Source: Escherichia coli
GTDB lineage: Bacteria > Pseudomonadota > Gammaproteobacteria > Enterobacterales > Enterobacteriaceae
Direction: 5' to 3' (one strand)
Length of the DNA stretch: 64,000 nt
Assembly (NCBI RefSeq): GCF_030384885.1
Contig: NZ_CP128615.1
Shown here: positions 1 to 64,000 of the stretch, one piece after another
Layout: each line of letters opens with the position of its first letter
How positions within the stretch are numbered: the first letter of the stretch is position 1
The notes under the pieces: generated by a model
Seen by the model: only the letters and a program-made list of their open reading frames with translations
Told to the model about the DNA's origin: nothing
The model's database searches: none
Made by a program: the position numbers and the translations under genes

Positions 1-1149
1 TTTCCCTATGAATACTATTCCGTGCGGTTCAGCACCTTCTCCGGGGGGCATTTTGCCGGCTTCAGACGCTATCTGCGCCATCTGCTGTTAGACAGTGCAC
101 GCATCGATAACGAGCACGCCGCACAGGAATATACGCGCACAGTTTACAGCGTCAATGTGCCGGTAGCCGATCGGTACCGGCTTGAAAACAGTTACCGGCA
201 ACAGAAAATGCACTTCTGCACCCGGCATCTGTCAGCCATAAACGACACGCTGGATACGTATCAGTTTGGCGTGCGTTCCGGTGCTAAATCAGGTCTTGAG
301 GCGAATCTGGACATTACCGAGGACGGTATTTCCATTCGTCACCGTGGAAAAGGAAGGCAGTGCTTCATCAAAACAGAGTTTGCACTGCAGCGGCATCAGC
401 AGCAGGGAGAGCTCCACGCACTGTTGCTTGAGGAGCCGGAGAATCATCTCAGCCATGTCAGTATGAAGAGGCTGGTTAATCAGCTTGCAACTGAACGGCA
501 GACGCAGGTGTTTATTGCCACACACAGCAGCCATATCTCATCCCGCCTCGATCTGCGTAAGGCAATCCTCCTCGGGTCTGCCCGACCGGTACTGATGAAT
601 GAACTTTCCGCTGAGACTGCCGCCTTCTTCATGAAAGCACCGGACAATAATGTGCTGGAATTTGCGCTGGCCAGACGTGTGCTGCTCGTGGAGGGGGATG
701 CTGAGTTTATTCTGATCGAGGCCTTTTATCGCCGCCTGTATGGCAGGTCGCCGGAGGATGACGGGGTTCACATCATCGCTATCGGCGGAACGAGTTTCCG
801 TCGTTATCTTGAACTGGCCCGTCTTCTGGAAAATCGCGTCGCGGCCCTTCGTGATAATGACGGCAACTATCAGCAAAACTGCGATGAACGCTATGCTGAC
901 GTGCTTTGTTCCCGCTCCCGGGTATTTGCTGATCGCGATAACACCCGATCCACATTTGAAATCTGCCTGTATCAGGATAACGCTGGTCTGTGTGATGCGC
1001 TTTTCCGCGGAACACGCCGGACACTCACGGTGCAGGAATACATGCTGGCCAATAAGGCAGAAGCAGCATTCCGGCTGTTACAGCTGCACGCCGAAGAGCT
1101 GACAGTACCTGATTATATTCAGGAGGCACTGGCATGGATAAGAGAGTGA
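1..1149 (+). CDS. OLD-family ATP-dependent endonuclease (ABC-ATPase C-terminal part plus Toprim domain), 5'-partial at window edge; Gabija GajA-like
   Basis: Frame is open from base 1 (track ORF 22-1149). Translation has ATPase C-terminal motifs (LLLEEPENHLS, FIATHSSH) followed by Toprim signatures (LLVEGDAEFILIE, RDNDGNY). Stop overlaps the start of the next gene. Confidence 0.6.
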   Translation, partial: FPYEYYSVRFSTFSGGHFAGFRRYLRHLLLDSARIDNEHAAQEYTRTVYSVNVPVADRYRLENSYRQQKMHFCTRHLSAINDTLDTYQFGVRSGAKSGLEANLDITEDGISIRHRGKGRQCFIKTEFALQRHQQQGELHALLLEEPENHLSHVSMKRLVNQLATERQTQVFIATHSSHISSRLDLRKAILLGSARPVLMNELSAETAAFFMKAPDNNVLEFALARRVLLVEGDAEFILIEAFYRRLYGRSPEDDGVHIIAIGGTSFRRYLELARLLENRVAALRDNDGNYQQNCDERYADVLCSRSRVFADRDNTRSTFEICLYQDNAGLCDALFRGTRRTLTVQEYMLANKAEAAFRLLQLHAEELTVPDYIQEALAWIRE

Positions 1150-2156
1150 TATTTGCGGTTGCCGGCTCGGGCAAGACCACGCTGCTGATACAGCGGTTGA
1201 GTGAGGACCGGCGGACGCTGATCCTGACCTTCACCGTGAATAATGAAGCGCATCTCCGGGCGCAGATTATCAGACGTTTTGGCTTTATCCCGGACGGGAT
1301 CAGGGTGATGACCTGGTTTGAGTTTCTGCACGGTTTTTGCTTCAGGCCTTTCCTGCAGGAGCAGCTGGCATCGCGTGGGCTGAGCTTCGACCAGCCCCCA
1401 CCCAGAATACCGCGCACGAATGCCCGGCATTATCAGGATCCCGCCGGACGGCTGTATCACCGGAGGCTCGCACACTTACTCACAGCCCGGGGGCTGCTGC
1501 CAGATATCCGTACCCGGCTTGCCCGTTACTACGATGAACTGCTTGTCGATGAAGTCCAGGACTTTGCCGGACATGACTTTAATTTTCTGCTGGAGCTCTG
1601 CCGCGCGGAAATCACTGTGCTCTGTTGCGGCGATTTTTATCAACATACCTTTGATACAAGCCATGACGGCAACGTTAATTCAACGCTGCACGATGACATT
1701 ACGCGATATGAGGCCCGCTTCGACGCAGCAGGTTTCACGGTTGACCGGGACACGCTCAACCGGACATGGCGTTGCTCAGCTTCAGTGTGCGAGTTTATCA
1801 CCGGACAACTGAACATCCGTATCGCTGCCCATGGGATACATGCCACCCTGATTGAAACGATCACAGATGCAGAGCGCACAGCCACCCTGCACGCCGATAA
1901 TACGGTGATTAAGCTCTTCTATCGTGAACATCACCGTTACGGCTGCTATTCCATGAACTGGGGCGTCAGTAAAGGGCTCGACCACTTTCAGGATGTCTGC
2001 ATTGTGATGGGATCTTCCCACTGGAAGCTTCTGACCCGTCAGGAACTGGCAGCCCTTCCACCGTCGTCCCGTAACAGGCTGTACGTGGCATGCTCACGGG
2101 CGCGCGGCAACATTTATTTTGTTCCCGAAATTCATCTGCGCCGATTCCGGAACTGA
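1134..2156 (+). CDS. UvrD-like superfamily 1 helicase core protein (short, 340 aa), GajB-like partner of the OLD nuclease
   Basis: Walker A AVAGSGKTT, motif II LLVDEVQDF, GDFYQ, C-terminal LYVACSRARGNIYFV; start overlaps upstream OLD gene by 16 bp (operon). Confidence 0.55.
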   Translation: MDKRVIFAVAGSGKTTLLIQRLSEDRRTLILTFTVNNEAHLRAQIIRRFGFIPDGIRVMTWFEFLHGFCFRPFLQEQLASRGLSFDQPPPRIPRTNARHYQDPAGRLYHRRLAHLLTARGLLPDIRTRLARYYDELLVDEVQDFAGHDFNFLLELCRAEITVLCCGDFYQHTFDTSHDGNVNSTLHDDITRYEARFDAAGFTVDRDTLNRTWRCSASVCEFITGQLNIRIAAHGIHATLIETITDAERTATLHADNTVIKLFYREHHRYGCYSMNWGVSKGLDHFQDVCIVMGSSHWKLLTRQELAALPPSSRNRLYVACSRARGNIYFVPEIHLRRFRN

Positions 2157-2445
2157 GTCAGCTGCTTCTCAGTCGGGCACAATTCAGAAATAAAGCTGTA
2201 TGGCCAACGATGTCACTTCAGGCTGGAAAAGTGCGGATCCGGTTTTGCCTTTTTTCGGATCTGAGCGGGAAAAGTGAGAAACCAACATAGGTGTAACATA
2301 TCCATATGCCGGGCATCTGCATAGGCAAAGCATACGCATATACCTACCATCTGCATATGTAACACCTATACAAGCCGGGCTTGCAGGCATATACTTCACC
2401 TATGCGGGAATACTCCCTGGCACACTCAGCATATGAGGAAAAACC

Positions 2446-2676
2446 ATGCGCACAGTTTCGATATTTAAAAACGGCAATAACCGCGCCATCCGTCTGCCCC
2501 GGGACCTGGATTTTGATGGCGTCAGCGAGCTGGAGATCGTCCGGGAAGGGGACAGCATCATTCTGCGTCCCGTCCGGCCGACCTGGGGCTCGTTCGCGCA
2601 GCTGGACAGGGCCGATCCGGACTTTATGGCGGAGCGTGAGGATGTGGTCAGCGATGAAGGACGCTTTGAGCCATGA
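2446..2676 (+). CDS. vapB: VapB/VagC antitoxin (AbrB/SpoVT-type)
   Basis: 76-aa protein MRTVSIFKNGNNRAIRLPRDLDFDG...; 4-bp overlap with downstream PIN toxin gene; palindrome-rich promoter region upstream (2280-2445). Confidence 0.9.
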   Translation: MRTVSIFKNGNNRAIRLPRDLDFDGVSELEIVREGDSIILRPVRPTWGSFAQLDRADPDFMAEREDVVSDEGRFEP

Positions 2677-3089
2677 AGAAAACCTGGATGCTCGACACCA
2701 ACATCTGCTCGTTCATCATGCGCGAGCAGCCGGCAGCGGTGCTGAAGCGCCTGGAGCAGGCGGTGCTGCGCGGTGATCGCATTGTGGTCTCGGCCGTGAC
2801 GTATGCCGAGATGCGCTTCGGCGCCACCGGCCCGAAGGCCTCGCCGCGCCATATTCAGCTGGTCGACGCGTTCTGCGCGCGCCTCGATGCCGTCCTGCCC
2901 TGGGACCGCGCCGCGGTGGACGCCACGACGGACATCCGGGTGGCGCTGCGCCTAGCCGGGACGCCGATCGGCCCGAATGACACGGCCATTGCCGGGCACG
3001 CCATCGCGGCGGGCGCCATCCTGGTGACGAACAATGTGAGAGAGTTTGCGCGGGTCCCGGGCCTGGTGCTGGAAGACTGGGTGAAATAA
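2673..3089 (+). CDS. vapC: VapC/VagD PIN-domain toxin
   Basis: 138-aa PIN protein MKKTWMLDTNICSFIM... with conserved acidic residues; coupled to vapB. Confidence 0.9.
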   Translation: MKKTWMLDTNICSFIMREQPAAVLKRLEQAVLRGDRIVVSAVTYAEMRFGATGPKASPRHIQLVDAFCARLDAVLPWDRAAVDATTDIRVALRLAGTPIGPNDTAIAGHAIAAGAILVTNNVREFARVPGLVLEDWVK

Positions 3090-3130
3090 TCCCGTAATAA
3101 TTTCCGTGACGGAGACGACAGACATGAATG

Positions 3131-3192
3131 GGCTTTGTTGAATAAATCGAACTTTTGCTGAGTTGAAGGATCAGATCACGCATCCTCCCGAC
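3131..3192 (+). mobile_element. IS903 left-end fragment (62 bp)
   Basis: Identical to the first 62 bp of the intact IS903 copy at 23487 (GGCTTTGTTGAATAAATCGAACTTTTGCTGAG...); ends abruptly at the start of the IS3-family element. Confidence 0.8.
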
Positions 3193-3292
3193 TGGATTTG
3201 CCCCTATATTTCCAGACACCTGTTATCACTTAATGGAGTGACCCCGAGCCCGTAGACAAATCTGCCCTATAGTTTGAGCATAGGAGGAGTCT

Positions 3293-3577
3293 ATGGGCAC
3301 ATCACGTTTTACCCCTGAATTTAAGGAAGAGGCCGTCCGCCAGATCACCGAGCGGGGCTATTCTATTGCTGAAGTATCTGAACGGCTCGGCGTGTCGGCG
3401 CACAGCCTATATAAATGGCTCCGGGCTGTTAAGCCTGACAACAGTGGACAGCAGGCACAGGATTTACTGGATGCCAGAACAGAAATTCTCAGGCTGAAAG
3501 CACAGCTTAAACGCACTGAGGAAGAGCGGGATATTCTGAAAAAGGCAGCGCGGTACTTTGCAAGGGAGCCCGACTGA
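3293..3577 (+). CDS. IS3-family transposase OrfA (HTH)
   Basis: MGTSRFTPEFKEEAVRQITERGYSIAEVSERLGVS... typical IS3 OrfA with leucine-zipper-like C-terminus. Confidence 0.85.
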   Translation: MGTSRFTPEFKEEAVRQITERGYSIAEVSERLGVSAHSLYKWLRAVKPDNSGQQAQDLLDARTEILRLKAQLKRTEEERDILKKAARYFAREPD

Positions 3578-3624
3578 AGTATCGCTTTATCAACGATCAC
3601 CGTGAAATCTGGTCGATCGTTACA

Positions 3625-4212
3625 ATGTGTCGGGTCCTTAAGGTTGCCCGTGCCGGATTTTATGTCTGGCTCCATAACCCTGTATCTGCCGGAGAAAAGG
3701 ATAACCAGCGACTGCTGGAACTCATCCGCGACTCCTATACGCTGAGTGGTGGAGTTTACGGTTATCGCAGGGTTCATGGCGATCTTCGCGAAATTGGCGA
3801 AGTGTGCAGCAGAAACCGGGTTGCCAAAATCATGAGGAAAAACAGGATTCAGGCTATACATGGTTATAAAGTGCCACGCGGGAGCCGGGGACGACCGTCA
3901 CTGATAGCGCCTAATCACGTGCGGCGTGAATTTACTGTAGTGAAGCCCAATCAGGTGTGGGTCACCGACATCACCTACATCCGCACCTGGCAGGGCTGGC
4001 TGTACCTGGCAGTGGTTATCGATCTTTTTGCCCGTAATGTGGTGGGCTGGTCGATGAAGCCGACACTGTCGCGCGAGCTGGCACTGGATGCGCTGCTGAT
4101 GGCGGTCTGGCGACGTAAACCTGAAGAAAACGTCATTGTGCACAGCGATAGTAATAATGCCGATGTCAGTCTTTACCACCACTTAGTTTGCCGTTTAACC
4201 AGATTGGTGTGA
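3625..4212 (+). pseudogene. IS3-family transposase OrfB, 5' part, disrupted after the HSD motif by an IS110-family insertion
   Basis: Translation matches IS3 OrfB up to VIVHSD (about 4149) then runs into unrelated sequence and stops. Confidence 0.75.
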
Positions 4213-5525
4213 TTACTGATGCAGTGAAGACCTTCCCGCATCCTGACTCACACAGCGATCGACCTTTTGTGTCCTGCCCTGGACCCGTCGGTTGCCGGAA
4301 GCGCCTTCATGCGAGGCATCTCCTCACCGATGCGCGTGACTCAAGAAGGGCCTGACGGCTTGTCTCGTTACTGTCCTGTCCGGGTTATCTGTCTGGAGAT
4401 TCAACTCTGTTTCCTCACAGGAGCTCTGTCATGGTTGATAAAGTTACCGAAGCTGCCGTTGTGGGTGGCGTGGATACACATAAAGATTTGCACGTTGCCG
4501 CTGTCGTAGATCAGAACAATAAAGTCCTTGGGACTCAGTATTTCTCCACAACACGACAAGGTTACCGGCAGATGCTGGCATGGATGACCTCGTTTGGGAC
4601 ATTAAAGCGAATTGGTGTTGAGTGCACAGGTACCTATGGTTCCGGTTTGCTTCGTTATTTTCAGAACGCCGGGTTAGAAGTTCTTGAGGTGACTGCTCCA
4701 GACCGGATGGAGCGACGCAAACGGGGTAAAAGTGACACAATTGATGCTGAATGTGCCGCTCATGCAGCATTCTCAGGCATCAGGACAGTTACTCCCAAAA
4801 CGCGTGATGGCATGATTGAGTCCCTGCGGGTATTAAAAACTTGCCGAAAAACAGCAATATCAGCCCGCAGAGTCGCTCTCCAGATTATCCATTCAAATAT
4901 TATCTCTGCCCCGGATGAATTACGTGAACAGCTCAGAAATATGACGCGCATGCAGCTCATCAGGACCCTGGGTTCCTGGAGACCTGATGCCAGTGAATAC
5001 CGCAATGTAACCAACGTTTATCGCATTTCATTAAAGTCCCTTGCCCGACGCTATCTCGAGTTACATGACGAAATCGCTGATCTGGATGTCATGATTGCGG
5101 CAATTGTCGACGAGTTGGCACCTGAGCTGATTAAACGTAATGCTATCGGATACGAAAGCGCTTCACAGTTGCTGATCACTGCCGGAGACAATCCTCAACG
5201 GTTAAGATCAGAATCAGGATTTGCGGCACTGTGTGGTGTCAGCCCGGTCCCCGTTTCTTCTGGAAAAACGAACCGTTACCGACTTAATCGTGGTGGAGAT
5301 CGTGCTGCAAATAGTGCACTTCACATCATCGCCATCGGACGCTTACGAACTGACGCAAAAACAAAGGAATATGTCGCCAGGCGTGTAGCCGAAGGACATA
5401 CAAAAATGGAAGCGATACGCTGTCTAAAGCGATATATCTCCCGCGAAGTTTACACGTTACTGCGCAATCAAAACAGGCGGATCAACAGTATCCCGATAAC
5501 AGCTTGACTCTTAGAAGGGCGTCCA
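4150..5525 (+). mobile_element. IS110-family insertion sequence nested inside the IS3-family orfB
   Basis: About 1.38 kb insert between HSD and QGSQY codons of the IS3 orfB; encodes an IS110-type transposase; no obvious terminal inverted repeats, as usual for this family. Boundaries approximate. Confidence 0.6.
4431..5507 (+). CDS. IS110-family transposase
   Basis: 358 aa, N-terminus MVDKVTEAAVVGGVDTHKDLHVAAVVD... (DEDD-type RuvC-like fold family signature). Confidence 0.85.
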   Translation: MVDKVTEAAVVGGVDTHKDLHVAAVVDQNNKVLGTQYFSTTRQGYRQMLAWMTSFGTLKRIGVECTGTYGSGLLRYFQNAGLEVLEVTAPDRMERRKRGKSDTIDAECAAHAAFSGIRTVTPKTRDGMIESLRVLKTCRKTAISARRVALQIIHSNIISAPDELREQLRNMTRMQLIRTLGSWRPDASEYRNVTNVYRISLKSLARRYLELHDEIADLDVMIAAIVDELAPELIKRNAIGYESASQLLITAGDNPQRLRSESGFAALCGVSPVPVSSGKTNRYRLNRGGDRAANSALHIIAIGRLRTDAKTKEYVARRVAEGHTKMEAIRCLKRYISREVYTLLRNQNRRINSIPITA

Positions 5526-5589
5526 GGGCAGTCAGTATGGCAGTGATGACTGGCAGCGGTTCTGCCGGGCCAATAATCTGGTACCGAGC

Positions 5590-5802
5590 ATGAGCCGTCG
5601 CGGCAACTGCTGGGATAATGCAGTGGCAGAATCGTTCTTCAGTTCACTCAAAAAAGAGCGCATCAGGAAGCGGATATACAAAACCCGGGACATGGCCCGG
5701 GCGGATATTTTCGATTATATTGAAGTGTTCTACAACCGGGCCCGGCGCCACAGTCATCTCGGCGGCGTCAGCCCGGAGGCCTTCGAAAAGGCCTCGCAGT
5801 GA
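5590..5802 (+). pseudogene. IS3-family transposase OrfB, 3' part (frame open from about 5527: GSQY...SMSRRGNCWDNAVAESFF)
   Basis: C-terminal DDE-region motifs of IS3 transposases resume immediately after the IS110 insert. Confidence 0.75.
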
Positions 5803-5909
5803 GGACAGAAACTGTCTACCGGAGCGTGGTCACTCCACATTTAAAGAAACGAGCTTTGGTAAACATACCTGTAATGACTCCATAAAATGGCGCGTCAAAC
5901 GACACCTAA

Positions 5910-7985
5910 TCAATTAACCCCAAGCGCCTTAAACACGGCATCGACGGGGTCTGCATAAAAGCTGATCTGGAATTTTGAGAACAACTCAGCAGGAACCGTT
6001 GGAATATCTGAGGCTGAGGCCATTGGGAGCAAAATACGCTTTGCGCCACTGTCCATAGCTAACTGAAGACTGCCTGCAAGATCTTGAACAGGATTGACGA
6101 CACCACCTAAAGTCATCTCACCCAAAACAACCATCTGCTCTTGAATCGGTCGGTTCATCAGAATTGAACAGAACGCAATTAATGCAGCGAGCGATGACTT
6201 TGTACTTGGCCCCGTATTGTGGAGCTCAACAACATGGAGGTGATACTCATGATCAGAAAACTTCGCCGACGCACTGATTCTATTCAGGTTACCTTTGAAA
6301 TAATCAAAGCCAACACGCACAGCTTCTTTCGCTGCGGTATTCGAACCAAGGCCAGACACTGAGTGTTTACCAGAACCAGCCATCATCTGGGTTTCATAGC
6401 GATATAACCCAAGCTGCCCAGTGCTTCCCTGAGTAACCAAGTGCACGACACCAGCGCGAGGTAAGCCCTCAGGAATTAGCTTGCTGCCACCTTGTTCCGG
6501 TACATTGATGAAGAATTCTTCTAATGAATCGTTATCGATGTAGCTAAAGTGCACATCAAAAAATTCCATTCCGCCAAGCTTTTTCAATTGCTCTTTGACT
6601 CTACGTCTAGTTTCCAGCGCATAGGTCAGGCAGGCTCTTACATCATCTTTTGTGTACTGTGCGTCGGGGTGTAGTAGCTTTAACAAGCCCGAAACAGTTC
6701 TGCGTACAGCAATTACATCACGCTGATTAAGGTTATTACCGAGTTTGAAGAACTTATCGATAGCATCCGCAAAACTTCTTTTGCGCATTTCACGCATGTA
6801 TTCAGCAAGATAGTCTGTGATTAATCCGTAACTATTGGTGAAAAACTCAGGACGCATCTTCGGTATTTCCCATCCAGGAATATAGGAATGGAAACGGTCA
6901 AAAAAAGCAGTGTCAATCATGGCTTCAGGAAAAGGTGCCAACAGATGACTGGTCTTCACCAGTGTCTCAACGCTTTGATTGATGTTACCGACGAATACCA
7001 TGGAAGCCTTCGCTTCGATTGAATCACGACCACGGGCAAAAGACCCTGACGCCATATAATCTTTCATTATTTGGACGCCGTCTTTGTCTTTAAAGTTAAT
7101 ACCCGCTACTTCATCAAAGGCGACAACATCCCACATTCCGACCAACCCAACTTGGCGCGAGCTCATGTTATAGAACAAGTTCGCCACAGTTGTTTGTCCG
7201 CCCGAGACAAGCAATGAGTTTGGTGAGCACTCCTTGTAGACATGGCTTTTACCTGTCCCTCTTGGTCCGAGCTCACAAACGTTGTAGTTGTTTTCAACGA
7301 ATGGGATCATACGAGTGATAAGATGCCATTTCACCCGATGCTCTAAGTTGGTTGGCTCCATACCCACGGAACGAAGCAACACATCCATCCACTGATCGGT
7401 ACTAAAATGTCTTCTGGTTGAAAACACCTCATCCATGTTCATGGACGGCATTTGTATCGGTTTTAAACTCATAATGGAGAAAGGTGATGTCTTCTGACCT
7501 TCCTCAAAGAAATACTGGACGGTAATAATGCACCAGATGCCGCCAGTTAATAATTTTTCGTTGTCTTGTACTATTTTGGTCGGTACAAGGGCATCCTTGA
7601 TACCCAGGTTCGACAACGCAGCTTCATAGACGTCTTTTTTCTGGTTGAGCTTAACGCTTACTTTGTCGATGATTTTAAACGTGCCGCGTTCACGGATCAG
7701 TGACTTCACTTTCTCCGCTTCATCTGGTCGGACATAGTTCTCAGCCAAGATTTTTTTTACATTATCAAGGCCTTGCATTACAACTTCGTCGTCATCGGAC
7801 GCACAATACATGCCTAGTAAATACTCAAGCACATAGACAGGGACGTTAGCGCCTTCTTTCAATTGCTTTGTCAGATCTTTTCGAACGACACGGCCTTTAA
7901 AATATTGGTTGAGCAATGCGTCTAAATCGGCGCTTTGCATCTGATTTTTTTCGTCTTTATGATCTTGTGAAAAATCAGTTGTCAT
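5910..7985 (-). CDS. brxL: BREX protein BrxL (Lon-like protease domain protein)
   Basis: 691 aa; last gene of a brxA-brxB-brxC-pglX-pglZ-brxL syntenic block; Walker-like GPRGTGKSH and C-terminal Lon-protease-like region. Confidence 0.85.
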   Translation of the reverse strand: MTTDFSQDHKDEKNQMQSADLDALLNQYFKGRVVRKDLTKQLKEGANVPVYVLEYLLGMYCASDDDEVVMQGLDNVKKILAENYVRPDEAEKVKSLIRERGTFKIIDKVSVKLNQKKDVYEAALSNLGIKDALVPTKIVQDNEKLLTGGIWCIITVQYFFEEGQKTSPFSIMSLKPIQMPSMNMDEVFSTRRHFSTDQWMDVLLRSVGMEPTNLEHRVKWHLITRMIPFVENNYNVCELGPRGTGKSHVYKECSPNSLLVSGGQTTVANLFYNMSSRQVGLVGMWDVVAFDEVAGINFKDKDGVQIMKDYMASGSFARGRDSIEAKASMVFVGNINQSVETLVKTSHLLAPFPEAMIDTAFFDRFHSYIPGWEIPKMRPEFFTNSYGLITDYLAEYMREMRKRSFADAIDKFFKLGNNLNQRDVIAVRRTVSGLLKLLHPDAQYTKDDVRACLTYALETRRRVKEQLKKLGGMEFFDVHFSYIDNDSLEEFFINVPEQGGSKLIPEGLPRAGVVHLVTQGSTGQLGLYRYETQMMAGSGKHSVSGLGSNTAAKEAVRVGFDYFKGNLNRISASAKFSDHEYHLHVVELHNTGPSTKSSLAALIAFCSILMNRPIQEQMVVLGEMTLGGVVNPVQDLAGSLQLAMDSGAKRILLPMASASDIPTVPAELFSKFQISFYADPVDAVFKALGVN

Positions 7986-8001
7986 GTTTCACCTCAGCGC
8001 C

Positions 8002-10674
8002 TTAGAAAAAATCATCTTGGAATGCCAAATCAATGGTTACCGCGTATTGGCTATAACGGGTTCTCATTTCCGCATTCTCAAGAACTAATGTGTATTGAGC
8101 GTTTCTATCGAACTGGGAGCCAATAAGCTTTAACCTAGCTTCGCGAGTACGTTCATCCATCACTTTACTCACGCTATCAAAGTTAATCGTTTCACGACTG
8201 GAGACTTCATTACCTTGTGCATCGACGATATAGACATCCAACAACCGTGCGACGAAACGCTCGCCTACAGGGTCTGTCTGAATAAATCTGACCTTGTCGA
8301 TATTGTTTACTAATTTGATGGGCTGAGTGGCTGCTACAACACCTACCGGTTGTTTCTCATGTTTTGCTGCTTGTTCTTTTTGTAGCTCTCGCACATGTAG
8401 TACCGGTACGCAGACTTCCTGTAGCATCGCTCCGCCATGCACAAACTTAGCACCACCAACGAAGTGGAAGCGTTGAGCCGCTTTTGGAAGCAGGAACTCG
8501 GTATCACTTGAGCCATGAGCCGTATCGTTAATTGAGCCTTTCCAACAGGCTTCATCTGAAGGCAAGTTATTACCAACGATATAACGTTTCTTGGCTTCTA
8601 TCGCTCCAGCAGGTTTGGTTTTCAACGAGGTTTTGTCAGCCGCTACAAGTGCTTTTTGTTGGAAGAGGAAGCCATGGTCAGCAGTGATCACAACTCGGCT
8701 GCCGTTTAGACGGTTGATGACCCGCCCAACGAGGTCTTTTAGCTCTTCAATGGCACTACGACAGGCTTCAAACGTTTTCTCTTCAGTTGCTGCCTTATCA
8801 CCAATCGCATCAATGGTATCGTGATAGATATAAACGACTTCTACGTCTCGAACCTTGTCACGCCCCTCCTGGTTACTCCAGCTCATCAGTTCCTTAGAAC
8901 TCACTGCCATACCACCTACTTTTTGTAGGATGGCGTTGCGGTTGTCTAGACCCTGTGAAGAAATACCATCCACATAAACAGCCGTGCCTTGCTCTGGCTG
9001 GTAACTGAGCGCCTTATGAGGCAATAATGCCGCCATCCCAAGTTGGGTATAACTCGGCAAAACGCCCAACTGCGTAGACACCTCAGCCTTAAATCGCTTC
9101 TCGTTGTTAATGATAGCGCCAAGCTCATTCGCAATTTCAAAACGCAGGGCATCAGAGATGATCACAAACACTCGTTTTGTCTGTTTCAGACTCAGTCGTG
9201 TGCGAACTTCTTTTTCATAGAAGTCATACTGGTGCGGTACGCCAGAAATCTGCCACTTTTCAAGTAATTTTTCATTGGCCAAGTGACGATCCCATGCAAG
9301 GCCAAGCTCATACAAGTACCAGTTGGTATAAATGCTTTCGACTTCGTCGTCGAGCTGACGCAGTATGTCTGCACCTTTACTCAATACAGAGTGCACATGC
9401 TCATTGAACAAACGGTAAGCCTGGTCAAAACGATAAATGTCTGTGGTATAGGCGTCGTACATTGCTTTCGCGTTATCAAAGTGGAACCCATCCACATAGC
9501 GATTTCGCAAGTGCATTAACTCTTCAGCGTTGCGGATAGCTTCATAAATTGCGAAGTATTCTTTGCGTGACAATGTCCAGTGGCTAGAAAGACGTCTTGA
9601 TAAGACCGTATCAAACTGAACCCGGTCTAGCGCTTTACTGCTATCGAGCAAATCACGAACTAAACCACGGATTATGGCCTGTTCCACAGCTTCGAACGTT
9701 TCGCATTCGATAAGCTCAACCGGATGGTACTGCCCAGCACGAGTCGAAATTTCCAACTGTTGGCTAAGCACCTTAGAGATGCTTTCGTAGTAAGCGGCGA
9801 AAGAGCGGCTGTCGCGCCAGCTCACCATAAACGCCAAGGCTGTCGCCCGGCCTGATGCGCTTTTTAGAACATTGTTAAGCAACCAATCGCGTTCAACACC
9901 TTCAATTTGGCTCCAGAATTCAGTACAGAATAATTTCAACACGAAGTCTGAGAAGGTTGGCTCTTCAACTGTATAGCCAAAACCCTCACTCAGATATGCC
10001 CAGAGTGAGGTCTCAAGATCAAACTTTCCTAGCTGGCTCCATAAAGGTTGACCAAGGCTTTCATCTTCGATATAAGCCGCATATTCGCGTAGTAACCCAA
10101 GCAGAATGTCCGACAAAGACGCAGAATCAGCTTTTACAACCACTGCCATCATCTTTCTGTCTAACGACAGTTCGTCTTCGTTCTCAGTCACCCACTTTTT
10201 TAAACCGGCTATGCGCTGTTTATTGGCAAAAAAGCTCTGGCGCTTACGAATGTGCGTGCGAAGCGCCATTTTCGGAATACCCAGCTCATTAAGCAGCATT
10301 GAGCTGTGATCAGCAAAAAACTGCTCGCTATACAAACGCACGTCTAGCAACCAATCGCGGTCAGGCTCTGGCTCAGCGCTTGGAAAATAGATAAGGAATT
10401 TAGCTTCACGCTCATCTACTTCAATGCGTTTTTTCACTGCCAATACAGACTCATTGCCCATATTGAGGATGGTCAAATCATTTGGAAGCACCCGTGCAGT
10501 TTTATCCGCCGATTTATCGTCTGTTTCTTTTGCAAGCCCTTCTTTTGCAATAGAGAGGGCGTTAGCTAAATGCTCAAGCTCTTCAGTAAAGCTTTGCTCT
10601 GGGTCGTACCAAAACACAATGCGGCTTTGTTCAAATTTGGCAGCAACGCCTTGTGCCAGTTCACTAATCTGCAT
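8002..10674 (-). CDS. pglZ: BREX protein PglZ (alkaline-phosphatase superfamily)
   Basis: 890 aa; position between pglX and brxL; size and composition match PglZ. Confidence 0.85.
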   Translation of the reverse strand: MQISELAQGVAAKFEQSRIVFWYDPEQSFTEELEHLANALSIAKEGLAKETDDKSADKTARVLPNDLTILNMGNESVLAVKKRIEVDEREAKFLIYFPSAEPEPDRDWLLDVRLYSEQFFADHSSMLLNELGIPKMALRTHIRKRQSFFANKQRIAGLKKWVTENEDELSLDRKMMAVVVKADSASLSDILLGLLREYAAYIEDESLGQPLWSQLGKFDLETSLWAYLSEGFGYTVEEPTFSDFVLKLFCTEFWSQIEGVERDWLLNNVLKSASGRATALAFMVSWRDSRSFAAYYESISKVLSQQLEISTRAGQYHPVELIECETFEAVEQAIIRGLVRDLLDSSKALDRVQFDTVLSRRLSSHWTLSRKEYFAIYEAIRNAEELMHLRNRYVDGFHFDNAKAMYDAYTTDIYRFDQAYRLFNEHVHSVLSKGADILRQLDDEVESIYTNWYLYELGLAWDRHLANEKLLEKWQISGVPHQYDFYEKEVRTRLSLKQTKRVFVIISDALRFEIANELGAIINNEKRFKAEVSTQLGVLPSYTQLGMAALLPHKALSYQPEQGTAVYVDGISSQGLDNRNAILQKVGGMAVSSKELMSWSNQEGRDKVRDVEVVYIYHDTIDAIGDKAATEEKTFEACRSAIEELKDLVGRVINRLNGSRVVITADHGFLFQQKALVAADKTSLKTKPAGAIEAKKRYIVGNNLPSDEACWKGSINDTAHGSSDTEFLLPKAAQRFHFVGGAKFVHGGAMLQEVCVPVLHVRELQKEQAAKHEKQPVGVVAATQPIKLVNNIDKVRFIQTDPVGERFVARLLDVYIVDAQGNEVSSRETINFDSVSKVMDERTREARLKLIGSQFDRNAQYTLVLENAEMRTRYSQYAVTIDLAFQDDFF

Positions 10675-13600
10675 TAGTTAACCTCCGGGGCCGAACCGGT
10701 AATGGCCTTAACATCAGCCAACAGATCACCAAACTTGCCGTAATTCACTTTCACGCCATCATCCAAATCCAGTGAAATACGCATATCAGCGTAGTGTTTT
10801 AGCTTGTCATCAAACTCGCGTAGTTCAACCTGTTTCTTGATTAAGGCATCCAACTCTTTCTTGAAGCGGTTCGCTTCACTGGTCGAGTCTGCCGTTTCAA
10901 TCTGCTTCTCAAGCTGCTCTGCATAAGCATCGTATTTGCCGAGTAACGGGGTGACATACTCGGTACGCATACGCGAAAGCGTGCCCTCGTTGTAACGGTG
11001 CAGGTAAACCAGGCACTCAAAAGCCTTCTGTTTGCCTGAGCTAAACAACCAATAAATAGGACGTTTTTTGTATGTCTTCAGGTGGTCTTTGTAGAATTGA
11101 GTCGATAAATAGCGGCGGATCGTCTCAAGAGCTGATTCTGATTTTTTGGGCTTTATGGCATTTAAGCACAGAGACTCTGCAACAAAATCGAGATTTTCTT
11201 GTAAGTGTTCTTCACCCCAAACAACTTGGACAAACTCGCGGAAACGATTGGTTGCGTCGTCCTTGAACCATTCTTGGTCGGTTAGGGGAATGATGCCATT
11301 TTCGTCGGCAGCAAAAGATTGATAAGCACCTTCGGCAACGAGTTTATCAAACCCATAATTACAAGCATGAGCGTAGACTAAGCCTTCACGATCAAGAGAG
11401 TAACGCCCCATCATGCAACCAATGGAGTAACTAATGAGTTCACAGGTTGTATCAGATTTTAACTTACTTAAATCAGTAGAATTTTCATATCGAAAAGCAG
11501 GGTTAGCAAATAATGATAGTGTTGAAATATCTATTGAAACCGGCACCGAAATTCCAAAATCATTGCATATTAAAGAATTAACTTCACTTTCCAAATTGGC
11601 TTGTTCATTAACTAGATTTAACTTCACTTCATTTAGAACCTGATAAGATTCAGCAATTTTGGCACGTTTTATTTTACACAGAGGCGAACATTCAAAGTTC
11701 CATGACGTTTCGTACATATCCCAATCAACCTTTGCGTTGGAAATTAAATCGCTCACCTTTTCAAACAATGCTTCTTTGTCAGCCTTATTGAAAATTGCCG
11801 GCAATGAGGCTATTTGACTCGTTTCATAGTTAAGCGTTGGCGAAATGATTTTTAACTGTTCCAGCACTACAGATGAGTTTAACTGAGCCAATAAGGCATA
11901 TTCTTCAATTCGAGAATTAAGAAATACTGATGCACCTGCAACGTCAAATATCGCTCCTTCAGGCTGCCATCTGAACGATGGAATTCCACTCGAAATTTTT
12001 GACCAAGTTACTGAGCTACGAAAATAAAATGCACCATTTTTCACAGTTCTAGTAGGAGACCCATACAAACTTTTAGCGTATGCAAATACCTCTTCACCTG
12101 CATTTTCCCAATTAATTACGTATTCCTGATTGCCATACCATTTTCTATATGAACCGCCTTTATTATATGGAAACCATTTGAATCCTGAGGATTCAGCTTC
12201 ATCTTTAGAACTAGAGTCATACATTGAGGTGTTTACTGGAACTTCATGCCATAGCCTTAAGAATCTATTATTATCACTTGTTTGACACCCAACTCTAGTT
12301 TTAGCAACTGACGATATTGGCGCGTCCATAAATGTATTTAATATTTCCTTGGCAACCCAATAAGCAATCGGACTCCCAGGAATCTTTTTGAAATCATCCT
12401 GAGCTGTCGCTGCAAATTCATTCTCTCTATTGAGCAATGCTTTTTGCTTTTCTTCTTCATTGCCATCTATCAGCCTATAAAAGGTAGGTTGATAATGATT
12501 GATGTGCTTATTTTGAATAATCCAGGCAGTAGTCTGTACAACCTCGCCACTAATCTGACTAAAAGCGCGTGCACCGAGGTGAGCCATAGTAATAAATGTA
12601 TGGTCTTCCAATAAATTGTTTCTTAGTTGCTCATAACTCGACAAGAACATCCACGATTGCATATTGATTTGAGCATTAAATCCATATTGAGAAAGCAATT
12701 TAAATGCTCGCTCCATAAAAATGGCAAACAAGTCTGATTTACTATTTGGGTATTGTTTCTTAGCAAACTCTTTCAAATCTGCATTCATTCCTTTTGCTCC
12801 CATATAGGGAGGATTAGCAATCACAGCATCGTAACGAATAGATAAAACCAAAGCCTGGTGAACAAACTCAATCAATTGCTTCGCTGCCAGCTTCTGCATT
12901 GAGTCGCCTGACTCTTGTAGCTCTACTAGCGTGCTCAGGAGCTCTTTTAGCTGTTCATGGTCATCGCTTGGTACATCAATCAATGAACCAAAGGTCTTGG
13001 CTTGAGTAAATCTTGCCAACGTTCGCTTCAGCAGTTGGTAGCGGTTGTCTGCATTGAACGAGCTTAAATCTTGCTCTTCGTCAGAGAACAGTCCTTGTGA
13101 TGTGCCGCTTTGCCAACTTCCCGATAGGTTGAGTGCTTTCCATAAGGTCGGCAGATCAATATGGTTACTTTCCTGCAATGACAGTACATTGAGTCGCACG
13201 TTACGGGTAAAAATACGCTTGTCGTCATCTCTCGCCATCATCATCAGGGCAAAGCCAGATAGCTGTGCTGCACGATCATCTATGTCCAAGCCGAAGAGGT
13301 TGTTCTCCAGGATCATCTTTGGAATGTCACGAGAGCGGAAACCACGTTCTTCGTAGATGGCTTTTAGTACGTTGTAAGCTTCAATCAGTATGTGGCCCGA
13401 GCCACAAGCGGGATCGAGTACTTTGATGGTTTCAGGTTCAATCGATTCTGGCGTAATAGCCTTTAGCTGTTGGTTAACTTCGTCAGATTGCTGCGCAGGC
13501 TCAATGTAGTATTCCATCTGGCTTTTAATGGCAGAGTCTGGGTAGGTTTGCAGCCATTGACGACCGACTGAGTTTTGTACCAGGTACTTTACAATCCAGT

Positions 13601-14342
13601 TAGGTGTAAATAGCTGAGTAGCGGCAGGAATGTCTTCACTTTTGACTACTTTTCCGATGACCTGATCTTTCTTTTCAGAAATGTAGAATTGGTAAAGCCA
13701 ACCAATCACTTCGACTTGTTGCCAGTCCTCTTCAGGGATGCCGTCTACCAATCCACGCAGAATGGAGTCGGTACGCATTAGGTTGTCTGGTAGCAGAAGC
13801 TCTGTTTCATCGTCCAATGCGTCAAATAAGAAAGGCATCGCTTCATGTAGCTTATGGCACTGGCCTAACAGCAGTTCACGATACAGCTCTTCGTCTTTGT
13901 TGCCCGCAAGCTTGAGTTCAACAATGCGAGCTCTATCTAATCCGAGTTCATCCGCAGCGTCTTGGGCATGGTCGATAATTTCAAAGCCTTTAGGGTTGTC
14001 TGGGTGCGACAAAACACGAAAACCGTGGCCTAGATAGTCATGGATTTCCATATAGCGAATAGCACACAGACGGTTGAACCAGGTATAAGCTACTTGTTCA
14101 ATAAGTTGTGCATACCCAAGTTTCTGGCTTCTGGCTACTATGCGTTTTCTGGGCTCGGCCAGTTTACCGTCAAAACTGTTACCAGCGATTTGAAGCACAG
14201 AACCTTGTAGATTCGCTTCTGCAATTTGTAGCTCGCCCTTTTTATTCGCGGTGATACCAAAGGTATTTAATCGTTTAGCTACCGCATCCATAAATTCGCG
14301 GCGCGCTTTTGGTGCGTATTTTTTAATGTTGTTCGTATTCAT
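10674..14342 (-). CDS. pglX: BREX N6-adenine DNA methyltransferase PglX
   Basis: 1222 aa; contains the amino-methyltransferase motif IV NPPY (VIANPPYMGAKGMN) and an AdoMet-binding-like LDPACGSGHIL motif. Confidence 0.9.
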   Translation of the reverse strand: MNTNNIKKYAPKARREFMDAVAKRLNTFGITANKKGELQIAEANLQGSVLQIAGNSFDGKLAEPRKRIVARSQKLGYAQLIEQVAYTWFNRLCAIRYMEIHDYLGHGFRVLSHPDNPKGFEIIDHAQDAADELGLDRARIVELKLAGNKDEELYRELLLGQCHKLHEAMPFLFDALDDETELLLPDNLMRTDSILRGLVDGIPEEDWQQVEVIGWLYQFYISEKKDQVIGKVVKSEDIPAATQLFTPNWIVKYLVQNSVGRQWLQTYPDSAIKSQMEYYIEPAQQSDEVNQQLKAITPESIEPETIKVLDPACGSGHILIEAYNVLKAIYEERGFRSRDIPKMILENNLFGLDIDDRAAQLSGFALMMMARDDDKRIFTRNVRLNVLSLQESNHIDLPTLWKALNLSGSWQSGTSQGLFSDEEQDLSSFNADNRYQLLKRTLARFTQAKTFGSLIDVPSDDHEQLKELLSTLVELQESGDSMQKLAAKQLIEFVHQALVLSIRYDAVIANPPYMGAKGMNADLKEFAKKQYPNSKSDLFAIFMERAFKLLSQYGFNAQINMQSWMFLSSYEQLRNNLLEDHTFITMAHLGARAFSQISGEVVQTTAWIIQNKHINHYQPTFYRLIDGNEEEKQKALLNRENEFAATAQDDFKKIPGSPIAYWVAKEILNTFMDAPISSVAKTRVGCQTSDNNRFLRLWHEVPVNTSMYDSSSKDEAESSGFKWFPYNKGGSYRKWYGNQEYVINWENAGEEVFAYAKSLYGSPTRTVKNGAFYFRSSVTWSKISSGIPSFRWQPEGAIFDVAGASVFLNSRIEEYALLAQLNSSVVLEQLKIISPTLNYETSQIASLPAIFNKADKEALFEKVSDLISNAKVDWDMYETSWNFECSPLCKIKRAKIAESYQVLNEVKLNLVNEQANLESEVNSLICNDFGISVPVSIDISTLSLFANPAFRYENSTDLSKLKSDTTCELISYSIGCMMGRYSLDREGLVYAHACNYGFDKLVAEGAYQSFAADENGIIPLTDQEWFKDDATNRFREFVQVVWGEEHLQENLDFVAESLCLNAIKPKKSESALETIRRYLSTQFYKDHLKTYKKRPIYWLFSSGKQKAFECLVYLHRYNEGTLSRMRTEYVTPLLGKYDAYAEQLEKQIETADSTSEANRFKKELDALIKKQVELREFDDKLKHYADMRISLDLDDGVKVNYGKFGDLLADVKAITGSAPEVN

Positions 14343-14357
14343 ATGATCTTGCGCCTC

Positions 14358-16121
14358 TTATTCTGTCTCTACGCTGTTTGCGGGTTGTAATGCGGTTCTA
14401 ATGCGGGCAAGCAGTGTTTCCTGACGCTCGCGGTAAAAGTCCATAAACTGGTTTAGTTGTTCAGGTAATGATGTTATGGCTTGCGATTGCAGATGTGCTT
14501 GTCTTGCATTCACATCAGGCCACTGCTGCGCATACCATTCATGGGGCATTTTTTGCCGCTTCTGGTTGTTGATTGTCCCTTCCAACAGTTGAAGGTTTGG
14601 CAGCTTGTTAGATGCCTCGATGAGTTCATCTAGCTGTTCAGCTGGGACACCAACTTTTGCAAGCTTGTTACGCGTAAACAAACCTTTGGGGTAAATGTGG
14701 TCCACATGAAAGTGTCGTGAAAAATCGAATCCTGGGAACAACAAAGTCAACAAGGCAAAGGTACGCGGATTACCATAATCCAACTGCGCTAGTTCACTAA
14801 TTTCCTCTGGGTCAAAGCGCAACGATTTACCACGCTGTTGCATGGTCGCTTCAATTTTCGCTAGCGGGAAACCCGTATCACCCGATTGTTTAATGTCTGA
14901 GCGAAGCATAGTAAGCAGGGTATCCAAACCACTTCCCCAGATGCCTGACGCTTTCAACAACGACCTAATGAGCCAGTTTCTGATGCATTCTCTATCGACC
15001 GCATATTCAACCCTAGAAAGGTAGCTTGCCGTTAACTTTCGGTGGTGCAGGTAATAGGCTAACGGGAGGATGGCACTTGTTGCTCTGAGGTTTTGTGCAT
15101 TAAAACCAAAACTTGCCAGCAACTGCATTGAGAGCAATAACGCATCACGAATTGGCGTCCAGTTCTTTTCGAGAATCGCCATATTTTCCTTGTTAAAGTT
15201 CTCAACCTTAAAGCCCACGCTACCGATGTCAGAGAGCATTAAGCCTGCTTTTAAAACGAGATCTTTTGATACGTTGAATCCATCACCAACACGGTTCATC
15301 TCATCCACTAAGGCATGAATTTCTTCACGGGCATCTAACGAGCTCCACTGCGCTACGGCTATTGAAAGTAGTAAGTCTGAGTAGGACAAAGTAGTGCCGC
15401 CGCTATTCATGCGGATAAAGATATTCAGAACACGTTCAAGGCTCTGATCACTTTCTTCGTAAAACGAAATCTTATCTTTGTCATGGATAGTTCGATACAA
15501 GTGACGAAGAGTTGAGCGAGCCTCTTTGCGTTGCTCCGAGCTCAACCTAGCATCATCAGCAACTTCATCGATAAGTGCATCTTCTTCCTCTTCCATGATC
15601 CGGCCTACACGGAACCAGTATTGTTCAGATGCATCCAAAGAGGCTTTATCGTCGGTTAGGAACTCAAAGTCATACATCGACCCAGTTTCTAAGTCGGGCT
15701 GGCTTAACAGATTTAAGTGAAGCCTGCGCACTGGGAAGGCGTCATCATTGCTCCACCATTTACCTGTCAGCTTCCACGCAAATGAGCCGCGTAGGCCGAT
15801 GTTCAAAGCGGTAATCCGCTGCTGTCCATCTAGGACGGCAATGAACTCACGCTCTGGTAACTGAGTGACATTTTCACAATGGTAGTTATCTCGCTCATGG
15901 TAATGCTGCATGAACTGATAAAACTGATAGCTATGCCGGTTCTCTGGTTTTATCTTCCAGAATAGAAAGGTCCCAAACGGGTAACCTTGCAACAGGCTAT
16001 CAAATAGACGACAGATCTGTTCTGGTCGCCATACAAACTCTCGCTGGATGGCCGGTAACAGGTATTCCTGCTCAGCAACCTTGTCGAGTAATGATCTTAT
16101 TGTTCCACCCGCTTGATACAT
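14358..16121 (-). CDS. brxU: GmrSD-family type IV restriction endonuclease (DUF262 plus DUF1524), BrxU-like, embedded in the BREX locus
   Basis: 587 aa; N-terminal DUF262 motifs (LPAIQREFVW, DGQQR), C-terminal DUF1524 His-Me finger motif (HVDHIYPK); sits between brxC and pglX. Confidence 0.75.
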   Translation of the reverse strand: MYQAGGTIRSLLDKVAEQEYLLPAIQREFVWRPEQICRLFDSLLQGYPFGTFLFWKIKPENRHSYQFYQFMQHYHERDNYHCENVTQLPEREFIAVLDGQQRITALNIGLRGSFAWKLTGKWWSNDDAFPVRRLHLNLLSQPDLETGSMYDFEFLTDDKASLDASEQYWFRVGRIMEEEEDALIDEVADDARLSSEQRKEARSTLRHLYRTIHDKDKISFYEESDQSLERVLNIFIRMNSGGTTLSYSDLLLSIAVAQWSSLDAREEIHALVDEMNRVGDGFNVSKDLVLKAGLMLSDIGSVGFKVENFNKENMAILEKNWTPIRDALLLSMQLLASFGFNAQNLRATSAILPLAYYLHHRKLTASYLSRVEYAVDRECIRNWLIRSLLKASGIWGSGLDTLLTMLRSDIKQSGDTGFPLAKIEATMQQRGKSLRFDPEEISELAQLDYGNPRTFALLTLLFPGFDFSRHFHVDHIYPKGLFTRNKLAKVGVPAEQLDELIEASNKLPNLQLLEGTINNQKRQKMPHEWYAQQWPDVNARQAHLQSQAITSLPEQLNQFMDFYRERQETLLARIRTALQPANSVETE

Positions 16122-16137
16122 AGTTATCCGTTGCCTC

Positions 16138-19100
16138 TTACTTAATTCTTACTCGGTCGCCAGCTTTGACCGCAGCAATCAGCTGCTCTCTTAAAGCGGC
16201 AAGATAGGCATCAACTTCGGCTTCACTTTCAATGAATCCGGTTGTTACTGACTTAGCCATGGCATCGGTTGAGTTAATCGTTACGGTACGTTTTGCAACC
16301 GGCTGTGGCTGCACTGGTTCAGAGGCTGGCTCAGGTGCTGGAGCTGCTTTACCGGCTTTCGCTGCTTCCTCTTCGCGTGTCTGCTGTTCGAGTTCACGAC
16401 GTCTTTGCTCAGCTTCAGCTTTTTTGCGTTGATCTTCGATAAAGCCATTCAGCAACTCATAGGCTTCGTCCTCGTAACCTTCCGCTTCAGTTTGCTCACT
16501 GATAATTTGTGGTATTGAAGAGGTCGCTTCAATACGCTGTCTGCACATTTGTAACGGGCGCAGTGCTTGGTTCTGTAATTCAGACGGTGCATGAGCTTCA
16601 GCTAGCGCTTCTTTTACACGTCCGATGCGCAGATCAACACGCTCTAAGGCATGAGTGCGTTTTTCTTCAACCAATGTTGAGTTAATTTTTGCCACCTGCT
16701 CGATAAGCGGATTAATGTGGCGCAGCTGCTCATACGGCGAGGGCATATTGTAAATGCGTTCTAATTCAGTGAGCGCTTTTAATGCTTCACTGTCTTTTTC
16801 TAACGCAGGTCTATTGGCCTTAAACTTCTCGTTCAATGCGCCAGCAAGGGCTTGCCAAGTTTGAAATTGGCTATTGTAGAAGTCATCAAGATCCTCAAAG
16901 TCCTCAGCAAACTCTTCAAGGGCATCAGCGTTTTCTAAGAATCGGGTGATAAGAGCGAAGCTTGAAGTTTGCTCAAGAATACCCGCGACCAATGCAAGAC
17001 CATCGTCAATTTGAGATTTACCTGGGAAATGGCCTGTCTGTGACTTGGTTCTGAATGATTTAAGCTCTTCATTCCAAGCCAGTAATTCATCGCGCACTAA
17101 TTCGTAGAGCTCCTTTTCACCAGAGCCGGTAAAGGTTTTTGAAAAGATCTCTTTAACAAGACCAGCAGCCTTTTTGATTTGGCGCTCGTCATGTTGCCTG
17201 ATTTTATGTACACGGATCTCACCGCGTTTACGCACGCTGGTAAACGGCTCGTAAGCTTTTTTCAACGCCAGATCTGTGCCCTGGGTACTAAAAGATAACT
17301 TTCCAGCCAAGCCCAGCCTTGCAGTGAGCAATAAGATTTCATTGTCTGGCCAGCCATACGGGCGCTTGCCGAAGTGGGCAACGATGTCACGTAAGTAAAC
17401 AGGCTCATTACGCTCGACTTTTAGCGTTACGTACTGCTCAACCTCACGCGTAGCTTCTGGGTTACATTCATCCGCTTGAAGATCCAGTCCAATCTGAGCA
17501 ATATCATCAGCAACAAGTACGGCCTGTAGCTCACGCAAAACTTCACCAGGCGTCGCCTTGAGCATGTTCAATTTAGCGAAGGTGTTTTCGATAACGTATT
17601 TGTATGCTTCTTCGACGATGGCACTTGGCGTTGCTGATTTCTTCGGTAGTTTTGTGCCGATAGCGTAAACGTCAGCCTCTGCAAACAAAGCTTCAAAATC
17701 CGTTCTTAAGCGTTTTTCACGCTCAATATTTTCCATCTGCTTTTCGCGGAGAAGGTGTTCTTGCTCTGGTCGCTGTCCTGAATTTTGTTTTAAGAATCGG
17801 TCAGTTTTTATAAAGGTTGTCAGGTCATCCCAAAGACGTTTATGTTCGCCCAGCTTGACGAGCACGCACCCATCAGCCTCAAGCGTATGATTGATGCAGG
17901 CTTGATCGTGGGAGTAATTTTCAAAGTGCGAATCCAAAGGTGAAATGACTTTAATGACTAGATCTTCCAGCGTGGTGCCATCTTTTGGATGACCATTGCA
18001 AAAACGGCTCACCGCAAAGTCTTGCTTATTAATCGGGTATCGATAGGCACGATTACCTTTCAAAATACCGTCAAATACGATTGCTGAAAGCTTGTTAGAG
18101 ACCTCTGACATTTCAACGTCAGTGTGGCGGATCTCGTTTTCAATCTCTTTTTCTTCGTTGGTCAGGAAGATAAATTCATCACCATTACGCGCAATCAGCA
18201 ATTGGCGTTCAAGACGATTCAAGCTCTCTTCAATTTGTTTACGCAGCGCAATTTTATCTGCATCGATTCGATCAATTGACAGCGTCACAAGGTTGTCTAG
18301 TGTGCTTTTGACAACGTCCACATAACGGATCAAGAAAAGAGTTTTTAGAATCTTGCCATCGAATTCTGTTAAGGAATCCAACTCACAGGCTTGGTCAATC
18401 GTTCGCTTAACCGCTGGCTCCAAAAAGCTTTCAATCGGTGCATAGAAACTGTAAAACGGGATTAACACATCAAGGCCAGAGTCCTTCATCTGTTTTGCAG
18501 CTGATTGGAAAGCATCAAGTAATGAACGCTCACCCATGGCTAAGTGCTTACCCGTCGCGCCTTTTGTTCGAATTGACTCAAACACTTTTTGAACCAGCGT
18601 GTAGTGGTAAGGCACAAACGGATAGTTGTCCACGAAAGACGGAGCGTCGGTGTAGCCCTTTAGAGACGCAGTTGTCGTTTTATCAAATGTCAGCTGGTTA
18701 CGAAGAATGTCGCCCTTTTCAGCAAACACATCGATGAGGTGTGTACGAGCTTCTTCCGTTTTGGACAACAAACGCTTTTGAATAACTTCCGAGGTATTCG
18801 AGCTCGACAGCTGCAAGCGGGTACTAAAACGCCCTTGAATTTTAGAGAAGTCCTCGCCATCGCGCTTATCCATACCACCAATGGCAGCATCAATGTCTGC
18901 CTGAGAGGTAACAACGACCCAAGCTCTGCCACCACAATATGTGCCAAGATCTTCAGTAATGGTCTGAAGCTTCAACATCATTTGTGTGTTCTTACCGATA
19001 AACTGACCGACTTCATCGACTAAGAAAAGAAGGTTACGATCTCCAGTTCGATCTAAGTATTCATTAACCCACTTACAGAAGTTTCGGATATCTAGCGGGA

Positions 19101-19815
19101 AATTGTTTTCAACCTGTTCAACCCACGCTTTGGCAGACTCTAATGATTGCTCACTGGCATGAGCGAGTGCTTCTGAAAGTTCGTCTCGATAGAAGTCATA
19201 GGCGTCACGCTCCTTTTCCCAAGTTGATTGAGTCAACTCAGCAAATTTGTCCTTGAAAGACATGTATTGATTACGCTTATCAAGCTCGCGTTCTAAATGC
19301 GCAATGTGAGGAAAATCAGCGCAGTATCCTACACGCTCATTAAAGACTTTGAGGAAGACCTTAAGAATGGCATTTTCTCGGTCATCCGTATTGGCTCGTG
19401 AATCGATGTTAAAAAGAATAACATCAGTGTCTTTGGTAACAGCGTTTTGGATATCGGCCAACAGCATGGCATCGTTGATTTTGTCTTTAAAAAACTCAAA
19501 TGCTTGACGGCCTTGGCCATCCTTTTCGACAGACTTATTTTCGAGGAGGTAAGACAAAATTTTCAGGAAGTGAGACTTACCCGAACCAAAGAAGCCAGAG
19601 ATCCACACACCAATTTTTCCTGACATTGATGCGCCACTTTGCGTCACAGATGGAACGTAAGCCTCAAAGAAAGCGCGAAAATGTCGATCTAGCTCTCGGG
19701 TTACAACATACTCATCAAGTTCGACATACACACTGTCATTGTCTTTCTGTTCCGCTTTAACAACGCCGTTAATATCACGCGTCAACTTCTTGGAAAAAAT
19801 CTGTTCAATTTTCAT
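16138..19815 (-). CDS. brxC: BREX ATPase BrxC/PglY
   Basis: 1225 aa; Walker A GFFGSGKSHFLK near N-terminus; position after brxB. Confidence 0.85.
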   Translation of the reverse strand: MKIEQIFSKKLTRDINGVVKAEQKDNDSVYVELDEYVVTRELDRHFRAFFEAYVPSVTQSGASMSGKIGVWISGFFGSGKSHFLKILSYLLENKSVEKDGQGRQAFEFFKDKINDAMLLADIQNAVTKDTDVILFNIDSRANTDDRENAILKVFLKVFNERVGYCADFPHIAHLERELDKRNQYMSFKDKFAELTQSTWEKERDAYDFYRDELSEALAHASEQSLESAKAWVEQVENNFPLDIRNFCKWVNEYLDRTGDRNLLFLVDEVGQFIGKNTQMMLKLQTITEDLGTYCGGRAWVVVTSQADIDAAIGGMDKRDGEDFSKIQGRFSTRLQLSSSNTSEVIQKRLLSKTEEARTHLIDVFAEKGDILRNQLTFDKTTTASLKGYTDAPSFVDNYPFVPYHYTLVQKVFESIRTKGATGKHLAMGERSLLDAFQSAAKQMKDSGLDVLIPFYSFYAPIESFLEPAVKRTIDQACELDSLTEFDGKILKTLFLIRYVDVVKSTLDNLVTLSIDRIDADKIALRKQIEESLNRLERQLLIARNGDEFIFLTNEEKEIENEIRHTDVEMSEVSNKLSAIVFDGILKGNRAYRYPINKQDFAVSRFCNGHPKDGTTLEDLVIKVISPLDSHFENYSHDQACINHTLEADGCVLVKLGEHKRLWDDLTTFIKTDRFLKQNSGQRPEQEHLLREKQMENIEREKRLRTDFEALFAEADVYAIGTKLPKKSATPSAIVEEAYKYVIENTFAKLNMLKATPGEVLRELQAVLVADDIAQIGLDLQADECNPEATREVEQYVTLKVERNEPVYLRDIVAHFGKRPYGWPDNEILLLTARLGLAGKLSFSTQGTDLALKKAYEPFTSVRKRGEIRVHKIRQHDERQIKKAAGLVKEIFSKTFTGSGEKELYELVRDELLAWNEELKSFRTKSQTGHFPGKSQIDDGLALVAGILEQTSSFALITRFLENADALEEFAEDFEDLDDFYNSQFQTWQALAGALNEKFKANRPALEKDSEALKALTELERIYNMPSPYEQLRHINPLIEQVAKINSTLVEEKRTHALERVDLRIGRVKEALAEAHAPSELQNQALRPLQMCRQRIEATSSIPQIISEQTEAEGYEDEAYELLNGFIEDQRKKAEAEQRRRELEQQTREEEAAKAGKAAPAPEPASEPVQPQPVAKRTVTINSTDAMAKSVTTGFIESEAEVDAYLAALREQLIAAVKAGDRVRIK

Positions 19816-19833
19816 TCGGGAGGCTCCCTGCTC

Positions 19834-20427
19834 TTAATTTTTTTTACCGTCTTCAGGCACAAGCTTGAAGGCGCGATAGTAGTTTTTAGATTCGATCATG
19901 CCGAAAGGATGCAAATCCCTTCCGCTATATTCACCCGGATAGAAAAGCACTAATGGCGTGCTACCCATAACGTCTTGCAGAGCACTAAGTAACTCATGTC
20001 CTCGGATAAGAGGCCACGCACTGCCTAAGCCTGACAGCAACACAAACTCAAGTTCTGATGGCTTATATTTGTCCGCGATATACCTTGCCACTTTCTCTTG
20101 GCTCAGAGGCCCGGCTAGTGTTTTTCGAAGGCCATCAACACCGACTTGCAATTCACGCTGGCAAGCTCGGTCGAAAAGGCCTCGCTCCTCAAGCATATCT
20201 ATCAAGACTTCAAAAATATTGAGATGGACAAAGCGGTAACCACGCTTGTTGAGTTTTTCGTCAACGTGCTTAATGTGCTCTCGTACAAGCAGTTCATACT
20301 TGGCTGGATAGTCAAATACCCAAAATCCAATTTCATTGCCCAAGCCATCGTTTTTCAAAAACTTAGGGCTTTCAATTCGTTCCAGTATCAGATCAAGCCT
20401 GGTCTGAAGAGCCTTCATATTGTGCAC
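19834..20427 (-). CDS. brxB: BREX protein BrxB (DUF1788)
   Basis: 197 aa; overlaps brxA by 13 bp; size and position as in type 1 BREX. Confidence 0.8.
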   Translation of the reverse strand: MHNMKALQTRLDLILERIESPKFLKNDGLGNEIGFWVFDYPAKYELLVREHIKHVDEKLNKRGYRFVHLNIFEVLIDMLEERGLFDRACQRELQVGVDGLRKTLAGPLSQEKVARYIADKYKPSELEFVLLSGLGSAWPLIRGHELLSALQDVMGSTPLVLFYPGEYSGRDLHPFGMIESKNYYRAFKLVPEDGKKN

Positions 20428-21014
20428 TCCATTACCTCAATCAAATCTTCCCGGCCCAGACGAACTAACCAGTCTTTAACTTCTGGCATTAGGTAAACAG
20501 GTTGTATTTTCTTTGTCCTGCTATCACTCAGGTAGCCACTATCAACCAGTGCCTTAATTGCGTTGTTACCCATTTTTTTGACAGTTGAGTCAGAAAAACC
20601 GCCAAGCTCAGCATATGCCCGCACTCTCGTGTCATAAAACTCAGACCATGCATCAGCGGTTAAAGAGGGTTTATAGGTGCGACGAGCTTCGGCTAAGGTA
20701 AGTCGCATAAAATAAGCGACAACCGGAGAATGAATGAGTAATGACATCATCAGCATTTGGACATAGGCACGTTCACTCGCGGCTAAAAGATCAGTCATAA
20801 ACTCATCACCCAGGCCTTCAATACGCCAACGGATTGTTCTGGCATAACGAATAGCCGTCTGACCGGATTTTTTCTGAAGAACATTTTGCTCAACGATCAG
20901 CGACTTCCACTCATCTTCTGGAAGTTTTTTCAATAGCGATTCTGCGATTATTCTAGATTCAGTTATCAATAAACTGCCTCCGATAAGATCGCCTAAATAT
21001 TCTTTTATATTCAT
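20415..21014 (-). CDS. brxA: BREX protein BrxA (DUF1819)
   Basis: 199 aa; first structural gene of the BREX block. Confidence 0.8.
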   Translation of the reverse strand: MNIKEYLGDLIGGSLLITESRIIAESLLKKLPEDEWKSLIVEQNVLQKKSGQTAIRYARTIRWRIEGLGDEFMTDLLAASERAYVQMLMMSLLIHSPVVAYFMRLTLAEARRTYKPSLTADAWSEFYDTRVRAYAELGGFSDSTVKKMGNNAIKALVDSGYLSDSRTKKIQPVYLMPEVKDWLVRLGREDLIEVMECTI

Positions 21015-21023
21015 AAATTCATC

Positions 21024-21950
21024 TCACGATTCGCTATATCCAGGAGCGAGTGCAGCATTGTCAACGCCGTATAGTGCTTCTGGATTTTTAAGTGCTAAAT
21101 GGAACTCTCGCCCATTGCTCTTACAATTCTTTGAACAATCGATATTCCATAAACGCAGTAAATATCCAGCGAACGCAGCTCTTATCTCTACACGCAACCT
21201 ATTGTTTTCCATTGCGTAGTCCATCGATACAGCTTCTGGATGTGCTAGTTTTGGATGAGGTATCAGCTCTAGCTCAACGATTCGGTTCCATTGCTTATCC
21301 CACTGAAGAGTCTCAACTTCGTCGTTAACCTCATCCTCTAACAACTCAACTTCACTTATTCTGGTTAAAACAAAATCCCTAAATTCTCTAAGCTTTCTAT
21401 CGAATGCTCGGACATGCCATCTCAAGCCATTGTCAATCAGGGTATGAGGAACTATTTGCCTGCTCCCATGACCACTCGACAATGAGGTGTACTCAATATT
21501 AATCACAGCGCGCTTATGTATGGCTTCACTAATAGCCGCTACAACTTCCAATTTCGGCTTATTGAGATGGAATGGTGCTTCACAAGCCATAGGTGGCCTG
21601 GCCTTGCCAAGAAAGCCATCACCGAACCCTTGGCTTATCGTCGCAAGAGTTCGAACAACGTCATAATCAAACAACGGCTGGAATGCGCTCGTCTTCAAGT
21701 GCACTCTGCGCTTTTCGTCATACATAACGTTGTTAGGAGCCAACTCTTTGTACCGCGCAAAATCTTGTGTTGCCACAGACGGCGCTACGCTAAATCGCTC
21801 GGTTAAATAACTACGCCCAGCTTCACCTTTAAATAACAAAGTGAAATCAATATGAGCGAGTCGTTCTCTCTGTGCTTGGCTAAGCTCTTCAAGTCCAGTG
21901 TTGTCTTGCACTGTCAGCCTCTCAATCCATCTGGGACAAGCCCTAATCAT
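21024..21950 (-). CDS. brxR: WYL-domain transcriptional regulator BrxR (wHTH-WYL)
   Basis: 308 aa; N-terminal winged-HTH-like segment and WYL-like core (QIVPHTLIDNGLRWHVRAFD); directly upstream of brxA. True start may be an internal Met. Confidence 0.7.
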   Translation of the reverse strand: MIRACPRWIERLTVQDNTGLEELSQAQRERLAHIDFTLLFKGEAGRSYLTERFSVAPSVATQDFARYKELAPNNVMYDEKRRVHLKTSAFQPLFDYDVVRTLATISQGFGDGFLGKARPPMACEAPFHLNKPKLEVVAAISEAIHKRAVINIEYTSLSSGHGSRQIVPHTLIDNGLRWHVRAFDRKLREFRDFVLTRISEVELLEDEVNDEVETLQWDKQWNRIVELELIPHPKLAHPEAVSMDYAMENNRLRVEIRAAFAGYLLRLWNIDCSKNCKSNGREFHLALKNPEALYGVDNAALAPGYSES

Positions 21951-22269
21951 TTAAAACTAGGAAGCCATCGATTGAATGCCATCAAGCAACCTACTTTTTT
22001 TCATTAGGTATCATAGTATCAACAAGTCGTCTTGTTGGCTATAAAAATTGGCTTGACGTTGTTCGAATGTTTCTTTTCTGGCCTTGATAGAAGCTCACGC
22101 TGGAATGCCAACTGACGCAATTCATTCTCTCGAACACGCCTAGCAACTTCTGCCTGGGCTGGTAGCTGATCTTGACCCTCCATCTCCGAACAGCTTTTGT
22201 ATCTTAAGTTAACGATGTCCGCTGCCGCCGGTATTCCCTCGGGGAGTGATATCCCAGCGCGCTGTGCGG

Positions 22270-22545
22270 GTGGCTTCCATTTCCATCAGATGTCCTTCCT
22301 GCTCCGCTACTGAAGGCGTGGTGCGTAACGGCAAAAGCACTGCCGGACATCAGCGCTATCTCTGCTCTCACTGCCGTAAAACATGGCAACTACAGTTCAC
22401 TTACACCGCCTCTCAGCCCGGTACGCACCAGAAAATCATTGATATGGCCATGAATGGCGTTGGATGCCGGGCAACCGCCCGCATTATGGGCGTTGGCCTC
22501 AACACGATTTTACGTCACTTAAAAAACTCAGACCGCAGTCGGTAA
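22270..22545 (+). CDS. insA: IS1 InsA
   Basis: [43 protein letters not shown]...; track ORF 22246 start extends beyond the IS1 fragment and is not used. Confidence 0.85.
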
Positions 22546-22967
22546 CCTCACGCATACAACCGGGCAGTGACGTCATTGTTTGCGCGGAAATGGACGAACA
22601 GTGGGGTTATGTCGGCGCTAAATCACGCCAGCGCTGGTTGTTTTACGCGTATGACAGGATACGGAGGACGGTTGTGGCGCACGTATTCGGTGAACGCACG
22701 TTGTCCACGCTGGAGCGTCTTCTGGGCCTGCTGTCGGCCTTTGAGGTCGTGGTATGGATGACGGATGGCTGGCCGCTTTATGAATCACGCCTGAAGGGAG
22801 AACTGCACGTTATCAGCAAGCGATATAAGCAGCGCATTGAGCGGCATAACCTGAATCTGAGGCAGCATCTGTCAAGGCTGGGCAGGAAGTCACTGTCGTT
22901 CTCAAAATCGGTGGCGCTGCATGACAAAGTCATCGGGCATTATCTGAACATAAAACACTATCAGTAA
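22464..22967 (+). CDS. insB: IS1 InsB (expressed as InsAB' by frameshifting)
   Basis: 167 aa [27 protein letters not shown]... Confidence 0.85.
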
Positions 22968-23174
22968 GTTGGAGTCATTACCTTCTTTGCCGCCGGACAT
23001 TGTCCGGCGCAACACCAAACCGGTCTGGCGGGCTGAGCCAATCCCGCAGGCAAATTCAGCCCTTACCGGATGGCTCAGCCCCCTACTCATTGGAATTGGA
23101 TATTCAACTTTCAGGGGCTACTGCGCCAGACTTCAGTCTTTAAAGTGATTGACTTAGCGCCTGGCACACTCAAT

Positions 23175-23486
23175 TTATTTAGGTAGCGGGCCTAATTGCA
23201 CCCCATCAGGATAATACTTCCAGCCATCGCGAATTTTGACATTTTCATCCCACGGAAGTTTGTATTCGCCATTGGCAAGATCGCGCACCCAGGTCAGGTA
23301 ATTCTCGCGTTCGCCTCCCGGTTTGCCGACATAGCCCCGGCAGCCAAGGTTGAAAATATTGTTTTCCAACGCCCAGTTTTCACGCGCTTTATCCACCAGG
23401 CGCGGGAACAGCTCTGCGGTAACAATTTCCCATGGGTTGCGGTGCCCCTGCTGAATGACGTTACCGTCATAATTGCAGACCGTACC
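23175..23486 (-). pseudogene. C-terminal fragment of an unidentified gene, truncated by IS903
   Basis: Open frame runs from the IS903 boundary (23486) to stop at 23175; no N-terminus. Confidence 0.3.
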
Positions 23487-24543
23487 GGCTTTGTTGAATA
23501 AATCGAACTTTTGCTGAGTTGAAGGATCAGATCACGCATCCTCCCGACAACACAGACCATTCCGTGGCAAAGCAAAAGTTCAGAATCACCAACTGGTCCA
23601 CCTACAACAAAGCTCTCATCAACCGTGGCTCCCTCACTTTCTGGCTGGATGATGGGGCGATTCAGGCCTGGTATGAGTCGGCAACGCCTTCATCACGGGG
23701 AAGGCCCCAGCGCTATTCTGACCTTGCCATCACGACTGTGCTGGTCATTAAACGCGTATTCAGGCTGACCCTGCGCGCTGCGCAGGGCTTTATTGATTCC
23801 ATTTTTACACTGATGAATGTTCCGTTGCGCTGCCCGGATTACAGCTGTGTCAGCAGGCGGGCAAAGTCGGTTAACGTCAGTTTCAAAACGTTCACCCGGG
23901 GTGAAATCGCGCATCTGGTGATTGATTCCACCGGGCTGAAGGTCTTTGGTGAAGGCGAGTGGAAAGTCAAAAAGCATGGCCAGGAACGCCGTCGTATATG
24001 GCGAAAGTTGCATCTGGCAGTTGACAGCAACACACATGAAATCATCTGTGCAGACCTGTCGCTGAACAATGTGACGGACTCAGAAGCCTTCCCGGGTCTT
24101 ATCCGGCAGACTCACAGAAAAATCAGGGCAGCATCGGCAGACGGCGCTTACGACACCCGGCTCTGTCACGATGAACTGCGGCGTAAGAAAATCAGCGCGC
24201 TTATCCCTCCCCGAAAAGGTGCGGGTTACTGGCCCGGTGAATATGCAGACCGTAACCGTGCAGTGGCTAATCAGCGAATGACCGGGAGTAATGCGCGGTG
24301 GAAATGGACAACAGATTACAACCGTCGCTCGATAGCGGAAACGGCGATGTACCGGGTAAAACAGCTGTTCGGGGGTTCACTGACGCTGCGTGACTACGAT
24401 GGTCAGGTTGCGGAGGCTATGGCCCTGGTACGAGCGCTGAACAAAATGACGAAAGCAGGTATGCCTGAAAGCGTGCGTATTGCCTGAAAACACAACCCGC
24501 TACGGGGGAGACTTACCCGAAATCTGATTTATTCAACAAAGCC
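23487..24543 (+). mobile_element. IS903 (IS5 family), intact 1057-bp copy, no target-site duplication
   Basis: Terminal inverted repeats GGCTTTGTTGAATAAATC at both ends; flanking 9-mers differ (gaccgtacc vs agatggaat). Confidence 0.9.
23519..24487 (+). CDS. IS903 transposase
   Basis: 322 aa [45 protein letters not shown]... Confidence 0.9.
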
Positions 24544-24625
24544 AGATGGAATAGCCCCGCTCGGTGATTTGGCGGACAGCTTCTTCCTTAAATTCAGGGG
24601 TAAAACGTGGTGTGCCCATAGACTA
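24544..24625 (-). mobile_element. 82-bp remnant of an IS3-family element (orfA start region)
   Basis: Minus strand encodes MGTPRFTPEFKEEAVRQITERGYSI, near-identical to the orfA start at 3293; cut on both sides by IS903 and the IS407-like element. Confidence 0.5.
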
Positions 24626-25208
24626 TGACCTGCTCCCCGTTGATTAGTACACCCCGATGTTAGTAATGTCTTCATAAGCCACATGAGGACATCCCCATGA
24701 AGAAGCGTTTTTCCGACGAACAGATCATCAGTATTCTCCGCGAAGCCGAAGCTGGGGTACCCGCCCGTGAACTCTGCCGCAAGCATGCCATTTCCGATGC
24801 CACGTTTTACACCTGGCGTAAGAAGTATGGCGGTATGGAGGTGCCTGAAGTTAAGCGCCTGAAGTCGCTTGAGGAAGAGAACGCCAGACTCAAGAAGCTG
24901 CTTGCCGAAGCCATGCTGGATAAAGAGGCGCTTCAGGTGGCTCTTGGGCGAAAGTACTGACGACAGACCAGAAGCGGGAAGCCGTGATGCTGATGTGTGA
25001 TGCGACCGGTCTGTCGCAACGTCGTGCCTGCAGGCTTACAGGTTTGTCCCTGTCGACCTGCCGCTATGAGGCTCACCGTCCGGCTGCTGATGCGCATTTA
25101 TCAGGGCGCATCACTGAGCTGGCACTGGAGCGCAGGCGTTTTGGCTACCGTCGTATTTGGCAATTGCTGCGCCGTGAAGGGCTTCATGTTAATCATAAGC
25201 GCGTGTAG
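24626..25208 (+). mobile_element. IS3-family (IS407-group-like) element, 3'-truncated within orfB
   Basis: Begins TGACCTGCTCCCCGTTGATTAGTACACCCCGATG; orfA 24697-24960 and first 74 codons of orfB (24984-25208) only. Confidence 0.6.
24697..24960 (+). CDS. IS3-family (IS407-group) transposase OrfA
   Basis: MKKRFSDEQIISILREAEAGVPARELCRKHAISDATFYTWRKKYGG... Confidence 0.8.
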   Translation: MKKRFSDEQIISILREAEAGVPARELCRKHAISDATFYTWRKKYGGMEVPEVKRLKSLEEENARLKKLLAEAMLDKEALQVALGRKY

Positions 25209-25457
25209 TGATGCGGACTACGACGTGCGTTTGGTCCAGGACTGCTGCTACGACCCGGATCGGGATGCCCACGAAGCTCTGTTGCGTTCCGGGTTCGGCG
25301 GACGTGTACAGGTCGTGTAATTTTCGGGCCTCGCATGATCGCGGCCATAGCCGCAGGTGGATTGGTGCGAGGCAGGGCCAGTCCAAGTCAGGGTGCGGTC
25401 ATCGCGGCGCCTGCAACTCTCAAAAACCCATCGCCGTAGCGGAGGTCTTGTAATCGC

Positions 25458-26342
25458 ATGTCATTACGCACGCCCGATTTATTGTTCACAGCGATAGCAC
25501 CTGCCATTTGGGGCAGCACCTACATTGTCACCACCCAATACCTGCCGAACTTCTCACCGATGACGGTCGCGATGCTGCGGGCGTTGCCGGCGGGTTTATT
25601 GCTCGTGATGATCGTCCGACAGATTCCAACGGGAATCTGGTGGATGCGCATCTTCATCCTCGGCGCACTTAATATTTCGCTATTCTGGAGCTTGTTGTTT
25701 ATTTCGGTCTACCGCCTGCCGGGCGGGGTCGCGGCGACGGTAGGCGCTGTGCAGCCGCTGATGGTCGTGTTCATCTCTGCCGCTCTGCTAGGTAGCCCGA
25801 TACGATTGATGGCGGTCCTGGGGGCTATTTGCGGAACTGCGGGCGTGGCGCTGTTGGTGTTGACACCAAACGCAGCGCTAGATCCTGTCGGCGTCGCAGC
25901 GGGCCTGGCGGGGGCGGTTTCCATGGCGTTCGGAACCGTGCTGACCCGCAAGTGGCAACCTCCCGTGCCTCTGCTCACCTTTACCGCCTGGCAACTGGCG
26001 GCCGGAGGACTTCTGCTCGTTCCAGTAGCTTTAGTGTTTGATCCGCCAATCCCGATGCCTACAGGAACCAATGTTCTCGGCCTGGCGTGGCTCGGCCTGA
26101 TCGGAGCGGGTTTAACCTACTTCCTTTGGTTCCGGGGGATCTCGCGACTCGAACCTACAGTTGTTTCCTTACTGGGCTTTCTCAGCCCGGGGACCGCCGT
26201 GTTGCTAGGATGGTTGTTCTTGGATCAGACGCTGAGTGCGCTTCAAATCATCGGCGTCCTGCTCGTGATCGGGAGTATCTGGCTGGGCCAACGTTCCAAC
26301 CGCACTCCTAGGGCGCGTATAGCTTGCCGGAAGTCGCCTTGA
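25458..26342 (+). CDS. pecM: EamA/DMT-family transporter PecM-like
   Basis: 294 aa, multiple transmembrane segments; located downstream of tetA as in Tn1721. Confidence 0.8.
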   Translation: MSLRTPDLLFTAIAPAIWGSTYIVTTQYLPNFSPMTVAMLRALPAGLLLVMIVRQIPTGIWWMRIFILGALNISLFWSLLFISVYRLPGGVAATVGAVQPLMVVFISAALLGSPIRLMAVLGAICGTAGVALLVLTPNAALDPVGVAAGLAGAVSMAFGTVLTRKWQPPVPLLTFTAWQLAAGGLLLVPVALVFDPPIPMPTGTNVLGLAWLGLIGAGLTYFLWFRGISRLEPTVVSLLGFLSPGTAVLLGWLFLDQTLSALQIIGVLLVIGSIWLGQRSNRTPRARIACRKSP

Positions 26343-26373
26343 CCCGCATGGCATAGGCCTATCGTTTCCACGA

Positions 26374-27573
26374 TCAGCGATCGGCTCGTTGCCCTGCGCC
26401 GCTCCAAAGCCCGCGACGCAGCGCCGGCAGGCAGAGCAAGTAGAGGGCAGCGCCTGCAATCCATGCCCACCCGTTCCACGTTGTTATAGAAGCCGCATAG
26501 ATCGCCGTGAAGAGGAGGGGTCCGACGATCGAGGTCAGGCTGGTGAGCGCCGCCAGTGAGCCTTGCAGCTGCCCCTGACGTTCCTCATCCACCTGCCTGG
26601 ACAACATTGCTTGCAGCGCCGGCATTCCGATGCCACCCGAAGCAAGCAGGACCATGATCGGGAACGCCATCCATCCCCGTGTCGCGAAGGCAAGCAGGAT
26701 GTAGCCTGTGCCGTCGGCAATCATTCCGAGCATGAGTGCCCGCCTTTCGCCGAGCCGGGCGGCTACAGGGCCGGTGATCATTGCCTGGGCGAGTGAATGC
26801 AGAATGCCAAATGCGGCAAGCGAAATGCCGATCGTGGTCGCGTCCCAGTGAAAGCGATCCTCGCCGAAAATGACCCAAAGCGCGGCCGGCACCTGTCCGA
26901 CAAGTTGCATGATGAAGAAGACCGCCATCAGGGCGGCGACGACGGTCATGCCCCGGGCCCACCGGAACGAAGCGAGCGGGTTGAGAGCCTCCCGGCGTAA
27001 CGGCCGGCGTTCGCCTTTGTGCGACTCCGGCAAAAGGAAACAGCCCGTCAGGAAATTGAGGCCGTTCAAGGCTGCCGCGGCGAAGAACGGAGCGTGGGGG
27101 GAGAAACCGCCCATCAGCCCACCGAGCACAGGTCCCGCGACCATCCCGAACCCGAAACAGGCGCTCATGAAGCCGAAGTGCCGCGCGCGCTCATCGCCAT
27201 CAGTGATATCGGCAATATAAGCGCCGGCTACCGCCCCAGTCGCCCCGGTGATGCCGGCCACGATCCGCCCGATATAGAGAACCCAAAGGAAAGGCGCCGT
27301 CGCCATGATGGCGTAGTCGACAGCAGCGCCGGCCAGCGAGACGAGCAAGACCGGCCGCCGCCCGAAACGATCCGACAGCGCGCCCAGCACAGGTGCGCAG
27401 GCAAATTGCATCAACGCATACAGCGCCAGCAGAATGCCATAGTGGGCGGTGACGTCGTTCGAGTGAACCAGATCGCGCAGGAGGCCCGGCAGCACCGGCA
27501 TAATCAGGCCGATGCCGACAGCGTCGAGCGCGACAGTGCTCAGAATTACGATCAGGGGTCTGTTGGGTTTCAC
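26374..27573 (-). CDS. tetA: Tetracycline efflux MFS transporter TetA, class A
   Basis: VKPNRPLIVILSTVALDAVGIGLIMPVLPGLLRDL...; GTG start at 27573 (399 aa); the track ORF extends 25 codons further upstream. Confidence 0.95.
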   Translation of the reverse strand: MKPNRPLIVILSTVALDAVGIGLIMPVLPGLLRDLVHSNDVTAHYGILLALYALMQFACAPVLGALSDRFGRRPVLLVSLAGAAVDYAIMATAPFLWVLYIGRIVAGITGATGAVAGAYIADITDGDERARHFGFMSACFGFGMVAGPVLGGLMGGFSPHAPFFAAAALNGLNFLTGCFLLPESHKGERRPLRREALNPLASFRWARGMTVVAALMAVFFIMQLVGQVPAALWVIFGEDRFHWDATTIGISLAAFGILHSLAQAMITGPVAARLGERRALMLGMIADGTGYILLAFATRGWMAFPIMVLLASGGIGMPALQAMLSRQVDEERQGQLQGSLAALTSLTSIVGPLLFTAIYAASITTWNGWAWIAGAALYLLCLPALRRGLWSGAGQRADR

Positions 27574-27619
27574 GTCTGGCCTCCGGACCAGCCTCCGCTG
27601 GTCCGATTGAACGCGCGGA

Positions 27620-27672
27620 TTCTTTATCACTGATAAGTTGGTGGACATATTATGTTTATCAGTGATAAAGTG
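27620..27672. promoter_or_regulatory. tetA/tetR divergent promoter with two tet operator palindromes
   Basis: TTTATCACTGATAAG and TTTATCAGTGATAAAG palindromes in the tetA-tetR intergenic region. Confidence 0.6.
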
Positions 27673-27678
27673 TCAAGC

Positions 27679-28329
27679 ATGACAAAGTTGCAGCCGAATA
27701 CAGTGATCCGTGCCGCCCTGGACCTGTTGAACGAGGTCGGCGTAGACGGTCTGACGACACGCAAACTGGCGGAACGGTTGGGGGTTCAGCAGCCGGCGCT
27801 TTACTGGCACTTCAGGAACAAGCGGGCGCTGCTCGACGCACTGGCCGAAGCCATGCTGGCGGAGAATCATACGCATTCGGTGCCGAGAGCCGACGACGAC
27901 TGGCGCTCATTTCTGATCGGGAATGCCCGCAGCTTCAGGCAGGCGCTGCTCGCCTACCGCGATGGCGCGCGCATCCATGCCGGCACGCGACCGGGCGCAC
28001 CGCAGATGGAAACGGCCGACGCGCAGCTTCGCTTCCTCTGCGAGGCGGGTTTTTCGGCCGGGGACGCCGTCAATGCGCTGATGACAATCAGCTACTTCAC
28101 TGTTGGGGCCGTGCTTGAGGAGCAGGCCGGCGACAGCGATGCCGGCGAGCGCGGCGGCACCGTTGAACAGGCTCCGCTCTCGCCGCTGTTGCGGGCCGCG
28201 ATAGACGCCTTCGACGAAGCCGGTCCGGACGCAGCGTTCGAGCAGGGACTCGCGGTGATTGTCGATGGATTGGCGAAAAGGAGGCTCGTTGTCAGGAACG
28301 TTGAAGGACCGAGAAAGGGTGACGATTGA
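27679..28329 (+). CDS. tetR: Tetracycline repressor TetR, class A
   Basis: MTKLQPNTVIRAALDLLNEVGVDGLTTRKLAERLGVQQPALYWHF...; 216 aa from the internal Met. Confidence 0.95.
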   Translation: MTKLQPNTVIRAALDLLNEVGVDGLTTRKLAERLGVQQPALYWHFRNKRALLDALAEAMLAENHTHSVPRADDDWRSFLIGNARSFRQALLAYRDGARIHAGTRPGAPQMETADAQLRFLCEAGFSAGDAVNALMTISYFTVGAVLEEQAGDSDAGERGGTVEQAPLSPLLRAAIDAFDEAGPDAAFEQGLAVIVDGLAKRRLVVRNVEGPRKGDD

Positions 28330-28627
28330 TCAGGACCGCTGCCGGAGCGCAACCCACTCACTACAGCAGAGCCATGTAGACAACATCCCCTCCCCCTTTC
28401 CACCGCGTCAGACGCCCGTAGCAGCCCGCTACGGGCTTTTTCATGCCCTGCCCTAGCGTCCAAGCCTCACGGCCGCGCTCGGCCTCTCTGGCGGCCTTCT
28501 GGCGCTCCTGCTGCGGCGTCCGCTCGTGGGCCGTGGCGCGGGTCCGCGCGCCGGCCTCGTGCGCCTGGCGCTCGCGGGCGAGGTCCAGGGCGGCCGTCTT
28601 CACGTTCTGCCTTGCGCAGATGAGATA

Positions 28628-28665
28628 GGGGAGCCCGCAGAATTCGGAAAAAATCGTACGCTAAG
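28628..28665. repeat. Tn1721 internal 38-bp inverted repeat (end of the Tn1722 core)
   Basis: GGGGAGCCCGCAGAATTCGGAAAAAATCGTACGCTAAG; tnpA stop lies inside it. Confidence 0.8.
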
Positions 28666-31627
28666 GTTTTCCGGGCATCCGTAAGGGCCGAAACTTCCCG
28701 TCTTCCAGTCTGCGGCTCTGCCGCCAGACGTAATCGCCGGTTAGGTTGATGTGCTCCCAGCCCAGCGGCGACAGGAATTGCAGCAGCTCGCCGTCCACCG
28801 GCTTGCCGGCCTCGACCAACCCCTGGGTGGCGCGTTCCAGGTACACCGTGTTCCACAGCACGATAGCCGCCGTCACCAGGTTGAGGCCGCTGGCCCGGTA
28901 GCGCTGCTGCTCGAAGCTCCGATCCCTGATTTCCCCAAGGCGGTTGAAGAACACCGCCCTGGCCAGCGAGTTGCGCGCCTCACCTTTGTTCAGGCCGGCA
29001 TGCACGCGGCGGCGCAGTTCAACACTTTGCAGCCAGTCCAGGATGAACAGCGTGCGCTCGATCCGGCCCAGCTCGCGCAGGGCCACGGCCAGTCCGTTCT
29101 GGCGCGGGTAGCTGCCGAGCTTGCGCAGCATCAGCGAGGCGGTGACGGTGCCCTGCTTGATCGAGCTGGCCAGGCGCAGGATGTCGTCCCAGTGGGCACG
29201 CACGTGCTTGATGTTCAGGGTGCCGCCGATCAGCGGGCGCAACGTCGGGTAGGCTTGCACGCCCTGCGGCACGTACAGCTTGGTTTCGCCGAGGTCGCGG
29301 ATGCGCGGCGCGAAGCGGAAGCCTAGCAGGTGCATCAGGGCAAAGACGTGATCGGTGAAGCCGGCCGTGTCGGTGTAGTGCTCCTCGATCCGCAGGTCGG
29401 ACTCGTGGTACAGCAGGCCGTCGAGCACATAGGTGGAATCGCGGACGCCGACATTCACCACGCGGGTGCTGAACGGCGCGTACTGGTCGGAGATATGGGT
29501 ATAGAACAGCCGTCCCGGCTCGCTACCGTACTTCGGGTTGACGTGCCCGGTGCTCTCGCCCCGGCCACCCGCGCGGAAGCGCTGGCCATCGGAGGATGAG
29601 GTCGTGCCGTCGCCCCAGTGGGCGGCAAAGGCGTGGCGATACTGGTGGTTGACCAGCTCGGCCAAGGCCGCCGAATAGGTTTCGTCGCGGATGTGCCAGG
29701 CTTGCAGCCAGGACAGCTTGGCGTAGGTCAGGCCGGGGCTCGACTCGGCCATCTTGGTCAGCCCGAGGTTGATCGCATCACCGAGGATTGCGGACAGCAG
29801 CAACGTCCTGTCTTTGGCCTCGGCCCCGTCCTTCAAGTGGGTGAAGTGGCGGCTGAAGCCCGTCCAGTCGTCCACGTCCATCAGCAGTTCGGTGATCTTG
29901 ATGCGCGGCAGTAACTGGCTGGTTTGGTCGATCAGCGCCTGCGCCCGATCCGGCACCGCCGCATCCAGCGGGGTGATTTTCAGCCCTGACTCGGTGAGGA
30001 TGGCATCGGGCAGCTCGTTGTCCTTGGCCAGGCGGGTGACGGTGGCCAACTGCTCGTCCAGCAGCTGCAAACGCTCTTCCAGGTACTGGTCGCTGTTCGG
30101 GTTGATCGCCAGGGGCAGGGCCTGCTCGCGCTTGAGTGCGGCGAACTTCTCGGCCGGCAGCAGGTAGTCGTCGAAGTCGCGGAACTGCCGCGAGCCCTTG
30201 ACCCAGATGTCGCCGGAGCGCAGGGCGTTCTTCAGCTCGGACAGGGCGCAGATTTCGTAGAATTTCCGGTCGAGGCCTTCCGGGGTGATCACCAGCGGCT
30301 TCCAGCGCGGCTTGATGAAGGCCGTGGGTGCATCGGCCGGCACCTTGCGCAGGTTGTCGGCGTTCATCTCACGCAGGGTCTGCACGGCTGCCAGCACGCC
30401 TTGCGCGGCCGGCGCGGCGCGCAGTTCCAGCACCTCCAGCAAGGCCGGCGTGTAACGGCGCAGGGTGGCGAAGTTCTCGCCGACCAGGTGCAGGTGGTCG
30501 AAGCCTTCCGGCCGGGCCAGCAGCTCGGCCTCGCTGACGCTCTCGGTGAACTCGTCCCAGGGAATCACCGCCTCGATGGCGGCATAGGGGTCGCTGCCGC
30601 TTTCCTTCGCTTCCAGCAGCGCCTGGCCGATCCTGGAGTACAGGCGCACCTTGTCGTTGATCGCCTTGCCCTGCTTCTGGAACTGCTGCTGATGCTTGTG
30701 CTTCGCGCCGCTGAACAGCTTGACCAGGATGCGGTCATGCAGATCGACCAGCTCATCGATCACGGTCGCGGTGCTCTCCAGCACCACGGCGGCCAGGGTC
30801 GCGTAGCGGCGCTGCGGCTCGAACTTACCGAGGTCTTTGGGCGTCATCTGCCCACCCTCGCGGGCCAGCTTGAGCAGGCGGTTCTGGTGGATGTGCCGGC
30901 CCAGGCCTTCGGGCAAGTCCACCAACTGAAATGTCTTCAGCCGCTCGATGTGTTCCAGCATGTGCCGAGAGTTGGGTTTCAGCGGTGCCTGGCGCAGCCA
31001 GGTCAACCAGGTGATGCTGCTGCCGGCCTTGAGCTTCAACAGCTCGTCCAGCTTGGCCCGATGCGAGTCCGTGAGTGGTTCGACCAGGGCGCGGTAGACC
31101 CGCCGATTGGCTCGCGCAATGGCTTCCGAGCAGGCCCGGTCAATCACGCTCAGCGCCGGCAGGATGCGTCGTTTCTGCCGTAGGCTCTCCAGGGCCTGAC
31201 CGGCCAGCAGCAAGCCTTTGTCGGTCTGCTGGGCCAGCTCGGTTAGCTCGCGCACCAGGGCGCGGAAGTCGGACAGGCCGAACGGGGCCAGTTGCAGGTA
31301 GGTGCGCAGTTCCTGGGCATGCTCGCGACGGGTCACGTCGCGCTCGCCGTACTTTGCCCAGCTCGCCGGCTCGGCCTGGACTTGCTTCGCCACCCACAGG
31401 ATGACCGGCTCGGGCAGCTCGCTGTCGGTTCCCAGCGCGTAACCGGGGTAGCGCAGCAGGCAGAGCTGCACGGCGAAGCCGAGGCGGTTGGCGTCGCCGC
31501 GTCGCTGGCGGATCAGCGACAGGTCGGAGTCGTTGAAGGTGTAGTAGCGGATCAGGTCATCCTGGCTTTCCGGCAGCGCAAGCAGGGTGTCCCGCTCCGT
31601 GGCCGAGAGGATCAAGCGACGCGGCAT
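28661..31627 (-). CDS. tnpA: Tn21-subgroup Tn3-family transposase TnpA (Tn1721)
   Basis: 988 aa [31 protein letters not shown]... ending ...LTGDYVWRQ... Confidence 0.9.
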
Positions 31628-31630
31628 GTG

Positions 31631-32191
31631 TCAGTCGTCCGTGCGGAGGTACTGGTAGAGGGTTTCCCGGCTGATGTTGAACTCGCGGGCAAGCTGCGCC
31701 TTGGGCTCGCCGGCCGTCGCTCGCTGCCGCAGGGTAGCAGCCTGCTCATCGGACAGGGCTTTCTTGCGGCCCCGGTACGCGCCACGCTGCTTGGCCAAGG
31801 CGATGCCCTCACGCTGCCGCTCGCGGATCAGGGCGCGCTCGAACTCAGCGAAGGCCCCCATCACCGACAGCATCAGGTTGGCCATCGGCGAGTCCTCGCC
31901 AGTGAACACCAGGCCCTCCTTCAGGAACTCGATGCGCACGCCGCGCTGAGTCAGCTTCTGTACCAAGCGACGCAGGTCATCGAGGTTGCGGGCCAGCCGA
32001 TCCATGCTGTGCACCACCACTGTATCGCCTTCGCGGACGAAGCTCAGCAGCGCTTCGAGCTGGGGGCGCTGGGTGTCCTTGCCCGATGCCTTGTCGGTGA
32101 ACACCTTGCTCACCTGGGTTTGTTCCAGCTGGCGTTCCGGGTTCTGGTCAAAGCTGCTGACCCGGACGTAGCCGATGCGGTGCCCCTGCAC
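31631..32191 (-). CDS. tnpR: Serine resolvase TnpR (Tn1721)
   Basis: 186 aa MQGHRIGYVRVSSFDQNPERQLEQ... with catalytic serine region and C-terminal HTH. Confidence 0.9.
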   Translation of the reverse strand: MQGHRIGYVRVSSFDQNPERQLEQTQVSKVFTDKASGKDTQRPQLEALLSFVREGDTVVVHSMDRLARNLDDLRRLVQKLTQRGVRIEFLKEGLVFTGEDSPMANLMLSVMGAFAEFERALIRERQREGIALAKQRGAYRGRKKALSDEQAATLRQRATAGEPKAQLAREFNISRETLYQYLRTDD

Positions 32192-32499
32192 GATGTCTCC
32201 TTGGTTGAAGGCGGCTTAAGTGCACTTTCTGTTCCGTTGTGCCTCAAAGCCCATTTCTGTCAGGCTGAAATCTATAACCTTCGCGGGCATGTGTCAAAAA
32301 ATGGGAAAGCAGACTCTATTCTGACGAAGCGGCGCGCCCTGCCTGACATCAAGTTAGGGTATAGCCTAGATTGACATGCGCGATGCAACCCTTAACTTGC
32401 TTGCACCTATCGTTTCCATGCTAGCTTTATCGTAACGCTCAAGAAATTGGGCTTAATGCCGAAAACAATAAAATAAAACAGCCAACCCTTGAGGTTCTT

Positions 32500-34077
32500 A
32501 TGCGCCAGAATTTACCAGTGACGGGTCGAAACTTAGAACTCCCAAAAGATGCCAATATTCTTTCGACTACCTCCCCTCAAAGCCATATCACGTACGTTAA
32601 TCCTGACTTCATTAAAATCAGTGGTTTCACTGAGGAAGAACTATTAGGCCAGCCTCACAACATCGTAAGACACCCAGATATGCCGCCTGCTGCATTTGAG
32701 CATATGTGGAGTACATTAAAATCTGGCCGCTCATGGATGGGGCTAGTAAAAAATCGCTGTAAAAATGGCGACCACTATTGGGTAAGTGCTTATGTAACGC
32801 CAATAGCTAAGAATGGTTCGATTGTTGAATACCAGTCTGTAAGGACCAAGCCTGAACCTGAGCAGGTTTTGGCTGCGGAAAAATTATATGCTCAATTGAG
32901 AAGCGGGAAGGCCGCGAGGCCGAAATTGGCTGCTAGCTTTTCCGTGAAAATACTCTTGCTCATATGGGGTAGTATTATATCAAGCGCAATGGCTGCCGGC
33001 ATGCTTACTGATACATCAATAAGCAGCTTATTGTTAGCCACTTTAATGTCAGGAAGCTTAAGCTCTGTTAGTGTTTTGGCTATTCTCTCTCCTCTTGGAA
33101 GACTGGTTGAAAGAGCCAGGAATATTTCCAATAACCCATTAAGTCAATCCCTCTACACTGGGCGCACCGATGAGTTTGGCCAAATAGAGTTTGCTTTACG
33201 AATGATGCAAGCTGAAACAGGCGCCATAGTAGGTCGCATAGGTGATGCATCAAATCGGCTTAGCGAACACACCCGAGGCCTACTAAAGGATATTGAGTCA
33301 AGCAATGTACTTACAGTTGAGCAGCAGGCAGAGACAGATCAAATAGCAACGGCAGTAAACCAAATGGTGGCAAGCATTCAAGAGGTTGCGAGCAATGCAC
33401 AGCATGCTGCAGATGCGGCCGGAAGAGCAGACACTGAGACGGCATCTGGCCAGCGTCTGGTAGCCCACACAAGCCAGTCAATCACTGCCCTTGAAGGTGA
33501 AATTAGGCAAGCCACTCAGGTTATTCATGAGCTTGAAGGTCAAAGTAACGAGATATCAAAAGTTCTTGACGTTATACGAGGGATCGCCGAGCAAACGAAT
33601 TTGTTGGCACTCAACGCAGCAATTGAGGCCGCGCGTGCTGGTGAGCAGGGGCGTGGTTTTGCTGTTGTCGCCGATGAGGTTCGCAGTCTTGCTGCTCGCA
33701 CACAGCAATCGACAACGGATATTCAAAGCATGATCAGCGCTCTACAAGAGCGAGCGCAATCCGCTGTTACAGTCATGGAGCAAAGTAGTCGGCAAGCGCA
33801 CACGAGTGTAGCTCACGCAGAGGAAGCAGCTACAGCTCTTGATGGAATTGGCCAACGCGTTAACGAAATTACCGACATGAACGCGCAAATAGCGACTGCG
33901 GTCGAGCAGCAGGGAGCAGTAAGTGAAGACATAAACCGCAGTATTATCAATATACGCGATGCTGCTGATACCAATGTACAGACCGGGCAGAATAATTTGC
34001 AAAGTGCGAAATCTGTCGCTCAGTTAACTAGCGCTCTGAGCGAACTGGCAAAACAGTTTTGGGAAAAACGAGGATAA
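32500..34077 (+). CDS. Methyl-accepting chemotaxis-like protein (Tn1721 orfI / mcp)
   Basis: 525 aa with PAS-like N-terminus, two hydrophobic segments and a C-terminal MCP signalling domain ([30 protein letters not shown]). Confidence 0.8.
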
Positions 34078-34228
34078 CGCTTTTCAGTATCTCGACAGGG
34101 ATAACTTACTTTACCATCGGTTATCCCTTTTAGCCGCACAAATTTTAGCCATGGCTTTTCAGGAAGTCAGGGCTATCAGAATGGCCTTAGAAAGCCTAGT
34201 CAAAGAGCTGTCACGAGAACACCGTTAG

Positions 34229-34266
34229 CTTAGCGTACGATTTTTTCCGAATTCTGCGGTTCCCCC
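34229..34266. repeat. Tn1721 outer 38-bp terminal inverted repeat
   Basis: Reverse complement of GGGGGAACCGCAGAATTCGGAAAAAATCGTACGCTAAG. Confidence 0.8.
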
Positions 34267-34300
34267 TTAATTTCAGTATCTGTTATTACAGTTGGGTATC

Positions 34301-34372
34301 GGTGATGCTGCCAACTTACTGATTTAGTGTATGATGGTGTTTTTGAGGTGCTCCAGTGGCTTCTGTTTCTAT
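34301..34372 (+). mobile_element. IS1 left-end fragment (first 72 bp)
   Basis: GGTGATGCTGCCAACTTACTGATTTAGTGTATGATGGTG... then abuts a Tn3-family inverted repeat. Confidence 0.85.
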
Positions 34373-34806
34373 GGGGTCAGTTTGGATATCGAAAATTATT
34401 GTACGTTAAGGTCGTTTTTTGACCTTTCTACTTTAGCTGGCCTCAGCCGACGAAACTTACCGGAGGCCGGTATTCTGTTGTTTTTCCAGATGTAATCGCC
34501 TGTCAGATTGATATGCTCCCAGCCTAACGGCGACAAATGTGACAGCAGTTGCTCGTTGATCTTCACCCCTTTACGCTTCAGGGCATCGACCGCTCTTTCC
34601 ATATACACTGTATTCCACAGCGAGATAGTTGCTGTCAGCAGCGTCAGTCCACTGGCGCGGTAGCTCTGATTTTCCGGTTTACGATCCCTGATTTCACCCA
34701 GACGGTGCAGGAATACCGCGCGCGCTAGAGAGAGCTCCCATCGCTGCGCGACGGGCCCCAACCGGAGAACCAAGTTAGTTACAGCATTCAGATGAAAATT
34801 CATCAT
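34373..34806 (-). pseudogene. Tn3-family transposon end: 38-bp IR (34373-34410) plus C-terminal fragment of TnpA
   Basis: IR GGGGTCAGTTTGGATATCGAAAATTATTGTACGTTAAG; ORF fragment ...[17 protein letters not shown]...[17 protein letters not shown] matches TnpA C-termini. Confidence 0.7.
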
Positions 34807-35250
34807 AAAACCGGCGCCGGTTTGCCAGCCAGGAGCCCCTCCCCACCACTGAAAAGCGCCGCCGCCCCCGGCCGAAGGCCGGGAGTAGTGTCGCTTTTAA
34901 TGATGGGTGTTGTAACTACTCTTCGTCATCTCTGTGAGTAGTGTCGCGGTAAGTTCTGGGATACACGCTCGTAAGCGGCCCTAACGGCCCGCTAACGCGG
35001 AGATACGCCCCGACTGCGGCTGTCGCCTTGCCGGGACCACTCCGACCGCGTACAGAGGCATCTGAGCCGTTTTTAGCGGGTATAGCTTTGCAGGGAAGGG
35101 GGTGGGTGAGGCAGAACCTGTCAAAACAGCAGCCGGCTGCGCCGGGCGACGGCGCCATTTACCCGCAGTACTCCATTCAACTTCAGCTGGCGCCTCCATG
35201 CCGCTGACGCGGCATTATCTATACTTTAAGTCTGGCCACTGGAGGTAACC

Positions 35251-35335
35251 ATGTGCGGACGTTTTTCTCAGTCTATGACGCGGGAAGAGTATCTTTCTCT
35301 CCTCGCCAATGAAGCCGATCGAAATATTGCCTACG
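35251..35335 (+). pseudogene. N-terminal fragment of an SRAP (YedK/HMCES-like) peptidase gene, truncated by IS903
   Basis: MCGRFSQSMTREEYLSLLANEADRNIAY; the MCGRF N-terminus is the SRAP hallmark; cut at the IS903 end. Confidence 0.5.
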
Positions 35336-35463
35336 GGCTTTGTTGAATAAATCAGATTTCGGGTAAGTCTCCCCCGTAGCGGGTTGTGTTTTCAGGCAAT
35401 ACGCACGCTTTCAGGCATACCTGCTTTCGTCATTTTGTTCAGCGCTCGTACCAGGGCCATAGC
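35336..35463 (-). mobile_element. IS903 right-end segment (part of an IS903 copy split by Tn5393)
   Basis: 128 bp identical to the last 128 bp of IS903 in reverse orientation; continues at 42169-43102. Confidence 0.85.
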
Positions 35464-35496
35464 GGGGTCGTTTGCGGGAGGGGGCGGAATCCTACG

Positions 35497-38382
35497 CTAA
35501 GGCTTTGGCCAGCGATATTCTCCGGTGAGATTGATGTGTTCCCATCCGAGCGGCGAAACATGGGCCAAGAGATCGGGCGATAGCAGCTTTCCATCGCGTT
35601 TCTGGTTTGCAACGACCTCGCCGAGCTTCATGGTGTTCCAGAAGATGATGATGGCGGCGAGCAGATTCATGCCGGCGATGCGGTAATGCTGGCCTTCGGC
35701 GGAACGGTCGCGGATTTCACCGCGGCGGTGGAAGCTGATTGCCCGCTTCAGCGCATGATGAGCTTCGCCTTTGTTGAGCCCGATCTGGGCACGCCGTTGG
35801 AGTTCGGCATCCAGAATCCAGTCGATCATGAACAGGGTGCGCTCGACGCGACCGACTTCCCGCAGGGCTGTCGCGAGCTCGTTCTGCCGCGGATAGGAGG
35901 CGAGTTTCCGCAGAATCTGGCTTGGCGCGACGGTCCCGGCAGCAATGGTGGCGGCGATGCGCAGGATGTCGGGCCAATTGCGCTCGATCATGGCTTGGTT
36001 GACCTTTCCGCCGATCAACGCTCGCAGGTGCGCCGGGGCGGCCGACGGATTGAACGCGTAGAGCCGTTTGGATGGCAGGTCGCGGATGCGCGGAGCGAAC
36101 CGGTAGCCGAGAATGGCACATGCGGCAAAGACGTGATCGGTGAAGCCGCCCGTGTCGGTGAACTGCTCGCGGATATGGCGTCCAGCATCGTTCATCAGCA
36201 GGCCATCGAGGATGTAAGGCGCTTCGCTTGCCGTTGCAGGAATCACCTGGGTTGCGAACGGCGCATATTGGTCGGAGACGTGGCTATAGGCTTTCAGGCC
36301 CGGGGTATTGCCATATTTCGCGTTGACCAGGTTCATGGCCTCACCTTGCTCTGTAGCGACGAAGAACTGTCCGTCGCTCGAAGCCGACGTGCCCATGCCC
36401 CAGAACCGGGCCATGGGTAACGCTGCCTGTGCCTCGACCACCATGGCCAGCGCCCGGTCATAGGCTTCGCCCTCGACATGCCACCGTCCAATGCGGATCA
36501 ATTCCCAGAAGGTGTGGGTGTTTGTCGCATCCGCCATTTTGCGCAAGCCGAGGTTGATCCCTTCCGCCAAGATAACGTTCATTAGCCCGATCCGGTCAGC
36601 GCAGGGTGCTCCTGTGCGCAGATGGGTGAACGCTTCGGTGAAGCCGGTCGCCGCATCCACCTCCAGCAGGAGATCGGTGATGCGCGTGGGCGGGATCTGC
36701 TTGTAGAGATCGAGCACCAGATCTTCGGCGCCTGTCGGCGCGGCGGCTTCGAGTTTCTCGATATGCAGAACGCCGTTTTCAATCGACCCGCCCGGGATCG
36801 TGCCTGCGCGAGCGGCACGGCCAAGCTCGCGCAACCGCATGTCGAGGCGAGCTTGCCGGTCTGCCAGCCATTCCTCCGGCCGCAATGGCACAGCGAGACG
36901 ACCGCCTTCCGCGATGGATTGTGCCGGAACGAGTGCGTGTTTCAGATCGCCATAGCGCCGGGACCTAGTAAGCCAGACATCTCCGGAGCGGAACGCATCG
37001 CGCAGATGGAACAGCACCGCGATCTCCCATAGGCGAGCGTCGCCAGCCCTCTGGGCCCGAAGGTGGCGATGCCATTTCGAGCTGGGCCGCAAGAAGCTGG
37101 TCATCGCGGCATCGTTCAAACCGGTACGAAGGGCCGTCACCGCTTCCAGAAGCGGCAGTGCAACGGGCGCAGCTCGCAGATCGAGCAGGCGCAACATGCG
37201 TGGAGCGTATCGGCGGAAGCGGTGATAACCGTCGAGCACATGATTGAGCGGATCGTCGGCCATGGTGGCGGTCAGCCTGGTTGCCATTGCAACAAGGGTT
37301 TTTAAGCCGTCCCACCCTGACCCACTCGCGATGACATCGCCCAGCGGCTGGCCATCATCCTGTGCATCGACCAGGGCGCCCCCGATCTCGGCGAAGGATT
37401 TCAGGGTGTCACGCACCACCCCCGCTTCGTCTGCGACCTTTGCATGGCAAATACGCTCCGAAGCACGGTAGAGACGGCCGACGATCCGGTCGTGGGTTTC
37501 GACCACTGCGTCGGCCAACATCGCCTGCCATTCCGAGACGCAAACAGCCAAGATCGCAAGCCGCCTGTCCTCCGGGAGATCGCGCATGCCGTCGGCATAA
37601 TACCGTTCACCCTGCCTGCGCAGACGAGTCACCCGATGGGCAGGAACGCCGGCAAGCAGATCCTCGGGGAGATCGATGCGTTGCAGATATTCGAGCCGGT
37701 CGAGCAGCCGGTTGGCCGACGAAGAGTTCGAGCCAGGCTCGAACTGGCGCAGCCACACAAAACGGGTCACCCGATCATCAGCCGTCTCCTCGAGCAATGC
37801 CAGCAACTGTTCTCGGATCGACATAGGCAGCCGACTGGCGATCCTCGTCTCGATGCGTCGCTCGGCATCGACGAGAGCCGCGGCACAAAGCCGCTCGATC
37901 GTGGATGTCGCGGGAAGGACAGTGCGGGTGCGTCGGCACTCGGCTACGAAGCGACGGGCGATATCCTCGTTCGACACCGCCATCTCGGCTTCTCGGAACA
38001 ACCATTCCTTCAGCTCGCTCGCACCACGTCCGGAGAAGGTGCGGAAGCCGTAGAGCCCCCGTAACTCGGCAAGATGCTCGTGCCGTGTTTCCTCGCGGGC
38101 AGCATAGTCTACGAGATCGTCGGCACCCAGGCCAAGCTGCGCTCCGATAAATTCGATGACCTCTGCAGGGATCAGTTCGCCTGGAGCCAGCACCCGGCCG
38201 GGATAGCGCAGGACACACAATTGCAGGGCGAAGCCGAACCTGTTGTGAGCGCGCCGACGCAGCCTGATATGCCCAAGGTCTTCATCACTCAGCGTATAGT
38301 GCTTGAGCAAATCCGTCTGTGAAGTCGGCAAGCGCAACAGCGCGTCTTTCTGCCGATCGGTTAGAGTGACGCGACGCGGCAT
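35497..38382 (-). CDS. tnpA: Tn3-family transposase TnpA (Tn5393)
   Basis: 961 aa MPRRVTLTDRQKDALLRLPTSQTDLLKHYTLSDEDLG... Confidence 0.9.
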   Translation of the reverse strand: MPRRVTLTDRQKDALLRLPTSQTDLLKHYTLSDEDLGHIRLRRRAHNRFGFALQLCVLRYPGRVLAPGELIPAEVIEFIGAQLGLGADDLVDYAAREETRHEHLAELRGLYGFRTFSGRGASELKEWLFREAEMAVSNEDIARRFVAECRRTRTVLPATSTIERLCAAALVDAERRIETRIASRLPMSIREQLLALLEETADDRVTRFVWLRQFEPGSNSSSANRLLDRLEYLQRIDLPEDLLAGVPAHRVTRLRRQGERYYADGMRDLPEDRRLAILAVCVSEWQAMLADAVVETHDRIVGRLYRASERICHAKVADEAGVVRDTLKSFAEIGGALVDAQDDGQPLGDVIASGSGWDGLKTLVAMATRLTATMADDPLNHVLDGYHRFRRYAPRMLRLLDLRAAPVALPLLEAVTALRTGLNDAAMTSFLRPSSKWHRHLRAQRAGDARLWEIAVLFHLRDAFRSGDVWLTRSRRYGDLKHALVPAQSIAEGGRLAVPLRPEEWLADRQARLDMRLRELGRAARAGTIPGGSIENGVLHIEKLEAAAPTGAEDLVLDLYKQIPPTRITDLLLEVDAATGFTEAFTHLRTGAPCADRIGLMNVILAEGINLGLRKMADATNTHTFWELIRIGRWHVEGEAYDRALAMVVEAQAALPMARFWGMGTSASSDGQFFVATEQGEAMNLVNAKYGNTPGLKAYSHVSDQYAPFATQVIPATASEAPYILDGLLMNDAGRHIREQFTDTGGFTDHVFAACAILGYRFAPRIRDLPSKRLYAFNPSAAPAHLRALIGGKVNQAMIERNWPDILRIAATIAAGTVAPSQILRKLASYPRQNELATALREVGRVERTLFMIDWILDAELQRRAQIGLNKGEAHHALKRAISFHRRGEIRDRSAEGQHYRIAGMNLLAAIIIFWNTMKLGEVVANQKRDGKLLSPDLLAHVSPLGWEHINLTGEYRWPKP

Positions 38383-38507
38383 ACATGTTCCTTTTTCAAA
38401 ATCTGATAGCGTTCAAGACGCTTTGTTTATGAAGCTGGTTGAGATACATTTCCAGAGGTCAATGCAATCGTGGCCGAAGCGCCGCCTCAAACCAACGTTT
38501 GTGATAC

Positions 38508-39122
38508 ATGCTGATCGGATATGCCCGCGTCTCCAAAGCCGATGGCTCGCAGTCTCTCGACCTGCAGCACGACGCCTTGCGCGCCGCAGGTGTCGAACGG
38601 GACAATATCTATGATGATCTTGCTTCCGGCGGTCGTGATGATCGCCCTGGCTTGACTGCCTGCCTCAAGTCATTGCGTGACGGCGATGTGCTGGTGGTCT
38701 GGAAGCTCGATCGCCTCGGACGATCGCTTGCCCATCTGGTCAACACGGTGAAGGAGCTGTCAGACCGCAAGATCGGCCTGCGGGTTCTGACTGGAAAGGG
38801 CGCTCAGATCGACACCACGACTGCGTCCGGTCGCATGGTGTTCGGAATCTTCGCCACCTTGGCCGAGTTCGAGCGGGATCTGATCCGAGAGCGCACCATG
38901 GCGGGTCTCGCCTCCGCGAGAGCGCGCGGTCGCAAGGGCGGACGAAAATTCGCGCTCACCAAAGCTCAGGTGCGTCTCGCGCAAGCCGCCATGGCCCAGC
39001 GCGATACTTCAGTTTCCGATCTCTGCAAGGAACTCGGCATCGAGCGCGTCACTCTCTACCGATATGTCGGTCCCAAAGGCGAGCTCAGAGACCATGGAAA
39101 GCATGTTCTCGGACTTACGTAG
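38508..39122 (+). CDS. tnpR: Serine resolvase TnpR (Tn5393)
   Basis: 204 aa MLIGYARVSKADGSQSLDLQHDALRAAGV... Confidence 0.9.
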   Translation: MLIGYARVSKADGSQSLDLQHDALRAAGVERDNIYDDLASGGRDDRPGLTACLKSLRDGDVLVVWKLDRLGRSLAHLVNTVKELSDRKIGLRVLTGKGAQIDTTTASGRMVFGIFATLAEFERDLIRERTMAGLASARARGRKGGRKFALTKAQVRLAQAAMAQRDTSVSDLCKELGIERVTLYRYVGPKGELRDHGKHVLGLT

Positions 39123-39165
39123 TGGACTTGCCTCGGTTTCGTTCCGGTCTTTTTGAGAGCATTAT

Positions 39166-39462
39166 TTGTTATCAAGGAGACCATATATGTCATTAAAGCA
39201 TAGTGATGAATTTAAGCGTGATGCAGTTCGCATAGCACTCACTAGTGGCTTAACACGCCGTCAAGTTGCGTCAGATTTAAGTATTGGGCTTTCCACGCTT
39301 GGGAAATGGATCGCATCAATTTCCGATGAAACTAAAATTCCTACCCAAGACACTGATCTTCTGCGTGAGAATGAACGTTTACGCAAAGAGAACCGTATCC
39401 TTCGGGAGGAGAGGGAGATATTAAAAAAGGCAGCAATATTTTTCGCAGTACAAAAGCTGTGA
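39166..39462 (+). CDS. IS1133 transposase OrfA
   Basis: ...MSLKHSDEFKRDAVRIALTSGLTRRQVASDLSIGLSTLGKWI... Confidence 0.8.
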   Translation: MLSRRPYMSLKHSDEFKRDAVRIALTSGLTRRQVASDLSIGLSTLGKWIASISDETKIPTQDTDLLRENERLRKENRILREEREILKKAAIFFAVQKL

Positions 39463-40316
39463 GATTTCAGTTTATTACGGATTACCGTGGCTCTCTCTCA
39501 CGTTCACGCATATGTCGTTTGATGGGCGTAACAGATCGTGGTTTACGTGCATGGAAACGCCGTCCTCCATCACTGCGCCAGCGTCGTGATCTTATACTTC
39601 TAGCGCATATACGTGAGCAGCATCGGTTGTGTTTGGGGAGCTATGGTAGGCCGCGTATGACAGAAGAGTTGAAAGCGCTGGGCCTGCAGGTTGGGCAGCG
39701 TCGGGTTGGACGTTTGATGCGCCAGAATAACATTACAGTTGTTCGAACGCGTAAATTCAAACGGACAACGGATAGTCATCATACCTTCAACATTGCACCG
39801 AACCTATTAAAACAAGACTTTAGCGCAAGCGCACCCAACCAGAAATGGGCAGGCGATATCACTTATGTTTGGACCAGAGAAGGATGGGTCTATCTTGCTG
39901 TTATCCTTGACCTGTATTCCCGTCGCGTGATTGGCTGGGCAACAGGTGATCGATTAAAGCAGGATCTTGCATTAAGGGCACTGAATATGGCGTTGGCTTT
40001 ACGCAAACCACCACCGGGTTGTATTCAACACACAGACCGTGGGAGCCAATATTGCGCTCATGAATATCAAAAGCTACTGCTCAAACATCAATTGCTGCCG
40101 TCCATGAGCGGGAAAGGCAATTGTTTTGATAACTCCGCAGTAGAAAGCTTCTTTAAATCATTAAAGGCTGAGTTGATTTGGCGCAGACACTGGCAAACAA
40201 GGCGAGATATTGAGATTGCAATCTTCGAATATATAAATGGCTTTTATAATCCACGCCGAAGACATTCAACACTCGGCTGGAAATCGCCGGTGGCATTTGA
40301 GAAAAAAGCCGCTTAA
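39459..40316 (+). CDS. IS1133 transposase OrfB (DDE)
   Basis: 285 aa with DDE-region motifs (WAGDITYVWT...DLYSRRVIGW...HTDRGSQY). Confidence 0.85.
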   Translation: MRFQFITDYRGSLSRSRICRLMGVTDRGLRAWKRRPPSLRQRRDLILLAHIREQHRLCLGSYGRPRMTEELKALGLQVGQRRVGRLMRQNNITVVRTRKFKRTTDSHHTFNIAPNLLKQDFSASAPNQKWAGDITYVWTREGWVYLAVILDLYSRRVIGWATGDRLKQDLALRALNMALALRKPPPGCIQHTDRGSQYCAHEYQKLLLKHQLLPSMSGKGNCFDNSAVESFFKSLKAELIWRRHWQTRRDIEIAIFEYINGFYNPRRRHSTLGWKSPVAFEKKAA

Positions 40317-40422
40317 AATGAGAGATAGACCGGAACACAACCGGTGCAAGTCCATAGCAACTCGTTTCTTTTCGCAGGTTGAGCCACCTCCGCGCTTCAT
40401 CAGAAAACTGAAGGAACCTCCA

Positions 40423-41226
40423 TTGAATCGAACTAATATTTTTTTTGGTGAATCGCATTCTGACTGGTTGCCTGTCAGAGGCGGAGAATCTGGTGATTTT
40501 GTTTTTCGACGTGGTGACGGGCATGCCTTCGCGAAAATCGCACCTGCTTCCCGCCGCGGTGAGCTCGCTGGAGAGCGTGACCGCCTCATTTGGCTCAAAG
40601 GTCGAGGTGTGGCTTGCCCCGAGGTGATCAACTGGCAGGAGGAACAGGAGGGTGCATGCTTGGTGATAACGGCAATTCCGGGAGTACCGGCGGCTGATCT
40701 GTCTGGAGCGGATTTGCTCAAAGCGTGGCCGTCAATGGGGCAGCAACTTGGCGCTGTTCACAGCCTATCGGTTGATCAATGTCCGTTTGAGCGCAGGCTG
40801 TCGCGAATGTTCGGACGCGCCGTTGATGTGGTGTCCCGCAATGCCGTCAATCCCGACTTCTTACCGGACGAGGACAAGAGTACGCCGCAGCTCGATCTTT
40901 TGGCTCGTGTCGAACGAGAGCTACCGGTGCGGCTCGACCAAGAGCGCACCGATATGGTTGTTTGCCATGGTGATCCCTGCATGCCGAACTTCATGGTGGA
41001 CCCTAAAACTCTTCAATGCACGGGTCTGATCGACCTTGGGCGGCTCGGAACAGCAGATCGCTATGCCGATTTGGCACTCATGATTGCTAACGCCGAAGAG
41101 AACTGGGCAGCGCCAGATGAAGCAGAGCGCGCCTTCGCTGTCCTATTCAATGTATTGGGGATCGAAGCCCCCGACCGCGAACGCCTTGCCTTCTATCTGC
41201 GATTGGACCCTCTGACTTGGGGTTGA
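40423..41226 (+). CDS. strA: Aminoglycoside 3''-phosphotransferase APH(3'')-Ib
   Basis: TTG start; NRTNIFFGESHSDWLPVRGGESGDFVFRRGDGHAFAKIAP...; 267 aa; stop overlaps strB start. Confidence 0.95.
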   Translation: MNRTNIFFGESHSDWLPVRGGESGDFVFRRGDGHAFAKIAPASRRGELAGERDRLIWLKGRGVACPEVINWQEEQEGACLVITAIPGVPAADLSGADLLKAWPSMGQQLGAVHSLSVDQCPFERRLSRMFGRAVDVVSRNAVNPDFLPDEDKSTPQLDLLARVERELPVRLDQERTDMVVCHGDPCMPNFMVDPKTLQCTGLIDLGRLGTADRYADLALMIANAEENWAAPDEAERAFAVLFNVLGIEAPDRERLAFYLRLDPLTWG

Positions 41227-42062
41227 TGTTCATGCCGCCTGTTTTTCCTGCTCATTGGCACGTTTCGCAACCTGTTCTCATTGCGGACACCTTTTCCAGC
41301 CTCGTTTGGAAAGTTTCATTGCCAGACGGGACTCCTGCAATCGTCAAGGGATTGAAACCTATAGAAGACATTGCTGATGAACTGCGCGGGGCCGACTATC
41401 TGGTATGGCGCAATGGGAGGGGAGCAGTCCGGTTGCTCGGTCGTGAGAACAATCTGATGTTGCTCGAATATGCCGGGGAGCGAATGCTCTCTCACATCGT
41501 TGCCGAGCACGGCGACTACCAGGCGACCGAAATTGCAGCGGAACTAATGGCGAAGCTGTATGCCGCATCTGAGGAACCCCTGCCTTCTGCCCTTCTCCCG
41601 ATCCGGGATCGCTTTGCAGCTTTGTTTCAGCGGGCGCGCGATGATCAAAACGCAGGTTGTCAAACTGACTACGTCCACGCGGCGATTATAGCCGATCAAA
41701 TGATGAGCAATGCCTCGGAACTGCGTGGGCTACATGGCGATCTGCATCATGAAAACATCATGTTCTCCAGTCGCGGCTGGCTGGTGATAGATCCCGTCGG
41801 TCTGGTCGGTGAAGTGGGCTTTGGCGCCGCCAATATGTTCTACGATCCGGCTGACAGAGACGACCTTTGTCTCGATCCTAGACGCATTGCACAGATGGCG
41901 GACGCATTCTCTCGTGCGCTGGACGTCGATCCGCGTCGCCTGCTCGACCAGGCGTACGCTTATGGGTGCCTTTCCGCAGCTTGGAACGCGGATGGAGAAG
42001 AGGAGCAACGCGATCTAGCTATCGCGGCCGCGATCAAGCAGGTGCGACAGACGTCATACTAG
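41226..42062 (+). CDS. strB: Aminoglycoside 6-phosphotransferase APH(6)-Id
   Basis: MFMPPVFPAHWHVSQPVLIADTFSSLVWKVSLPDGTPAIVKG...; 278 aa. Confidence 0.95.
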   Translation: MFMPPVFPAHWHVSQPVLIADTFSSLVWKVSLPDGTPAIVKGLKPIEDIADELRGADYLVWRNGRGAVRLLGRENNLMLLEYAGERMLSHIVAEHGDYQATEIAAELMAKLYAASEEPLPSALLPIRDRFAALFQRARDDQNAGCQTDYVHAAIIADQMMSNASELRGLHGDLHHENIMFSSRGWLVIDPVGLVGEVGFGAANMFYDPADRDDLCLDPRRIAQMADAFSRALDVDPRRLLDQAYAYGCLSAAWNADGEEEQRDLAIAAAIKQVRQTSY

Positions 42063-42131
42063 ATATCAAGCGACTTCTCCTATCCCCTGGGAACACATCA
42101 ATCTTACCGGAGAATATCGTTGGCCAAAGCC

Positions 42132-43070
42132 TTAGCGTAGGATTTCGCCCTCTCCCGCAAACGACCCCATAGCCTCCGCAACCTGACCATCGTAGTCACG
42201 CAGCGTCAGTGAACCCCCGAACAGCTGTTTTACCCGGTACATCGCCGTTTCCGCTATCGAGCGACGGTTGTAATCTGTTGTCCATTTCCACCGCGCATTA
42301 CTCCCGGTCATTCGCTGATTAGCCACTGCACGGTTACGGTCTGCATATTCACCGGGCCAGTAACCCGCACCTTTTCGGGGAGGGATAAGCGCGCTGATTT
42401 TCTTACGCCGCAGTTCATCGTGACAGAGCCGGGTGTCGTAAGCGCCGTCTGCCGATGCTGCCCTGATTTTTCTGTGAGTCTGCCGGATAAGACCCGGGAA
42501 GGCTTCTGAGTCCGTCACATTGTTCAGCGACAGGTCTGCACAGATGATTTCATGTGTGTTGCTGTCAACTGCCAGATGCAACTTTCGCCATATACGACGG
42601 CGTTCCTGGCCATGCTTTTTGACTTTCCACTCGCCTTCACCAAAGACCTTCAGCCCGGTGGAATCAATCACCAGATGCGCGATTTCACCCCGGGTGAACG
42701 TTTTGAAACTGACGTTAACCGACTTTGCCCGCCTGCTGACACAGCTGTAATCCGGGCAGCGTAGCGGAACGTTCATCAGAGAAAAAATGGAATCAATAAA
42801 GCCCTGCGCAGCGCGCAGGGTCAGCCTGAATACGCGTTTAATGACCAGCACAGTCGTGATGGCAAGGTCAGAATAGCGCTGAGGTCTGCCTCGTGAAGAA
42901 GGTGTTGCTGACTCATACCAGGCCTGAATAGCTTCATCATCCAGCCAGAAAGTTATGGAGCCACGGTTGATGAGGGCTTTATTGTAGGTGGGCCAGTTGG
43001 TTATTTTGAACTTTTGCTTTGCCACGGAACGGTCTGCGTTGTCGGGAAGATGCGTGATCTGATCCTTCAA
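42132..43070 (-). pseudogene. IS903 transposase, C-terminus replaced by Tn5393 insertion
   Basis: 312-aa ORF identical in most of its length to the other IS903 transposases but ending ...AEAMGSFAGEGEILR inside the Tn5393 IR. Confidence 0.8.
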
Positions 43071-43102
43071 CTCAGCAAAAGTTCGATTTATTCAACAAAG
43101 CC
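42169..43102 (-). mobile_element. IS903 left-end 934 bp (remainder of the IS903 copy split by Tn5393)
   Basis: Includes transposase ORF 42132-43070 whose last codons now read into the Tn5393 inverted repeat; terminal IR ends at 43102. Confidence 0.85.
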
Positions 43103-43406
43103 CATTCAGTCCTCAATTTGTGCATTTTTTAAACGAAAAAAGGGTGTCTAATACGGTGAAATCATAGTATTACCAAAGTAATAAATAAAAAGTTATTTAA
43201 ATCAGTAATTTAGATTTGATTTGTAATACCTGGGTAATACCGCAGCATGGCTAAATTTTGTTTTTTTTCTTTTAAATCAGTGCGATAGCGTGATTTATCA
43301 CGCTGCGTTAGGTGTATAGCAGGTTAAGGGATAAAAAATCATCTTTTTTTGGTAGGGCGATCTCCGTAGGTTAAGGGGCATTTGGCTAAAAAGCGTCCTA
43401 TTCTTT

Positions 43407-43430
43407 GATGGTCATGCTTGCATGACCATC
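43407..43430. promoter_or_regulatory. Perfect 11-bp-arm palindrome GATGGTCATGC-TT-GCATGACCATC (operator-like)
   Basis: Read directly from sequence; lies just upstream of an array of 11-bp direct repeats. Confidence 0.4.
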
Positions 43431-43440
43431 TGAGCAACCA

Positions 43441-43592
43441 AAAACTACAGATAAACTACAGATAAACTACAAAAAACGTTTTGCCTTAGTGTTGTAAGAC
43501 TACAAATAGACTACAATAAAACTACAAATAAACTACAAAAAACGTGACAGACTACAAATAGACTACAATAAAACTACAGATAAACTACAAAA
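43441..43592. repeat. Eleven 11-bp direct repeats (consensus about RACTACARWTA) in three clusters; centromere- or iteron-like
   Basis: aaactacagat x2, aaactacaaaa, gactacaaata, gactacaataa, aaactacaaata ... in helical phase (11-bp period). Confidence 0.7.
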
Positions 43593-43650
43593 CTCGATTG
43601 ACCCCTTCTTACGAGTGTTGTAGAGTCATTTTCATACAACGGAGGGGGTT

Positions 43651-43830
43651 ATGAATAAACCAGCAGATCTGAAACCCCGCAACTTATCGGCTGCTGTCAG
43701 ATTGCGCCTAAATGAAATCGAGAACTGGCTGGACAGAGGGCTAACGCGGCATGAAATTGCTGAAATCCTCGACAGCGAATACAGCTTTTCGGTAACAGCC
43801 AAAGGGCTTGAGATGGATGGCACTGTATAG
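43651..43830 (+). CDS. Small hypothetical DNA-binding-like protein (59 aa)
   Basis: GGAGGGGG RBS then MNKPADLKPRNLSAAVRLRLNEIENWLDRGLTRHEIAEILDSEYSF...; below the 60-aa cutoff of the ORF track. Confidence 0.35.
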   Translation: MNKPADLKPRNLSAAVRLRLNEIENWLDRGLTRHEIAEILDSEYSFSVTAKGLEMDGTV

Positions 43831-44124
43831 AACGCGGCAAAACCGAAAAAATGTATTGCACAATACGCATGATAAGAGTAGCGCGAAGGGTGCAGCGGAA
43901 AGTGTATTGCACAATACACAACCGTCTGAGCCTGAAGTGCAGGAAAGTAAAAAAGCAGAGAGTCCCGGCATTATTGATAAAGAATTCTTCAAGAAAATCG
44001 GTGAGAATTTCGACCCTAAGAAGTTCAACAAAAAATTCTGAGGTGATTTATGAAAGTAGCGGTAATTAATTACAGTGGCAGTGTTCGTAAAACCTTAATT
44101 TCATCTTACCTGTTAGCCCCGCGC

Positions 44125-45181
44125 GGCTTTGTTGAATAAATCAGATTTCGGGTAAGTCTCCCCCGTAGCGGGTTGTGTTTTCAGGCAATACGCACGCTTT
44201 CAGGCATACCTGCTTTCGTCATTTTGTTCAGCGCTCGTACCAGGGCCATAGCCTCTGCAACCTGACCATCGTAGTCACGCAGTGTCAGTGAACCTCCGAA
44301 CAGCTGTTTTACCCGGTACATCGCCGTTTCCGCTATCGAGCGACGGTTGTAATCTGTTGTCCATTTCCACCGCGCATTACTCCCGGTCAGCCGCTGATTC
44401 GCAACAGCACGGTTACGGTCTGCATATTCACCGGGCCAGTAACCCGCGCCTTTTCGGGGCGGGATAAGCGCGCTGATTTTCTTACGCCGCAGTTCATCGT
44501 GACAGAGTTGGGTGTCGTAAGCGCCGTCTGCCGATGCTGCCCTGATTTTTCTGTGAGTCTGCCGGATAAGACCCGGGAAGGCTTCTGAGTCCGTCACATT
44601 GTTCAGCGACAGGTTTGCACAGATGATTTCATGTGTGTTGCTGTCAACTGCCAGATGCAACTTTCGCCATATACGACGGCGTTCCTGGCCATGCTTTTTG
44701 ACTTTCCATTCGCCTTCACCAAAGACCTTCAGCCCGGTGGAATCAATCACCAGATGCGCGATTTCACCCCGGGTGAACGTTTTGAAACTGACATTAACCG
44801 ACTTTGCGCGCTTGCTGACACTGGTGTAATCCGGGCAGCGCAACGGAACATTCATCAGTGTAAAAATGGAATCAATAAAACCCTGTGCAGCCCGCAGGGT
44901 CAACCTGAACACGCGTTTAATGACCAGAACGGTGGTGATGGCGAGATCAGAATAGCGCTGAGGTCTTCCCCGTGATGAAGGCGTTGCCGACTCATACCAG
45001 GCCTGAATAGCTTCATCATCCAGCCAGAAAGTTATGGAGCCACGGTTGATGAGGGCTTTATTGTAGGTGGGCCAGTTGGTTATTTTGAACTTTTGCTTTG
45101 CCACGGAATGGTCTGCGTTGTCGGGAAGATGCGTGATCTGATCCTTCAACTCAGCAAAAGTTCGATTTATTCAACAAAGCC
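44125..45181 (-). mobile_element. IS903, intact copy, no target-site duplication
   Basis: Terminal IRs present; transposase 44181-45149; flanking 9-mers differ. Confidence 0.9.
44181..45149 (-). CDS. IS903 transposase
   Basis: 322 aa [33 protein letters not shown]... Confidence 0.9.
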   Translation of the reverse strand: MKDQITHLPDNADHSVAKQKFKITNWPTYNKALINRGSITFWLDDEAIQAWYESATPSSRGRPQRYSDLAITTVLVIKRVFRLTLRAAQGFIDSIFTLMNVPLRCPDYTSVSKRAKSVNVSFKTFTRGEIAHLVIDSTGLKVFGEGEWKVKKHGQERRRIWRKLHLAVDSNTHEIICANLSLNNVTDSEAFPGLIRQTHRKIRAASADGAYDTQLCHDELRRKKISALIPPRKGAGYWPGEYADRNRAVANQRLTGSNARWKWTTDYNRRSIAETAMYRVKQLFGGSLTLRDYDGQVAEAMALVRALNKMTKAGMPESVRIA

Positions 45182-45673
45182 GTCTGTGTTGTAAAATGGC
45201 GCCGAAAGCCCGGCGTAGCCGGTTGCCGGGCTATAAATTCTGCCACCCTACCCCCTGCCCTGATTAGCCTTAACTCGCGAACAGCAATGAAGAAGTCAAA
45301 GTAATCCCTTTTAACCCCGGTGAGCGGGCTTTACGGCGTTTACGACGTAAAGGGCGTGATTTCCGGGGCCTAAGCGGCGGCAGCTTGCTGCTGACGCTTA
45401 GGGGGATGTTCATCAACTATTTCAGCGACACCAGGGAACTTAACACGGTAGCTGCAAAGCCCTAATCCCGCTCACCGCCACGCAGCTGCCGTACGTCCCC
45501 CACGGGGGTGCGCAGTGCTGCGCGCGGGAACGGCGGCCCGTCTGCGGGACGCGGCGCCGTACTGCGCGTTAGCGGCCGCACGCGGCCGGTTACGGGGGAC
45601 ACTCCGCCATACGACCAGCGACCCGCTGAGCTGCACAATCCACAGATAACACAAGCTACATACATGTCGATAT

Positions 45674-46245
45674 GGGAATCGGCCCACCTTGCCGGGCGCC
45701 GGTGCCGTGTGGAAATCCGCCCACCTTGCCGCGCGCCGGTGCCGTGTGGGAATCCGCCCACCTTGCCGCGCGCCGGTGCCGTGTGGGAATCCGCCCACCT
45801 TGCCGGGCGCCGGTGCTGTGTGGAAATCCGCCCACCTTACCGGGCGCCGGTGCTGTGTGGAAATCCGCCCATCTTGCCGGGCGCCGGTGCCGTGTGGGAA
45901 TCCGCCCACCTTACCGGGCGCCGGTGCCGTGTGGGAATCCGCCCACCTTACCGGGCGCCGGTGCCGTGTGGGAATCCGCCCACCTTACCGGGCGCCGGTG
46001 CTGTGTGGAAATCCGCCCACCTTGCCGCGCGCCGGTGCCGTGTGGGAATCCGCCCACCTTGCCGCGCGCCGGTGCCGTGTGGGAATCCGCCCACCTTGCC
46101 GGGCGCCGGTGCTGTGTGGAAATCCGCCCACCTTACCGGGCGCCGGTGCTGTGTGGAAATCCGCCCATCTTGCCGGGCGCCGGTGCCGTGTGGGAATCCG
46201 CCCACCTTACCGGGCGCCGGTGCTGTGTGGAAATCCGCCCATCTT
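45674..46245. repeat. Tandem array of about 15.5 copies of a 37-bp repeat (GAATCCGCCCACCTTGCCGCGCGCCGGTGCCGTGTGG with point variants)
   Basis: Contiguous head-to-tail repeats without spacers; downstream of a truncated repA paralog, i.e. in the position of an incC/incA-type iteron array. Confidence 0.85.
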
Positions 46246-46292
46246 CATGACAAAAATTTGTCAAATGACAGGCTCATGTGTGCTGATTTATG

Positions 46293-46595
46293 TCAGACGG
46301 GATTTTGCTTATCAATTATTGAGAACAGAAATTTTCCTGAATCATCAATACTATACTTAGCAAGTAAAGGTGTTTTCTCATTTATCTGCTTGAGTGCAGG
46401 ATCAAGGAAAGATCGTTTCAACTCTGCCAAGTTCTTCTGCTGGGATTCCGGTAAGACGAAACGGTCATTTAACCAAGCATGAGTAGTAACCCATAAGCCT
46501 GAAGATTTGAATTGAGCAAGACTTTCATAAAGGCGGATCGTCCGGGGATTTCGAAGACTGCCACAATCGCGGAGCGAGTAGGTGGTGAACTGGTT
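46293..46595 (-). pseudogene. C-terminal fragment of a second Rep_3-family RepA, truncated by IS1
   Basis: Minus-strand translation ...YSLRDCGSLRNPRTIRLYESLAQFKSSGLWVTTHAWLNDRFVLPESQQ... aligns with the C-terminus of the intact RepA at 54177-55043. Confidence 0.6.
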
Positions 46596-46610
46596 GGTAA
46601 TGACTCCAAC

Positions 46611-47114
46611 TTACTGATAGTGTTTTATGTTCAGATAATGCCCGATGACTTTGTCATGCAGCGCCACCGATTTTGAGAACGACAGTGACTTCCTGCCCAG
46701 CCTTGCCAGATGCTGCCTCAGATTCTGGTTATGCCGCTCAATTCGCTGCGTATATCGCTTGCTGATAACGTGCAGTTCTCCCTTCAGGCGGGATTCATAA
46801 AGCGGCCAGCCATCCGTCATCCATACCACGACCTCAAAGGCCGACAGCAGGCCCGGAAGACGCTCCAGCGTGGCCAGAGTACGCTCACCAAAGACGCGTG
46901 CCACCACCGTCCTGCACATCCTGCCATAGGCGTAAAATAACCAGCGCTGACGTGATTTAGCCCCGACGTAGCCCCACTGTTCGTCCATTTCCGCGCAGAC
47001 AATGACGTCACTGCCCGGTTGTATGCGTGAGGTTACCGACTGCGGTCTGAGTTTTTTAAGTGACGTAAAATCGTGTTGAGGCCAACGCCCATAATGCGGG
47101 CGGTTGCCCGGCAT
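46611..47114 (-). CDS. insB: IS1 InsB
   Basis: 167 aa, 95 percent-range similarity to the other insB in the window. Confidence 0.85.
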
Positions 47115-47308
47115 CCAACGCCATTCATGGCCATATCAATGATTTTCTGGTGCGTACCGGGCTGAGAGGCGGTGTAAGTGAACTGTAGCTGCCATGTTTT
47201 ACGGCAGTGAGAGCAGAGATAGCGCTGATGTCCGGCAGTACTTTTACCGTTACGCACCACGCCTTCAGTAGCTGAGCAGGAGGGACAACTGATGGAGATG
47301 GAAGCCAC
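47033..47308 (-). CDS. insA: IS1 InsA
   Basis: [30 protein letters not shown]... Confidence 0.85.
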
Positions 47309-47379
47309 TGGAGCACCTCAAAGACACCATCGTACACTAAATCAGTAAGTTGGCACCATTATCCGGCAGGCGATCTGGA

Positions 47380-49300
47380 TTATCGTCACGCTGTTAAATA
47401 TGTCGCGGTAGGGATACCCGTTACCGGATACCCCCCGCACAGATCCCGGCGTGCGCGATTTACGCACCGGGCTCCTGCCTCGGGTGTCTGGCGGTGAACC
47501 GCTCCACAGGCCATGGATGAAGAACCCGAACCCTTGGTAGCCATGCGGCTGCCAGTTTGTTTGCTTTCGTCCAGGTCGTATCATCCTTCTGGCTCCTGCG
47601 CCTGAGCGCCCGGCGCCAGAGGTTTGTTACGTGTGTCCTGAACTTCTGCATGGTGGGGAAGTTGCCCGGTACCGAGTGATAGTTCAGGTATCCCTGAACC
47701 ACTCTCCTGAGCCATTTTCCCTGTTCGGGGATTGAGTAATGCCAGCGCCTTCGCAGACCGTCTTTGATGGCTTTCAGAGTTGCCGTCATCCGATCCCGGC
47801 GGGTCTTTCGTATCAGCATGAACCTGCCGTTGCGATCTTTCCCGCTGATGTGCGTGAACCCGAGGAAGTTGAACGTTTCTGGTTTGCCTTTTCCCCTGAT
47901 GGCACGGTTTTCGGCAGCGAAGCGGCCGAACTCCATCAGACGGGTTTTCTCCGGGTGAACCGTGAGTCCGAACTCCCTCAGTCTGCGCTGCATGGCTATA
48001 CGGAAGCGCCGGGCATCGTATCGTTTGTCGAACCCGATGACGATGTCATCGGCGTATCTGACCATTACCACATTGCCTGTGGCATAGCGACGTCGCCACT
48101 GATGCGCCCACAGATCGAAGACGTAGTGGAGGTATATGTTTGCCAGCAGCGGTGAGATGACCGCACCCTGTGGGGTGCCTTCCTCCGTTGCTCGCCATTG
48201 ACCCTCCTCCAACGTCCCGGCTGTGAGCCACTTACGTATGAGCCTGATTACGCTCCGGTCGCCGATCCGATGCTCTGTGAACCTGATCAGCCATTCGTGG
48301 CTCACCCTGTCGAAGAACTGACTGATGTCGGCATCCAGTACCCAGTTTACGTTAGTGCGTACCAGCCCTGTGGCCAGTGCGTCCAGTGCATCGTGCTGGC
48401 TTCGCCCGGGTCTGAACCCGTATGAGAACCCCATAAAGTCGTTTTCATAGACTGCGTTCAGGATTTTCACCAGCGCATACTGGACGATCTTGTCCTCCAG
48501 CGAGGCGATGCCGAGCGGGCGTTGTTTTCCATCCGCTTTTGGGATGTAGTGACGCCTGCCGGGCTGCGCCCTGTAGCTGCCCTAATGTAGCCTCCGGTGC
48601 AGATCTGTTATGTTGTTCTTCATGTTTCCGGCGTAGTCCATCCACCTGATGCCATCCACTCCGGCGGCCGCTTTCCTGCTCAGGGAGAGGAATGCGGCTT
48701 CCAGTGCTTCGACTGTCAGCAGGTGGAACAATGCTGTAAACCGTTCTTTCTTCCGCTGCTTCGCAGCTTCCCGCACGCGTGACAGCCTCTGTGACATGCT
48801 TTCCCGGCTCTGTGTCCGGCGCATGTGTGGCTGTTCCGCGTTCCCCTTGGCCCCGCTCCTTCGCTCCACTGACTCCGCTCCTTTCGGGTTGTTCGCCTGC
48901 TTCGCCGCTACTATGAGCGAGTCCGACTTCTCCTCTCCGTACATCACCGGCTATGACTCCTCGTCTTCCCGGTGCGGGCCGTCTCCGACACTGGCAGATG
49001 GTCAGAGGGGAGATCTCCCGGTTCCCGCGTAGAGATCGTATTGACATGCCAGGGTCTCAGACCCCGCCGGGTCCATGTGGCACTCGCAGTATCGCACCCT
49101 ATGATGTTGCCTTCCGTTAACAGTACAACGTCGGCACCCGGTAATTTAATATACATTTCGTGGCTCAATGGCTGGCCTGTCAACACCCCTGTCAACGCTT
49201 CGCCCCATACCTCGCGGTATGCAACGCATGACTCGGGGACCTTGTGGATTGCTGGTCCTTCAATGGTCGGGGACTTTCACCCCTTGATCTCTACCGGTCT
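47380..49300 (-). mobile_element. Group II intron (bacterial, ORF in domain IV), boundaries approximate
   Basis: Encodes an intron-type reverse transcriptase/maturase; domain-V-like hairpin GAGCCCGGTGCGTAAATCGCGCACGCCGGG near 47458-47490 just 3' of the ORF; a GTGCG 5'-consensus-like motif is seen but is too close to the ORF to be the certain 5' end. Confidence 0.55.
47460..48947 (-). pseudogene. Group II intron reverse transcriptase/maturase, split by a frameshift near 48470-48600
   Basis: N-terminal ORF 48582-48947 (domain 0: ...AAAGVDGIRWMDYAGN...) and C-terminal ORF 47460-48470 (RT motifs incl. VRYADD and maturase X-domain VQGYLNYH) are in different frames. Confidence 0.7.
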
Positions 49301-49311
49301 CCCGGTGAACA

Positions 49312-49327
49312 CTGTATGTATAACCAG
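49312..49327 (+). promoter_or_regulatory. LexA (SOS) box upstream of the umuD-like gene
   Basis: CTGTATGTATAACCAG, one mismatch from CTGT-N8-ACAG, about 25 bp upstream of the RBS. Confidence 0.5.
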
Positions 49328-49352
49328 TAAAATTAGAGTGTCAGGAGGAAAG

Positions 49353-49784
49353 ATGAAACTACAACTTTTCAGCACCGGGAAAGAACTCCCGCCACAGGCC
49401 CATCCATTGTTTGCCGATCTGGCCAGCTGCGGTTTTCCCAGCCCTGCTGCTGACTATGTCGAGTCCGATCTGGATCTCCATGATTACTGCATACGGCATC
49501 CGAGCGCGACGTACTACCTGCGTGCCAGCGGAGACAGCATGGCCGACGGCAGTCTGTACAATGGCGATCTGCTGGTTGTGGACAGTGCTGAAAAGCCGCG
49601 GCACGGCGATATCGTTGTCGCCAGCATGCAGGGGGAGTTTACGGTGAAACGGCTTCTGCTGACGCCGCGACTGACGCTGCAGCCCATGAATGCCTCCTGG
49701 TCGCCGATTTATCCTGATCCCGACGAGCTGGATATCTTTGGCGTCGTCACGCATATCATCCACCGCCCGAGGGAGATGTACTGA
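49353..49784 (+). CDS. umuD: UmuD/MucA/ImpA-family SOS mutagenesis protein (S24 peptidase)
   Basis: ...[20 protein letters not shown]...[22 protein letters not shown]...[10 protein letters not shown]; the 270-aa track ORF is an upstream read-through. Confidence 0.85.
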
Positions 49785-51055
49785 TGTTTGCCCTGGCCGA
49801 TGTGAACAGCTTCTATGCCAGCTGTGAACGTGTTTTCCGCCCGGATTTGAAAGGAAAGCCGATAGTCGTCCTGAGCAACAACGACGGGAATGTAATCGCT
49901 CGCAGTGCCGAGGCGAAGCCCTGGATCAAAATGGAAACTCCGTGGTTTCAGATAAAAAACGAAAGATACCCGGAAAAAATATATGCGTTTTCAAGTAACT
50001 ATGAACTTTATGCCTCGATGTTGGCGCGCGTGATGAACAGCCTGGAGGAACTGGCCCCCAGAGTGGAACAGTATTCAATTGATGAGATGTTCCTCGATTT
50101 GACCGGCGTGGAGCACTGTATGGAGCTTGAGGACTTCGGCCGGCAGCTGCGTCAGCACGTGTATGACTGTACCCACCTGACCATTGGCGTGGGCGCCGGA
50201 CCAACGAAGACCCTCGCAAAATCAGCCCAGTGGGCCTCAAAAGAGTGGAAACAGTTTCGTGGCGTACTTGCTCTGACCAGGGGAAATCCGCAGAGAACGC
50301 GGAAACTGCTTTCACTGCAGCCGGTTGAAGAAATCTGGGGGGTGGGTAACCGTATTGCACGCAAGCTGAATGTACTGGGCATTAAGACCGCGCTCGATCT
50401 CGCCCTGACGAACCCGGCCTTCATCCGCAAAAATTTTTCTGTGGTCCTTGAGCGAACGGTACGGGAACTGAACGGGGAAAGCTGCCTTTCGCTTGAGGAA
50501 GCCCCTCCGACGAAACAGCAAATTGTCTGCAGCCGCAGTTTTGGCGTGAAGATCACGGAGTACGAGTCACTCCGTCAGGCTATCTGTCAGCACGCAGAGC
50601 GGGCCTCTGAAAAACTGCGTAAAGAGCACCAGTATTGCCGGCATATTTCCGTTTTCATCAAAACGTCTCCGTTCGCCATTAAAGAGCCTTACTACGGCAA
50701 CGTGGCTACGGAAAAACTTCTTACACCCACTCAGGACACCAGGGACATCATTGCAGCCGCTACAACGGCTCTGGAGCGTATCTGGAGGGATGGGCACCGG
50801 TATGCCAAAGCCGGAGTTATGCTGAATGACTTCACCGGCTCCGGCGTTTCGCAGCTGCAGCTGTTCGACGAACGCCCGCCACGCCCTTACAGTGCTGAGC
50901 TGATGAAGGTTCTGGACGGGATCAACAACTCAGGGCTGGGTAAAGTATGGTTTGCGGGGCGGGGTATTGCCCCGGAATGGCAGATGAAACGGGAGATGCT
51001 TTCTCCTGCTTATACGACACGATGGTCAGATATTCCTTCAGCGAAACTGGCGTAA
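49784..51055 (+). CDS. umuC: UmuC/MucB/ImpB-family Y-family translesion DNA polymerase
   Basis: 423 aa [41 protein letters not shown]...; start overlaps umuD-like stop. Confidence 0.9.
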
Positions 51056-51059
51056 AACT

Positions 51060-51140
51060 TTGGCGATTTCACCTTGAAATTCTCAGCCTAAACTGCCTAA
51101 TTACAATAAGTTAGATGTGAAATCGCCATGGCGAAATTAT
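51060..51140. promoter_or_regulatory. P1-type partition site parS
   Basis: Heptamer ATTTCAC/GTGAAAT and hexamer TCGCCA/TGGCGA boxes flanking an AT-rich (IHF-like) core, immediately downstream of parB. Confidence 0.6.
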
Positions 51141-52114
51141 TGACTCAAATTTCTGTCAAGGACCTCGTTGATAGCCTTGTCCAGTTCATCCTGAATCACT
51201 TTTGACATACGGCTAAACTCATAAGTCAGCGTACGCCCTTTCACACGCTTACGCGCGAACTTGTCCTTTTCTTCAAAAGACCAGAGTGGGGAAACCACTG
51301 ACTTTTCCTTGGGAGATGGATCTATCAATGCCTGAGATGCCTGAGAAATCAGCTTCAGTATACTGGCTTTCTGTTCGTCTTCTGGTCGCTCGCCTTCACT
51401 CAAAATTGCATCGAGCTGAGCTGATACAGACTGAATGAGTTCTTCAGGCGTTAATCCCTTTTCACTGAGTTTTTCATTAACTTCTAAAAGAAGTTTATAG
51501 TCACTAAACGATAGCTCCGACTGAACCGGGAACAGAGAAATCAAGTCTTGCGGTACGGCCGCCGCCTGCAGCGCCCTGGTAACTTTAGCTTGAGATAACC
51601 CCTCCAGTTCAGCAATTTCCTTTTGATTAAATCCGGACTCTTTAAGAGCGATCAATCTCAGGCCAATCTCCCGAAGATTATGTTCTTTAGCTGTCTGGAT
51701 ATCTTTAGCCAGTTGGCGAGCTTCATCAGCTGATAAATGCTCTTCGGTAACCATTACATCAAGGCCTGTACGGACAAAAATTGCTGAGGCTCGCCGTCTT
51801 GAACCATCCAGTATCTCAATCCTTTCACTTTGCTTAATACCAATACAGGGAAAGAACTGCTGAAACTTAATCGTCTGGATAATGGATTTCAGGGATTCCC
51901 TGGTCAGTGCAAGTTGATCTCTTCCGTTGTTTTCCTGGTTTACGAAGGTCTTACTTTCAACTTCAGATGCAGGCACCCGAACAAACCTGAACGTTACCTT
52001 CCTGCCGGTTTTTAAGGTAAATACCTGGCTTCTACCGGTGTCCGTCATTTCCGCAATTGACGCCTGGGTATTTAACTGTCTGCCGATGGTTTTTCTTTTC
52101 TCATTCGACATCAC
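51137..52114 (-). CDS. parB: P1-type partition protein ParB
   Basis: 325 aa; ...EILDGSRRRAS...GLSQAKVTRALQAA...RFARKRVKGR... strongly resembles P1 ParB. Confidence 0.9.
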   Translation of the reverse strand: MMSNEKRKTIGRQLNTQASIAEMTDTGRSQVFTLKTGRKVTFRFVRVPASEVESKTFVNQENNGRDQLALTRESLKSIIQTIKFQQFFPCIGIKQSERIEILDGSRRRASAIFVRTGLDVMVTEEHLSADEARQLAKDIQTAKEHNLREIGLRLIALKESGFNQKEIAELEGLSQAKVTRALQAAAVPQDLISLFPVQSELSFSDYKLLLEVNEKLSEKGLTPEELIQSVSAQLDAILSEGERPEDEQKASILKLISQASQALIDPSPKEKSVVSPLWSFEEKDKFARKRVKGRTLTYEFSRMSKVIQDELDKAINEVLDRNLSQ

Positions 52115-53316
52115 ATACCTCCGTTAGTACGAATGAACTCGATGCGATCAAAGACTGCCTTCGCAAAGTCTTCCGCTGCTGATTTTGCGCTTTTTAGTGC
52201 CTCTGTACTTCCATCATAGGTTGCTGGATTTGCTGAAATAACTGTGTCAAAAGTCTCCCCACAACGTTCGAAACCATCCAGTCTTGGCAGAACCATGTCT
52301 AGCATATCGGCACCGAAAACCTCTTTGGCCTGACTATGGCAAATTTTGTGATCAGACTTGTTCAGGATCTTGGACATGAAGCCGACATTACCGATGAGAT
52401 TGCAGGTGTGCCCATCCATTTCGATGGAATCTATGAGGGCAGGGAGGCTGGCCACAAACTTCAGGGAAGAATGAAAATCAACCGTCGCCGGTGGAAGAGG
52501 GGTCAACATCAGGTCTGCCGCCCCAATGCAGTTTTTCAGGAACGCATCAAGGTGAGGACCACTATCAAGGAAAATAAAGTCGTAGTCATGCTGGAGCTTG
52601 TCGATAATGTTCTCTTTAAGCACCGCATGAATATTTTTCCCTGGCAGATGTTCTTCACACAATCCCTTCCAGCCTTCAGCAAGGAATGCATCGTCAATGG
52701 AAGCGGGGATTACATCAACACCAGGGATAATAGACGGTACTATAAAATCGGAAAGTAATTCTTCACGAGACACGTTCTGGAGCATGGCCTGAGCAGCCGT
52801 ATTTTCAACCAAGCCCACTGAATTCTCATGGCTCAGGAACATTGTCAGAGATGCCTGCGGATCGAAATCGATGGCCAGAATACGCAGGTCTTCGAACAGA
52901 AGCTGAGGATGAGCTCGAAAAGCATGTGATAATGAAGCGGTAGAAACTGTCTTGGAACCACCACCTTTAAGATTACATACAAAAATCGTAAAGGCTTTAT
53001 CGAAGCGATCCCTGTACTTCGGTACTTTACGATGGTTATACAGATCGATGACATTCTGAATCGTCATCGCGTATTTCATCGTATTACCAGAAGGTTTCTT
53101 TTTAAAAATGTAGCCACCGGCTTCCATTTCGGACACAGCATACTCAACACTGCCTTTACTGAGCTTAGGCAGCTTATACAGAGCGGCTTTGCTGTATTCC
53201 TGATAGAACTCGGTAAGCTTCAATTCCTCTTTTTGCTGTCGGATACTTTCGCTCAAAGATGTCAGAAGCTTACCTGCACGTGTAGCGACTTTCCGTAACT
53301 GCTCAATATTGTCCAT
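52111..53316 (-). CDS. parA: P1-type partition ATPase ParA (type Ia)
   Basis: 401 aa; Walker A-containing NLKGGGSKTVSTASLSHA and N-terminal DNA-binding extension as in P1 ParA. Confidence 0.9.
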   Translation of the reverse strand: MDNIEQLRKVATRAGKLLTSLSESIRQQKEELKLTEFYQEYSKAALYKLPKLSKGSVEYAVSEMEAGGYIFKKKPSGNTMKYAMTIQNVIDLYNHRKVPKYRDRFDKAFTIFVCNLKGGGSKTVSTASLSHAFRAHPQLLFEDLRILAIDFDPQASLTMFLSHENSVGLVENTAAQAMLQNVSREELLSDFIVPSIIPGVDVIPASIDDAFLAEGWKGLCEEHLPGKNIHAVLKENIIDKLQHDYDFIFLDSGPHLDAFLKNCIGAADLMLTPLPPATVDFHSSLKFVASLPALIDSIEMDGHTCNLIGNVGFMSKILNKSDHKICHSQAKEVFGADMLDMVLPRLDGFERCGETFDTVISANPATYDGSTEALKSAKSAAEDFAKAVFDRIEFIRTNGGM

Positions 53317-53707
53317 TTATCACCTCATGACGTTTTTTGTCATTTTGAACAAAAAGTGTCATGTTGCAAGAAAAAAATCATATTGTTTTGATTTCGCTCT
53401 CAACAGAAGGGGGATGAAGCTCGACGGGCGTGCTACTAAATCACACTGCAGCAACACGCAGACGCACTTTTGACCATCAACAGCAACTCATACAAAAGGG
53501 CTTTGAGAAAGGTATTCAACTTGCAAGACAGGAGAGTCATTCAGAAGGATTCTGATTTTAGTTACGACCAGTGCAATGCTGAGCCTTATGTATCAGCGCT
53601 CGCCGCAGCCATGTAACCGAGCGTAGCGAGCGAACTGGCGAGGAAGCGAAGAGGAACCGTTCCGGCAGATAGCTCTTACGCTCAGCACAAGAAGAGTTTT
53701 CCATCCT

Positions 53708-54125
53708 CTGTGGGAAACAGGTCAACTTTAATGGACGCTCCGGACTATGGGAAACAGGTCAACTTCGCGGACGGCCCGGACTATGGGAAACAGGTCAACT
53801 TCACGGGCGGCCGGGAGTGTGGGGAACAGGTCAACTTCGCGGACGGCCCGGATTATGGGAAACAGGTCAACTTCGCGGGCGGCCGGGACTGTGGGAAACA
53901 GGTCAACTTTGCAGACGGCCCGGACTGTGGGAAACAGGTCAACTTCGCGGGCGGCCGGGAGTGTGGGGAACAGGTCAACTTCGCGGACGGCCCGGACTAA
54001 GGGAAACAGGTCAGCTTCTCGGACGGCCCGGACTATGGGAAACAGGTCAACTTCTCGGACGGTCGGGAGTGTGGGAAACAGGTCAAGTTAGGCAAGCACT
54101 ATGGGAAACACAGCAAGTTCAGTAT
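53708..54125. repeat. Array of about 11 direct 36-bp repeats (TGGGAAACAGGTCAACTT core); iteron/copy-control locus downstream of repA
   Basis: Regular 36-bp period read directly; located between repA stop and parA start. Confidence 0.85.
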
Positions 54126-54176
54126 CCCCCCATATGTCAGCAACAAACTAAGGGGGGAGGAAATAAAAATTACAGA

Positions 54177-55043
54177 CTATTGTTTTTTATCAAGAAAATT
54201 AAACAGCAAGCGACCATCTTCTTCAGTGGTATATGTTACCTTTAATGGCGTCTTCTCATTAATTTTCTTCAGAGCAGGTTCCAGGAAGGTACGCTTCATT
54301 TCAGCAATATTGTTTTTCTGCGAGGCAGGGAGCATAAACCTTTCACATAACCAGTCATGTGTGGTGATCCAGACACCAGTGCTCCGGAACTGACACAGGC
54401 TTTCATAAAGCCGGATGACACGAACACTATTAAGCTGGCCACAGTCATAGAGAGAATAGGTAGTGAACTGGGAGGTTAAGCCGACCAGGAATGGCATGAC
54501 CTTGTAGTTAAATTCAATCTGCCAGGAACCCCGGCCTCGCTTCATTCCTGCTTCAGCCAGCCACGGACGTTTAACTTCTTCAAACTCACCTTCTTTTGGA
54601 TAAAAGGTAACCGTTGATTCGCCCAGAGCATTTACCCCAGCCTTCACATCACGACTGGCGACAGACGTAGCGACATTGAAGTATTTGACGTAATCGGAAA
54701 CGCTGATTTTGAAGAGCGGCAATACGTCAGAGTCATCTTCCTGGCTGTCATTAAAATAGGCCTGCATGAGGCATAACCACAGCACACGTTTTGCCTGAAG
54801 AGGCAGGTAATATGCAGCTTCGGTCAATTCGTTAGATTGCTTTATACTGGCGCGTTTTTTAAACGTTTTAGTAGCTGGCAAGAGTGCTTGAGTATCCATT
54901 TCAATGCCTATGGGTAAATTTTTACCCACCCATAATGACAGTGAAAACAGAAATTGCAAGCTATCGCGATACTTATCCACCGGAAAAATCTGCACTTTAT
55001 CCACAAGTGGATAATTGAGAACTGAACTTGACCTCTTTCCCAT
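54177..55043 (-). CDS. repA: Rep_3-family replication initiator RepA (RepE of F-like)
   Basis: 288 aa; ...IKQSNELTEAAYYLPLQAKRVLWLCL...VIRLYESLCQFR... parallels F RepE. Confidence 0.85.
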   Translation of the reverse strand: MGKRSSSVLNYPLVDKVQIFPVDKYRDSLQFLFSLSLWVGKNLPIGIEMDTQALLPATKTFKKRASIKQSNELTEAAYYLPLQAKRVLWLCLMQAYFNDSQEDDSDVLPLFKISVSDYVKYFNVATSVASRDVKAGVNALGESTVTFYPKEGEFEEVKRPWLAEAGMKRGRGSWQIEFNYKVMPFLVGLTSQFTTYSLYDCGQLNSVRVIRLYESLCQFRSTGVWITTHDWLCERFMLPASQKNNIAEMKRTFLEPALKKINEKTPLKVTYTTEEDGRLLFNFLDKKQ

Positions 55044-55260
55044 AGCTTGTTGATGCGTATCCCATAGCTTGTTGACACAAAACCCACTGATACGTGATTA
55101 ATTTCCCATATTATGTTTACCAGTTGCCCATACAGGCCCCCTCTCAGGCCGCACTGTACGCGGCTTTCAGGCTCCCTAAAAGATGTAAAATAAAGAAAAA
55201 GAATAAAAAAGTACTTTATAAAAATATGCCCGTGGATAAGTGGATAACCCCGAGGGGAGG
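55030..55260. promoter_or_regulatory. Probable replication origin: short repeats over the repA start, AT-rich stretch, two tandem DnaA boxes (55231-55249)
   Basis: CCCATAGCTTGTTGA x2, A/T-rich 55170-55230, GTGGATAAGTGGATAAC. Confidence 0.5.
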
Positions 55261-55772
55261 TGATTTTTCAGGCATTGAGCGTAAGCAGAATTTATAAGTT
55301 TTGTTCCCTGGTGCTTCCTCGCTCACTCGGGGCTTCGCCCTGTCGCTCGACTGCGGCGAGCACTGCTGGCTCGATCATATCCGTGGCCGGAAGATACTAC
55401 TCCTCCCCCGAGTCGCTCTCCAGAGCCGGCTACAGCGAGACAACCCGCACGAAGATTTCTATCGTCCCTGCAGACATATTCGAATCGTTTTTATTAACCC
55501 TGGCTTCCGTCGTGACAGAACACTACGTCCTGTAAAAGGGGGACTAAGGCCCCTGAATCACACACCTGAATAATGCGGAGTTTTACGATAATGTCATTGC
55601 TGGAAACTTTCCTGACCGCTTCTCAGGGGGCAACAATCCTGTTCCTTGCCATGCTGATCTACTGGCAAAAGCGATAAATCCAAGCGGGCTGGCCTTTGGC
55701 CAGCTTCGCTGTATAAGGGGAAAAATGCGGCATATCCAGACATTTCACTAGGCAATTTGAATTCAGATATCT

Positions 55773-56063
55773 ATGCTTGGGATCCGGTCAACAGGAGGTA
55801 ACAAGATGAAACTTGAAACTATACAGATAGATAATACCGTAAGGAGTGGTCTTAATTCTTTCACTGACGGGGTGATTATTCGTGATACAAAGGTATTGAT
55901 CACGCTCAATCTCCCGGATGGACAGAAAACCACTATTGAGGGGGAATGGCGGCATATGTCGGACGCCAACAGGTTGTCAGAACGTATTACGATGCTTCAG
56001 CATGCGATCTATGAGCAGTATGAGGAATACAGAGCAGATATTCCCGTCAGCTGGTCCAGATAA
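55773..56063 (+). CDS. Hypothetical protein (probable start at internal MKLETIQ, preceded by AGGAGG)
   Basis: ORF only; no recognisable motif. Confidence 0.3.
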   Translation: MLGIRSTGGNKMKLETIQIDNTVRSGLNSFTDGVIIRDTKVLITLNLPDGQKTTIEGEWRHMSDANRLSERITMLQHAIYEQYEEYRADIPVSWSR

Positions 56064-56120
56064 CGTCTGACAGACCTCCCCGGCGAGCAGGACGTTCGCC
56101 AGCATCATTCTCCTAAGTAC

Positions 56121-56899
56121 TTAAATATTCCCTTTCAGCATGGCTACCGCATCCGCTTCGGGCATCTGAAACTGAACTCGATGCCGCGCAGCAACATCAA
56201 GTGCGAACACCTTCGTATAGACTTCCGTCGAGCTAATCGATTTGTGGCCCATCAGGCTCTGCAAAACCTTCAGTGGTATGCCGGCATACAGCACATATGC
56301 ATCGCGTAGGAGTGGCGGAACGTATGCGGGGTGACCGGCACCGAGAATGTCACCCCGTCGACGGCGGCCGCTTCAACCGCTTCGCCAATCCAGGTCCGTA
56401 CTGTCCGGTCGGTGATGTCCCAGATGCGGGCTTTCTCTGTTCTGCCGGTACGCTTGTTGCGTCTTTCCAGCGGAATTTTCAGGGTGGCCACCATCATCTG
56501 CAGCTGGCTGACGTAGTGGTGATCGGAAAGCGGAACCAGACGATGAGCCTGGCTACCGGCGGGAGCTCGGCCGGCTGTCCTGGCCGCTTTTTCGGTGCGC
56601 TGCTTAAGCGTGGCCAGCTGCACGAACGGATACGGTGGCACCAGCGAAAAATCCCCCCGGGTCAGCGCCAGCGCCTCGTTGATACGTGCGCCGGTGTTCC
56701 AGAGGGTTGCCAGCAGCATCTTGCGGTGCAAATCGGGCACATAATGGAGCAGGGCGCTGACTTCCGGTGCCAGCAGGTATTTCGGTAGTTCATCTTGAAC
56801 GAGCGCCATCTGGCGCAGGGCCAGCGCGGCGGGATAGTCAATGGCCACCGGCATTTGCGCCGGCTGCTGCGGGTGAGAATATGATAAGAGGCCGCTCAT
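56121..56899 (-). pseudogene. Tyrosine site-specific recombinase (ResD/XerD-like resolvase), frameshifted
   Basis: N-terminal 209 codons (track 56270-56899) end at ...TFRHSYAMHM; the conserved C-terminus ...LYAGIPLKVLQSLMGHKSISSTEVYTKV... continues in another frame (2-bp shift near 56285). Confidence 0.7.
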
Positions 56900-57639
56900 T
56901 GGTTTGACATTCCATCAGGTATCACTAATTGATTCCACTCCCTGTTGCGGGTAGCTTCAGCAGCGCGCAGGGCTCTTTCGCGCCTCCAGACTTTACGAAA
57001 CACGGAAACTGCAGACCATTCATCATGACCTGTAAGACGTGTTTCGGGCATCCCGGTTGCCTTGCGCAGACGGACGGCAAGAATGACAGCGTTGATGCCC
57101 AAGCGCGTGAACTGATACTGCCGTTCCCTGAAATAGTCCTTATGCCAAGGAGGGTCGGAGTATTCGGCGGCATATGCAATTGCCCTGTGGGCCTCATCCT
57201 GGAGCACCGGCAGTTCACGGATGCGATACATAAGACGTGGCTCTAAAGTCCGCCAGTCACCGGAGACATCGATCAGATTCAGTTCAGGGTAATTCGTGAC
57301 AGCTTTTCTCTCAGGCTGGGGGGCATCATCATCCTGGCCGTCATCCGTCACAACCCGGAAACAACCCTCAGCATACCGTTCAAGCATGAATACCAACTCG
57401 GTGGCAATGTAATGCAGTTCCTTTTTCATTTTATCTTCTGACGCCTGTCTCTCACGCTTAAGCGTGAAATAATGTGTCAGCCAGATGCCAGTGAGTGTTA
57501 TACCCCCAGTAAGCAGGCCAGTGATAAGCCCGGTTGCCACGTTTCCCCAGATCCCCGCCCCTTGATTAATCAGCTGTACGGAAACCGGATGGGATGTCGC
57601 AGCAACTATACTCTCAGTTGCGGCCTGTATATCAGTCAT
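56896..57639 (-). CDS. Hypothetical membrane protein (247 aa)
   Basis: Predicted TM segment GIWGNVATGLITGLLTGGITLTGIWL; start overlaps the recombinase gene. Confidence 0.4.
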   Translation of the reverse strand: MTDIQAATESIVAATSHPVSVQLINQGAGIWGNVATGLITGLLTGGITLTGIWLTHYFTLKRERQASEDKMKKELHYIATELVFMLERYAEGCFRVVTDDGQDDDAPQPERKAVTNYPELNLIDVSGDWRTLEPRLMYRIRELPVLQDEAHRAIAYAAEYSDPPWHKDYFRERQYQFTRLGINAVILAVRLRKATGMPETRLTGHDEWSAVSVFRKVWRRERALRAAEATRNREWNQLVIPDGMSNQ

Positions 57640-57689
57640 TGATCATTTACCCCTTTATATTCCTGAGAAATCCCGCCCTCTGTCCGTAG

Positions 57690-58040
57690 TCAGCGGCCGG
57701 CAGCCAGCTCTTCAGCCAGTTTCACAAACCTTTTGTGCTCAGTCTGCAGGTAATGGCTGTAAATCCGGGCATCACGTTCTGTCAGTCCGGATGGATTGCC
57801 GGTGAAGTAACGTTGCAGCACCGCAATACAGTGATTGTAGGTATCGAGATCATATTCCCAGTTTCCCAGCTCACCGGCCGCATCCAGTTCCTGGCGAAAC
57901 TGCTCGTATTTACGGAGCAGAATGCCAAGACCTAATTCTGTTGCAGCATAAAGATTATTTTCTCCTGGCGCGGAAATCGCATTACGGATTTTTTCAAAAG
58001 CATAACTGAAATCATTTCTCTCATTGAATGCAGTAAACAT
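57690..58040 (-). CDS. Hypothetical protein (116 aa)
   Basis: ORF only; co-oriented with and 50 bp upstream of the membrane protein gene. Confidence 0.4.
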   Translation of the reverse strand: MFTAFNERNDFSYAFEKIRNAISAPGENNLYAATELGLGILLRKYEQFRQELDAAGELGNWEYDLDTYNHCIAVLQRYFTGNPSGLTERDARIYSHYLQTEHKRFVKLAEELAAGR

Positions 58041-58610
58041 GTCCTTTCCTCAGTTGAATAGTTAGCCGTGCAATTTTACCACACCTCAATCATCGTCAGA
58101 TGAGTGCCACTCTGTCGCGACAGTGACTTTCACGAGAGTGATTTTCACATACTAAAATAATAAGCAGCCATATAACAACGTAATTAAATTACCTGACGGC
58201 CGCTCTGGCCGGATCCGACTTTTATGTTATTCCACAGTTTCCGGAAGTGTACCACGCACACGGAATAACCACAGCGCCCTTTCAGGGTGGTGAGCGGCCG
58301 GTCACGGGGCAGGGGAGGGGCACAACATATATGGTCACTGACAGCTGGAAACACCGCTACATCTTGTGTTTCCGGGCCGCTGCGCGCCGGCGGGGCTGAA
58401 TCAGATCCGGAACTGGTGGTTTTCGGATCTGCGGTGGAGAAATGAGAAAACAGGATATGCGCAGCATATCCACATGCCACGCATCTGCATAGGGCAGACA
58501 TACGCATATGTCAGTCATCTGCATATGTTACACCTATACAGACCAGTCCGGCAGGCATATACTGCACATATGTACTCACACATCATGCATGATCAGCCGG
58601 AGGAACATCC

Positions 58611-58841
58611 ATGCGCACAGTTTCGATATTTAAAAACGGCAATAACCGCGCCATCCGTCTGCCCCGGGACCTGGATTTTGACGGCGTCAGCGAGCTGGAG
58701 ATCGTCCGGGAAGGGGACAGCATCATTCTGCGTCCCGTCCGGCCGACCTGGGGCTCGTTCGCGCAGCTGGACAGGGCCGATCCGGACTTTATGGCGGAGC
58801 GTGAGGATGTGGTCAGCGATGAAGGACGCTTTGAGCCATGA
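58611..58841 (+). CDS. vapB: VapB/VagC antitoxin, second copy
   Basis: Protein identical to the copy at 2446; promoter region related but diverged. Confidence 0.9.
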   Translation: MRTVSIFKNGNNRAIRLPRDLDFDGVSELEIVREGDSIILRPVRPTWGSFAQLDRADPDFMAEREDVVSDEGRFEP

Positions 58842-58931
58842 AGAAAACCTGGATGCTCGACACTAACATCTGCTCGTTCATCATGCGCGAGCAGCCGGCA
58901 GCGGTGCTGAAGCGCCTGGAGCAGGCGGTGC

Positions 58932-58932
<1 letters not shown>
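58838..58932 (+). pseudogene. vapC: vapC, truncated after about 31 codons by an IS21-family element
   Basis: MKKTWMLDTNICSFIMREQPAAVLKRLEQAVL then IS terminal sequence TGTCAACGCCACGATG. Confidence 0.85.
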
Positions 58933-60440
<1,508 letters not shown>

Positions 60441-60604
60441 AAAACTGTCAGCGCTGCGAGGACGAAGAAAGTATTACGGCTAAAGCCGTAATACCTCCCC
60501 ATCCAGCTTCAAGCTATGTAGAAACTTATGTGGGTAGAGCAGTCCCGACAGGGCAGTACCGCATTGACAGGCCGTCAGGGCCACTTACGAGCTTGTATGA
60601 CAAG

Positions 60605-60642
60605 GGGGGCCGTCTGGATATAGCGAATTATTGTACGGTAAG
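60605..60642. repeat. Tn3-family 38-bp inverted-repeat-like sequence
   Basis: GGGGGCCGTCTGGATATAGCGAATTATTGTACGGTAAG, 30 of 38 matches to the IR at 34373 and in the same orientation. Confidence 0.45.
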
Positions 60643-61764
60643 CCTTTTTTGAACAGCCTTACCTATTGCTATAGAGGGGAACTCCTACGTTATACGCCGC
60701 TTTCAGGGGATTCGACCTTAATGAGACAACTCAAATATGATCGACAACTTAAACGCGATAGTTGCTGATAAAATCAATCCATTACGCGTTTCAATTGATT
60801 AAATAATGCACTTAATGTACAAAAATTCCCGATCTCAAAACTGAACCCTAAAGATACCAGGCATCTCCCCCAGGAAGCGCCCTCATGCGTTTTCCTGTTC
60901 CGCCCCTGCCACCTACCTTCTGTTTCATACTTGTTGTATTATTGTTTTTGTTTTCAATCCCCAAGGAGACGTCGCTATATGACTGTGCGGGAGACAGAGG
61001 AAAACATTGAACAAATCTTCCCTGAGCTTTCGAACTTAATTGATATTATTAATAAATGGCTTTCCCATGGAAACATTGATCCTGAACTGGCACACTTCAT
61101 CATTTATCTTCTTGATTACCTAACCACCACACACAAAAGCATATAAAAATTTTCCTTGCACATCCATTTTTTTGCGAATATTATTATTCCTGCTGAATAT
61201 GATTCAATATCGCACGCTACTCATCCATCCCAGGATAATGAGTACATAGGTTGAAGTTTCAACACCCCCATTACGGGGGTGTTTTTTTTACCAATAAACA
61301 CAAATCACACCATCGCCATACTCTGTTTGCCAGACATCGATTGGTAAATATGCGTAACTCGCTATAATACAAAAAGAAAAATCAGAACCAGAAACCAGTT
61401 TCCAGATAAAAAACACCCTCCCGAAGGAGGGGACAGACACATTCATATTTCCCAAAACAGGAATTTTTATTTTTATGACGCATTAATGAAGTTACTTCAT
61501 CTCCAGTAGATTAACTTCATTTAAAGTGGCGATCAATCATATTTATTACGACTCTAAACTATTACAACAACCACAATAAGATATCACCTCAAATATAAAA
61601 GATAACTCTTACAAAAACGTTCCGAAAACAAAAAATACAGATAAACACCAATAAAAAACAGAAAACTCTTACACATTTAAAGATGGTAAAATAATATAGA
61701 ACTGTTAGTCTAATGGAGAAGGCGCATCTGATTCAGAGCAATCTATTGCGAAGAATCAGAGTAA

Positions 61765-61806
61765 CAGGGCCCCATGATATAATCATGGGGCCCTGTTGCT
61801 TTTACA
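61765..61806 (+). terminator. Strong intrinsic terminator-like hairpin
   Basis: 14-bp perfect stem CAGGGCCCCATGAT/ATCATGGGGCCCTG with 3-nt loop followed by TTGCTTTT. Confidence 0.45.
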
Positions 61807-62184
61807 GATGTAAAAACGACCAATCATTTAACATCTGTTATCGGCACCGCCCCGGACGGGTTCGGCGCAAATATGGTATGGTACCAGCCCGGCAATTCAC
61901 CTGCCGTGCAATCTGACGAAGCAGTACCGGCGTATGCAGATATATCGTCCAGACATATCTGCCGCATTCAGGCGGTGAGTAAAGCCTTCTCTCTCAAAAG
62001 AGGAGCAACAGTTATCCACAGATTCTGGGGATAACTGCGAAAAGAATATGTGCCAGGAAAGTCGGCTCCCGGGAAAAAGACCGCTGGCGGCGCAGCTGCT
62101 GGATACGAAAGCTGAGCTGAAAGGATCCCGGGAGGACGTCCGTAAACTTCAGTCCCTGGCCCGTCATGACGGGAAGGTGAAAAA

Positions 62185-62826
62185 GTGAATGCGGATACCT
62201 GGACCCGCCTGCAGGCCTTCCGACATGCTCTGGAGCTGACTTCCTGTGAGGCTTCTCTCACCGCCGGGTATGATCACCTGAAGGATTTCCCGGCCGGTTG
62301 CAGCGAGCTGGCCAGCCAGACGCTGACTGATTATCTGACGGAAGACGGCAGCAACCTGTACTCCTGTATTGTCGGTATGCAGTGGGATAATGGTCCTGGC
62401 AGATACGGCCACGTCATTGCCGCCCCTGCCAGGGACTATATCGACCTGACCCTTGATCAGTTTCCAGGCTATCATAACCGGATTGTGGCAGAGCCCGTTG
62501 AGTCCGGCGGACAGCTCGCGGCAGACCTCAACAGGGAGCCTGCCATCAGTACAGCTGATGGAATAGTGGCCAGCGCATCAGATAAGGTTAATTACATTAC
62601 TGAACAGAAAAATCGCCAGCCAATGGTGATCATTACAGAATGTTACAAGCTGATCAGAATAACGGCAAGATTTATACCAATGTGCCAGTCATCTCAACTC
62701 TTCCAGCACCAGGTATTCCCTCGCTTATTTATCATTTCAGACGTTGGCTCCTGCAGTTTGTCCAGGAACACCTTAGATCGTTTAGCTACTGACTGGAAGG
62801 TGACACTGTCCATCCTGTCGCTATAG
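62185..62826 (+). CDS. Hypothetical protein (GTG start), translationally coupled to a 46-codon upstream ORF (62049-62189)
   Basis: GTGA start/stop overlap; no recognised motifs; 3' part overlaps a convergent ORF so extent is uncertain. Confidence 0.3.
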   Translation: MNADTWTRLQAFRHALELTSCEASLTAGYDHLKDFPAGCSELASQTLTDYLTEDGSNLYSCIVGMQWDNGPGRYGHVIAAPARDYIDLTLDQFPGYHNRIVAEPVESGGQLAADLNREPAISTADGIVASASDKVNYITEQKNRQPMVIITECYKLIRITARFIPMCQSSQLFQHQVFPRLFIISDVGSCSLSRNTLDRLATDWKVTLSILSL

Positions 62827-64000
62827 GGCTTGATATAAACCTGGCAGGCAAGGGATCTGGTTAACTCCTTTCCTTCCATAAAGTGTTTGAAGATCCAGAG
62901 ATACGTATCCACAAGCTCCAGCCCTGTACTCTGTGTCCCCGACTGGAAGACCTGCGGTTCAGCTGGTATTTCCGTTACATCCATGACCGGTGTCTGCGCA
63001 GCAGTGCCTGTCATCAGGATCCTGTCACTCTTTCGACCGACAGCTTATGGCATACAGTTGGGCTCGTAAGATCCAGAGTCAATAACTGACAGGGTTTATT
63101 CTGTCATCCTCCGGCAACAAAGGCATATACGATATTCACTTATTTTGTCGGCCCAACGGCTTTTTACAGTAGCTCGTTTTGCCCAACTGATGCTACAGCT
63201 CTTTGGTTTGCTTCATCACGGATATCAGCTCCGACACAGGCACAGCTGACTGGTTGCAACGTCTGCACTTCTCTGGACCTGAAACGTCAATTATCAGGAT
63301 TCTGACGATTAGTCTTAAGACTGTCGGTAAATTAAGTGATGCCAGTTGTCAGGATATTCATGGAGCCAGTCTGCATGCGCCTCTGGCGTTGAGACAAACA
63401 TATGAAGTGTATTTCGGATATGACTGTACGCTCAGGAAGTACGGCAGATTCCGTCAAAAATTACCTGTAAAGACAGACTTCAGAAAAAACAGTGCTCGCC
63501 GCAGACCGGTGACCGGGCGAAGCCCGCGAACCGGCGAGGAAGCGCAATATATCTGTAGTTACAGTGAGCAGGTACGCCCTGAAGCCTTCATAATCGGTAG
63601 TGTATGCTGTTTTTCCGGAATGATTTATCCACATATCCAGAGGCCCGATCCAGTAAATAGATCCATGAATGATCAATAAAGGATCCATTAAAGATCCCCA
63701 TATCGCTACAAACCTTGTTACTCATGGGCCGGGACCACGATCACATAAGCTGTGGCATGTTACTGATAAACTGTAATATGCTAATGATAAGCTGTATTCA
63801 GTAATGCATATACTGAAGTAAGCTAATGACATAAACTATGGTCAGTACGCCAGACTCTGTTGTTAAATACAGACTGCAGGTTTTTCTTCAGTCAGTTAGC
63901 GGGGCTCTGACACACGATTTGCTGTTTATTCTTTTACTGTCCACAGGCAGGAGGCTTTCTGGAAAACGAAAATTCAGACATCAAAAAACTGTTCGGCGAG

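Follow-up and report, generated by a model that had tools for sequence, protein, structure and literature searches.

An allele of the characterised restriction enzyme BrxU within the type I BREX operon of an IncR-type multidrug-resistance plasmid from Escherichia coli

What does the gene between brxC and pglX encode in the BREX operon of this Escherichia coli plasmid, and is it a known component of such operons? The window analysed here is the whole 64,000-nucleotide stretch of contig NZ_CP128615.1, in which RefSeq labels the gene as a 'DUF262 domain-containing protein' and nothing more. A first-pass annotation had described a 587-aa protein with DGQQR and HVDHIYPK motifs at this junction. The open reading frame, both motifs and the BrxC and PglX neighbours (the latter by PADLOC) were all confirmed, with the addition of the strand, which that annotation had omitted: the gene runs on the minus strand (16121..14358), starts with ATG and encodes 587 aa, the coordinates including the stop codon. 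We conclude that the open reading frame is almost certainly an allele of brxU, the gene already characterised from the Escherichia fergusonii plasmid pEFER, that it encodes a single-chain type IV (modification-dependent) restriction enzyme of the GmrSD family, and that it lies in a type I BREX operon under BrxR control, carried by a multidrug-resistance plasmid of IncR type. Publications from 2021-2025 already cover the BrxU protein, its structure and biochemistry, its position in BREX and the regulator of the operon.

A phmmer search of the PDB returned chain 7P9K_A as the best match (also 7P9M; 1330 bits), with 584 of 587 residues matched over positions 1-587, an agreement that chance could not produce. 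Both entries are crystal structures of BrxU from plasmid pEFER of E. fergusonii ATCC 35469 (Picton et al. 2021, NAR 49:11257, PMC8565348), and the same report places the pEFER gene at the brxC/pglX junction. The locus had been read as coding for a GmrSD/BrxU-type DUF262/DUF1524 nuclease; the protein is BrxU itself, in the same gene order as in pEFER. The three substitutions relative to pEFER BrxU (D63H, K141Q, and S582N, pEFER residue first) fall outside the ten positions mutated in PMC8565348, and all ten of these are kept (Q35, R38, S42, Q101, R102, D474, H475, N485, N519, and E528). At the DNA level brxU differs from the pEFER gene by 19 nucleotides, and the finding that 16 of the differences are synonymous points to purifying selection. 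The best PADLOC model was HEC-05 (PDLC04151), which matched aa 2-580 (E=6.4e-234). According to the preprint of Payne et al. (2024) HEC-05 is BrxU, and the homologue tested there is 99.2% identical to BrxU and defends. HEC-05 was chosen as an Hma-embedded gene, whereas the host system of the same protein family here is BREX.

Three amino-acid differences from the crystallised protein could in principle matter. Together with an altered upstream context (brxS and brxT missing, an adjacent IS1, and operator substitutions, all described below) they leave room for the reading that this allele is inactive or decaying, silenced by its substitutions or by altered expression, so that BREX alone works on the plasmid. 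We consider this very unlikely, because the frame is intact and of full length, the functionally tested residues and the mostly synonymous nucleotide differences speak for a maintained gene, an identical allele is kept in several plasmids, and the other homologue at 99.2% identity was active in the published test. The brxU DNA is 100% identical to the gene of WP_061350061 ('DUF262 domain-containing protein') in plasmid CP024857.

The HMM check for DUF262 and DUF1524 that accompanied the initial claim was carried out against Pfam, and the two domains were recovered with unequal strength. The N-terminal DUF262 domain matched clearly (Table 1). The C-terminal GmrSD_C family (PF07510) gave E=0.013 with full-length BrxU and E=7.9e-4 with the isolated C-terminal domain, for which it was the top Pfam match, though weak. 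Both Pfam domains that define the GmrSD family are present in a single polypeptide, the C-terminal one being marginal on the full-length protein. Since the HMM match is weak, the main support for assigning DUF1524 comes from the DHIYP motif and the crystal structure. Run alone with phmmer against the PDB, the C-terminal domain was almost identical to the DUF1524 domain of the BrxU crystal (E=3e-103), and this search returned no DUF1524 structure besides BrxU. A search of NCBIfam yielded no family model for BrxU or BrxR.

Weak PADLOC matches to SspE (E=3.4e-5, aa 18-107 of the shared DUF262), NsnA, and PDC-M55C raised the question of whether the protein is a different DUF262/DUF1524 enzyme, such as an SspE-like phosphorothioate-sensing nuclease or a DndB-like regulator, and not a type IV enzyme for modified cytosine. 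These matches are, however, confined to the N-terminal DUF262 core, whereas the HEC-05/BrxU models span nearly the entire protein, and the operon neighbours are BREX genes and not ssp or dnd genes. Membership of SspE or Dnd-Ssp systems was rejected on these grounds and is refuted by the 99.5% identity to BrxU; we regard its probability as negligible. SspE, a phosphorothioate-sensing DUF262/DUF1524 nickase, has the DUF262 N-terminal domain and an intertwined dimer in common with BrxU, and differs in its trigger.

Table 1. Positions of brxU, its domains and motifs, the surrounding BREX genes, and putative regulatory features in the window. PADLOC, Pfam, and pEFER identities as obtained in this analysis; roles attributed to a PMC accession are those reported in that source.
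Feature	Coordinates	Strand	Evidence
brxU	14358..16121	-	584/587 identical to PDB 7P9K/7P9M; 99.5% to pEFER WP_000283751; PADLOC HEC-05 E=6.4e-234
DUF262 / GmrSD_N NTPase domain, N-terminal, aa 9-253	15363..16097	-	Pfam PF03235, E=8.3e-34
RLFDS motif, aa 38-42	15996..16010	-	nucleotide binding and dimer/monomer switch (S42), as reported from S42A/S42D and R38A/S42D mutants (PMC8565348)
DGQQR motif, aa 98-102	15816..15830	-	gamma-phosphate positioning for NTP hydrolysis, as reported from Q101A and R102A mutants (PMC8565348)
DUF1524 / GmrSD_C HNH nuclease core, C-terminal, aa 467-544	14490..14723	-	Pfam PF07510 and crystal structure
HVDHIYPK, aa 472-479, containing the DHIYP nuclease motif (D474, H475)	14685..14708	-	motif position
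PbrxR / R-BOX1 operator region	21962..22031	-	homologous to pEFER 12,801-12,870 (EMSA probe coordinates, PMC9122601)
brxR, WYL-domain transcriptional repressor of the island	21024..21950	-	PADLOC WYL E=7e-18; 96.8% to pEFER BrxR; function as reported in PMC9122601
brxA (DUF1819)	20415..21014	-	PADLOC BrxA E=5.3e-108; 97.0% to pEFER
brxB (DUF1788)	19834..20418	-	PADLOC BrxB E=5.6e-71; 98.5% to pEFER
brxC, BREX P-loop ATPase, directly upstream of brxU	16138..19815	-	PADLOC BrxC 1536 bits; 98.7% to pEFER
pglX, BREX N6-adenine methyltransferase and specificity factor, directly downstream of brxU	10674..14342	-	PADLOC PglX 1589 bits; 73.7% to pEFER
pglZ	8002..10674	-	PADLOC PglZ 1145 bits; 98.3% to pEFER
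brxL	5910..7985	-	PADLOC BrxL 1162 bits; 99.7% to pEFER
GC-rich hairpin then T-run, likely operon terminator, ~200 nt past the brxL stop	5683..5702	-	consensus scan only; 7-bp stem, 6 G-C pairs

The gene is part of a complete type I BREX operon in the order brxR-brxA-brxB-brxC-brxU-pglX-pglZ-brxL, all on the minus strand. PADLOC matched all six core genes (E from 5.6e-71 to 0; minus strand, 21014..5910). The gaps on either side of brxU are short, 16 nt to brxC and 15 nt to pglX; the brxU-pglX junction is identical to that of pEFER, and the brxC-brxU junction differs by 1 base. Both junctions (16122-16137 and 14343-14357, minus strand) open with one shared octamer, TAAGAGGC, made up of the stop codon and a GAGG ribosome-binding site; it may be left over from duplication of a brxC-pglX junction, or reflect plain constraint on the ribosome-binding site. 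The individual BREX/BrxU island genes (5910-21950) have a G+C content of 42-46% compared to 51.5% for the whole window, which fits horizontal acquisition from a donor of lower G+C.

The function of BrxU has been determined in pEFER. In the published deletion analysis, BrxU expressed alone from pBAD gave the same phage-resistance profile as the pEFER island without pglX. Deletion of brxU left BREX defence and GCTAAT methylation in place, and protection was lost in the brxU pglX double deletion. As reported in PMC8565348, the purified enzyme degraded DNA containing 5mC, 5hmC, or glc-5hmC to a smear in an ATP-dependent manner and left unmodified DNA uncut. Published work on BrxU gives its preference as glucosylated DNA over 5mC over 5hmC; the T4 protein IPI* inhibited BrxU both in cells and in vitro, and over-expression was not seen to be toxic. 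Of the substrates originally proposed for this locus, hmC and glucosyl-hmC are both cut by pEFER BrxU; the proposed range was too narrow, as 5mC DNA is also cut.

The crystallised protein is an intertwined dimer in which the nucleotide site is occluded by the partner protomer, and ATP drives the dimer into monomers (PMC8565348). In that report, mutants Q101A and R102A bound ATP and had lost both hydrolysis and defence, S42D made dissociation impossible, and S42A was locked as a monomer with faster ATP hydrolysis and zero defence; D474A and H475A kept ATP hydrolysis and lost DNA cleavage. Mutation of the DGQQR and nuclease motifs and assays for modification-dependent cleavage, which had been suggested as checks for the present gene, are thus already in print for a 99.5%-identical BrxU, with loss of function in Q101A/R102A and D474A/H475A. 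The order of events proposed by the authors is NTP binding, dissociation, hydrolysis, re-association (possibly on DNA), and HNH cleavage.

By this identity, we infer that the allele with H63, Q141, and N582 has the activity and mechanism of pEFER BrxU. At rest it would form an intertwined homodimer with each nucleotide site blocked by the partner protomer, and binding of NTP at the DUF262 domain (RLFDS, DGQQR) would split the dimer into monomers. NTP hydrolysis and re-association would be required before the C-terminal DUF1524 HNH nuclease (D474/H475 in DHIYP) could degrade DNA, with no detectable sequence specificity. The predicted targets are DNA with 5mC, 5hmC, or glucosyl-5hmC, the glucosylated form being preferred, while unmodified DNA would be spared, and no BREX protein should be needed for this activity.

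Among published enzymes, BrxU is comparable to Eco94GmrSD and EcoCT GmrSD (type IV enzymes against glc-5hmC; Bair & Black 2007; He et al. 2015), with which it shares a single chain of DUF262 plus DUF1524, a need for NTP in cleaving DNA with modified cytosine, and sensitivity to the T4 protein IPI*. Identity to Eco94GmrSD is only ~13% according to the published BrxU paper, and EcoCT GmrSD is without the RLFDS motif, unlike BrxU. BrxU also has a broader nucleotide, metal, and modification range than these two enzymes, including 5mC.

We then consider how brxU is distributed and whether its position is fixed. The 16.1-kb island was found at 100% DNA identity in the E. coli plasmids CP024857 (IncR, 76.7 kb) and CP080127, and it matched 93 plasmids from Escherichia, Salmonella, Klebsiella, Enterobacter, Providencia, and other genera, 57 of which cover at least 80% of it. 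In complete E. coli genomes brxU was present in 51 of 5,426, with 37 plasmid and 15 chromosomal copies; 49 of the 52 matching records were at least 99% identical and the remaining 3 were 95-99% identical. Two chromosomal copies were inspected, and in both the order brxR-A-B-C-U-pglX-Z-L was kept while pglX lengths differed. To look for an empty site, the 600 nt at the 3' end of brxC were fused to the 600 nt at the 5' end of pglX, and the resulting query was run with blastn against 72,556 plasmids. None of the 128 matching plasmid records carried the joined junction; all close relatives hold the two halves apart, with brxU present. As no empty site was found, there is no evidence of recent brxU mobility, and the term 'inserted' holds for brxU only relative to canonical BREX. 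BrxU homologues are among the commonest known defence genes embedded in BREX (Went et al. 2024), and BrxU-like genes are embedded also in Hma and type I RM systems (Payne et al.).

The missing empty junction and the constant position in the chromosomal copies inspected would be expected if BrxU were functionally coupled to BREX, as an effector nuclease of BREX or as an enzyme modulated by BREX proteins, and had become fixed between brxC and pglX for this reason. The published experiments do not agree with such coupling: BrxU from pBAD reproduces the defence profile of the pglX deletion by itself, and a BREX without brxU still defends and methylates GCTAAT. BrxU-like genes are moreover not confined to BREX, and the missing empty site is explicable by common ancestry within a single lineage of close relatives. 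Functional coupling is on this evidence highly improbable. A broader version, in which brxU is an obligate, fixed component of this BREX lineage with some functional or regulatory coupling, and not a freely mobile embedded cassette, was suggested by the lack of an empty junction in close plasmid relatives, by the exchange of the PglX specificity block around a near-invariant brxU, and by an allele that would operate without brxS/brxT (see below). We judge this to be unlikely as well, given the published deletion data; were it to hold, the relation of BrxU to BREX would go beyond that of two independent layers.

The islands here and in pEFER (NC_011743) were compared gene by gene. The order is the same, and genes other than PglX are 96.8-99.7% identical. 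In comparison with the pEFER BrxU island (Picton et al. 2021; Readshaw et al. 2025), the present locus shares the RLFDS/DGQQR/DHIYP motifs, the brxC-pglX position, the brxR-regulated type I BREX, and the IncR plasmid, and differs by the three BrxU substitutions, another PglX specificity block, the missing brxS/brxT, and 3 substitutions in R-BOX1. The PglX divergence is concentrated at aa ~500-1000 (11340-12840, minus strand), where identity to pEFER PglX is 24-56%, compared to 96-100% in the flanks. In Salmonella PglX the TRD and spacer helices are reported at residues 662-960, and the divergent block spans both as mapped there. The central block looks like a specificity-domain swap, and exchange of this domain is described as an expected mode of variation of PglX. 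With this block diverged, the BREX recognition motif here is probably other than the GCTAAT of pEFER; a non-palindromic N6mA motif of 6 bp would be expected. Comparison with the solved PglX/BrxX structures gave homology over the full length, none identical, so that a motif was not assignable from these structures.

Upstream of the operon the two plasmids diverge. Homology to pEFER ends at 22166, 216 nt upstream of brxR (minus strand), and brxS and brxT of pEFER are missing, with IS1 in their place (in CP024857, the identical plasmid, an IS1 transposase gene). The pEFER group later reported that BREX methylation requires brxS/brxT. In R-BOX1 there are 3 substitutions in and beside the arms of the inverted repeat relative to pEFER (GAAACCTACTGAAAAACAGTAGGTT to GATACCTAATGAAAAAAAGTAGGTT), which weaken the repeat to complementarity at ~6 of 9 arm positions; one repeat is enough for BrxR binding according to PMC9122601. 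BrxR itself has 10 amino-acid changes compared to pEFER BrxR. Given the missing brxS/brxT and the R-BOX1 substitutions, regulation may differ in detail from pEFER.

Two pEFER promoters are repressed by BrxR, a strong one ahead of brxR (PbrxR) and a weaker one ahead of brxA (PbrxA); four putative promoter regions are named in the source report, none of them specific for brxU, and promoter activity was not detected in the region upstream of pglZ (PMC9122601). Between brxR and pglZ our consensus scan detected nothing promoter-like on the minus strand, a result of little weight since the scan is insensitive and also missed the published PbrxR. The same scan found no terminator-like site at either brxU junction. 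Taken together, the 15-16 nt junctions, the terminator-free junctions in the scan, and the published promoter mapping make it likely that brxU is co-transcribed with BREX from PbrxR/PbrxA under BrxR repression. The initial suggestion of co-regulation with BREX is plausible in this light and has partial published support in the repression of PbrxR and PbrxA by BrxR and the lack of a pglZ promoter, while co-transcription itself is inferred.

The remainder of the window was also surveyed. Near 51-55 kb lies the replication and partition region, which matches the part of IncR plasmid CP024857 where replication initiation and AAA ATPase genes are found. Resistance cargo was found at 25458-28329 and 40237-42062 and consists of tet(A) (892 bits), accompanied by tetR and an EamA-type transporter, and of aph(3'')-Ib with aph(6)-Id (strA/strB); it is flanked by Tn3-family transposons and IS elements. 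A Gabija-like pair lies ~3.7 kb beyond brxL (1-2156, plus strand), in which GajA (E=6.2e-73) runs off the left end of the window and precedes a short, 340-aa GajB-like protein (E=1.7e-47). Truncation of GajA was considered and rejected as an artefact of the window edge, with no in-frame stop before position 22. This module occurs in more than 2,600 plasmid records, where the RefSeq labels are 'AAA family ATPase' and 'hypothetical protein'; in one GenBank record the second gene is called 'DNA helicase UvrD'. PADLOC matched a 247-aa open reading frame at 56896-57639 (minus strand) to PDC-S67 (E=3.6e-45), an untested candidate; the CP024857 copy of this reading frame adjoins a site-specific integrase gene and is labelled hypothetical. 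The otherwise identical CP024857 carries a ~2.3 kb group II intron (ltrA; ~7811-10076) between its vapBC region and IS110, which is absent here (junction at 3975). A separate reverse-transcriptase-like open reading frame, possibly truncated at 336 aa, is located at 47460-48470.

With only this RefSeq label and no NCBIfam model, scans will keep flagging brxU as unexplained. Among E. coli multidrug-resistance plasmids the island of BREX and BrxU is in circulation at 100% identity, and plasmids from Salmonella, Klebsiella, and other Enterobacterales carry close variants. Its two systems would act as complementary layers, BREX stopping phages without N6mA at the PglX motif and BrxU removing phages that hypermodify cytosine. 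A single mobile island would then restrict both hypermodified T-even-like phages and unmodified phages, which gives it relevance to phage therapy.

Follow-up and report, generated by a model that had tools for sequence, protein, structure and literature searches.

A BrxR autorepressor module of the pEFER type heads the BREX island in the window, the whole 64,000-nucleotide stretch of Escherichia coli DNA analysed here, and the insertion sequence (IS) scar found upstream of it lies outside the control region. Because both IS events fall outside this conserved region, regulation of the island is most likely native, a reading that can be held with high confidence. The regulator gene, its promoter and its operator are a near-identical copy of a system that is already known, that of pEFER from Escherichia fergusonii (Picton et al., 2022; PMC9122601; PDB 7QFZ). 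By analogy with pEFER, the promoter would be active and would be bound and repressed by BrxR.

The BREX island and its BrxR regulator

The regulated island occupies 5910..21014 on the minus strand and consists of brxA (20415-21014), brxB, brxC, brxU, pglX, pglZ and brxL (5910-7985), all of which are intact open reading frames with full-length PADLOC matches. The six core genes of type I BREX (brxA, brxB, brxC, pglX, pglZ as well as brxL) are all present, with E values of 5.6e-71 down to 0, and brxU is the DUF262 gene between brxC and pglX; the island is a complete type I BREX plus BrxU phage-defence island. Directly upstream of these genes and co-directional with them lies brxR, giving the order brxR-brxA-brxB-brxC-brxU-pglX-pglZ-brxL that is shared with pEFER. 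The proposal of the first-pass annotation that a WYL gene heads the BREX block is borne out by this arrangement of same-strand genes, and the assignment of that gene to the BrxR-type WYL regulators also holds, since its product carries a WYL domain (PF13280, E 2.3e-12 in Pfam) and aligns end to end, at ~97% identity (E 1e-193), with the studied repressor BrxR of pEFER.

At nine positions the protein departs from BrxR(Efer), all of them outside residues 1-54 of the winged helix-turn-helix (wHTH) domain. The identical residues include R17, the DNA-contacting arginine on which binding and repression by BrxR(Efer) depend (PMC9122601), which is found in MQDNTGLEELSQAQRER at position 17 counted from GTG 21911. 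A 98%-identical protein carries PF26109 (WHD_BrxR), PF13280 and PF26107 (BrxR_CTD), and the architecture of N-terminal winged HTH, WYL domain and C-terminal dimerisation domain is that of the brxR product. BrxR(Acin) from Acinetobacter (PDB 7T8K) and CapW (PDB 7TB5, 7TB6) belong to the same wHTH-WYL-CTD family (E 4e-23 to 1.5e-33), and in their operators, too, inverted repeats separated by 5 bp lie close to the promoter. However, both proteins are distant in sequence, their operator sequences differ, and CapW controls CBASS rather than BREX.

The longest version of the brxR reading frame runs from ATG 21950 to 21024 on the minus strand (21024-21950, 308 aa), and this ATG is the start used by RefSeq and by the first-pass annotation. 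The true start is most likely GTG 21911, which gives a coding sequence of 295 aa (21024..21911, minus strand) that matches PDB 7QFZ over its full length at 97% identity. Several features point to the GTG: residue 1 of 7QFZ aligns with residue 14 of the long version, a relative from Moellerella has an in-frame stop after the upstream ATG, GTG occurs at the aligned start position in five of ten relatives, and a putative ribosome-binding site, GAGAGG (21918..21923, minus strand), can be read in the sequence 6 nt before GTG 21911.

Promoter and operators of brxR

Coordinates of the two systems are converted by window = 34832 - pEFER. In pEFER, strong promoter activity was found upstream of brxR and was repressed by BrxR; the -10 element predicted by BPROM lies within pEFER 12801-12819, equivalent to window 22031-22013 (PMC9122601). 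In this stretch of the window, the candidate extended -10 of the brxR promoter (PbrxR) is TGaTACTAT (22013-22021, minus strand). A candidate -35 element, TAGCCA (22036-22041, minus strand), lies 17 nt upstream of the -10 at a position that is conserved in relatives, and the 17-nt spacer between the two is made up of 22022-22035 plus the TGa (minus strand). PbrxR scores 8/12 against the consensus, and the threshold of the scan tool is 9/12, so that an empty result is expected at this site. A scan of 21800-23200 for consensus promoters and terminators found nothing, which says little about PbrxR for that reason. An Rfam scan of 20900-23200 returned only a sub-threshold match to M23 at 22985-23035, which was taken to be due to chance.

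The operator starts at the base right after the -10. In pEFER, R-BOX1 is an inverted repeat of 11-5-11 layout (12820-12846, equivalent to window 22012-21986) that BrxR binds with a Kd of 13 nM in EMSA (PMC9122601). The homologous R-BOX1 of the window (21986-22012, minus strand) has the same 11-5-11 layout at the same place, with IR1 GATACCTAATG (22012-22002), the spacer AAAAA and IR2 AAGTAGGTTGC (21996-21986); its arms agree with each other at 7 of 11 positions, and it lies between the promoter and the gene. A second site, R-BOX2, was described at pEFER 13612-13638, equivalent to window 21220-21194 (PMC9122601). The window has an identical R-BOX2 (21194-21220, minus strand), ACTACGCAATG-gaaaa-CAATAGGTTGC, inside brxR and upstream of brxA, and the IR2 core TAGGTTGC was found in it by pattern search. 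A single repeat was enough for repression in pEFER (PMC9122601).

Upstream DNA was gathered from plasmids and metagenomic contigs that encode BrxR homologues of 60-91% identity, and the promoter-operator layout recurs in relatives of 66-91% identity from unrelated contigs. An operator core, ACCT-N13-AGGT, is present at fixed spacing in 8 of 12 lineages (the window, pEFER and six others). A TAnnAT hexamer lies 2-3 nt upstream of the core in all eight core-bearing lineages, and the TG of the extended -10 in six of them. TAGCCA is found 17 nt further up in the window, pEFER, L009, L094 and L098, and TAGCAA in L097. Since the core occurs twice in the 64-kb window against 0.56 occurrences expected by chance, its fixed position weighs more than its count. 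This conserved footprint, as read from the alignments, supports the assignment of promoter and operator and the notion of classic repression by occlusion. A scan of genome contigs with BrxR gave only relatives of ~50% identity, whose upstream DNA could not be aligned. A survey of palindromes in these relatives found varied inverted repeats 60-110 bp upstream and no shared motif, which lends weak support to the position of the operator.

The window and pEFER differ by 30 substitutions over 22166-21024. Eight of these are upstream of the GTG start, and three of the eight fall in the 27-bp R-BOX1, at 22010, 22004 and 21996 (three of its 22 repeat positions); two of the three are common to relatives that lack the scar. 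The closest scar-free relative, pHS08-175-1, differs from the window at three positions in 1143 bp, one of which is the T at 22010, position 3 of IR1. This T is specific to the present lineage, four relatives having G and pEFER having A, and it alters the sequence next to the -10 from TATGAG to TATGAT, a 5/6 match to the -10 consensus. These differences might suggest that point changes in the operator, and not the scar, have re-tuned the system, the change from G to T weakening IR1, creating TATGAT and thereby raising basal expression. The concentration of the changes, with three of eight upstream differences from pEFER in R-BOX1 and one of only three from pHS08-175-1 at IR1 position 3, is in favour of this idea. 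However, position 22010 seems to be weakly constrained, because it takes G, A or T among close relatives; the core of IR2, the higher-affinity half-site, is kept, and one repeat sufficed in pEFER; and TATGAT lies 3 nt further downstream, where its -35 partner is poor. Re-tuning by operator changes is considered very unlikely.

The spacer of PbrxR is filled by an 18-bp palindrome, CAACAAG-acga-CTTGTTG (22020..22037, minus strand; read from the sequence). Paired changes preserve its symmetry in Moellerella (CAATAAG...CTTATTG) and in the SXT/R391 element R997 (ACAAA-ataa-TTTGT), L095 retains 6/7 positions, and the palindrome is absent in L094, L097, L098 and L099. Another regulator, so far undescribed, might bind there, or BrxR itself in a second binding mode, which would place ICE-derived cassettes under two-input control. 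A related proposal is that plasmids of the present kind are natural variants without brxS and brxT, showing that the reported requirement for these genes only reflects the position of PbrxR inside the 3' end of brxT. This combined reading is unlikely. As a separate observation, the published EMSA probe begins in the middle of the palindrome (22020-22037).

The preferred reading remains a pEFER-type autorepressor module. Under it, a weak sigma-70 promoter (TAGCCA, 17-nt spacer, TGaTACTAT) would drive brxR and, through brxR, the BREX and BrxU genes. A BrxR dimer bound to the inverted repeats of R-BOX1 would cover the predicted transcription start, near 22006, and so block RNA polymerase, and R-BOX2 would damp the weaker promoter that precedes brxA. 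Analogy with the family suggests that the repressor would be released when the WYL domain senses a ligand. The authors of the pEFER study could not obtain brxR knockouts and suspected that derepression is toxic (PMC9122601); this, together with the persistence of intact islands behind the junction described below, suggests that repression is working.

The IS junction upstream of the promoter

Homology to all nine scar-free relatives that were compared stops abruptly at 22166|22167 (megablast against plasmids and E. coli genomes, and alignments). The match to pEFER, which is 97.5% identical over the shared stretch, likewise ends at 22166. From 22167, the window carries 107 bp from the end of an IS3-family element (22167..22273, minus strand), whose inverted repeat begins TGATCTTGACCC at 22167 and whose transposase stop lies at 22204. 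L006 and L007 contain intact copies whose end matches the fragment at 98-100%, and the same terminus abuts three other flanking contexts in other plasmids. The copy in the window is incomplete: of the two TG...CA inverted repeats and the orfA and orfB between them that make up a full element, it retains one inverted repeat and the last 19 transposase codons, and no name was assigned to the element by PGAP. Because the homology ends at 22166 and the terminus begins at 22167, the break in the island flank was made by the IS3-family end, and the IS1 was joined to the IS3-family fragment rather than to the island. The break is 216 bp from the annotated ATG and 255 bp from the likely start at GTG 21911. 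The interval 21951-22269, which had been described as native upstream region cut by IS1 at about 320 bp, is thus a composite that is cut by the IS3-family end at 216 bp.

The 5'-truncated IS1 itself was recognised correctly. It lies at 22270..22982 (plus strand) and corresponds to IS1 nt 56-768 by BLAST, with the insA and insB reading frames and an intact right end; its identity is 92% to an IS1 reference sequence and 93.8% to the deposited IS1 in L006. The first 55 bp, including the left inverted repeat and the element's own promoter, are missing, so that it is not a complete mobile copy; it is an immobile remnant. It overlaps the IS3-family fragment by the 4 bp GTGG at 22270-22273, and such a shared sequence fits a deletion or an illegitimate joint rather than IS1 transposition. 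The same joint occurs with another flank in pTHO-004-1 of K. pneumoniae (L008 2501-3030; 99.8% over 530 bp), which indicates that it is older than its position beside BREX or was recombined into it. In the likely sequence of events, an IS3-family element would have inserted in brxT and truncated the upstream DNA, and a later deletion would have brought the last 107 bp of this element up against an IS1 whose left end was missing.

The structure is no assembly artefact: the 1.9-kb stretch across the junction recurs at 99.7-100% identity in nine plasmid records of PLSDB and six E. coli records of RefSeq, two sets that overlap. This stretch is identical to that of several plasmids, including p1658/97. 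The whole island with the junction has a 100% match in the E. coli plasmids NZ_CP024857.1 and NZ_CP080127.1, and plasmids of K. pneumoniae and K. michiganensis also carry junction and complete island, with an identity of 97% and a diverged segment. A chimeric reading frame of 54 aa crosses the junction (22019-22183, minus strand): its ATG lies in the IS3-family inverted repeat, and from there it reads, without a shift of frame, into the final 49 codons of brxT. Some RefSeq copies seem to list it as a hypothetical protein. No Pfam domain was detected in BrxT, in this chimeric frame or in the IS3-family tail.

Other IS debris and resistance-type genes were noted in the window. A second, nearly full-length IS1 (46596-47359, minus strand) is 95% identical to the truncated copy, and an isolated 72-bp left end of IS1 at 34301-34372 is a 100% match to the IS1 reference sequence. 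On the right flank (23519-27648), ORF translations examined by eye indicate an IS903 (23519-24487), an IS3-family orfA (24697-24960), an EamA-like permease ORF and a tetA-like efflux ORF (26374-27648). This flank looks like a multidrug-resistance mosaic adjoining the defence island.

None of the mapped control elements (22041-21986) has been lost; they lie 125-180 bp inside the junction at 22166. The equivalent of the pEFER reporter fragment R8 (12682-12941; PMC9122601), window 22150-21891, is wholly inside retained DNA; the activity of R8 is presented in a figure, and no statement of it was found in the text of either version of the paper. The first-pass annotation had supposed that the native promoter or operator might have been changed by the junction; the intact elements do not support this. 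By homology with pEFER, promoter and operator lie well inside the retained DNA with their repeats present, which is one half of what that annotation named as counting against its supposition, the other half being equal expression. In the comparison with IS-free loci, the upstream flank has indeed been replaced from 22167, and promoter, R-BOX1 and R-BOX2 have been retained.

A changed expression level of the operon, relative to scar-free homologues, could still follow from the new context, either through lost sequences or through read-through from the IS remnants. The flank is truly different from 22167 on, with the loss of brxS and the 5' part of brxT, and effects from 125 bp beyond the -35 are conceivable; the lost upstream DNA may have acted through read-through transcription, DNA bending or nucleoid proteins. 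However, besides the intact control elements, the pEFER regions upstream of brxS have no promoter activity (PMC9122601), and nothing upstream of ~22077 is shared with the Moellerella cassette. The remnants themselves also offer little: the IS1 is directed away from brxR and lacks its promoter-bearing end, the IS3-family fragment is only the 3' transposase end with a TTGACC motif that faces into the element and away from brxR, and no consensus-like outward promoter was seen on either strand of the remnants in the scan of 21800-23200, which argues against strong ones. An effect of the junction on expression is thus very unlikely, and the preferred reading, native regulation of the pEFER type, implies from the sequence comparison that expression is probably unchanged relative to scar-free relatives. 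As with promoters that insertion sequences create or disrupt, such as the outward or hybrid ones of IS1 and the IS3 family, the 5' flank of an operon here borders on IS ends. The present arrangement differs from them in that the native promoter is intact and 125 bp away, and the nearest IS1 end is an internal breakpoint rather than an inverted repeat.

Backbone DNA flanking the cassette

The retained DNA next to the junction includes a 148-nt 3' remnant of brxT (22019..22166, minus strand; aligned to pEFER and other relatives), which contains PbrxR. The promoter lies within the last codons of brxT, whose stop codon (22019-22021) overlaps the extended -10. In comparison with pEFER, which keeps brxT and a brxS IS remnant upstream, the window has lost brxS and the 5' part of brxT and has the IS3-family end and truncated IS1 from 22167.

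The origin of the two lost genes can be traced. In pEFER, brxS is the remnant of a rearranged IS3-family transposase. BrxT of pEFER has 105 aa and shares 77% identity with the ORF in front of the WYL gene of R997, the two diverging after about residue 70. In R997 this BrxT-like ORF follows a 3'-5' exonuclease gene, and an E. coli chromosomal element has the same two genes ahead of brxR. Every hotspot 5 region of the SXT ICEs carries a WYL gene (LeGault et al., bioRxiv 10.1101/2020.12.16.423150). By these comparisons, brxT is an ICE-backbone ORF that flanks the cassette. The exonuclease and BrxT-like ORF flank the WYL regulator in R997, which carries type I restriction-modification cargo, whereas the cassette of the window is BREX, lies on a plasmid and has 148 nt of the backbone ORF left. 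The WYL gene of R997 also has an R-BOX-like repeat (L092 ~3190-3250), GATACTTAATA-aaatt-AATTAGGTTGA, so that this type of operator is common to cassettes with different defence cargo.

The outer limit of the cassette can be placed by the Moellerella relative, which shares sequence only from ~22077 downward. Because its homology starts only there, the DNA at the junction belongs to the flanking ICE backbone and not to the control region of the cassette, and the IS3-family insertion at 22166 lies roughly 40-90 bp outside the latter. Other breakpoints cluster at 22075-22088. In about 48 Klebsiella plasmids without BREX, the part of brxT that remains is the 5' one, up to the equivalent of 22082, and a 38-bp inverted repeat of the Tn3 family directly follows it (L091 3001-3130); L090 is cut at 22088 beside a fragment of a Tn3-family transposase. 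The plasmid pCUVET18-121.2, also cut at 22088, was considered as a natural deletion showing that such a loss is tolerated, and was set aside on the ground that its own BREX island is truncated after brxA.

The regulator, promoter and operator have already been dissected in pEFER, and what lies beside them on this multidrug-resistance plasmid is ordinary debris of insertion sequences; as it stands, the finding matters little. Two points of modest practical value concern brxS and brxT. Later papers state that both genes are required for BREX activity or methylation, and the 2021 paper that is cited for this requirement calls the function of brxS and brxT unclear. The apparent requirement may arise because constructs without brxT also lose PbrxR. 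Taken as an IS remnant and ICE-backbone DNA rather than as defence genes, brxS and brxT would allow a simple reading of the published statements, and the plasmids that carry the junction, as natural variants without brxS and the 5' part of brxT, could be used to test that reading.

Follow-up and report, generated by a model that had tools for sequence, protein, structure and literature searches.

Organization of the region

The window, that is, the whole stretch of 64,000 nucleotides analysed here, is IncR-type multiresistance plasmid DNA, in which the resistance region includes Tn1721 with tet(A) and Tn5393 with strAB, adjoined by a BREX-1 defence operon. IS1 positions are numbered throughout after the window's own complete 768-bp IS1 (46596-47363, minus strand). 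The elements of the region are as follows:

3131-3192: IS903 fragment, 62 bp
22167-22269, minus strand: last 103 bp of an IS3-family insertion sequence, comprising the final ~23 codons of the transposase (by translation) and the right end of the element
22270-22982, plus strand: IS1 fragment, positions 56-768, in gapless alignment with the complete copy at 46596-47363
22983-23486: remnant DNA between the IS1 fragment and IS903 copy A, part of which is a partial formamidase (amiF) pseudogene (PGAP, CP123330.1)
23487-24543, plus strand: IS903 copy A, intact, 1057 bp; its transposase carries an IS903 family annotation in CP123330.1
24626-25206, plus strand: 5' part of ISSen4 (IS3-like), ~580 bp, including the frameshift element, joined to an internal point of Tn1721
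25207-34266, minus strand: truncated Tn1721, with the tet(A)/tetR module and the Tn1722 module (tnpA, tnpR, mcp)
34267-34300, plus strand: 34 bp of original target DNA, the 3' flank of a nuclease-domain gene, from which it runs on in three records
34301-34372, plus strand: IS1 stub, positions 1-72, IS1A-type, with an intact IRL (34301-34323)
34373-34728, minus strand: Tn3-family remnant ("ΔTnEc1", PMC9412624), with an intact 38-bp terminal IR and ~320 bp of the tnpA 3' end
35336-35463 and 42169-43102 (35336-43102 overall), minus strand: IS903 copy B, complete but interrupted by Tn5393
35464-42168: Tn5393 (tnpA, tnpR, IS1133, strA, strB), with a clean 5-bp duplication, ATAGC
44125-45181, minus strand: IS903 copy C, intact, 1057 bp
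46596-47363, minus strand: complete IS1, 768 bp, annotated as IS1X3 in relatives and lying within "region N" of PMC9412624

The long IS1 fragment and its IS3-family neighbour

The first-pass annotation had described the IS1 copy at 22270-22982 as lacking its first 54 bp; these coordinates hold, while the alignment puts the missing stretch at 55 bp. The fragment has lost the IRL and the promoter region and retains intact insA/insB' and the IRR (22960-22982). The open reading frame at 22246-22545, which contains insA, matches both InsA Pfam domains, its InsA translation is free of stops, and in CP123330.1, where the stretch is 100% identical, PGAP has annotated it as an intact IS1 transposase with a programmed frameshift (WP_227443165.1). 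As a complete IS1 measures about 768 bp and carries imperfect inverted repeats of about 23 bp at both ends, the missing IRL makes this piece a remnant. No 8-10-bp target duplication was found around it, and none is possible, because its left flank is the interior of an IS3-family element.

Many Klebsiella plasmids carry an annotated, intact IS3-family transposase gene whose 3' end matches the 103-bp tail in that flank at 100% identity, and the partner of IS1 positions 55-59 at the joint is an internal point of this gene. Here the intact IS3-family copy has ...AACCAC followed by CCGCACAGC, against ...AAGCCAC in the IS1 reverse complement, so that CCAC/GTGG is common to both; the first four bases of the fragment (GTGG) thus fit either side, and the sequence is unambiguously IS1 only from position 60. 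The anatomy of the joint points to an illegitimate deletion through this 4-bp microhomology. A divergent IS1 copy would have lain next to or within the IS3-family element, and one such deletion across GTGG would have removed the first 55-59 bp of IS1 together with most of its neighbour. The junction is read directly; the order of events around it is the one we infer and is no longer recoverable.

The same junction occurs in at least 969 plasmids of PLSDB, mostly Klebsiella IncFIB(K). Hundreds of Klebsiella IncFIB(K) plasmids carry the same 103-bp tail and the joint at IS1 position 56 with 99.5-100% identity, and in both of those examined the clpK/hsp20 heat-resistance locus adjoins the block. 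Their left flank consists of IS66-type remnants, whereas in the window's lineage the block adjoins the BREX-1 operon; to the right of the IS1 tip they carry an APC permease and a formamidase gene. Between the Klebsiella and window IS1 fragments there are four SNPs, all of them in the right half of IS1, a weak hint of recombination inside it.

Closer relatives extend the comparison. E. coli plasmid p1658/97 (NC_004998.1), one of the plasmids counted above as having this junction, matches window positions 14120-24543 at 99.6%, shows no difference in either the IS3-family tail or the IS1 fragment (positions 56-768), and shares the amiF remnant, in the same context for 22983-23486, as well as IS903 copy A. 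The block of BREX-1, IS1 fragment and IS903 is also present in the IncR plasmids CP024857.1 and MT136605.1. Downstream of IS903 copy A the plasmids differ: IS100 and ars genes follow in p1658/97, a complete ISSen4 and then ATPase and nuclease genes in CP024857.1, and the truncated ISSen4 fused to the truncated Tn1721 in the window.

The IS1 stub and its Tn3-family neighbour

The alignment agrees with the earlier description of 34301-34372 as a 72-bp IS1 left end fused to a Tn3-family inverted repeat. The stub agrees at 72/72 positions with IS1A-type sequence, and likewise with the IS1 copies annotated in p8025 (as IS1B) and pPSJ-14_2. It is not a complete IS1, having neither transposase genes nor IRR and stopping at position 72 against the 38-bp terminal IR of the Tn3-family element (GGGGTCAGTTTGGATATCGAAAATTATTGTACGTTAAG, 34373-34410), which begins with GGGG. 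A near-identical IR terminates an annotated Tn3-family tnpA in another record. The open reading frame at 34396-34806 (minus strand) matches Pfam DDE_Tnp_Tn3 (PF01526) over profile positions 310-389 of 389 (E = 1.8e-25), and the remnant codes for the C-terminal end of a transposase only, reading toward the IR. Its identity to annotated Tn3-family transposase genes is ~90%, over query positions 1-356 only; similarity ends after ~356 bp, and a second IR, a resolvase or res site and a 5-bp target duplication were not found for this remnant.

The first base of the intact IR directly abuts IS1 position 72, which argues that a Tn3-family transposon inserted into IS1, the transposon being the probable active element and IS1 only its target. 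Judging from this anatomy, an IS1A-type copy would have inserted 55 bp downstream of the nuclease-domain gene, a TnEc1-like Tn3-family transposon would then have entered that copy after position 72, and later deletions would have taken the remaining IS1 and all but ~356 bp of the transposon. Since our searches found no record of a reciprocal product, in which IS1 from about position 68 would follow the other Tn3-family IR, it is the intact IR tip by itself that carries this order of insertion and then deletion.

The stretch spanning the stub junction is covered by at least 91 PLSDB records; in three, including pKp_SB62390_1, the sequence was compared and agrees at every base, and the complete plasmids examined among these records are IncR-type. 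The locus has already been published as "locus B" of IncR plasmids, described for pST1023 as ΔTnEc1-ΔIS1-68 bp-IS903B and traced to a plasmid like pKqq_18A069_2, the nuclease-domain gene being called estP (PMC9412624). Locus B and the window have in common the 72-bp IS1 stub, the Tn3-family terminal repeat fused to it and, ahead of both, the 3' flank of the nuclease gene. It differs in lacking IS903B at 68 bp from the stub and the nuclease gene itself, which is absent from the window, the flank being left with 34 bp through the insertion of Tn1721, whose IR reaches 34266. The sequence of pKqq_18A069_2 is identical to the window from the nuclease-gene flank through the first 32 bp of the IR, and beyond these 32 bp the interior of its Tn3-family remnant is unlike the window's. 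In MT136605.1 the stub-locus sequence is identical to the window and IS903B is present at 67-68 bp.

IS903 copies

Copies A and C have the 1057-bp length and 18-bp terminal inverted repeats of IS903 (IS5 family), with the ends GGCTTTGTTGAATAAATC. The first-pass annotation had counted three intact copies, but only A and C are intact, as B is split by Tn5393; in pKp_SB62390_1 copy B is uninterrupted. The reported lack of 9-bp target duplications was borne out: no direct repeat lies beside A (flanks GACCGTACC / AGATGGAAT), B or C (flanks GCCCCGCGC / GTCTGTGTT), and pairing the flanks across copies A, B and C gave no 9-bp match. MT136605.1, by contrast, carries an additional IS903 bordered on both sides by a perfect 9-bp duplication, GTCTCCCGT. 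The copies in the window have probably lost their duplications by serving as substrates for recombination or deletion, or by replacement of their flanks.

DNA between the two IS1 remnants

The variable DNA between the two pieces is accounted for by Tn1721/Tn1722 insertion, recombination within Tn1721/Tn1722, and a deletion internal to two other elements. The truncated ISSen4, which contains an Rfam RF00383 match at 24927-25044, is complete in CP024857.1. Tn1721 has lost its tet-side end and keeps an internal IR at ~28633-28670 and a terminal 38-bp IR at 34229-34266. Relatives (MT136605.1, CP024857.1 and pKp_SB62390_1) suggest an ancestral IncR layout in which the two scars bracketed partial amiF, IS903, ISSen4, an AAA-ATPase gene, the nuclease gene and 55 bp. 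In the window's lineage, Tn1722/Tn1721 would have inserted 34 bp from the IS1 stub, and CP024857.1, where both Tn1722 ends flank the same target TTAAT(T), supports a Tn1722 insertion at this site. The left side may then have been replaced by a Tn1721 copy that already carried the fusion to truncated ISSen4. Homologous recombination in the 5.6-kb Tn1722 module common to both is the simplest route, and the replacement would have removed the ATPase and nuclease genes. This remodelling is later than the two IS1 junctions.

Authenticity of the junctions

Collapsed or mis-joined repeats at insertion sequence or transposon boundaries might have created the fragments or their order, and assembly errors of this kind had been named as what would overturn the earlier reading. 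We regard such an artefact as unlikely. Both IS1 junctions recur in many independent records, and every junction was matched at or near 100% in independent complete plasmids: the IS3-family tail with the IS1 fragment; the IS1 fragment with the amiF remnant and IS903; ISSen4 with Tn1721; and the Tn1721 IR, 34 bp, IS1 stub and Tn3-family IR. As each is reproduced independently, the IS1 fragments themselves are not artefacts, and doubt is limited to the long-range linkage via Tn1721. On this point, the exact colinear stretch 20000-37000 occurs in no single PLSDB or E. coli RefSeq record, which is why the recombination step proposed above is phrased conditionally. Two records suffice to build the arrangement, CP123330.1 as far as 34266 and CP024857.1 from 32258 onward, and Tn1721 is the only place where they overlap. 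CP123330.1 shows 100% identity across window positions 20000-34266 and departs from the window precisely at the tip of the Tn1721 IR, which also speaks for the replacement of the left side. An assembly join through the repeated Tn1721 could still be the source of the window's long-range linkage.

Agents of the rearrangements

The two IS1 pieces are, very probably, inert scars of unrelated IS1 copies, each damaged by an agent other than IS1. Both are old and widespread among sequenced resistance plasmids, and they represent ordinary plasmid mosaicism that has been described before. It had been proposed from the first-pass annotation that the rearrangements were IS1-mediated, in which case adjacent deletions, inversions or cointegrate resolution by IS1 transposase would account both for the truncations and for the reshuffling of the DNA in between. 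Adjacent deletions are a known effect of IS1, one plasmid here holds three IS1-derived sequences, and the complete IS1X3 (46596-47363) shows no 9-bp duplication at its flanks. However, a joint newly made by IS1 retains one of its tips (position 1 or 768), whereas the two breaks here are internal to IS1 (position 72 and positions 55-59), their partners being the intact tip of a Tn3-family transposon and, via microhomology, the interior of an IS3-family gene. Moreover, at least 91 plasmids share the one joint and at least 969 the other, each in fixed and identical form, which speaks against a recent origin of either in the window plasmid. For the two truncations the IS1-mediated reading is thus largely refuted, and as an account of the whole region it is highly improbable; in all likelihood, nothing here requires IS1 transposase activity. 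A point favourable to IS1 is that the right flank of the long fragment switches, between the BREX and Klebsiella contexts, exactly from the IS1 tip, and some event did use or cross that tip.

A truncated insertion sequence alone does not implicate that same element as the agent of a rearrangement. The two scar junctions are stable lineage markers, which can be used for tracing the ancestry of IncR and IncFIB(K) plasmids and can anchor comparisons of resistance regions (Tn1721 tet(A), Tn5393 strAB and the neighbouring BREX-1 operon). Beyond such housekeeping, their significance is small, and neither points to a new mechanism.

A further role for IS1 can be imagined in which the IRR of the long fragment (22960-22982) and the IRL of the stub (34301-34323) bound a plasmid-sized "inside-out" IS1 transposon, although we consider this very doubtful. 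Transposase could come from the intact InsAB' of the long fragment, or from IS1X3 in trans. Such a transposon would carry the whole replicon minus the 11.3-kb block between the tips. If real, it could explain the fusion of this IncR backbone with other replicons, or exchange of the intervening block. As they lie in the window, the two pieces resemble IS1-flanked composite transposons, such as IS1-sta1-IS1 of pCFS3246-1, in that IS1-derived sequences bracket passenger DNA; Tn9-type elements are IS1-flanked composite transposons as well. Unlike these, which have two complete IS1 copies with functional outer tips, the window has one piece without IRL and another that is a 72-bp stub without IRR, and the remaining tips point toward the passenger block rather than outward.

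Under the preferred reading, the two pieces derive from different IS1 copies. They overlap over IS1 positions 56-72, where the stub reads GTGGCTTCTGTTTCTAT and the long fragment GTGGCTTCCATTTCCAT; the earlier statement that the overlap sequences differ is correct (3 mismatches), and the overlap is 17 bp long instead of the 18 bp given. Identity of the long fragment is 92% with IS1A and 95% with the full copy, whereas all 72 bp of the stub are 100% IS1A-type. Because 3 of the 17 overlapping bases differ and the isoforms differ, the pieces are remnants of two elements, as the first-pass annotation had already stated, and their separate distributions among plasmids agree. That a single IS1 was split by a foreign insertion or inversion, the overlap being a duplication, is scarcely credible: both pieces lie on the plus strand and, around the circular plasmid, would follow in the order 1-72, backbone, 56-768, but the mismatches and isoforms speak against it, a 17-bp duplication matches none of the transposons involved (5 bp for the Tn3 family, 9 bp for IS903), and the stub and long-fragment junctions are distributed differently among plasmids.

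Truncation of the IS1 remnants

The two IS1 remnants of this IncR-type multiresistance plasmid, which the first-pass annotation had read as a sign of IS1-mediated rearrangement, were broken by insertion of a Tn3-family transposon into IS1 in one case and by a microhomology deletion with an IS3-family element in the other, and IS1 is not the maker of the rearrangements. Three IS1-derived sequences are present in the window.

IS1-derived sequences in the window
22270-22982, + strand: long fragment, corresponding to positions 56-768 of the complete IS1X3 copy in a gapless alignment
34301-34372, + strand: stub, corresponding to IS1 positions 1-72
46596-47363, - strand: complete IS1 of 768 bp, IS1X3 by annotation in related plasmids

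The stub is identical (72/72) to IS1A-type sequence and to annotated IS1 copies of other plasmids, while the long fragment, which has lost the left inverted repeat but retains an intact InsA and the coding sequence of a frameshifted transposase, shares 92% identity with IS1A and 95% with the IS1X3 copy. The long fragment had been described as lacking its first 54 bp; the loss of the left end is real, and the gapless alignment sets the missing length at 55 bp. Similarly, the two pieces do overlap and differ in sequence, over 17 bp (IS1 positions 56-72) rather than 18, reading GTGGCTTCTGTTTCTAT in the stub and GTGGCTTCCATTTCCAT in the long fragment. Because this 17-bp overlap holds three mismatches, the core observation of non-complementary pieces and the conclusion that they derive from different IS1 copies are correct.

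At 34373, the stub abuts GGGGTCAGTTTGGATATCGAAAATTATTGTACGTTAAG, a complete 38-bp Tn3-family terminal inverted repeat (IR). Behind the IR, an ORF at 34396-34806 (- strand) aligns to the final 80 positions of the Pfam domain DDE_Tnp_Tn3 (E = 1.8e-25), and the likeness to Tn3-family elements stops about 356 bp into the remnant. A transposon tip that is intact and abuts an internal position of IS1 signals insertion of the transposon into IS1, not IS1 activity, and the stub break was thus made by the Tn3-family transposon. Left of the stub, 34 bp (34267-34300) correspond to the 3' flank that a nuclease-domain gene has in related plasmids; a query consisting of this flank, the stub and the IR is covered to at least 80% by no fewer than 91 PLSDB records. 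The structure has been published as IncR "locus B", comprising ΔTnEc1 (the Tn3-family remnant), ΔIS1, a 68-bp fragment and IS903B, for which an origin from a pKqq_18A069_2-like plasmid was proposed (PMC9412624); the locus B sequence was confirmed in pKqq_18A069_2. A search of PLSDB with an artificial query, in which the reverse-complemented IR was followed by IS1 from position 68, yielded no true junction representing the reciprocal product of the insertion. Nine high-coverage records were rejected as candidates, each consisting of two separate pieces merged by the search tool; in one of them, a TnEc1-like IR lies about 170 bp away from a complete IS1.

To its left, the long fragment adjoins a 103-bp segment of an IS3-family element on the opposite strand, made up of the coding sequence for the C-terminal transposase tail and the element's end. 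The segment matches, at 100% identity, the 3' terminus of intact IS3-family copies annotated in many Klebsiella plasmids. Immediately ahead of it, an intact copy has ...AACCAC, and the reverse-complemented IS1 has ...AAGCCAC at the joint. The shared CCAC/GTGG places the joint inside a 4-bp microhomology, and its position within both elements marks it as the product of illegitimate deletion, not of cutting by a transposase. The long-fragment break is therefore a microhomology-mediated deletion involving the IS3-family element. This microhomology also accounts for the apparent start of the fragment right at the insA GTG start codon; a meaning for this start was rejected as coincidence, GTGG being present also in the IS3-family partner. 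The joint is common to at least 969 PLSDB plasmids, mostly from Klebsiella, and in the Klebsiella examples examined, which are IncFIB(K) plasmids, it adjoins clpK/hsp20. In nine records, among them p1658/97 and IncR plasmids, the joint comes together with the BREX-side left flank seen in the window.

Both IS1 scars are thus old and widespread, one of them being explicitly described in the literature, and they represent ordinary, already documented plasmid mosaicism. The surviving IS1 tips might still serve as substrates for transposase supplied in trans, a residual possibility that we consider unlikely.

DNA between the IS1 remnants

The region was annotated from CP123330.1, a 100% identical record.

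Order of features from the left flank of the long fragment to 34266
First: BrxR gene (WYL-domain protein) of the BREX-1 operon
Second: IS3-family tail and IS1 long fragment
Third: partial amiF pseudogene
Fourth: IS903 copy A
Fifth: truncated ISSen4
Sixth: Tn1721 without its tet-side end
Seventh: Tn1721 terminal repeat, ending at 34266

An older layout, consisting of IS903, ISSen4, an AAA-ATPase gene, a nuclease gene, 55 bp and the IS1 stub, is found in the relatives MT136605.1, CP024857.1 and pKp_SB62390_1. In CP024857.1, both ends of a 5.6-kb Tn1722 module abut the same target, TTAAT(T), beside the stub, indicating a genuine transposition at this site. The Tn1722 insertion has lost its original left flank in the window, where a Tn1721 tet module already fused to the truncated ISSen4 stands instead; this left part is shared by CP123330.1, whose sequence departs from the window precisely at the Tn1721 tip. 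The simplest account of this replacement would be homologous recombination within the shared Tn1722 module, by which the ATPase and nuclease genes would have been lost. Later reshaping of the plasmid involved Tn1721/Tn1722 and other elements.

The joint between truncated ISSen4 and truncated Tn1721 (25206/25207) is internal to both elements, lying on the Tn1721 side inside a cysteine-hydrolase pseudogene; CP123330.1 also carries this second joint left by an illegitimate deletion.

None of the PLSDB or E. coli RefSeq records has the arrangement of 20000-37000 from end to end; it looks like a hybrid that is CP123330.1-like up to 34266 and CP024857.1-like from 32258, with overlap only within Tn1721. 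The long-range arrangement could accordingly, with low probability, be an assembly join through a repeated Tn1721, although every individual junction is independently corroborated in other records. Many plasmids seemed colinear with 22270-34372; this was rejected, as pairwise BLAST showed merged IS1 and Tn1721 pieces; in these plasmids, the IS1 copies are complete and lie in different surroundings. Across 21900-36000, an Rfam scan detected no structured RNA beyond one IS3-type frameshift element.

IS903 copies and Tn5393

IS903-related features in the window
3131-3192: IS903 fragment, 62 bp
23487-24543: IS903 copy A, intact, 1057 bp
35336-35463 and 42169-43102: IS903 copy B, split by Tn5393
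35464-42168: Tn5393 inside copy B, 6705 bp, with IS1133 and strA-strB and a clean 5-bp duplication, ATAGC
44125-45181: IS903 copy C, intact, 1057 bp

Three intact IS903 copies without 9-bp target duplications had been reported. Inspection of the flanks bore out the absence of duplications at A, B and C; only A and C are intact, the third being interrupted by Tn5393, and its equivalent in pKp_SB62390_1 is uninterrupted. No signature of inversion or deletion between copies was found among all flank combinations. An extra IS903 of MT136605.1, missing from the window, has a perfect duplication, GTCTCCCGT. A 15-16 bp flank shared by A and B, suggested by a repeat tool, was rejected as an effect of extension tolerance (9/15 matches). 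The 62-bp fragment and the outer flank of copy B share about 10 bp with one indel, GAC(A)TGAATG (3121-3192 vs 43041-43111), which may reflect an IS903 target preference or an old recombination.

Other features of the window

A complete BREX-1 defence operon (about 3975-21950, - strand), identified by near-identity to annotated records, lies directly left of the IS1 long fragment and comprises brxR/WYL, brxA, brxB, brxC, a DUF262 gene, pglX, pglZ and brxL. The DUF262 gene, positioned between brxC and pglX, is reminiscent of the combination of BREX with type IV restriction described for pEFER.

The complete IS1X3 (46596-47363) has no 9-bp target duplication, its flanks being CGCCTGCCG and AACCAGTTC, and adjoins a truncated IncN replicon remnant. 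If IS1 made any deletion in this plasmid, this site is the likelier place. Two iteron arrays (45525-46356 and 53662-54161) were identified: the first, with about 22 copies of a 37-bp unit, represents the IncN remnant, "region N" (PMC9412624), and the second, with about 13 copies of a 36-bp unit, corresponds to the repB iterons of IncR. In the interval from IS903 copy B to copy C, clusters of AAACTACAGAT-like 11-bp direct repeats (43420-43603) adjoin the position of stbA in annotated relatives and are probably binding repeats of an stb partition/stability locus.

An unannotated 607-bp segment (34729-35335) shows 80-92% identity across thousands of Klebsiella plasmids, and its final 85 bp (35251-35335) code for MCGRFSQS..., an N-terminus of SRAP/YedK-like type, the gene being cut off by IS903 copy B. 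The idea that the 64-kb window makes more than one full turn of a smaller circular plasmid was rejected, the only repeat found being a diverged 518-bp direct repeat (2252-2768 and 58420-58933; 89.8% identity), whose units, close to the vapBC end of the IncR backbone, are separated by 56 kb.

Follow-up and report, generated by a model that had tools for sequence, protein, structure and literature searches.

The window (the whole 64-kb stretch of DNA that was analysed) carries, at positions 25206-34266, most of a tetracycline-resistance transposon of the Tn1721 type. Tn1721 is an 11.1-kb member of the Tn3 family (Allmeier et al. 1992, cited in PMC7319535), within which it belongs to the Tn21 subgroup (PMC7319535). 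The element lies reversed with respect to its conventional orientation, so that its tet module occupies the left side and its Tn1722 core the right. The features of the locus and its flanks are:

23487-24543, plus strand: complete IS903 (IS903-family transposase annotated in AR_0011 and AREA_497; terminal repeats read)
24544-24625, minus strand: 5' end (~25 codons) of another IS3-type orfA, read from the sequence (MGTPRFTPEFKEEAVRQITERGYSI on the minus strand)
24626-25207, plus strand: ISSen4-like IS3-family remnant, first 582 bp of about 1,220, cut internally at the Tn1721 junction
25206-34266, no strand: retained part of Tn1721, 9,061 of 11,128 bp (blastn/MAFFT against a complete copy)
25210-25320, plus strand: last 36 codons and stop of an isochorismatase-family cysteine-hydrolase gene (nicotinamidase-like), 5' part deleted
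25458-26342, plus strand: pecM, EamA/DMT-family transporter, 294 aa (Pfam EamA, E = 1.6e-39)
26374-27573, minus strand: tet(A), tetracycline efflux MFS pump, 399 aa, GTG start (NCBIfam tet_MFS_A, 892.6 bits, cut-off 840)
27622-27670, no strand: two tetO palindromes, TTATCACTGATAA and TTATCAGTGATAA, in the divergent tetA-tetR promoter region
27679-28329, plus strand: tetR(A) repressor, 216 aa (NCBIfam TetR, 305.1 bits, cut-off 265; Pfam TetR_N and TetR_C_1)
28361-28603, minus strand: relic ORF of the tet module, 80 aa (WP_000844627.1 in pKP037-1 and in record L005)
28628-28665, plus strand: IRRI, internal 38-bp inverted repeat and left end of Tn1722, an exact match to the Tn1721 repeat
28661-31627, minus strand: tnpA, Tn3-family DDE transposase, 988 aa, full length (NCBIfam, 1289 bits, cut-off 500)
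31631-32191, minus strand: tnpR, serine resolvase, 186 aa (Pfam Resolvase and HTH_7)
32258-32376, no strand: predicted res site, from the TGTCA/TGACA half-site pattern, with subsite limits inferred
32500-34077, plus strand: orfI/mcp, PAS-HAMP-MCP signalling protein, 525 aa (Pfam PAS_3, HAMP and MCPsignal)
34229-34266, minus strand: IRL, outer 38-bp repeat and right end of both Tn1721 and Tn1722, 3 mismatches to IRRI
34267-34271, no strand: TTAAT, surviving copy of the 5-bp target-site duplication

Gene content and state of the element

The initial annotation had read this region as a tet(A) element of the Tn1721 type that had lost part of its pecM side but kept an intact Tn1722 core, and had proposed an alignment to Tn1721 as a check. 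In that alignment, positions 25206-34266 match positions 2067-11128 of a complete three-repeat Tn1721 with 99.967% identity over 9,061 bp (blastn/MAFFT; 2 mismatches and 1 gap, hence 3 differences), the reference being the copy in plasmid record pKP037-1 (L002:935-12062) and not the original X61367 entry. Two of the three differences are variants private to this reference copy, and against the common sequence the window differs by one base. Both the truncation and the integrity of the core were borne out, tnpA, tnpR, IRRI and IRL being undisturbed, and every feature that had been named was found, none of them displaced by more than 3 bp. None of the six proteins is shortened, and each reaches the curated family cut-off where one exists.

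The tet module is partly complete: nothing is missing from tetR, tetA or pecM, but the hydrolase gene has been cut at codon -36, and neither the tnpA duplicate nor the third repeat, IRRII, is present. The hydrolase fragment gives a weak match to Pfam Isochorismatase (profile positions 136-164), and a full 393-bp gene lies upstream of pecM in L001 and pKP037-1, with a partial gene in AREA_497. It had been taken for part of a replacement of the lost pecM side; the loss itself and the adjoining IS3-family remnant stand, but the fragment is Tn1721's own and not foreign. pecM shows zero nucleotide differences from AREA_497 (CDS WP_000058717.1 there), and tet(A) is the Tn1721-associated allele (R5 M55 V75 A84 A201 S202 F203), a seven-substitution profile that has been linked to modestly raised tigecycline MICs (PMC10745318). 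The 15-nt arms of the tetO operators, at 27622-27636 and 27656-27670, have 100% complementarity; with the operators paired and both Tet(A) and TetR(A) above their curated cut-offs, the system is assigned to class A tetracycline efflux. By analogy with the known system, TetR(A) would bind the two palindromes between the divergent tetA and tetR and repress both genes; tetracycline would release TetR, and Tet(A), an MFS antiporter, would then export the drug. The host plasmid very probably confers inducible tetracycline resistance. No family match was found in Pfam or NCBIfam for the relic ORF at 28361-28603, for which the names given in RefSeq vary between 'transposase' and 'relaxase'.

The Tn1722 core spans 28628-34266 (5,639 bp), and the order IRRI-tnpA-tnpR-res-mcp-IRL is complete. 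Two 38-bp repeats in inverted orientation enclose full tnpA and tnpR, as expected of a Tn3-family unit. TnpA matches DUF4158 and the whole of the DDE_Tnp_Tn3 profile (1-389 of 389; Pfam), and its gene shows no nucleotide difference from pKP037-1 or AREA_497 (CDS annotated WP_001138014.1). The tnpR gene likewise has zero differences from the reference copies, and its translation contains YVRVSS, which we take to be the motif that holds the catalytic serine of related serine resolvases. The orfI/mcp product is WP_001323889.1 in pKP037-1, AREA_497 and AR_0011, with no nucleotide difference from the first two. There are exactly two copies of the 38-bp Tn1721 repeat, at 28628-28665 (plus strand, 0 mismatches) and 34229-34266 (minus strand, 3 mismatches), with a chance expectation of 0.00, and the sequence at the latter position is identical to IRL of complete Tn1721 copies. 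Of the internal and outer repeats reported earlier, IRRI and one outer repeat (IRL) are thus present; the second outer repeat, IRRII, is absent, since a search of all 64 kb that allowed up to 3 mismatches did not find it. With only IRRI and IRL, the element is a truncated derivative and not a complete Tn1721.

Within the predicted res site, subsite III falls at ~32258-32289, subsite II at ~32292-32326 and subsite I at ~32344-32376, with a central TATA at 32360-32363. The location is helped by a recombination breakpoint in AR_0011, whose copy is a res-site hybrid in which identity rises from ~80-89% to 100% just after 32349. The window copy lacks a single G at 32335/6, a private 1-bp deletion that falls in the predicted II-I spacer and could impair cointegrate resolution if real.

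The left junction and its origin

On the left, the ISSen4-like sequence (...GCGCGTGTA) is joined to Tn1721 (...TAGTGATGCGG) with a 2-bp TA overlap common to both partners; the precise junction is 25205/25208, with the shared TA at 25206-25207. The ISSen4-like remnant is 100% identical to a complete copy in AR_0011, and RefSeq assigns the element to the ISSen4 family; IS1133 was rejected as its identity, the complete AR_0011 copy having no blastn match to IS1133 in L001. The orfA fragment at 24544-24625 sits between IS903 and this remnant and resembles an ORF at 3293-3577. A search of PLSDB and the complete E. coli RefSeq set recovered each junction in a single record, the left one in NZ_CP123330.1 and the right one in NZ_CP024857.1, and no record in either set with both.

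It is a serious possibility, albeit not the reading we favour, that faulty assembly or sequencing produced the left junction or the 1-bp deletion in res. The res deletion was seen in none of ~2,080 full-length plasmid copies, nor in L001, pKP037-1 or AREA_497, and it is located in a G+C-rich run. The left junction, however, is reproduced base for base in NZ_CP123330.1, an independent E. coli assembly from another isolate, and is therefore real.

Comparison with related plasmids suggests how this junction arose. The empty target site in pYLMB52a holds a single TTAAT (...GATGATG TTAAT TTCAGT...), and in AR_0011 TTAAT adjoins both IRRI and IRL. In the window, the tet module still occupies one flank of Tn1722, and accordingly a single copy of the target duplication is left. 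The empty site and the 5-bp duplication in relatives fit a deletion of ~8.8 kb. We infer that a complete Tn1721 inserted at TTAAT in an IncR-type plasmid region, and that a single illegitimate deletion with 2-bp TA microhomology followed. By the AR_0011 layout, the backbone would have lost ~6.7 kb: what remained of the ISSen4-like IS, genes for an ATPase and a nuclease, a copy resembling IS903, and one TTAAT. Tn1721 itself would have lost 2,066 bp with IRRII, the 1.8-kb duplicate of tnpA and the 5' portion of the hydrolase gene. The ancestral insertion of a complete Tn1721 at TTAAT is itself deduced, since the AR_0011 copy is IS26-rearranged and a res-site hybrid.

Alternatively, a Tn1722 already resident at TTAAT could have gained the tet module later, by a homologous crossover inside Tn1722 and an illegitimate join in the ISSen4-like IS. 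AR_0011, with Tn1722 alone, no tet module and TTAAT directly beside IRRI, is in keeping with such a course, as is the failure to find a relative with a complete Tn1721 at the TTAAT site. Yet this course requires two recombination events instead of one, and recombination between the 1,786-bp direct repeats of Tn1721, a process through which the tet region is lost or amplified, would readily give the AR_0011 state; we regard later acquisition as improbable. Altogether, we conclude with high confidence that 25206-34266 is a left-truncated Tn1721 of the Tn3 family that results from a single ~8.8-kb deletion, with the tet genes intact but stranded and the Tn1722 core seemingly competent.

Mobility of the remaining element

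From its sequence, Tn1722 (28628-34266) looks transposition-competent, the 1-bp res deletion being its one flaw and a small caveat on full competence. It should transpose replicatively via a cointegrate resolved by TnpR at res, with a 5-bp duplication as the result. Without IRRII, the tet module (25206-28627) can no longer be moved by the element's own transposase and only Tn1722 can move; lying outside the Tn1722 unit, the module would now travel only with the plasmid or by recombination. The loss of one transposon end has, in other words, locked the resistance genes to the plasmid. It is very improbable that they are still mobile as cargo of an IS903-bounded composite transposon, as in Tn903: a complete IS903 does lie at 23487-24543 and inverted copies at 35336-43102 (split by Tn5393) and 44125-45182, but the same copies occupy the same places in relatives without the tet module, and a search for matching 9-bp flanking duplications found none.

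A further, circumstantial observation bears on the activity of the core. AREA_497 shares with the window a 32-kb block (vapBC, a BREX type 1 locus, IS903 and the truncated Tn1721) that stops exactly at the tip of IRL and is followed by different sequence. This might mean that Tn1722 was active after the truncation and that a transposase event at IRL joined the block to an IncF plasmid, with AREA_497 as the product; we consider this unlikely. The cointegrate would then have been not cleanly resolved and trimmed later, and a crippled resistance transposon would have moved a phage-defence island between replicons. A Tn1721 pre-existing at the GAATA site of IncF plasmids, with AREA_497 formed by homologous recombination, seems doubtful: no plasmid in PLSDB has that junction, and AREA_497 does not contain the left half of L008, the intact target. 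In practical terms, both the ISSen4/Tn1721 junction and the insertion site at TTAAT can usefully serve as epidemiological markers, linking the plasmid to AR_0011 and AREA_497, two E. coli plasmids already sequenced.

Comparison with known transposons

Earlier work has described how Tn1721/Tn1722 is built of modules and how often truncated copies occur (PMC7319535). The window copy shares with Tn1721 its genes, their order and sequence (99.97% over 9,061 bp), IRRI, IRL, the tetO operators and the tet(A) allele, but it lacks the terminal 2,066 bp, where IRRII, the 1,786-bp duplicate of tnpA and the 5' portion of the hydrolase gene would lie, and it has one private 1-bp deletion in res. Compared with Tn1722, the cryptic 5.6-kb 'basic transposon' within Tn1721, the core is complete but not free-standing, with the tet module on one flank. 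Most published Tn1721 remnants have been cut by IS26 or still have IRRII, whereas this copy ends in an illegitimate join within an ISSen4-like IS. Like other truncated remnants (e.g. PMC7319535), it carries tetR-tetA-pecM beside rearranged mobile-element debris in a multiresistance region. The element is of an ordinary, well-known type and poses no challenge to the current view of Tn3-family elements.

Identity of the element

The initial annotation described a Tn1721-type tetracycline resistance element with an intact Tn1722 core, and this reading proved right with only minor corrections. Megablast of window positions 24000–36000 against 72,556 plasmids returned at least 5,000 matching records, and the best among the matches listed carry annotated tet(A), tetR(A), an EamA transporter, a TnAs1-family Tn3-like transposase and a PAS-domain methyl-accepting chemotaxis protein. 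The Tn1721 copy of plasmid pKP037-1 (L002), used as reference, measures 11,128 bp and has all three repeats. Alignment of 25206–34266 with positions 2067–11128 of this copy, a check suggested at the outset, gave 99.967% identity (two mismatches, one gap). The differences at 26304 and 32325 are private to pKP037-1; another Tn1721 plasmid record (L001) and NZ_CP123330.1, an E. coli plasmid from strain AREA_497, show the window's bases wherever they cover these sites. Relative to the common Tn1721 sequence, the element lacks one G at 32335/6 and is otherwise identical. None of the six Tn1721 ORFs (pecM, tet(A), tetR(A), tnpA, tnpR, orfI/mcp) is truncated, and each has the domains expected of it.

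Features of the element and its left flank (window coordinates, strand, description)
23487–24543: complete IS903, left of the ISSen4-like remnant
24544–24625, −: stub of a second IS3-type orfA
25458–26342, +: pecM (EamA); Pfam EamA
26374–27573, −: tet(A), 399 aa; NCBIfam 892.6 bits, cut-off 840
27622–27636 and 27656–27670: two operator palindromes, tetA–tetR intergenic region
27679–28329, +: tetR(A); NCBIfam 305 bits, cut-off 265
28628–28665, +: internal repeat IRRI, exact match to the 38-bp Tn1721 repeat
28661–31627, −: tnpA, 988 aa; DUF4158 and full DDE_Tnp_Tn3
31631–32191, −: tnpR, 186 aa; Resolvase and HTH_7
about 32258–32289: predicted res subsite III
about 32292–32326: predicted res subsite II
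about 32344–32376: predicted res subsite I
32500–34077, +: orfI/mcp, 525 aa; PAS, HAMP, MCPsignal
34229–34266, −: outer repeat IRL, 3 mismatches to the 38-bp Tn1721 repeat

A repeat search found two copies of the 38-bp terminal repeat in the 64-kb window, where none is expected by chance, and the sequence at 34229–34266 is that of the outer IRL of complete Tn1721 in two plasmid records. Of the internal and outer repeats claimed initially, IRRI and IRL are present; the third repeat, IRRII, is missing. By its sequence, this is Tn1721 lacking one end.

Truncated side and insertion history

The element lacks 2,066 bp, made up of IRRII, a second, 1,786-bp copy of the 3' end of tnpA, and the 5' portion of a 393-bp gene that complete-copy records annotate as an isochorismatase-family cysteine hydrolase. 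Of this gene, the final 36 codons remain at 25210–25320, a stretch annotated by RefSeq in a relative as partial cysteine hydrolase and giving a weak Isochorismatase match; it is therefore part of Tn1721. The pecM side is indeed truncated and bordered by IS3-family remnants, but the supposedly unidentified C-terminal gene fragment is native to the transposon. Positions 24626–25207 match at 100% identity the opening 582 bp of a roughly 1.22-kb IS3-family element, which is complete in E. coli plasmid NZ_CP024857.1 (AR_0011) and named ISSen4 family by RefSeq; IS1133 was ruled out as its identity, showing no nucleotide similarity. The TA at 25206–25207 is common to both junction partners, the signature of an illegitimate join. 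No PLSDB plasmid spans this junction, and one complete E. coli plasmid, that of AREA_497, contains it exactly, which excludes an assembly artefact. There it belongs to a 32-kb block (34997–67020 versus window 2244–34266, 99.994% identity) with vapBC, BREX, IS903 and the truncated Tn1721.

The right flank (IRL, then TTAATTTCAG...) occurs in one other record only, AR_0011, where IRRI and IRL are each immediately bordered on the outer side by TTAAT. Plasmid pYLMB52a has a single copy in an uninterrupted site (...GATGATG TTAAT TTCAGT...), which marks TTAAT as the apparent 5-bp target duplication. About 6.7 kb missing from the window is retained in AR_0011 between the ISSen4-like element and the insertion site: the remainder of the IS, genes for an AAA ATPase and a nuclease, and an IS903-like copy. 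AR_0011 was further scrambled by IS26, has, to the left of res subsite I, a foreign tnpR/res that is about 80% identical, and carries group II introns (ltrA) at two sites uninterrupted in the window (3975–3979, 39867/39868). Most simply, both lineages would have arisen independently from a complete Tn1721 inserted at TTAAT: in that of the window, a single deletion would have removed about 8.8 kb between a point within the IS and one within the hydrolase gene; in that of AR_0011, recombination between the 1.8-kb direct repeats would have cost the tet module.

In AREA_497, the 32-kb block ends exactly at the outer tip of IRL and continues into IncF backbone at GAATA, where intact IncF plasmids read ...GCCG GAATA GAAG...; the left half of this target was not found in AREA_497. 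The arrangement fits a transposase-mediated event at IRL after truncation, such as a cointegrate that was trimmed afterwards. A Tn1721 copy outside the sampled plasmids could also have produced it by homologous recombination, yet no PLSDB plasmid has Tn1721 at the IncF GAATA site.

Tet module and Tn1722 core

As initially annotated, tet(A)–tetR with its operator palindromes, both now located, and pecM are intact. With genes and control region preserved, inducible tetracycline efflux is expected from this locus by analogy with the known system. Tet(A) has R5, M55, V75, A84, A201, S202 and F203; this seven-substitution profile is common to the widespread tet(A) variants studied in PMC10745318, which are linked to modestly higher tigecycline MICs (PMC10745318), and a Tn1721-associated tet(A) variant is cited in the reference list of that paper. 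Lying outside the Tn1722 unit, and with IRRII lost, the tet module (25206–28627) should no longer be movable by the element's own transposase.

Tn1722 itself (28628–34266; 5,639 bp) retains both ends, tnpA, tnpR and a predicted res; full-length tnpA, undisrupted, tnpR and mcp-like orfI were confirmed, and replicative transposition of the core should be possible. The res subsites were placed from TGTCA/TGACA half-sites and from the point, immediately past 32349, at which AR_0011 changes from diverged to identical sequence. AR_0011 64714–65233, compared with window 31936–32349, is a different, IS26-cut Tn21-type tnpR/res (about 80–89% identity), while its mcp side is identical Tn1721 sequence. 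AR_0011 is thus a res-site hybrid, and its switch point supports the predicted crossover site. On this placement, the 1-bp deletion at 32335/6 would sit in the II–I spacer. It is absent from L001, pKP037-1, AREA_497 and all of the roughly 2,080 plasmid matches of full length, and could reflect either an error in sequencing or a genuine private change that may affect resolution.

Neighbouring sequences and relation to known elements

A debris string (34303–35335) separates Tn1721 from the next IS903, and includes a ~70-bp IS1 end (34303–34373), the end of another Tn3-family transposon with 38-bp repeat GGGGTCAGTTTGGATATCGAAAATTATTGTACGTTAAG and a tnpA 3' end (34374–34806), and the 5' end (28 codons) of a gene for an SOS-response-associated peptidase (35252–35335). 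That IS903 copy (35336–35463 and 42169–43102) is split by a complete Tn5393 with IS1133 and strA–strB (35464–42168; 6,705 bp), flanked by the 5-bp duplication ATAGC. A 37-bp unit (TGGGAATCCGCCCACCTTGCCGGGCGCCGGTGCCGTG, 93% matches) is repeated 15.5 times in tandem at 45673–46245, and the array in the corresponding position of AR_0011 is longer. Two overlapping ORFs at 22–2156 match Gabija GajA and GajB in PADLOC, GajA over profile positions 155–531 only and probably truncated by the left edge of the window; immediately to their right, at ~2236–2246, the window, AR_0011 and AREA_497 part from one another. A complete BREX type 1 system (~5900–22000, −: WYL, DUF1819, DUF1788, brxC, DUF262, pglX, pglZ, brxL) was annotated by transfer from AR_0011 and AREA_497 (99.99% identical). 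A second copy of the vapB upstream region (89.8% identical) and segments 95–99% identical to AREA_497 occupy 58420–58933 and 60428–64000; the AREA_497 region that these segments match runs up to the record start, where a RepB initiator gene begins. This suggests that the source plasmid has more than the BREX/tet block in common with AREA_497, and it may be multi-replicon.

Truncation of Tn1721 is a common occurrence in resistance plasmids (PMC7319535), and the finding is real and concerns an element of an already known kind. Complete Tn1721 is defined by three repeats, whereas the present element has two; window 28628–34266, in contrast, has all the sequence features of Tn1722, with res as predicted.

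Follow-up and report, generated by a model that had tools for sequence, protein, structure and literature searches.

The question raised by this locus is what an unannotated, GC-rich and hairpin-dense stretch (34850-35250) represents between a Tn3-family remnant and a truncated SRAP gene in the window, that is, in the whole 64,000-nucleotide (64-kb) stretch of Escherichia coli DNA analysed here. An earlier reading of this DNA, made without database searches and referred to below as the sequence-only reading, had offered two answers, a structured non-coding RNA or a degraded coding region. Our results lead to a different one. The element is of an already characterised kind, known from plasmids R1 and R100, and is neither an RNA gene nor a broken protein gene. 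With a rough probability of 85%, the GC-rich stretch is an orphan IncFII post-oriR (ter/leading-strand-start) region.

The location had been described correctly, and Pfam and tblastn matches identify the neighbours on both sides as follows.

34267-34726, minus strand: Tn3-family remnant, the 3′ end of tnpA (last ~105 codons; Pfam DDE_Tnp_Tn3).
35252-35335, plus strand: SRAP (SOS response-associated peptidase) stub, the first 28 codons (tblastn 100%, residues 1-28 only).
35336-35463, no strand assigned: IS903B end fragment, 100% identical to the annotated IS903B ends (records L001 and L002 = pC1-MCR-NDM).

On the left, residues 26-105 encoded by the ORF at 34399-34806 match positions 310-389 of the 389 in the DDE_Tnp_Tn3 profile (E = 1.8e-25). 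On the right, the IS903B fragment truncates the SRAP gene and is in turn cut short by the Tn3-family element that follows (tnpA 35497-38382).

The GC-rich, hairpin-dense character of the stretch is also genuine, with a GC content of 0.58-0.63 over 34700-35200 and hairpins beyond those of shuffled sequences. The hairpin at 34852-34898 has a folding z of -3.2/-3.3 on either strand, none of 200 shuffles being as stable, and over 34926-35222 the minus strand gives z = -2.2 (matched by 2/200 shuffles) and the plus strand z = -0.1. The sequence-only reading had further pointed to repeated motifs. Indeed, GTAGTGTCGC is present in two exact copies (34885-34894 and 34938-34947) in the 64-kb window, where 0.06 would be expected by chance and 0/100 shuffles give two; the pair can be extended to a 25-nt direct repeat, in which copy 2 has 76% identity to copy 1. 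The first copy sits in the 3′ internal loop/arm of the hairpin at 34852-34898. An alignment of 17 plasmids, however, revealed the decamer to be lineage-specific, most homologues having other sequences at both positions. Since neither copy is conserved among homologues, GTAGTGTCGC was rejected as a functional iteron or binding motif; judging from this alignment, the repeated decamer is real in the window copy yet incidental, and is no conserved functional motif.

It is homology and synteny that identify the stretch, as part of a somewhat longer module with a recognisable internal order.

34727-35215, no strand assigned: orphan IncFII 'post-oriR' module (repA4/ter/leading-strand-start) of the FII(K) lineage, assigned by homology and synteny.
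34737-34755, no strand assigned: small origin-proximal hairpin, CCCATCGC-TGC-GCGACGGG, found in 17/17 aligned plasmids.
34776-34789, minus strand: terRL-like site, GNRNGTTGTAAYKA with one mismatch (GCTGTAAC in place of the core GTTGTAAC).
34852-34898, no strand assigned: long GC-rich hairpin between the ter sites, AAAAGCG...CCGGCC-GAAG-GGCCGG...CGCTTTT, with the z values given above.
34900-34922, plus strand: terRR, a full-consensus Ter site (predicted Tus-binding), with the exact consensus at 34905-34918.
34938-34947, plus strand: second GTAGTGTCGC copy, within a variable spacer and mostly not conserved in homologues.
34963-35093, minus strand: 131-nt core, composed of hairpin A (34970-34997), hairpin B (34998-35044), a 46-48-nt spacer and a terminal CAG (35091-35093).
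35094-35215, no strand assigned: distal part of the module, with a G-rich tract, CCGGC/GCCGG and CGCCG/CGGCG hairpins (35133-35155) and a terminal hairpin.

The module shares 89-92% identity with its counterpart in pC1-MCR-NDM and 73.7% identity with R100 (window 34735-35215 = R100 6039-6519, 481 bp). It matches more than 5000 plasmid records, mainly conjugative F-type plasmids of Klebsiella and Escherichia, at identities ranging from 100% to ~73%. Its position in intact replicons is remarkably constant: in 16/16 intact plasmids (pC1-MCR-NDM, pO111_3, R100 and thirteen others) the module starts ~370-420 bp past the repA stop codon, repA lies upstream in every intact homologue whose annotation covers that part, and a DnaA box (TTATCCACA, at +176 in R100) and the AT-rich oriR come directly before the module in the three plasmids checked (pC1-MCR-NDM, R100 and pO111_3). 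By contrast, what follows the module varies by plasmid. The cargo is SRAP in FII(K) plasmids, and DUF2913-umuDC, tir-like/pemIK, yacAB or hypothetical genes elsewhere; R100 has a CPBP protease with pemIK. Since the cargo differs among plasmids, the module must be regarded as a part of the replicon rather than of the SRAP gene, and it would act as DNA. Thus, the search for homologues upstream of SRAP genes that had been proposed earlier confirmed a non-coding region with conserved structure, but not the association with SRAP: in intact plasmids it is IncFII repA and oriR that precede the module, and unrelated cargo follows it. A role as an SRAP leader or regulator was rejected on the same grounds, the downstream gene not being constant.

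The secondary structure elements are conserved along with the position. In the 17-plasmid alignment, the small hairpin at 34737-34755 shows a compensatory T-A to C-G change in the R100 group. In the long hairpin at 34852-34898 the outer arms are invariant and the inner stem covaries (GGCC/GGCC, GCCC/GGGC, CGCCC/GGGCG). The distal part has a long-range stem, GGCGCC...GGCGCC, which covaries with GGCGG...CCGCC in R100. Its terminal hairpin ATGCCGC-TGAC-GCGGCAT (35198-35215), which marks the end of conservation, also covaries, ATGCCGC/GCGGCAT being replaced by ATGCGCC/GGCGCAT in some plasmids.

The resemblance to R1 and R100 extends to the succession of elements (a small hairpin, an inverted ter, a long hairpin, the second ter, the conserved block with its two hairpins and then the distal hairpins), to the equal position that intact relatives of the module hold relative to repA and oriR, and to the inward-facing orientation of the ter sites in the window, which is as described for R1. 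There are also differences. The module of the window belongs to the Klebsiella FII(K) lineage and not to the R1/R100 lineage, its proximal ter carries a core substitution and the repA4 ORF of R100 is not preserved in it. The foremost difference is the orphan state of the window copy, the 64 kb containing neither repA nor copA/copB nor oriR. In R100-type replicons the ter sites belong to the repA4 region, and a transposon-insertion screen placed repA4 among the elements needed for stable maintenance of pEC958 (PMC4398462).

The two ter sites of the window (34905-34918 on the plus strand, exact; 34776-34789 on the minus strand, one mismatch) are inverted and face inward. Within the 64 kb, only terRR matches GNRNGTTGTAAYKA exactly; it agrees with the Ter consensus throughout, including G6 and the GTTGTAAC core. 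Its 27-nt context, CGCTTTTAATnATGnnTGTTGTAACTA, is invariant in 17/17 plasmids, and of the 58 genome-contig copies that were scanned, 34 have a Ter+ site at the same offset (-80 to -87). The terRL column is less uniform: R100-type, Enterobacter-type and other plasmids have the perfect GTTGTAAC core, and the FII(K) lineage, window included, has GCTGTAAC throughout. Counting Ter hits with at most one mismatch gives 4 in the window, with 1.3 expected and 5/100 shuffles reaching 4; as this is not clearly above chance, it is the exact match, together with its conservation and position, that makes the case for the ter sites. Position 6 of Ter faces the non-permissive side, and the two sites accordingly face each other, so that terRL is predicted to be oriented against forks moving toward lower coordinates (leftward) and terRR against those moving toward higher coordinates (rightward). 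The T to C substitution within GTTGTAAC may abolish Tus binding to terRL across the FII(K) lineage.

Both Klebsiella and Escherichia, the hosts of the matching plasmids, encode tus. The window sites resemble the Tus-Ter traps of the E. coli chromosome and of R6K in the 14-nt consensus GNRNGTTGTAAYKA with its conserved G at position 6 and in forming an inverted pair, an arrangement that forks can enter but cannot leave (PMC10331603). They differ in being only ~130 bp apart, one of them being imperfect, and in that IncFII-type sites adjoin the origin, enforcing unidirectional replication, instead of lying opposite to it. An arrangement of ter sites like that of the window has been described for plasmid R1 in a review (PMC10331603), and loss of Tus leads to multimers, rolling circles and instability (PMC10331603; PMC4999828).

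The module does not read as a gene. The earlier observation that only short ORFs are present and that nothing recognisable is encoded held: the three internal ORFs (80, 72 and 59 aa) had no Pfam match. One might still argue for a degraded protein-coding region, such as an R100-type 'repA4' ORF or a frameshifted gene, since some E. coli plasmid records list small ORFs overlapping the right half as hypothetical proteins or 'RepA4' and ORFs of 72-80 aa exist on the minus strand of the window. However, a search of the 17 homologues for a frameshifted ordinary gene found no shared reading frame: not a single frame is open in all 17, and indels are nearly all of 1-2 nt, with the total length constant at 286-290 nt. 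Moreover, the R100 repA4 start, ATGGCTGAAAGC, reads GCCGTTTTTAGC in the window, with a TAG that lies, however, outside the repA4 frame. Finally, conservation peaks at hairpins and predicted protein-binding sites and is not codon-like. Taken together with the missing Pfam matches, these observations make a coding origin scarcely credible.

The best conserved part of the module is the block 3′ of terRR, which shows zero variation among the 17 plasmids. Its distribution turned out to be much wider than that of the rest. In a scan of one genome per species, the 22-mer at 34988-35009 was found exactly in 57 loci from many Enterobacterales genera (Citrobacter, Pantoea, Erwinia, Yersinia pestis, Edwardsiella, Pectobacterium, Serratia, Shimwellia, Izhakiella, Mixta and others). 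At many of these loci a recognisable IncFII RepA ends 600-770 bp upstream and Ter sites occur at the expected offsets; where enough upstream sequence was available, an IncFII_repA-family gene usually preceded the core. A search of a phage collection with the core gave zero matches. Several replicon families share only the part from window 34961/34963 to ~35100, with both flanks unrelated. The core edges are thus sharp, ACACGC on the left (34963) and GCAG on the right (35093). The RepA proteins upstream in these diverged families can be assigned to IncFII_repA at the Pfam level only (E = 1.6e-7, 7.6e-5 and 2e-5, the second of these at 22.7 bits, just below the Pfam cutoff of 22.9 bits), and in one Edwardsiella locus the upstream Pfam search returned no match, that is, no detectable RepA. 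Hence, the core has remained ~85-100% identical where the RepA initiators have diverged almost past recognition, which points to a probable constraint imposed by host machinery and not by the plasmid RepA.

Covariation lends support to both core hairpins. Among 65 distinct sequences, hairpins A and B are Watson-Crick paired in 96.6% of pair cells. Double changes occur at 6 pairs, in 35 cells, compared with a mean of 7 and a maximum of 14 after column shuffling (0/500 shuffles reach 35), and a control in which the partner column was slid by 1-3 columns gave 1-9 double-change cells. Most core positions are invariant and hence uninformative on pairing. Hairpin A has a C.C mismatch that is kept in 60/65 sequences, the adjoining pair toggling between C-G and T-A. 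Such covariation of the hairpins is equally compatible with RNA.

The two strands of the core are not equivalent. Non-canonical cells are mainly A.C on the plus strand, corresponding to G.T on the minus strand (12 vs 3, a count that excludes one doubtful terminal pair). Folded as single-stranded DNA, the core gives the same two hairpins with well-defined centroids on the minus strand in the window and in R100 (z = -1.6 and -2.1), and no defined structure on the plus strand (z = -0.3 and -0.55). For a leading strand moving away from repA, the direction of the main fork in R1, the template is the minus strand. The asymmetry favours this strand.

These data also bear on the proposal that the stretch encodes a structured non-coding RNA, which might be an sRNA or the 5′ leader of SRAP. 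The sequence-only reading was right about non-coding sequence and conserved secondary structure; the RNA itself found no support. Compensatory base-pair changes are the very signal that an RNA would give, and the changes compatible with G.U pairing fall on the minus-sense strand. On the other hand, the Rfam covariance-model scan suggested earlier, run over 33500-36500 at E<=1, found no match inside 34727-35215; the nearest one, isrL at 34082-34179, lies outside the module and scores 18.5 bits (E = 0.022) against a gathering threshold of 35. A promoter/terminator scan of the module revealed no promoter-like site and nothing above chance. The sequence upstream of the core is wholly different between replicon families and, with core flanks unrelated, a conserved promoter or terminator is ruled out. 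A leader of SRAP is further disfavoured by a downstream gene that varies between plasmids. The element, moreover, usually follows an IncFII-family repA, and both ter sites and a DNA start are documented downstream of that gene (PMC10331603). We consider an RNA at this locus highly improbable.

What, then, could the core be doing as DNA? The chances are about even that it represents the G-site, a primase recognition site from which the leading strand starts, with the start placed at 35092. The trinucleotide CAG (CTG on the template) stands at the very end of the core in 62/65 sequences, and in 58/65 its distance from hairpin B is 46-48 nt. E. coli primase starts at CTG, and in the phage G4 record the annotated primer begins at such a triplet. 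In several plasmids a different segment of ~190 bp begins exactly after GCAG; a new segment at this very point indicates that nothing fixes the sequence past the triplet, in line with a stretch that is only copied. In R100, the terminal CAG maps to +726-728, ~370 bp past the right end of oriR (taken as +171 to +358). The leading strand of R1 and R100 reportedly starts ~380-400 bp downstream of oriR, at a primase-only 'G-site'. The position of the CAG agrees with this distance. In R100 there is a further CTG (GTACTGAG) directly 3′ of hairpin A, but it is not conserved in other lineages. We set it aside as a general start, as it is missing in most lineages and lies ~240 bp from oriR.

The comparison with the phage G4 origin, which requires the same proteins as the G-site, DnaG and SSB, is instructive in both directions. 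Common to both are stable hairpins in a single-stranded template beside a CTG and a total length of ~110-130 nt. However, local alignment of G4 oric with the module and with R100, on both strands, did not exceed shuffles (a score of 22 for the core, with shuffles averaging 17.7 and reaching 28), so that there is no significant sequence similarity between the module and G4 oric. The geometry is different too. In G4 the CTG is preceded on its 5′ side by the hairpins, of which hairpin I is copied into the primer; the hairpins of the core lie 3′ of the conserved CTG, across a 46-48-nt spacer, and the copied sequence is variable. Thus, the core may work like a G4-type signal, although it is no sequence relative of G4 oric.

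The same comparison leaves room for a different assignment, in which the core is another single-stranded DNA element, either a PriA-type site resembling the n′ site of phiX174 or a DnaA/ABC-primosome site, and the G-site lies in 35095-35215 or at another CTG. Besides the lack of significant similarity to G4 oric and the placement of the core hairpins on the 'wrong' side of the CTG relative to G4, this assignment could invoke the plus-strand AAGCGG in hairpin A, which we take to be the hexamer shared by n′-type sites, and the presence of covarying hairpins in the distal region as well. Yet a lagging-strand primosome site would be expected on the plus strand, and both folding and mismatch asymmetry favour the minus strand. 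Diverged replicons lack the distal region and have kept the core alone, and the CAG at the core edge is near-universal and has a fixed spacing. On balance, a primosome site in place of the G-site seems unlikely to us.

The assignment of the core as G-site can also be carried further. Throughout the IncFII-RepA superfamily, the core may act as a universal priming element dictated by the host primase, with a non-G4 architecture in which the recognition hairpins would lie 3′ of the start triplet, at a fixed distance of ~47 nt, and synthesis would begin at the edge of the element. The core is far better conserved than the initiators it would serve. Orphan copies of such an element, the present one among them, might even fire as priming sites or, together with terRR, half-trap forks in unrelated IncR replicons. 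We offer this extension as a tentative idea, one that is on the whole doubtful.

The history of the window copy can be traced by comparison with pC1-MCR-NDM. Window 32258-34266 corresponds to pC1-MCR-NDM 1434-3443 at 98.7% identity, a segment that includes a Tn1721-type PAS/MCP gene and little beyond, and window 34727-35335 corresponds to pC1-MCR-NDM 5898-6534. The intervening 2.45 kb (3444-5897), which encompass a phospholipase D-family gene, repA2, tap, repA and oriR, have been replaced by a 460-bp Tn3-family remnant that now holds their place. The SRAP gene, which in FII(K) plasmids is cargo after the module, is intact in pC1-MCR-NDM (6450-7124). A search for IncFII repA or oriR across the 64 kb found none. 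The window copy is consequently not located downstream of an IncFII repA and oriR on the same molecule, and this makes it a fragment of a replicon and not a working member of the family. The closest plasmid records are typed as IncR, and the window has a Rep_3/RepE-like initiator of its own at 54180-55043. We conclude that the module is, as far as sequence comparison can tell, an orphan relic on an IncR-type plasmid, derived from a pC1-MCR-NDM-like ancestor. With repA, the control genes and oriR deleted, it is unable to function as a replicon, and the most that could be left is binding of Tus by terRR. In being a piece left behind by a transposon- or IS-mediated deletion within a multiresistance region, with a Tn3-family remnant, IS903B and IS26 flanking it in close relatives, the module resembles other orphan replicon fragments of mosaic IncR/IncF plasmids. 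It differs from them in that what is left of the IncFII replicon is just its accessory cis region, the rep gene used for replicon typing being gone.

A relic may nevertheless have been retained for a reason. In the IncR plasmid pKPN103_3 the left junction is different, but the module is kept from about the same point, a pattern compatible with common descent from an IncR/IncFII hybrid or with some retained use. In the latter case terRR, with or without the priming site, would still serve the Rep_3 replicon as a fork barrier or anti-multimer device. The perfect consensus of terRR would suit such a role, as would the ~300 plasmid records that carry the fragment at >=99% identity and the fact that the window and pKPN103_3, with differing left junctions, both keep the module. 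However, the abundance is explained by hitch-hiking with the widespread resistance region and its Tn1721-type mcp/tetA, IS26, IS903B and Tn3-family elements. In addition, the orphan copies show no sequence sign of selection and, with terRL degenerate, at best half a trap is left. A retained use is therefore quite improbable, and we regard the window copy as a relic.

Overall, the results can be put together in the following working model. In an intact IncFII plasmid such as R1 or R100, RepA opens oriR, and the host primase starts the leading strand a few hundred bp downstream, replication proceeding unidirectionally and leaving repA behind. The region between oriR and the start holds two inverted ter sites that form a small fork trap, the proximal ter stopping the short backward fork and the distal ter stopping the main fork after one round of the plasmid, thereby preventing over-replication and multimers. 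The core, folded in single-stranded DNA, would be the site recognised by DnaG and SSB (the 'G-site'), and primer synthesis would proceed from the CTG at 35091-35093 toward higher coordinates. In the window, repA, the control genes and oriR have been deleted and replaced by the Tn3-family remnant, and SRAP has been cut by IS903B. For this model, homology, synteny, the ter consensus, the conserved structure and the orphan status come from the present analysis and the function of ter in R1 from the literature; that the core is the G-site, and where exactly synthesis starts, we infer.

The biology of ter sites and of the G-site has been known since about 1988-1997. A possible novelty is the 131-nt core, superfamily-wide and with sharp boundaries, along with its non-G4 geometry, neither of which we have met in the literature accessible to us. 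Thousands of plasmid records either carry no annotation over this stretch or give spurious 'hypothetical protein' calls there, and the module is easily taken for an RNA gene or a pseudogene. Recognised for what it is, an IncFII ter/start module flags IncFII ancestry that replicon typing based on rep genes would miss. In the present case, it also reveals how an IncR-type resistance region was built up, through deletion of repA-oriR by a Tn3-family element and truncation of SRAP by IS903B. Finally, a core conserved across Enterobacterales far beyond RepA provides, for a large family of plasmids, a precise definition of the probable primase recognition site.

Aligned with pC1-MCR-NDM (L002), an intact IncFII relative, window segments 32258-34266 and 34727-35335 flank a 460-bp Tn3-family remnant at a place where that plasmid carries 2.45 kb. 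The 2.45 kb missing from the window comprises a PLD-family gene, repA2, tap, repA and oriR. Judged from this alignment, the window looks like the product of a deletion in a pC1-MCR-NDM-like arrangement. The plasmid records closest to the window are typed as IncR, and the molecule is probably maintained by the Rep_3/RepE-like replicon listed here with the other called features.

Called features of the window
34399-34806, minus strand: chimeric ORF, 136 aa
54180-55043, minus strand: Rep_3/RepE-like replication initiator, 288 aa
14361-16121, minus strand: further, unassigned ORF of the BREX operon, 587 aa
4431-5504: IS110-family transposase near the BREX operon

The chimeric ORF spans the junction between the Tn3 remnant and the IncFII relic: its first ~25 codons come from DNA of IncFII origin that includes the terRL-like site, and similarity to the C-terminus of a Tn3 transposase is confined to residues 26-105. 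Some public records label it 'Tn3 family transposase'. Just past the PAS/MCP gene, window 34082-34179 (plus strand) weakly matches the Rfam family isrL, an sRNA that binds Hfq, with 18.5 bits where the gathering score is 35 (E 0.022); the aligned part is the terminator-like 3′ end only, and the match is probably due to chance.

Several plasmids from Klebsiella, Serratia and Pantoea have an alternative segment, about 190-210 bp long, that starts exactly past the conserved GCAG closing the two-hairpin core (window 35093). It lies at 2160-2350 in compared sequence L007 and is also present in L020, L024, L027, L050 and L062. The usual G-rich tract returns 3′ of this segment, together with another CAGGG. 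The conserved GCAG, after which the segment begins, is the candidate primer start.

Elsewhere, the minus strand of the window (5913-19815) carries, on this plasmid, an anti-phage operon of BREX type 1 that looks complete, with genes for BrxL, PglZ type A, the methyltransferase PglX and BrxC.

Some of the contigs that contain the 22-mer of the IncFII core (L026, L029, L031, L040-L043, L060) bear the labels Streptomyces morookaense, Lachnospiraceae, Clostridiales, Collinsella and Sporosarcina; most likely these are contamination by enterobacterial plasmids, or MAG contigs assigned to the wrong bin. Two genomes each hold several separate core copies, six in Pantoea stewartii CCUG 26359 (L020-L025) and five in Erwinia typographi M043b (L055-L059), the latter with the degenerate ter-like sequence TGCCACAACT in the terRR position. 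Such multiplicity suggests that many IncFII-family replicons are co-resident in these two genomes.
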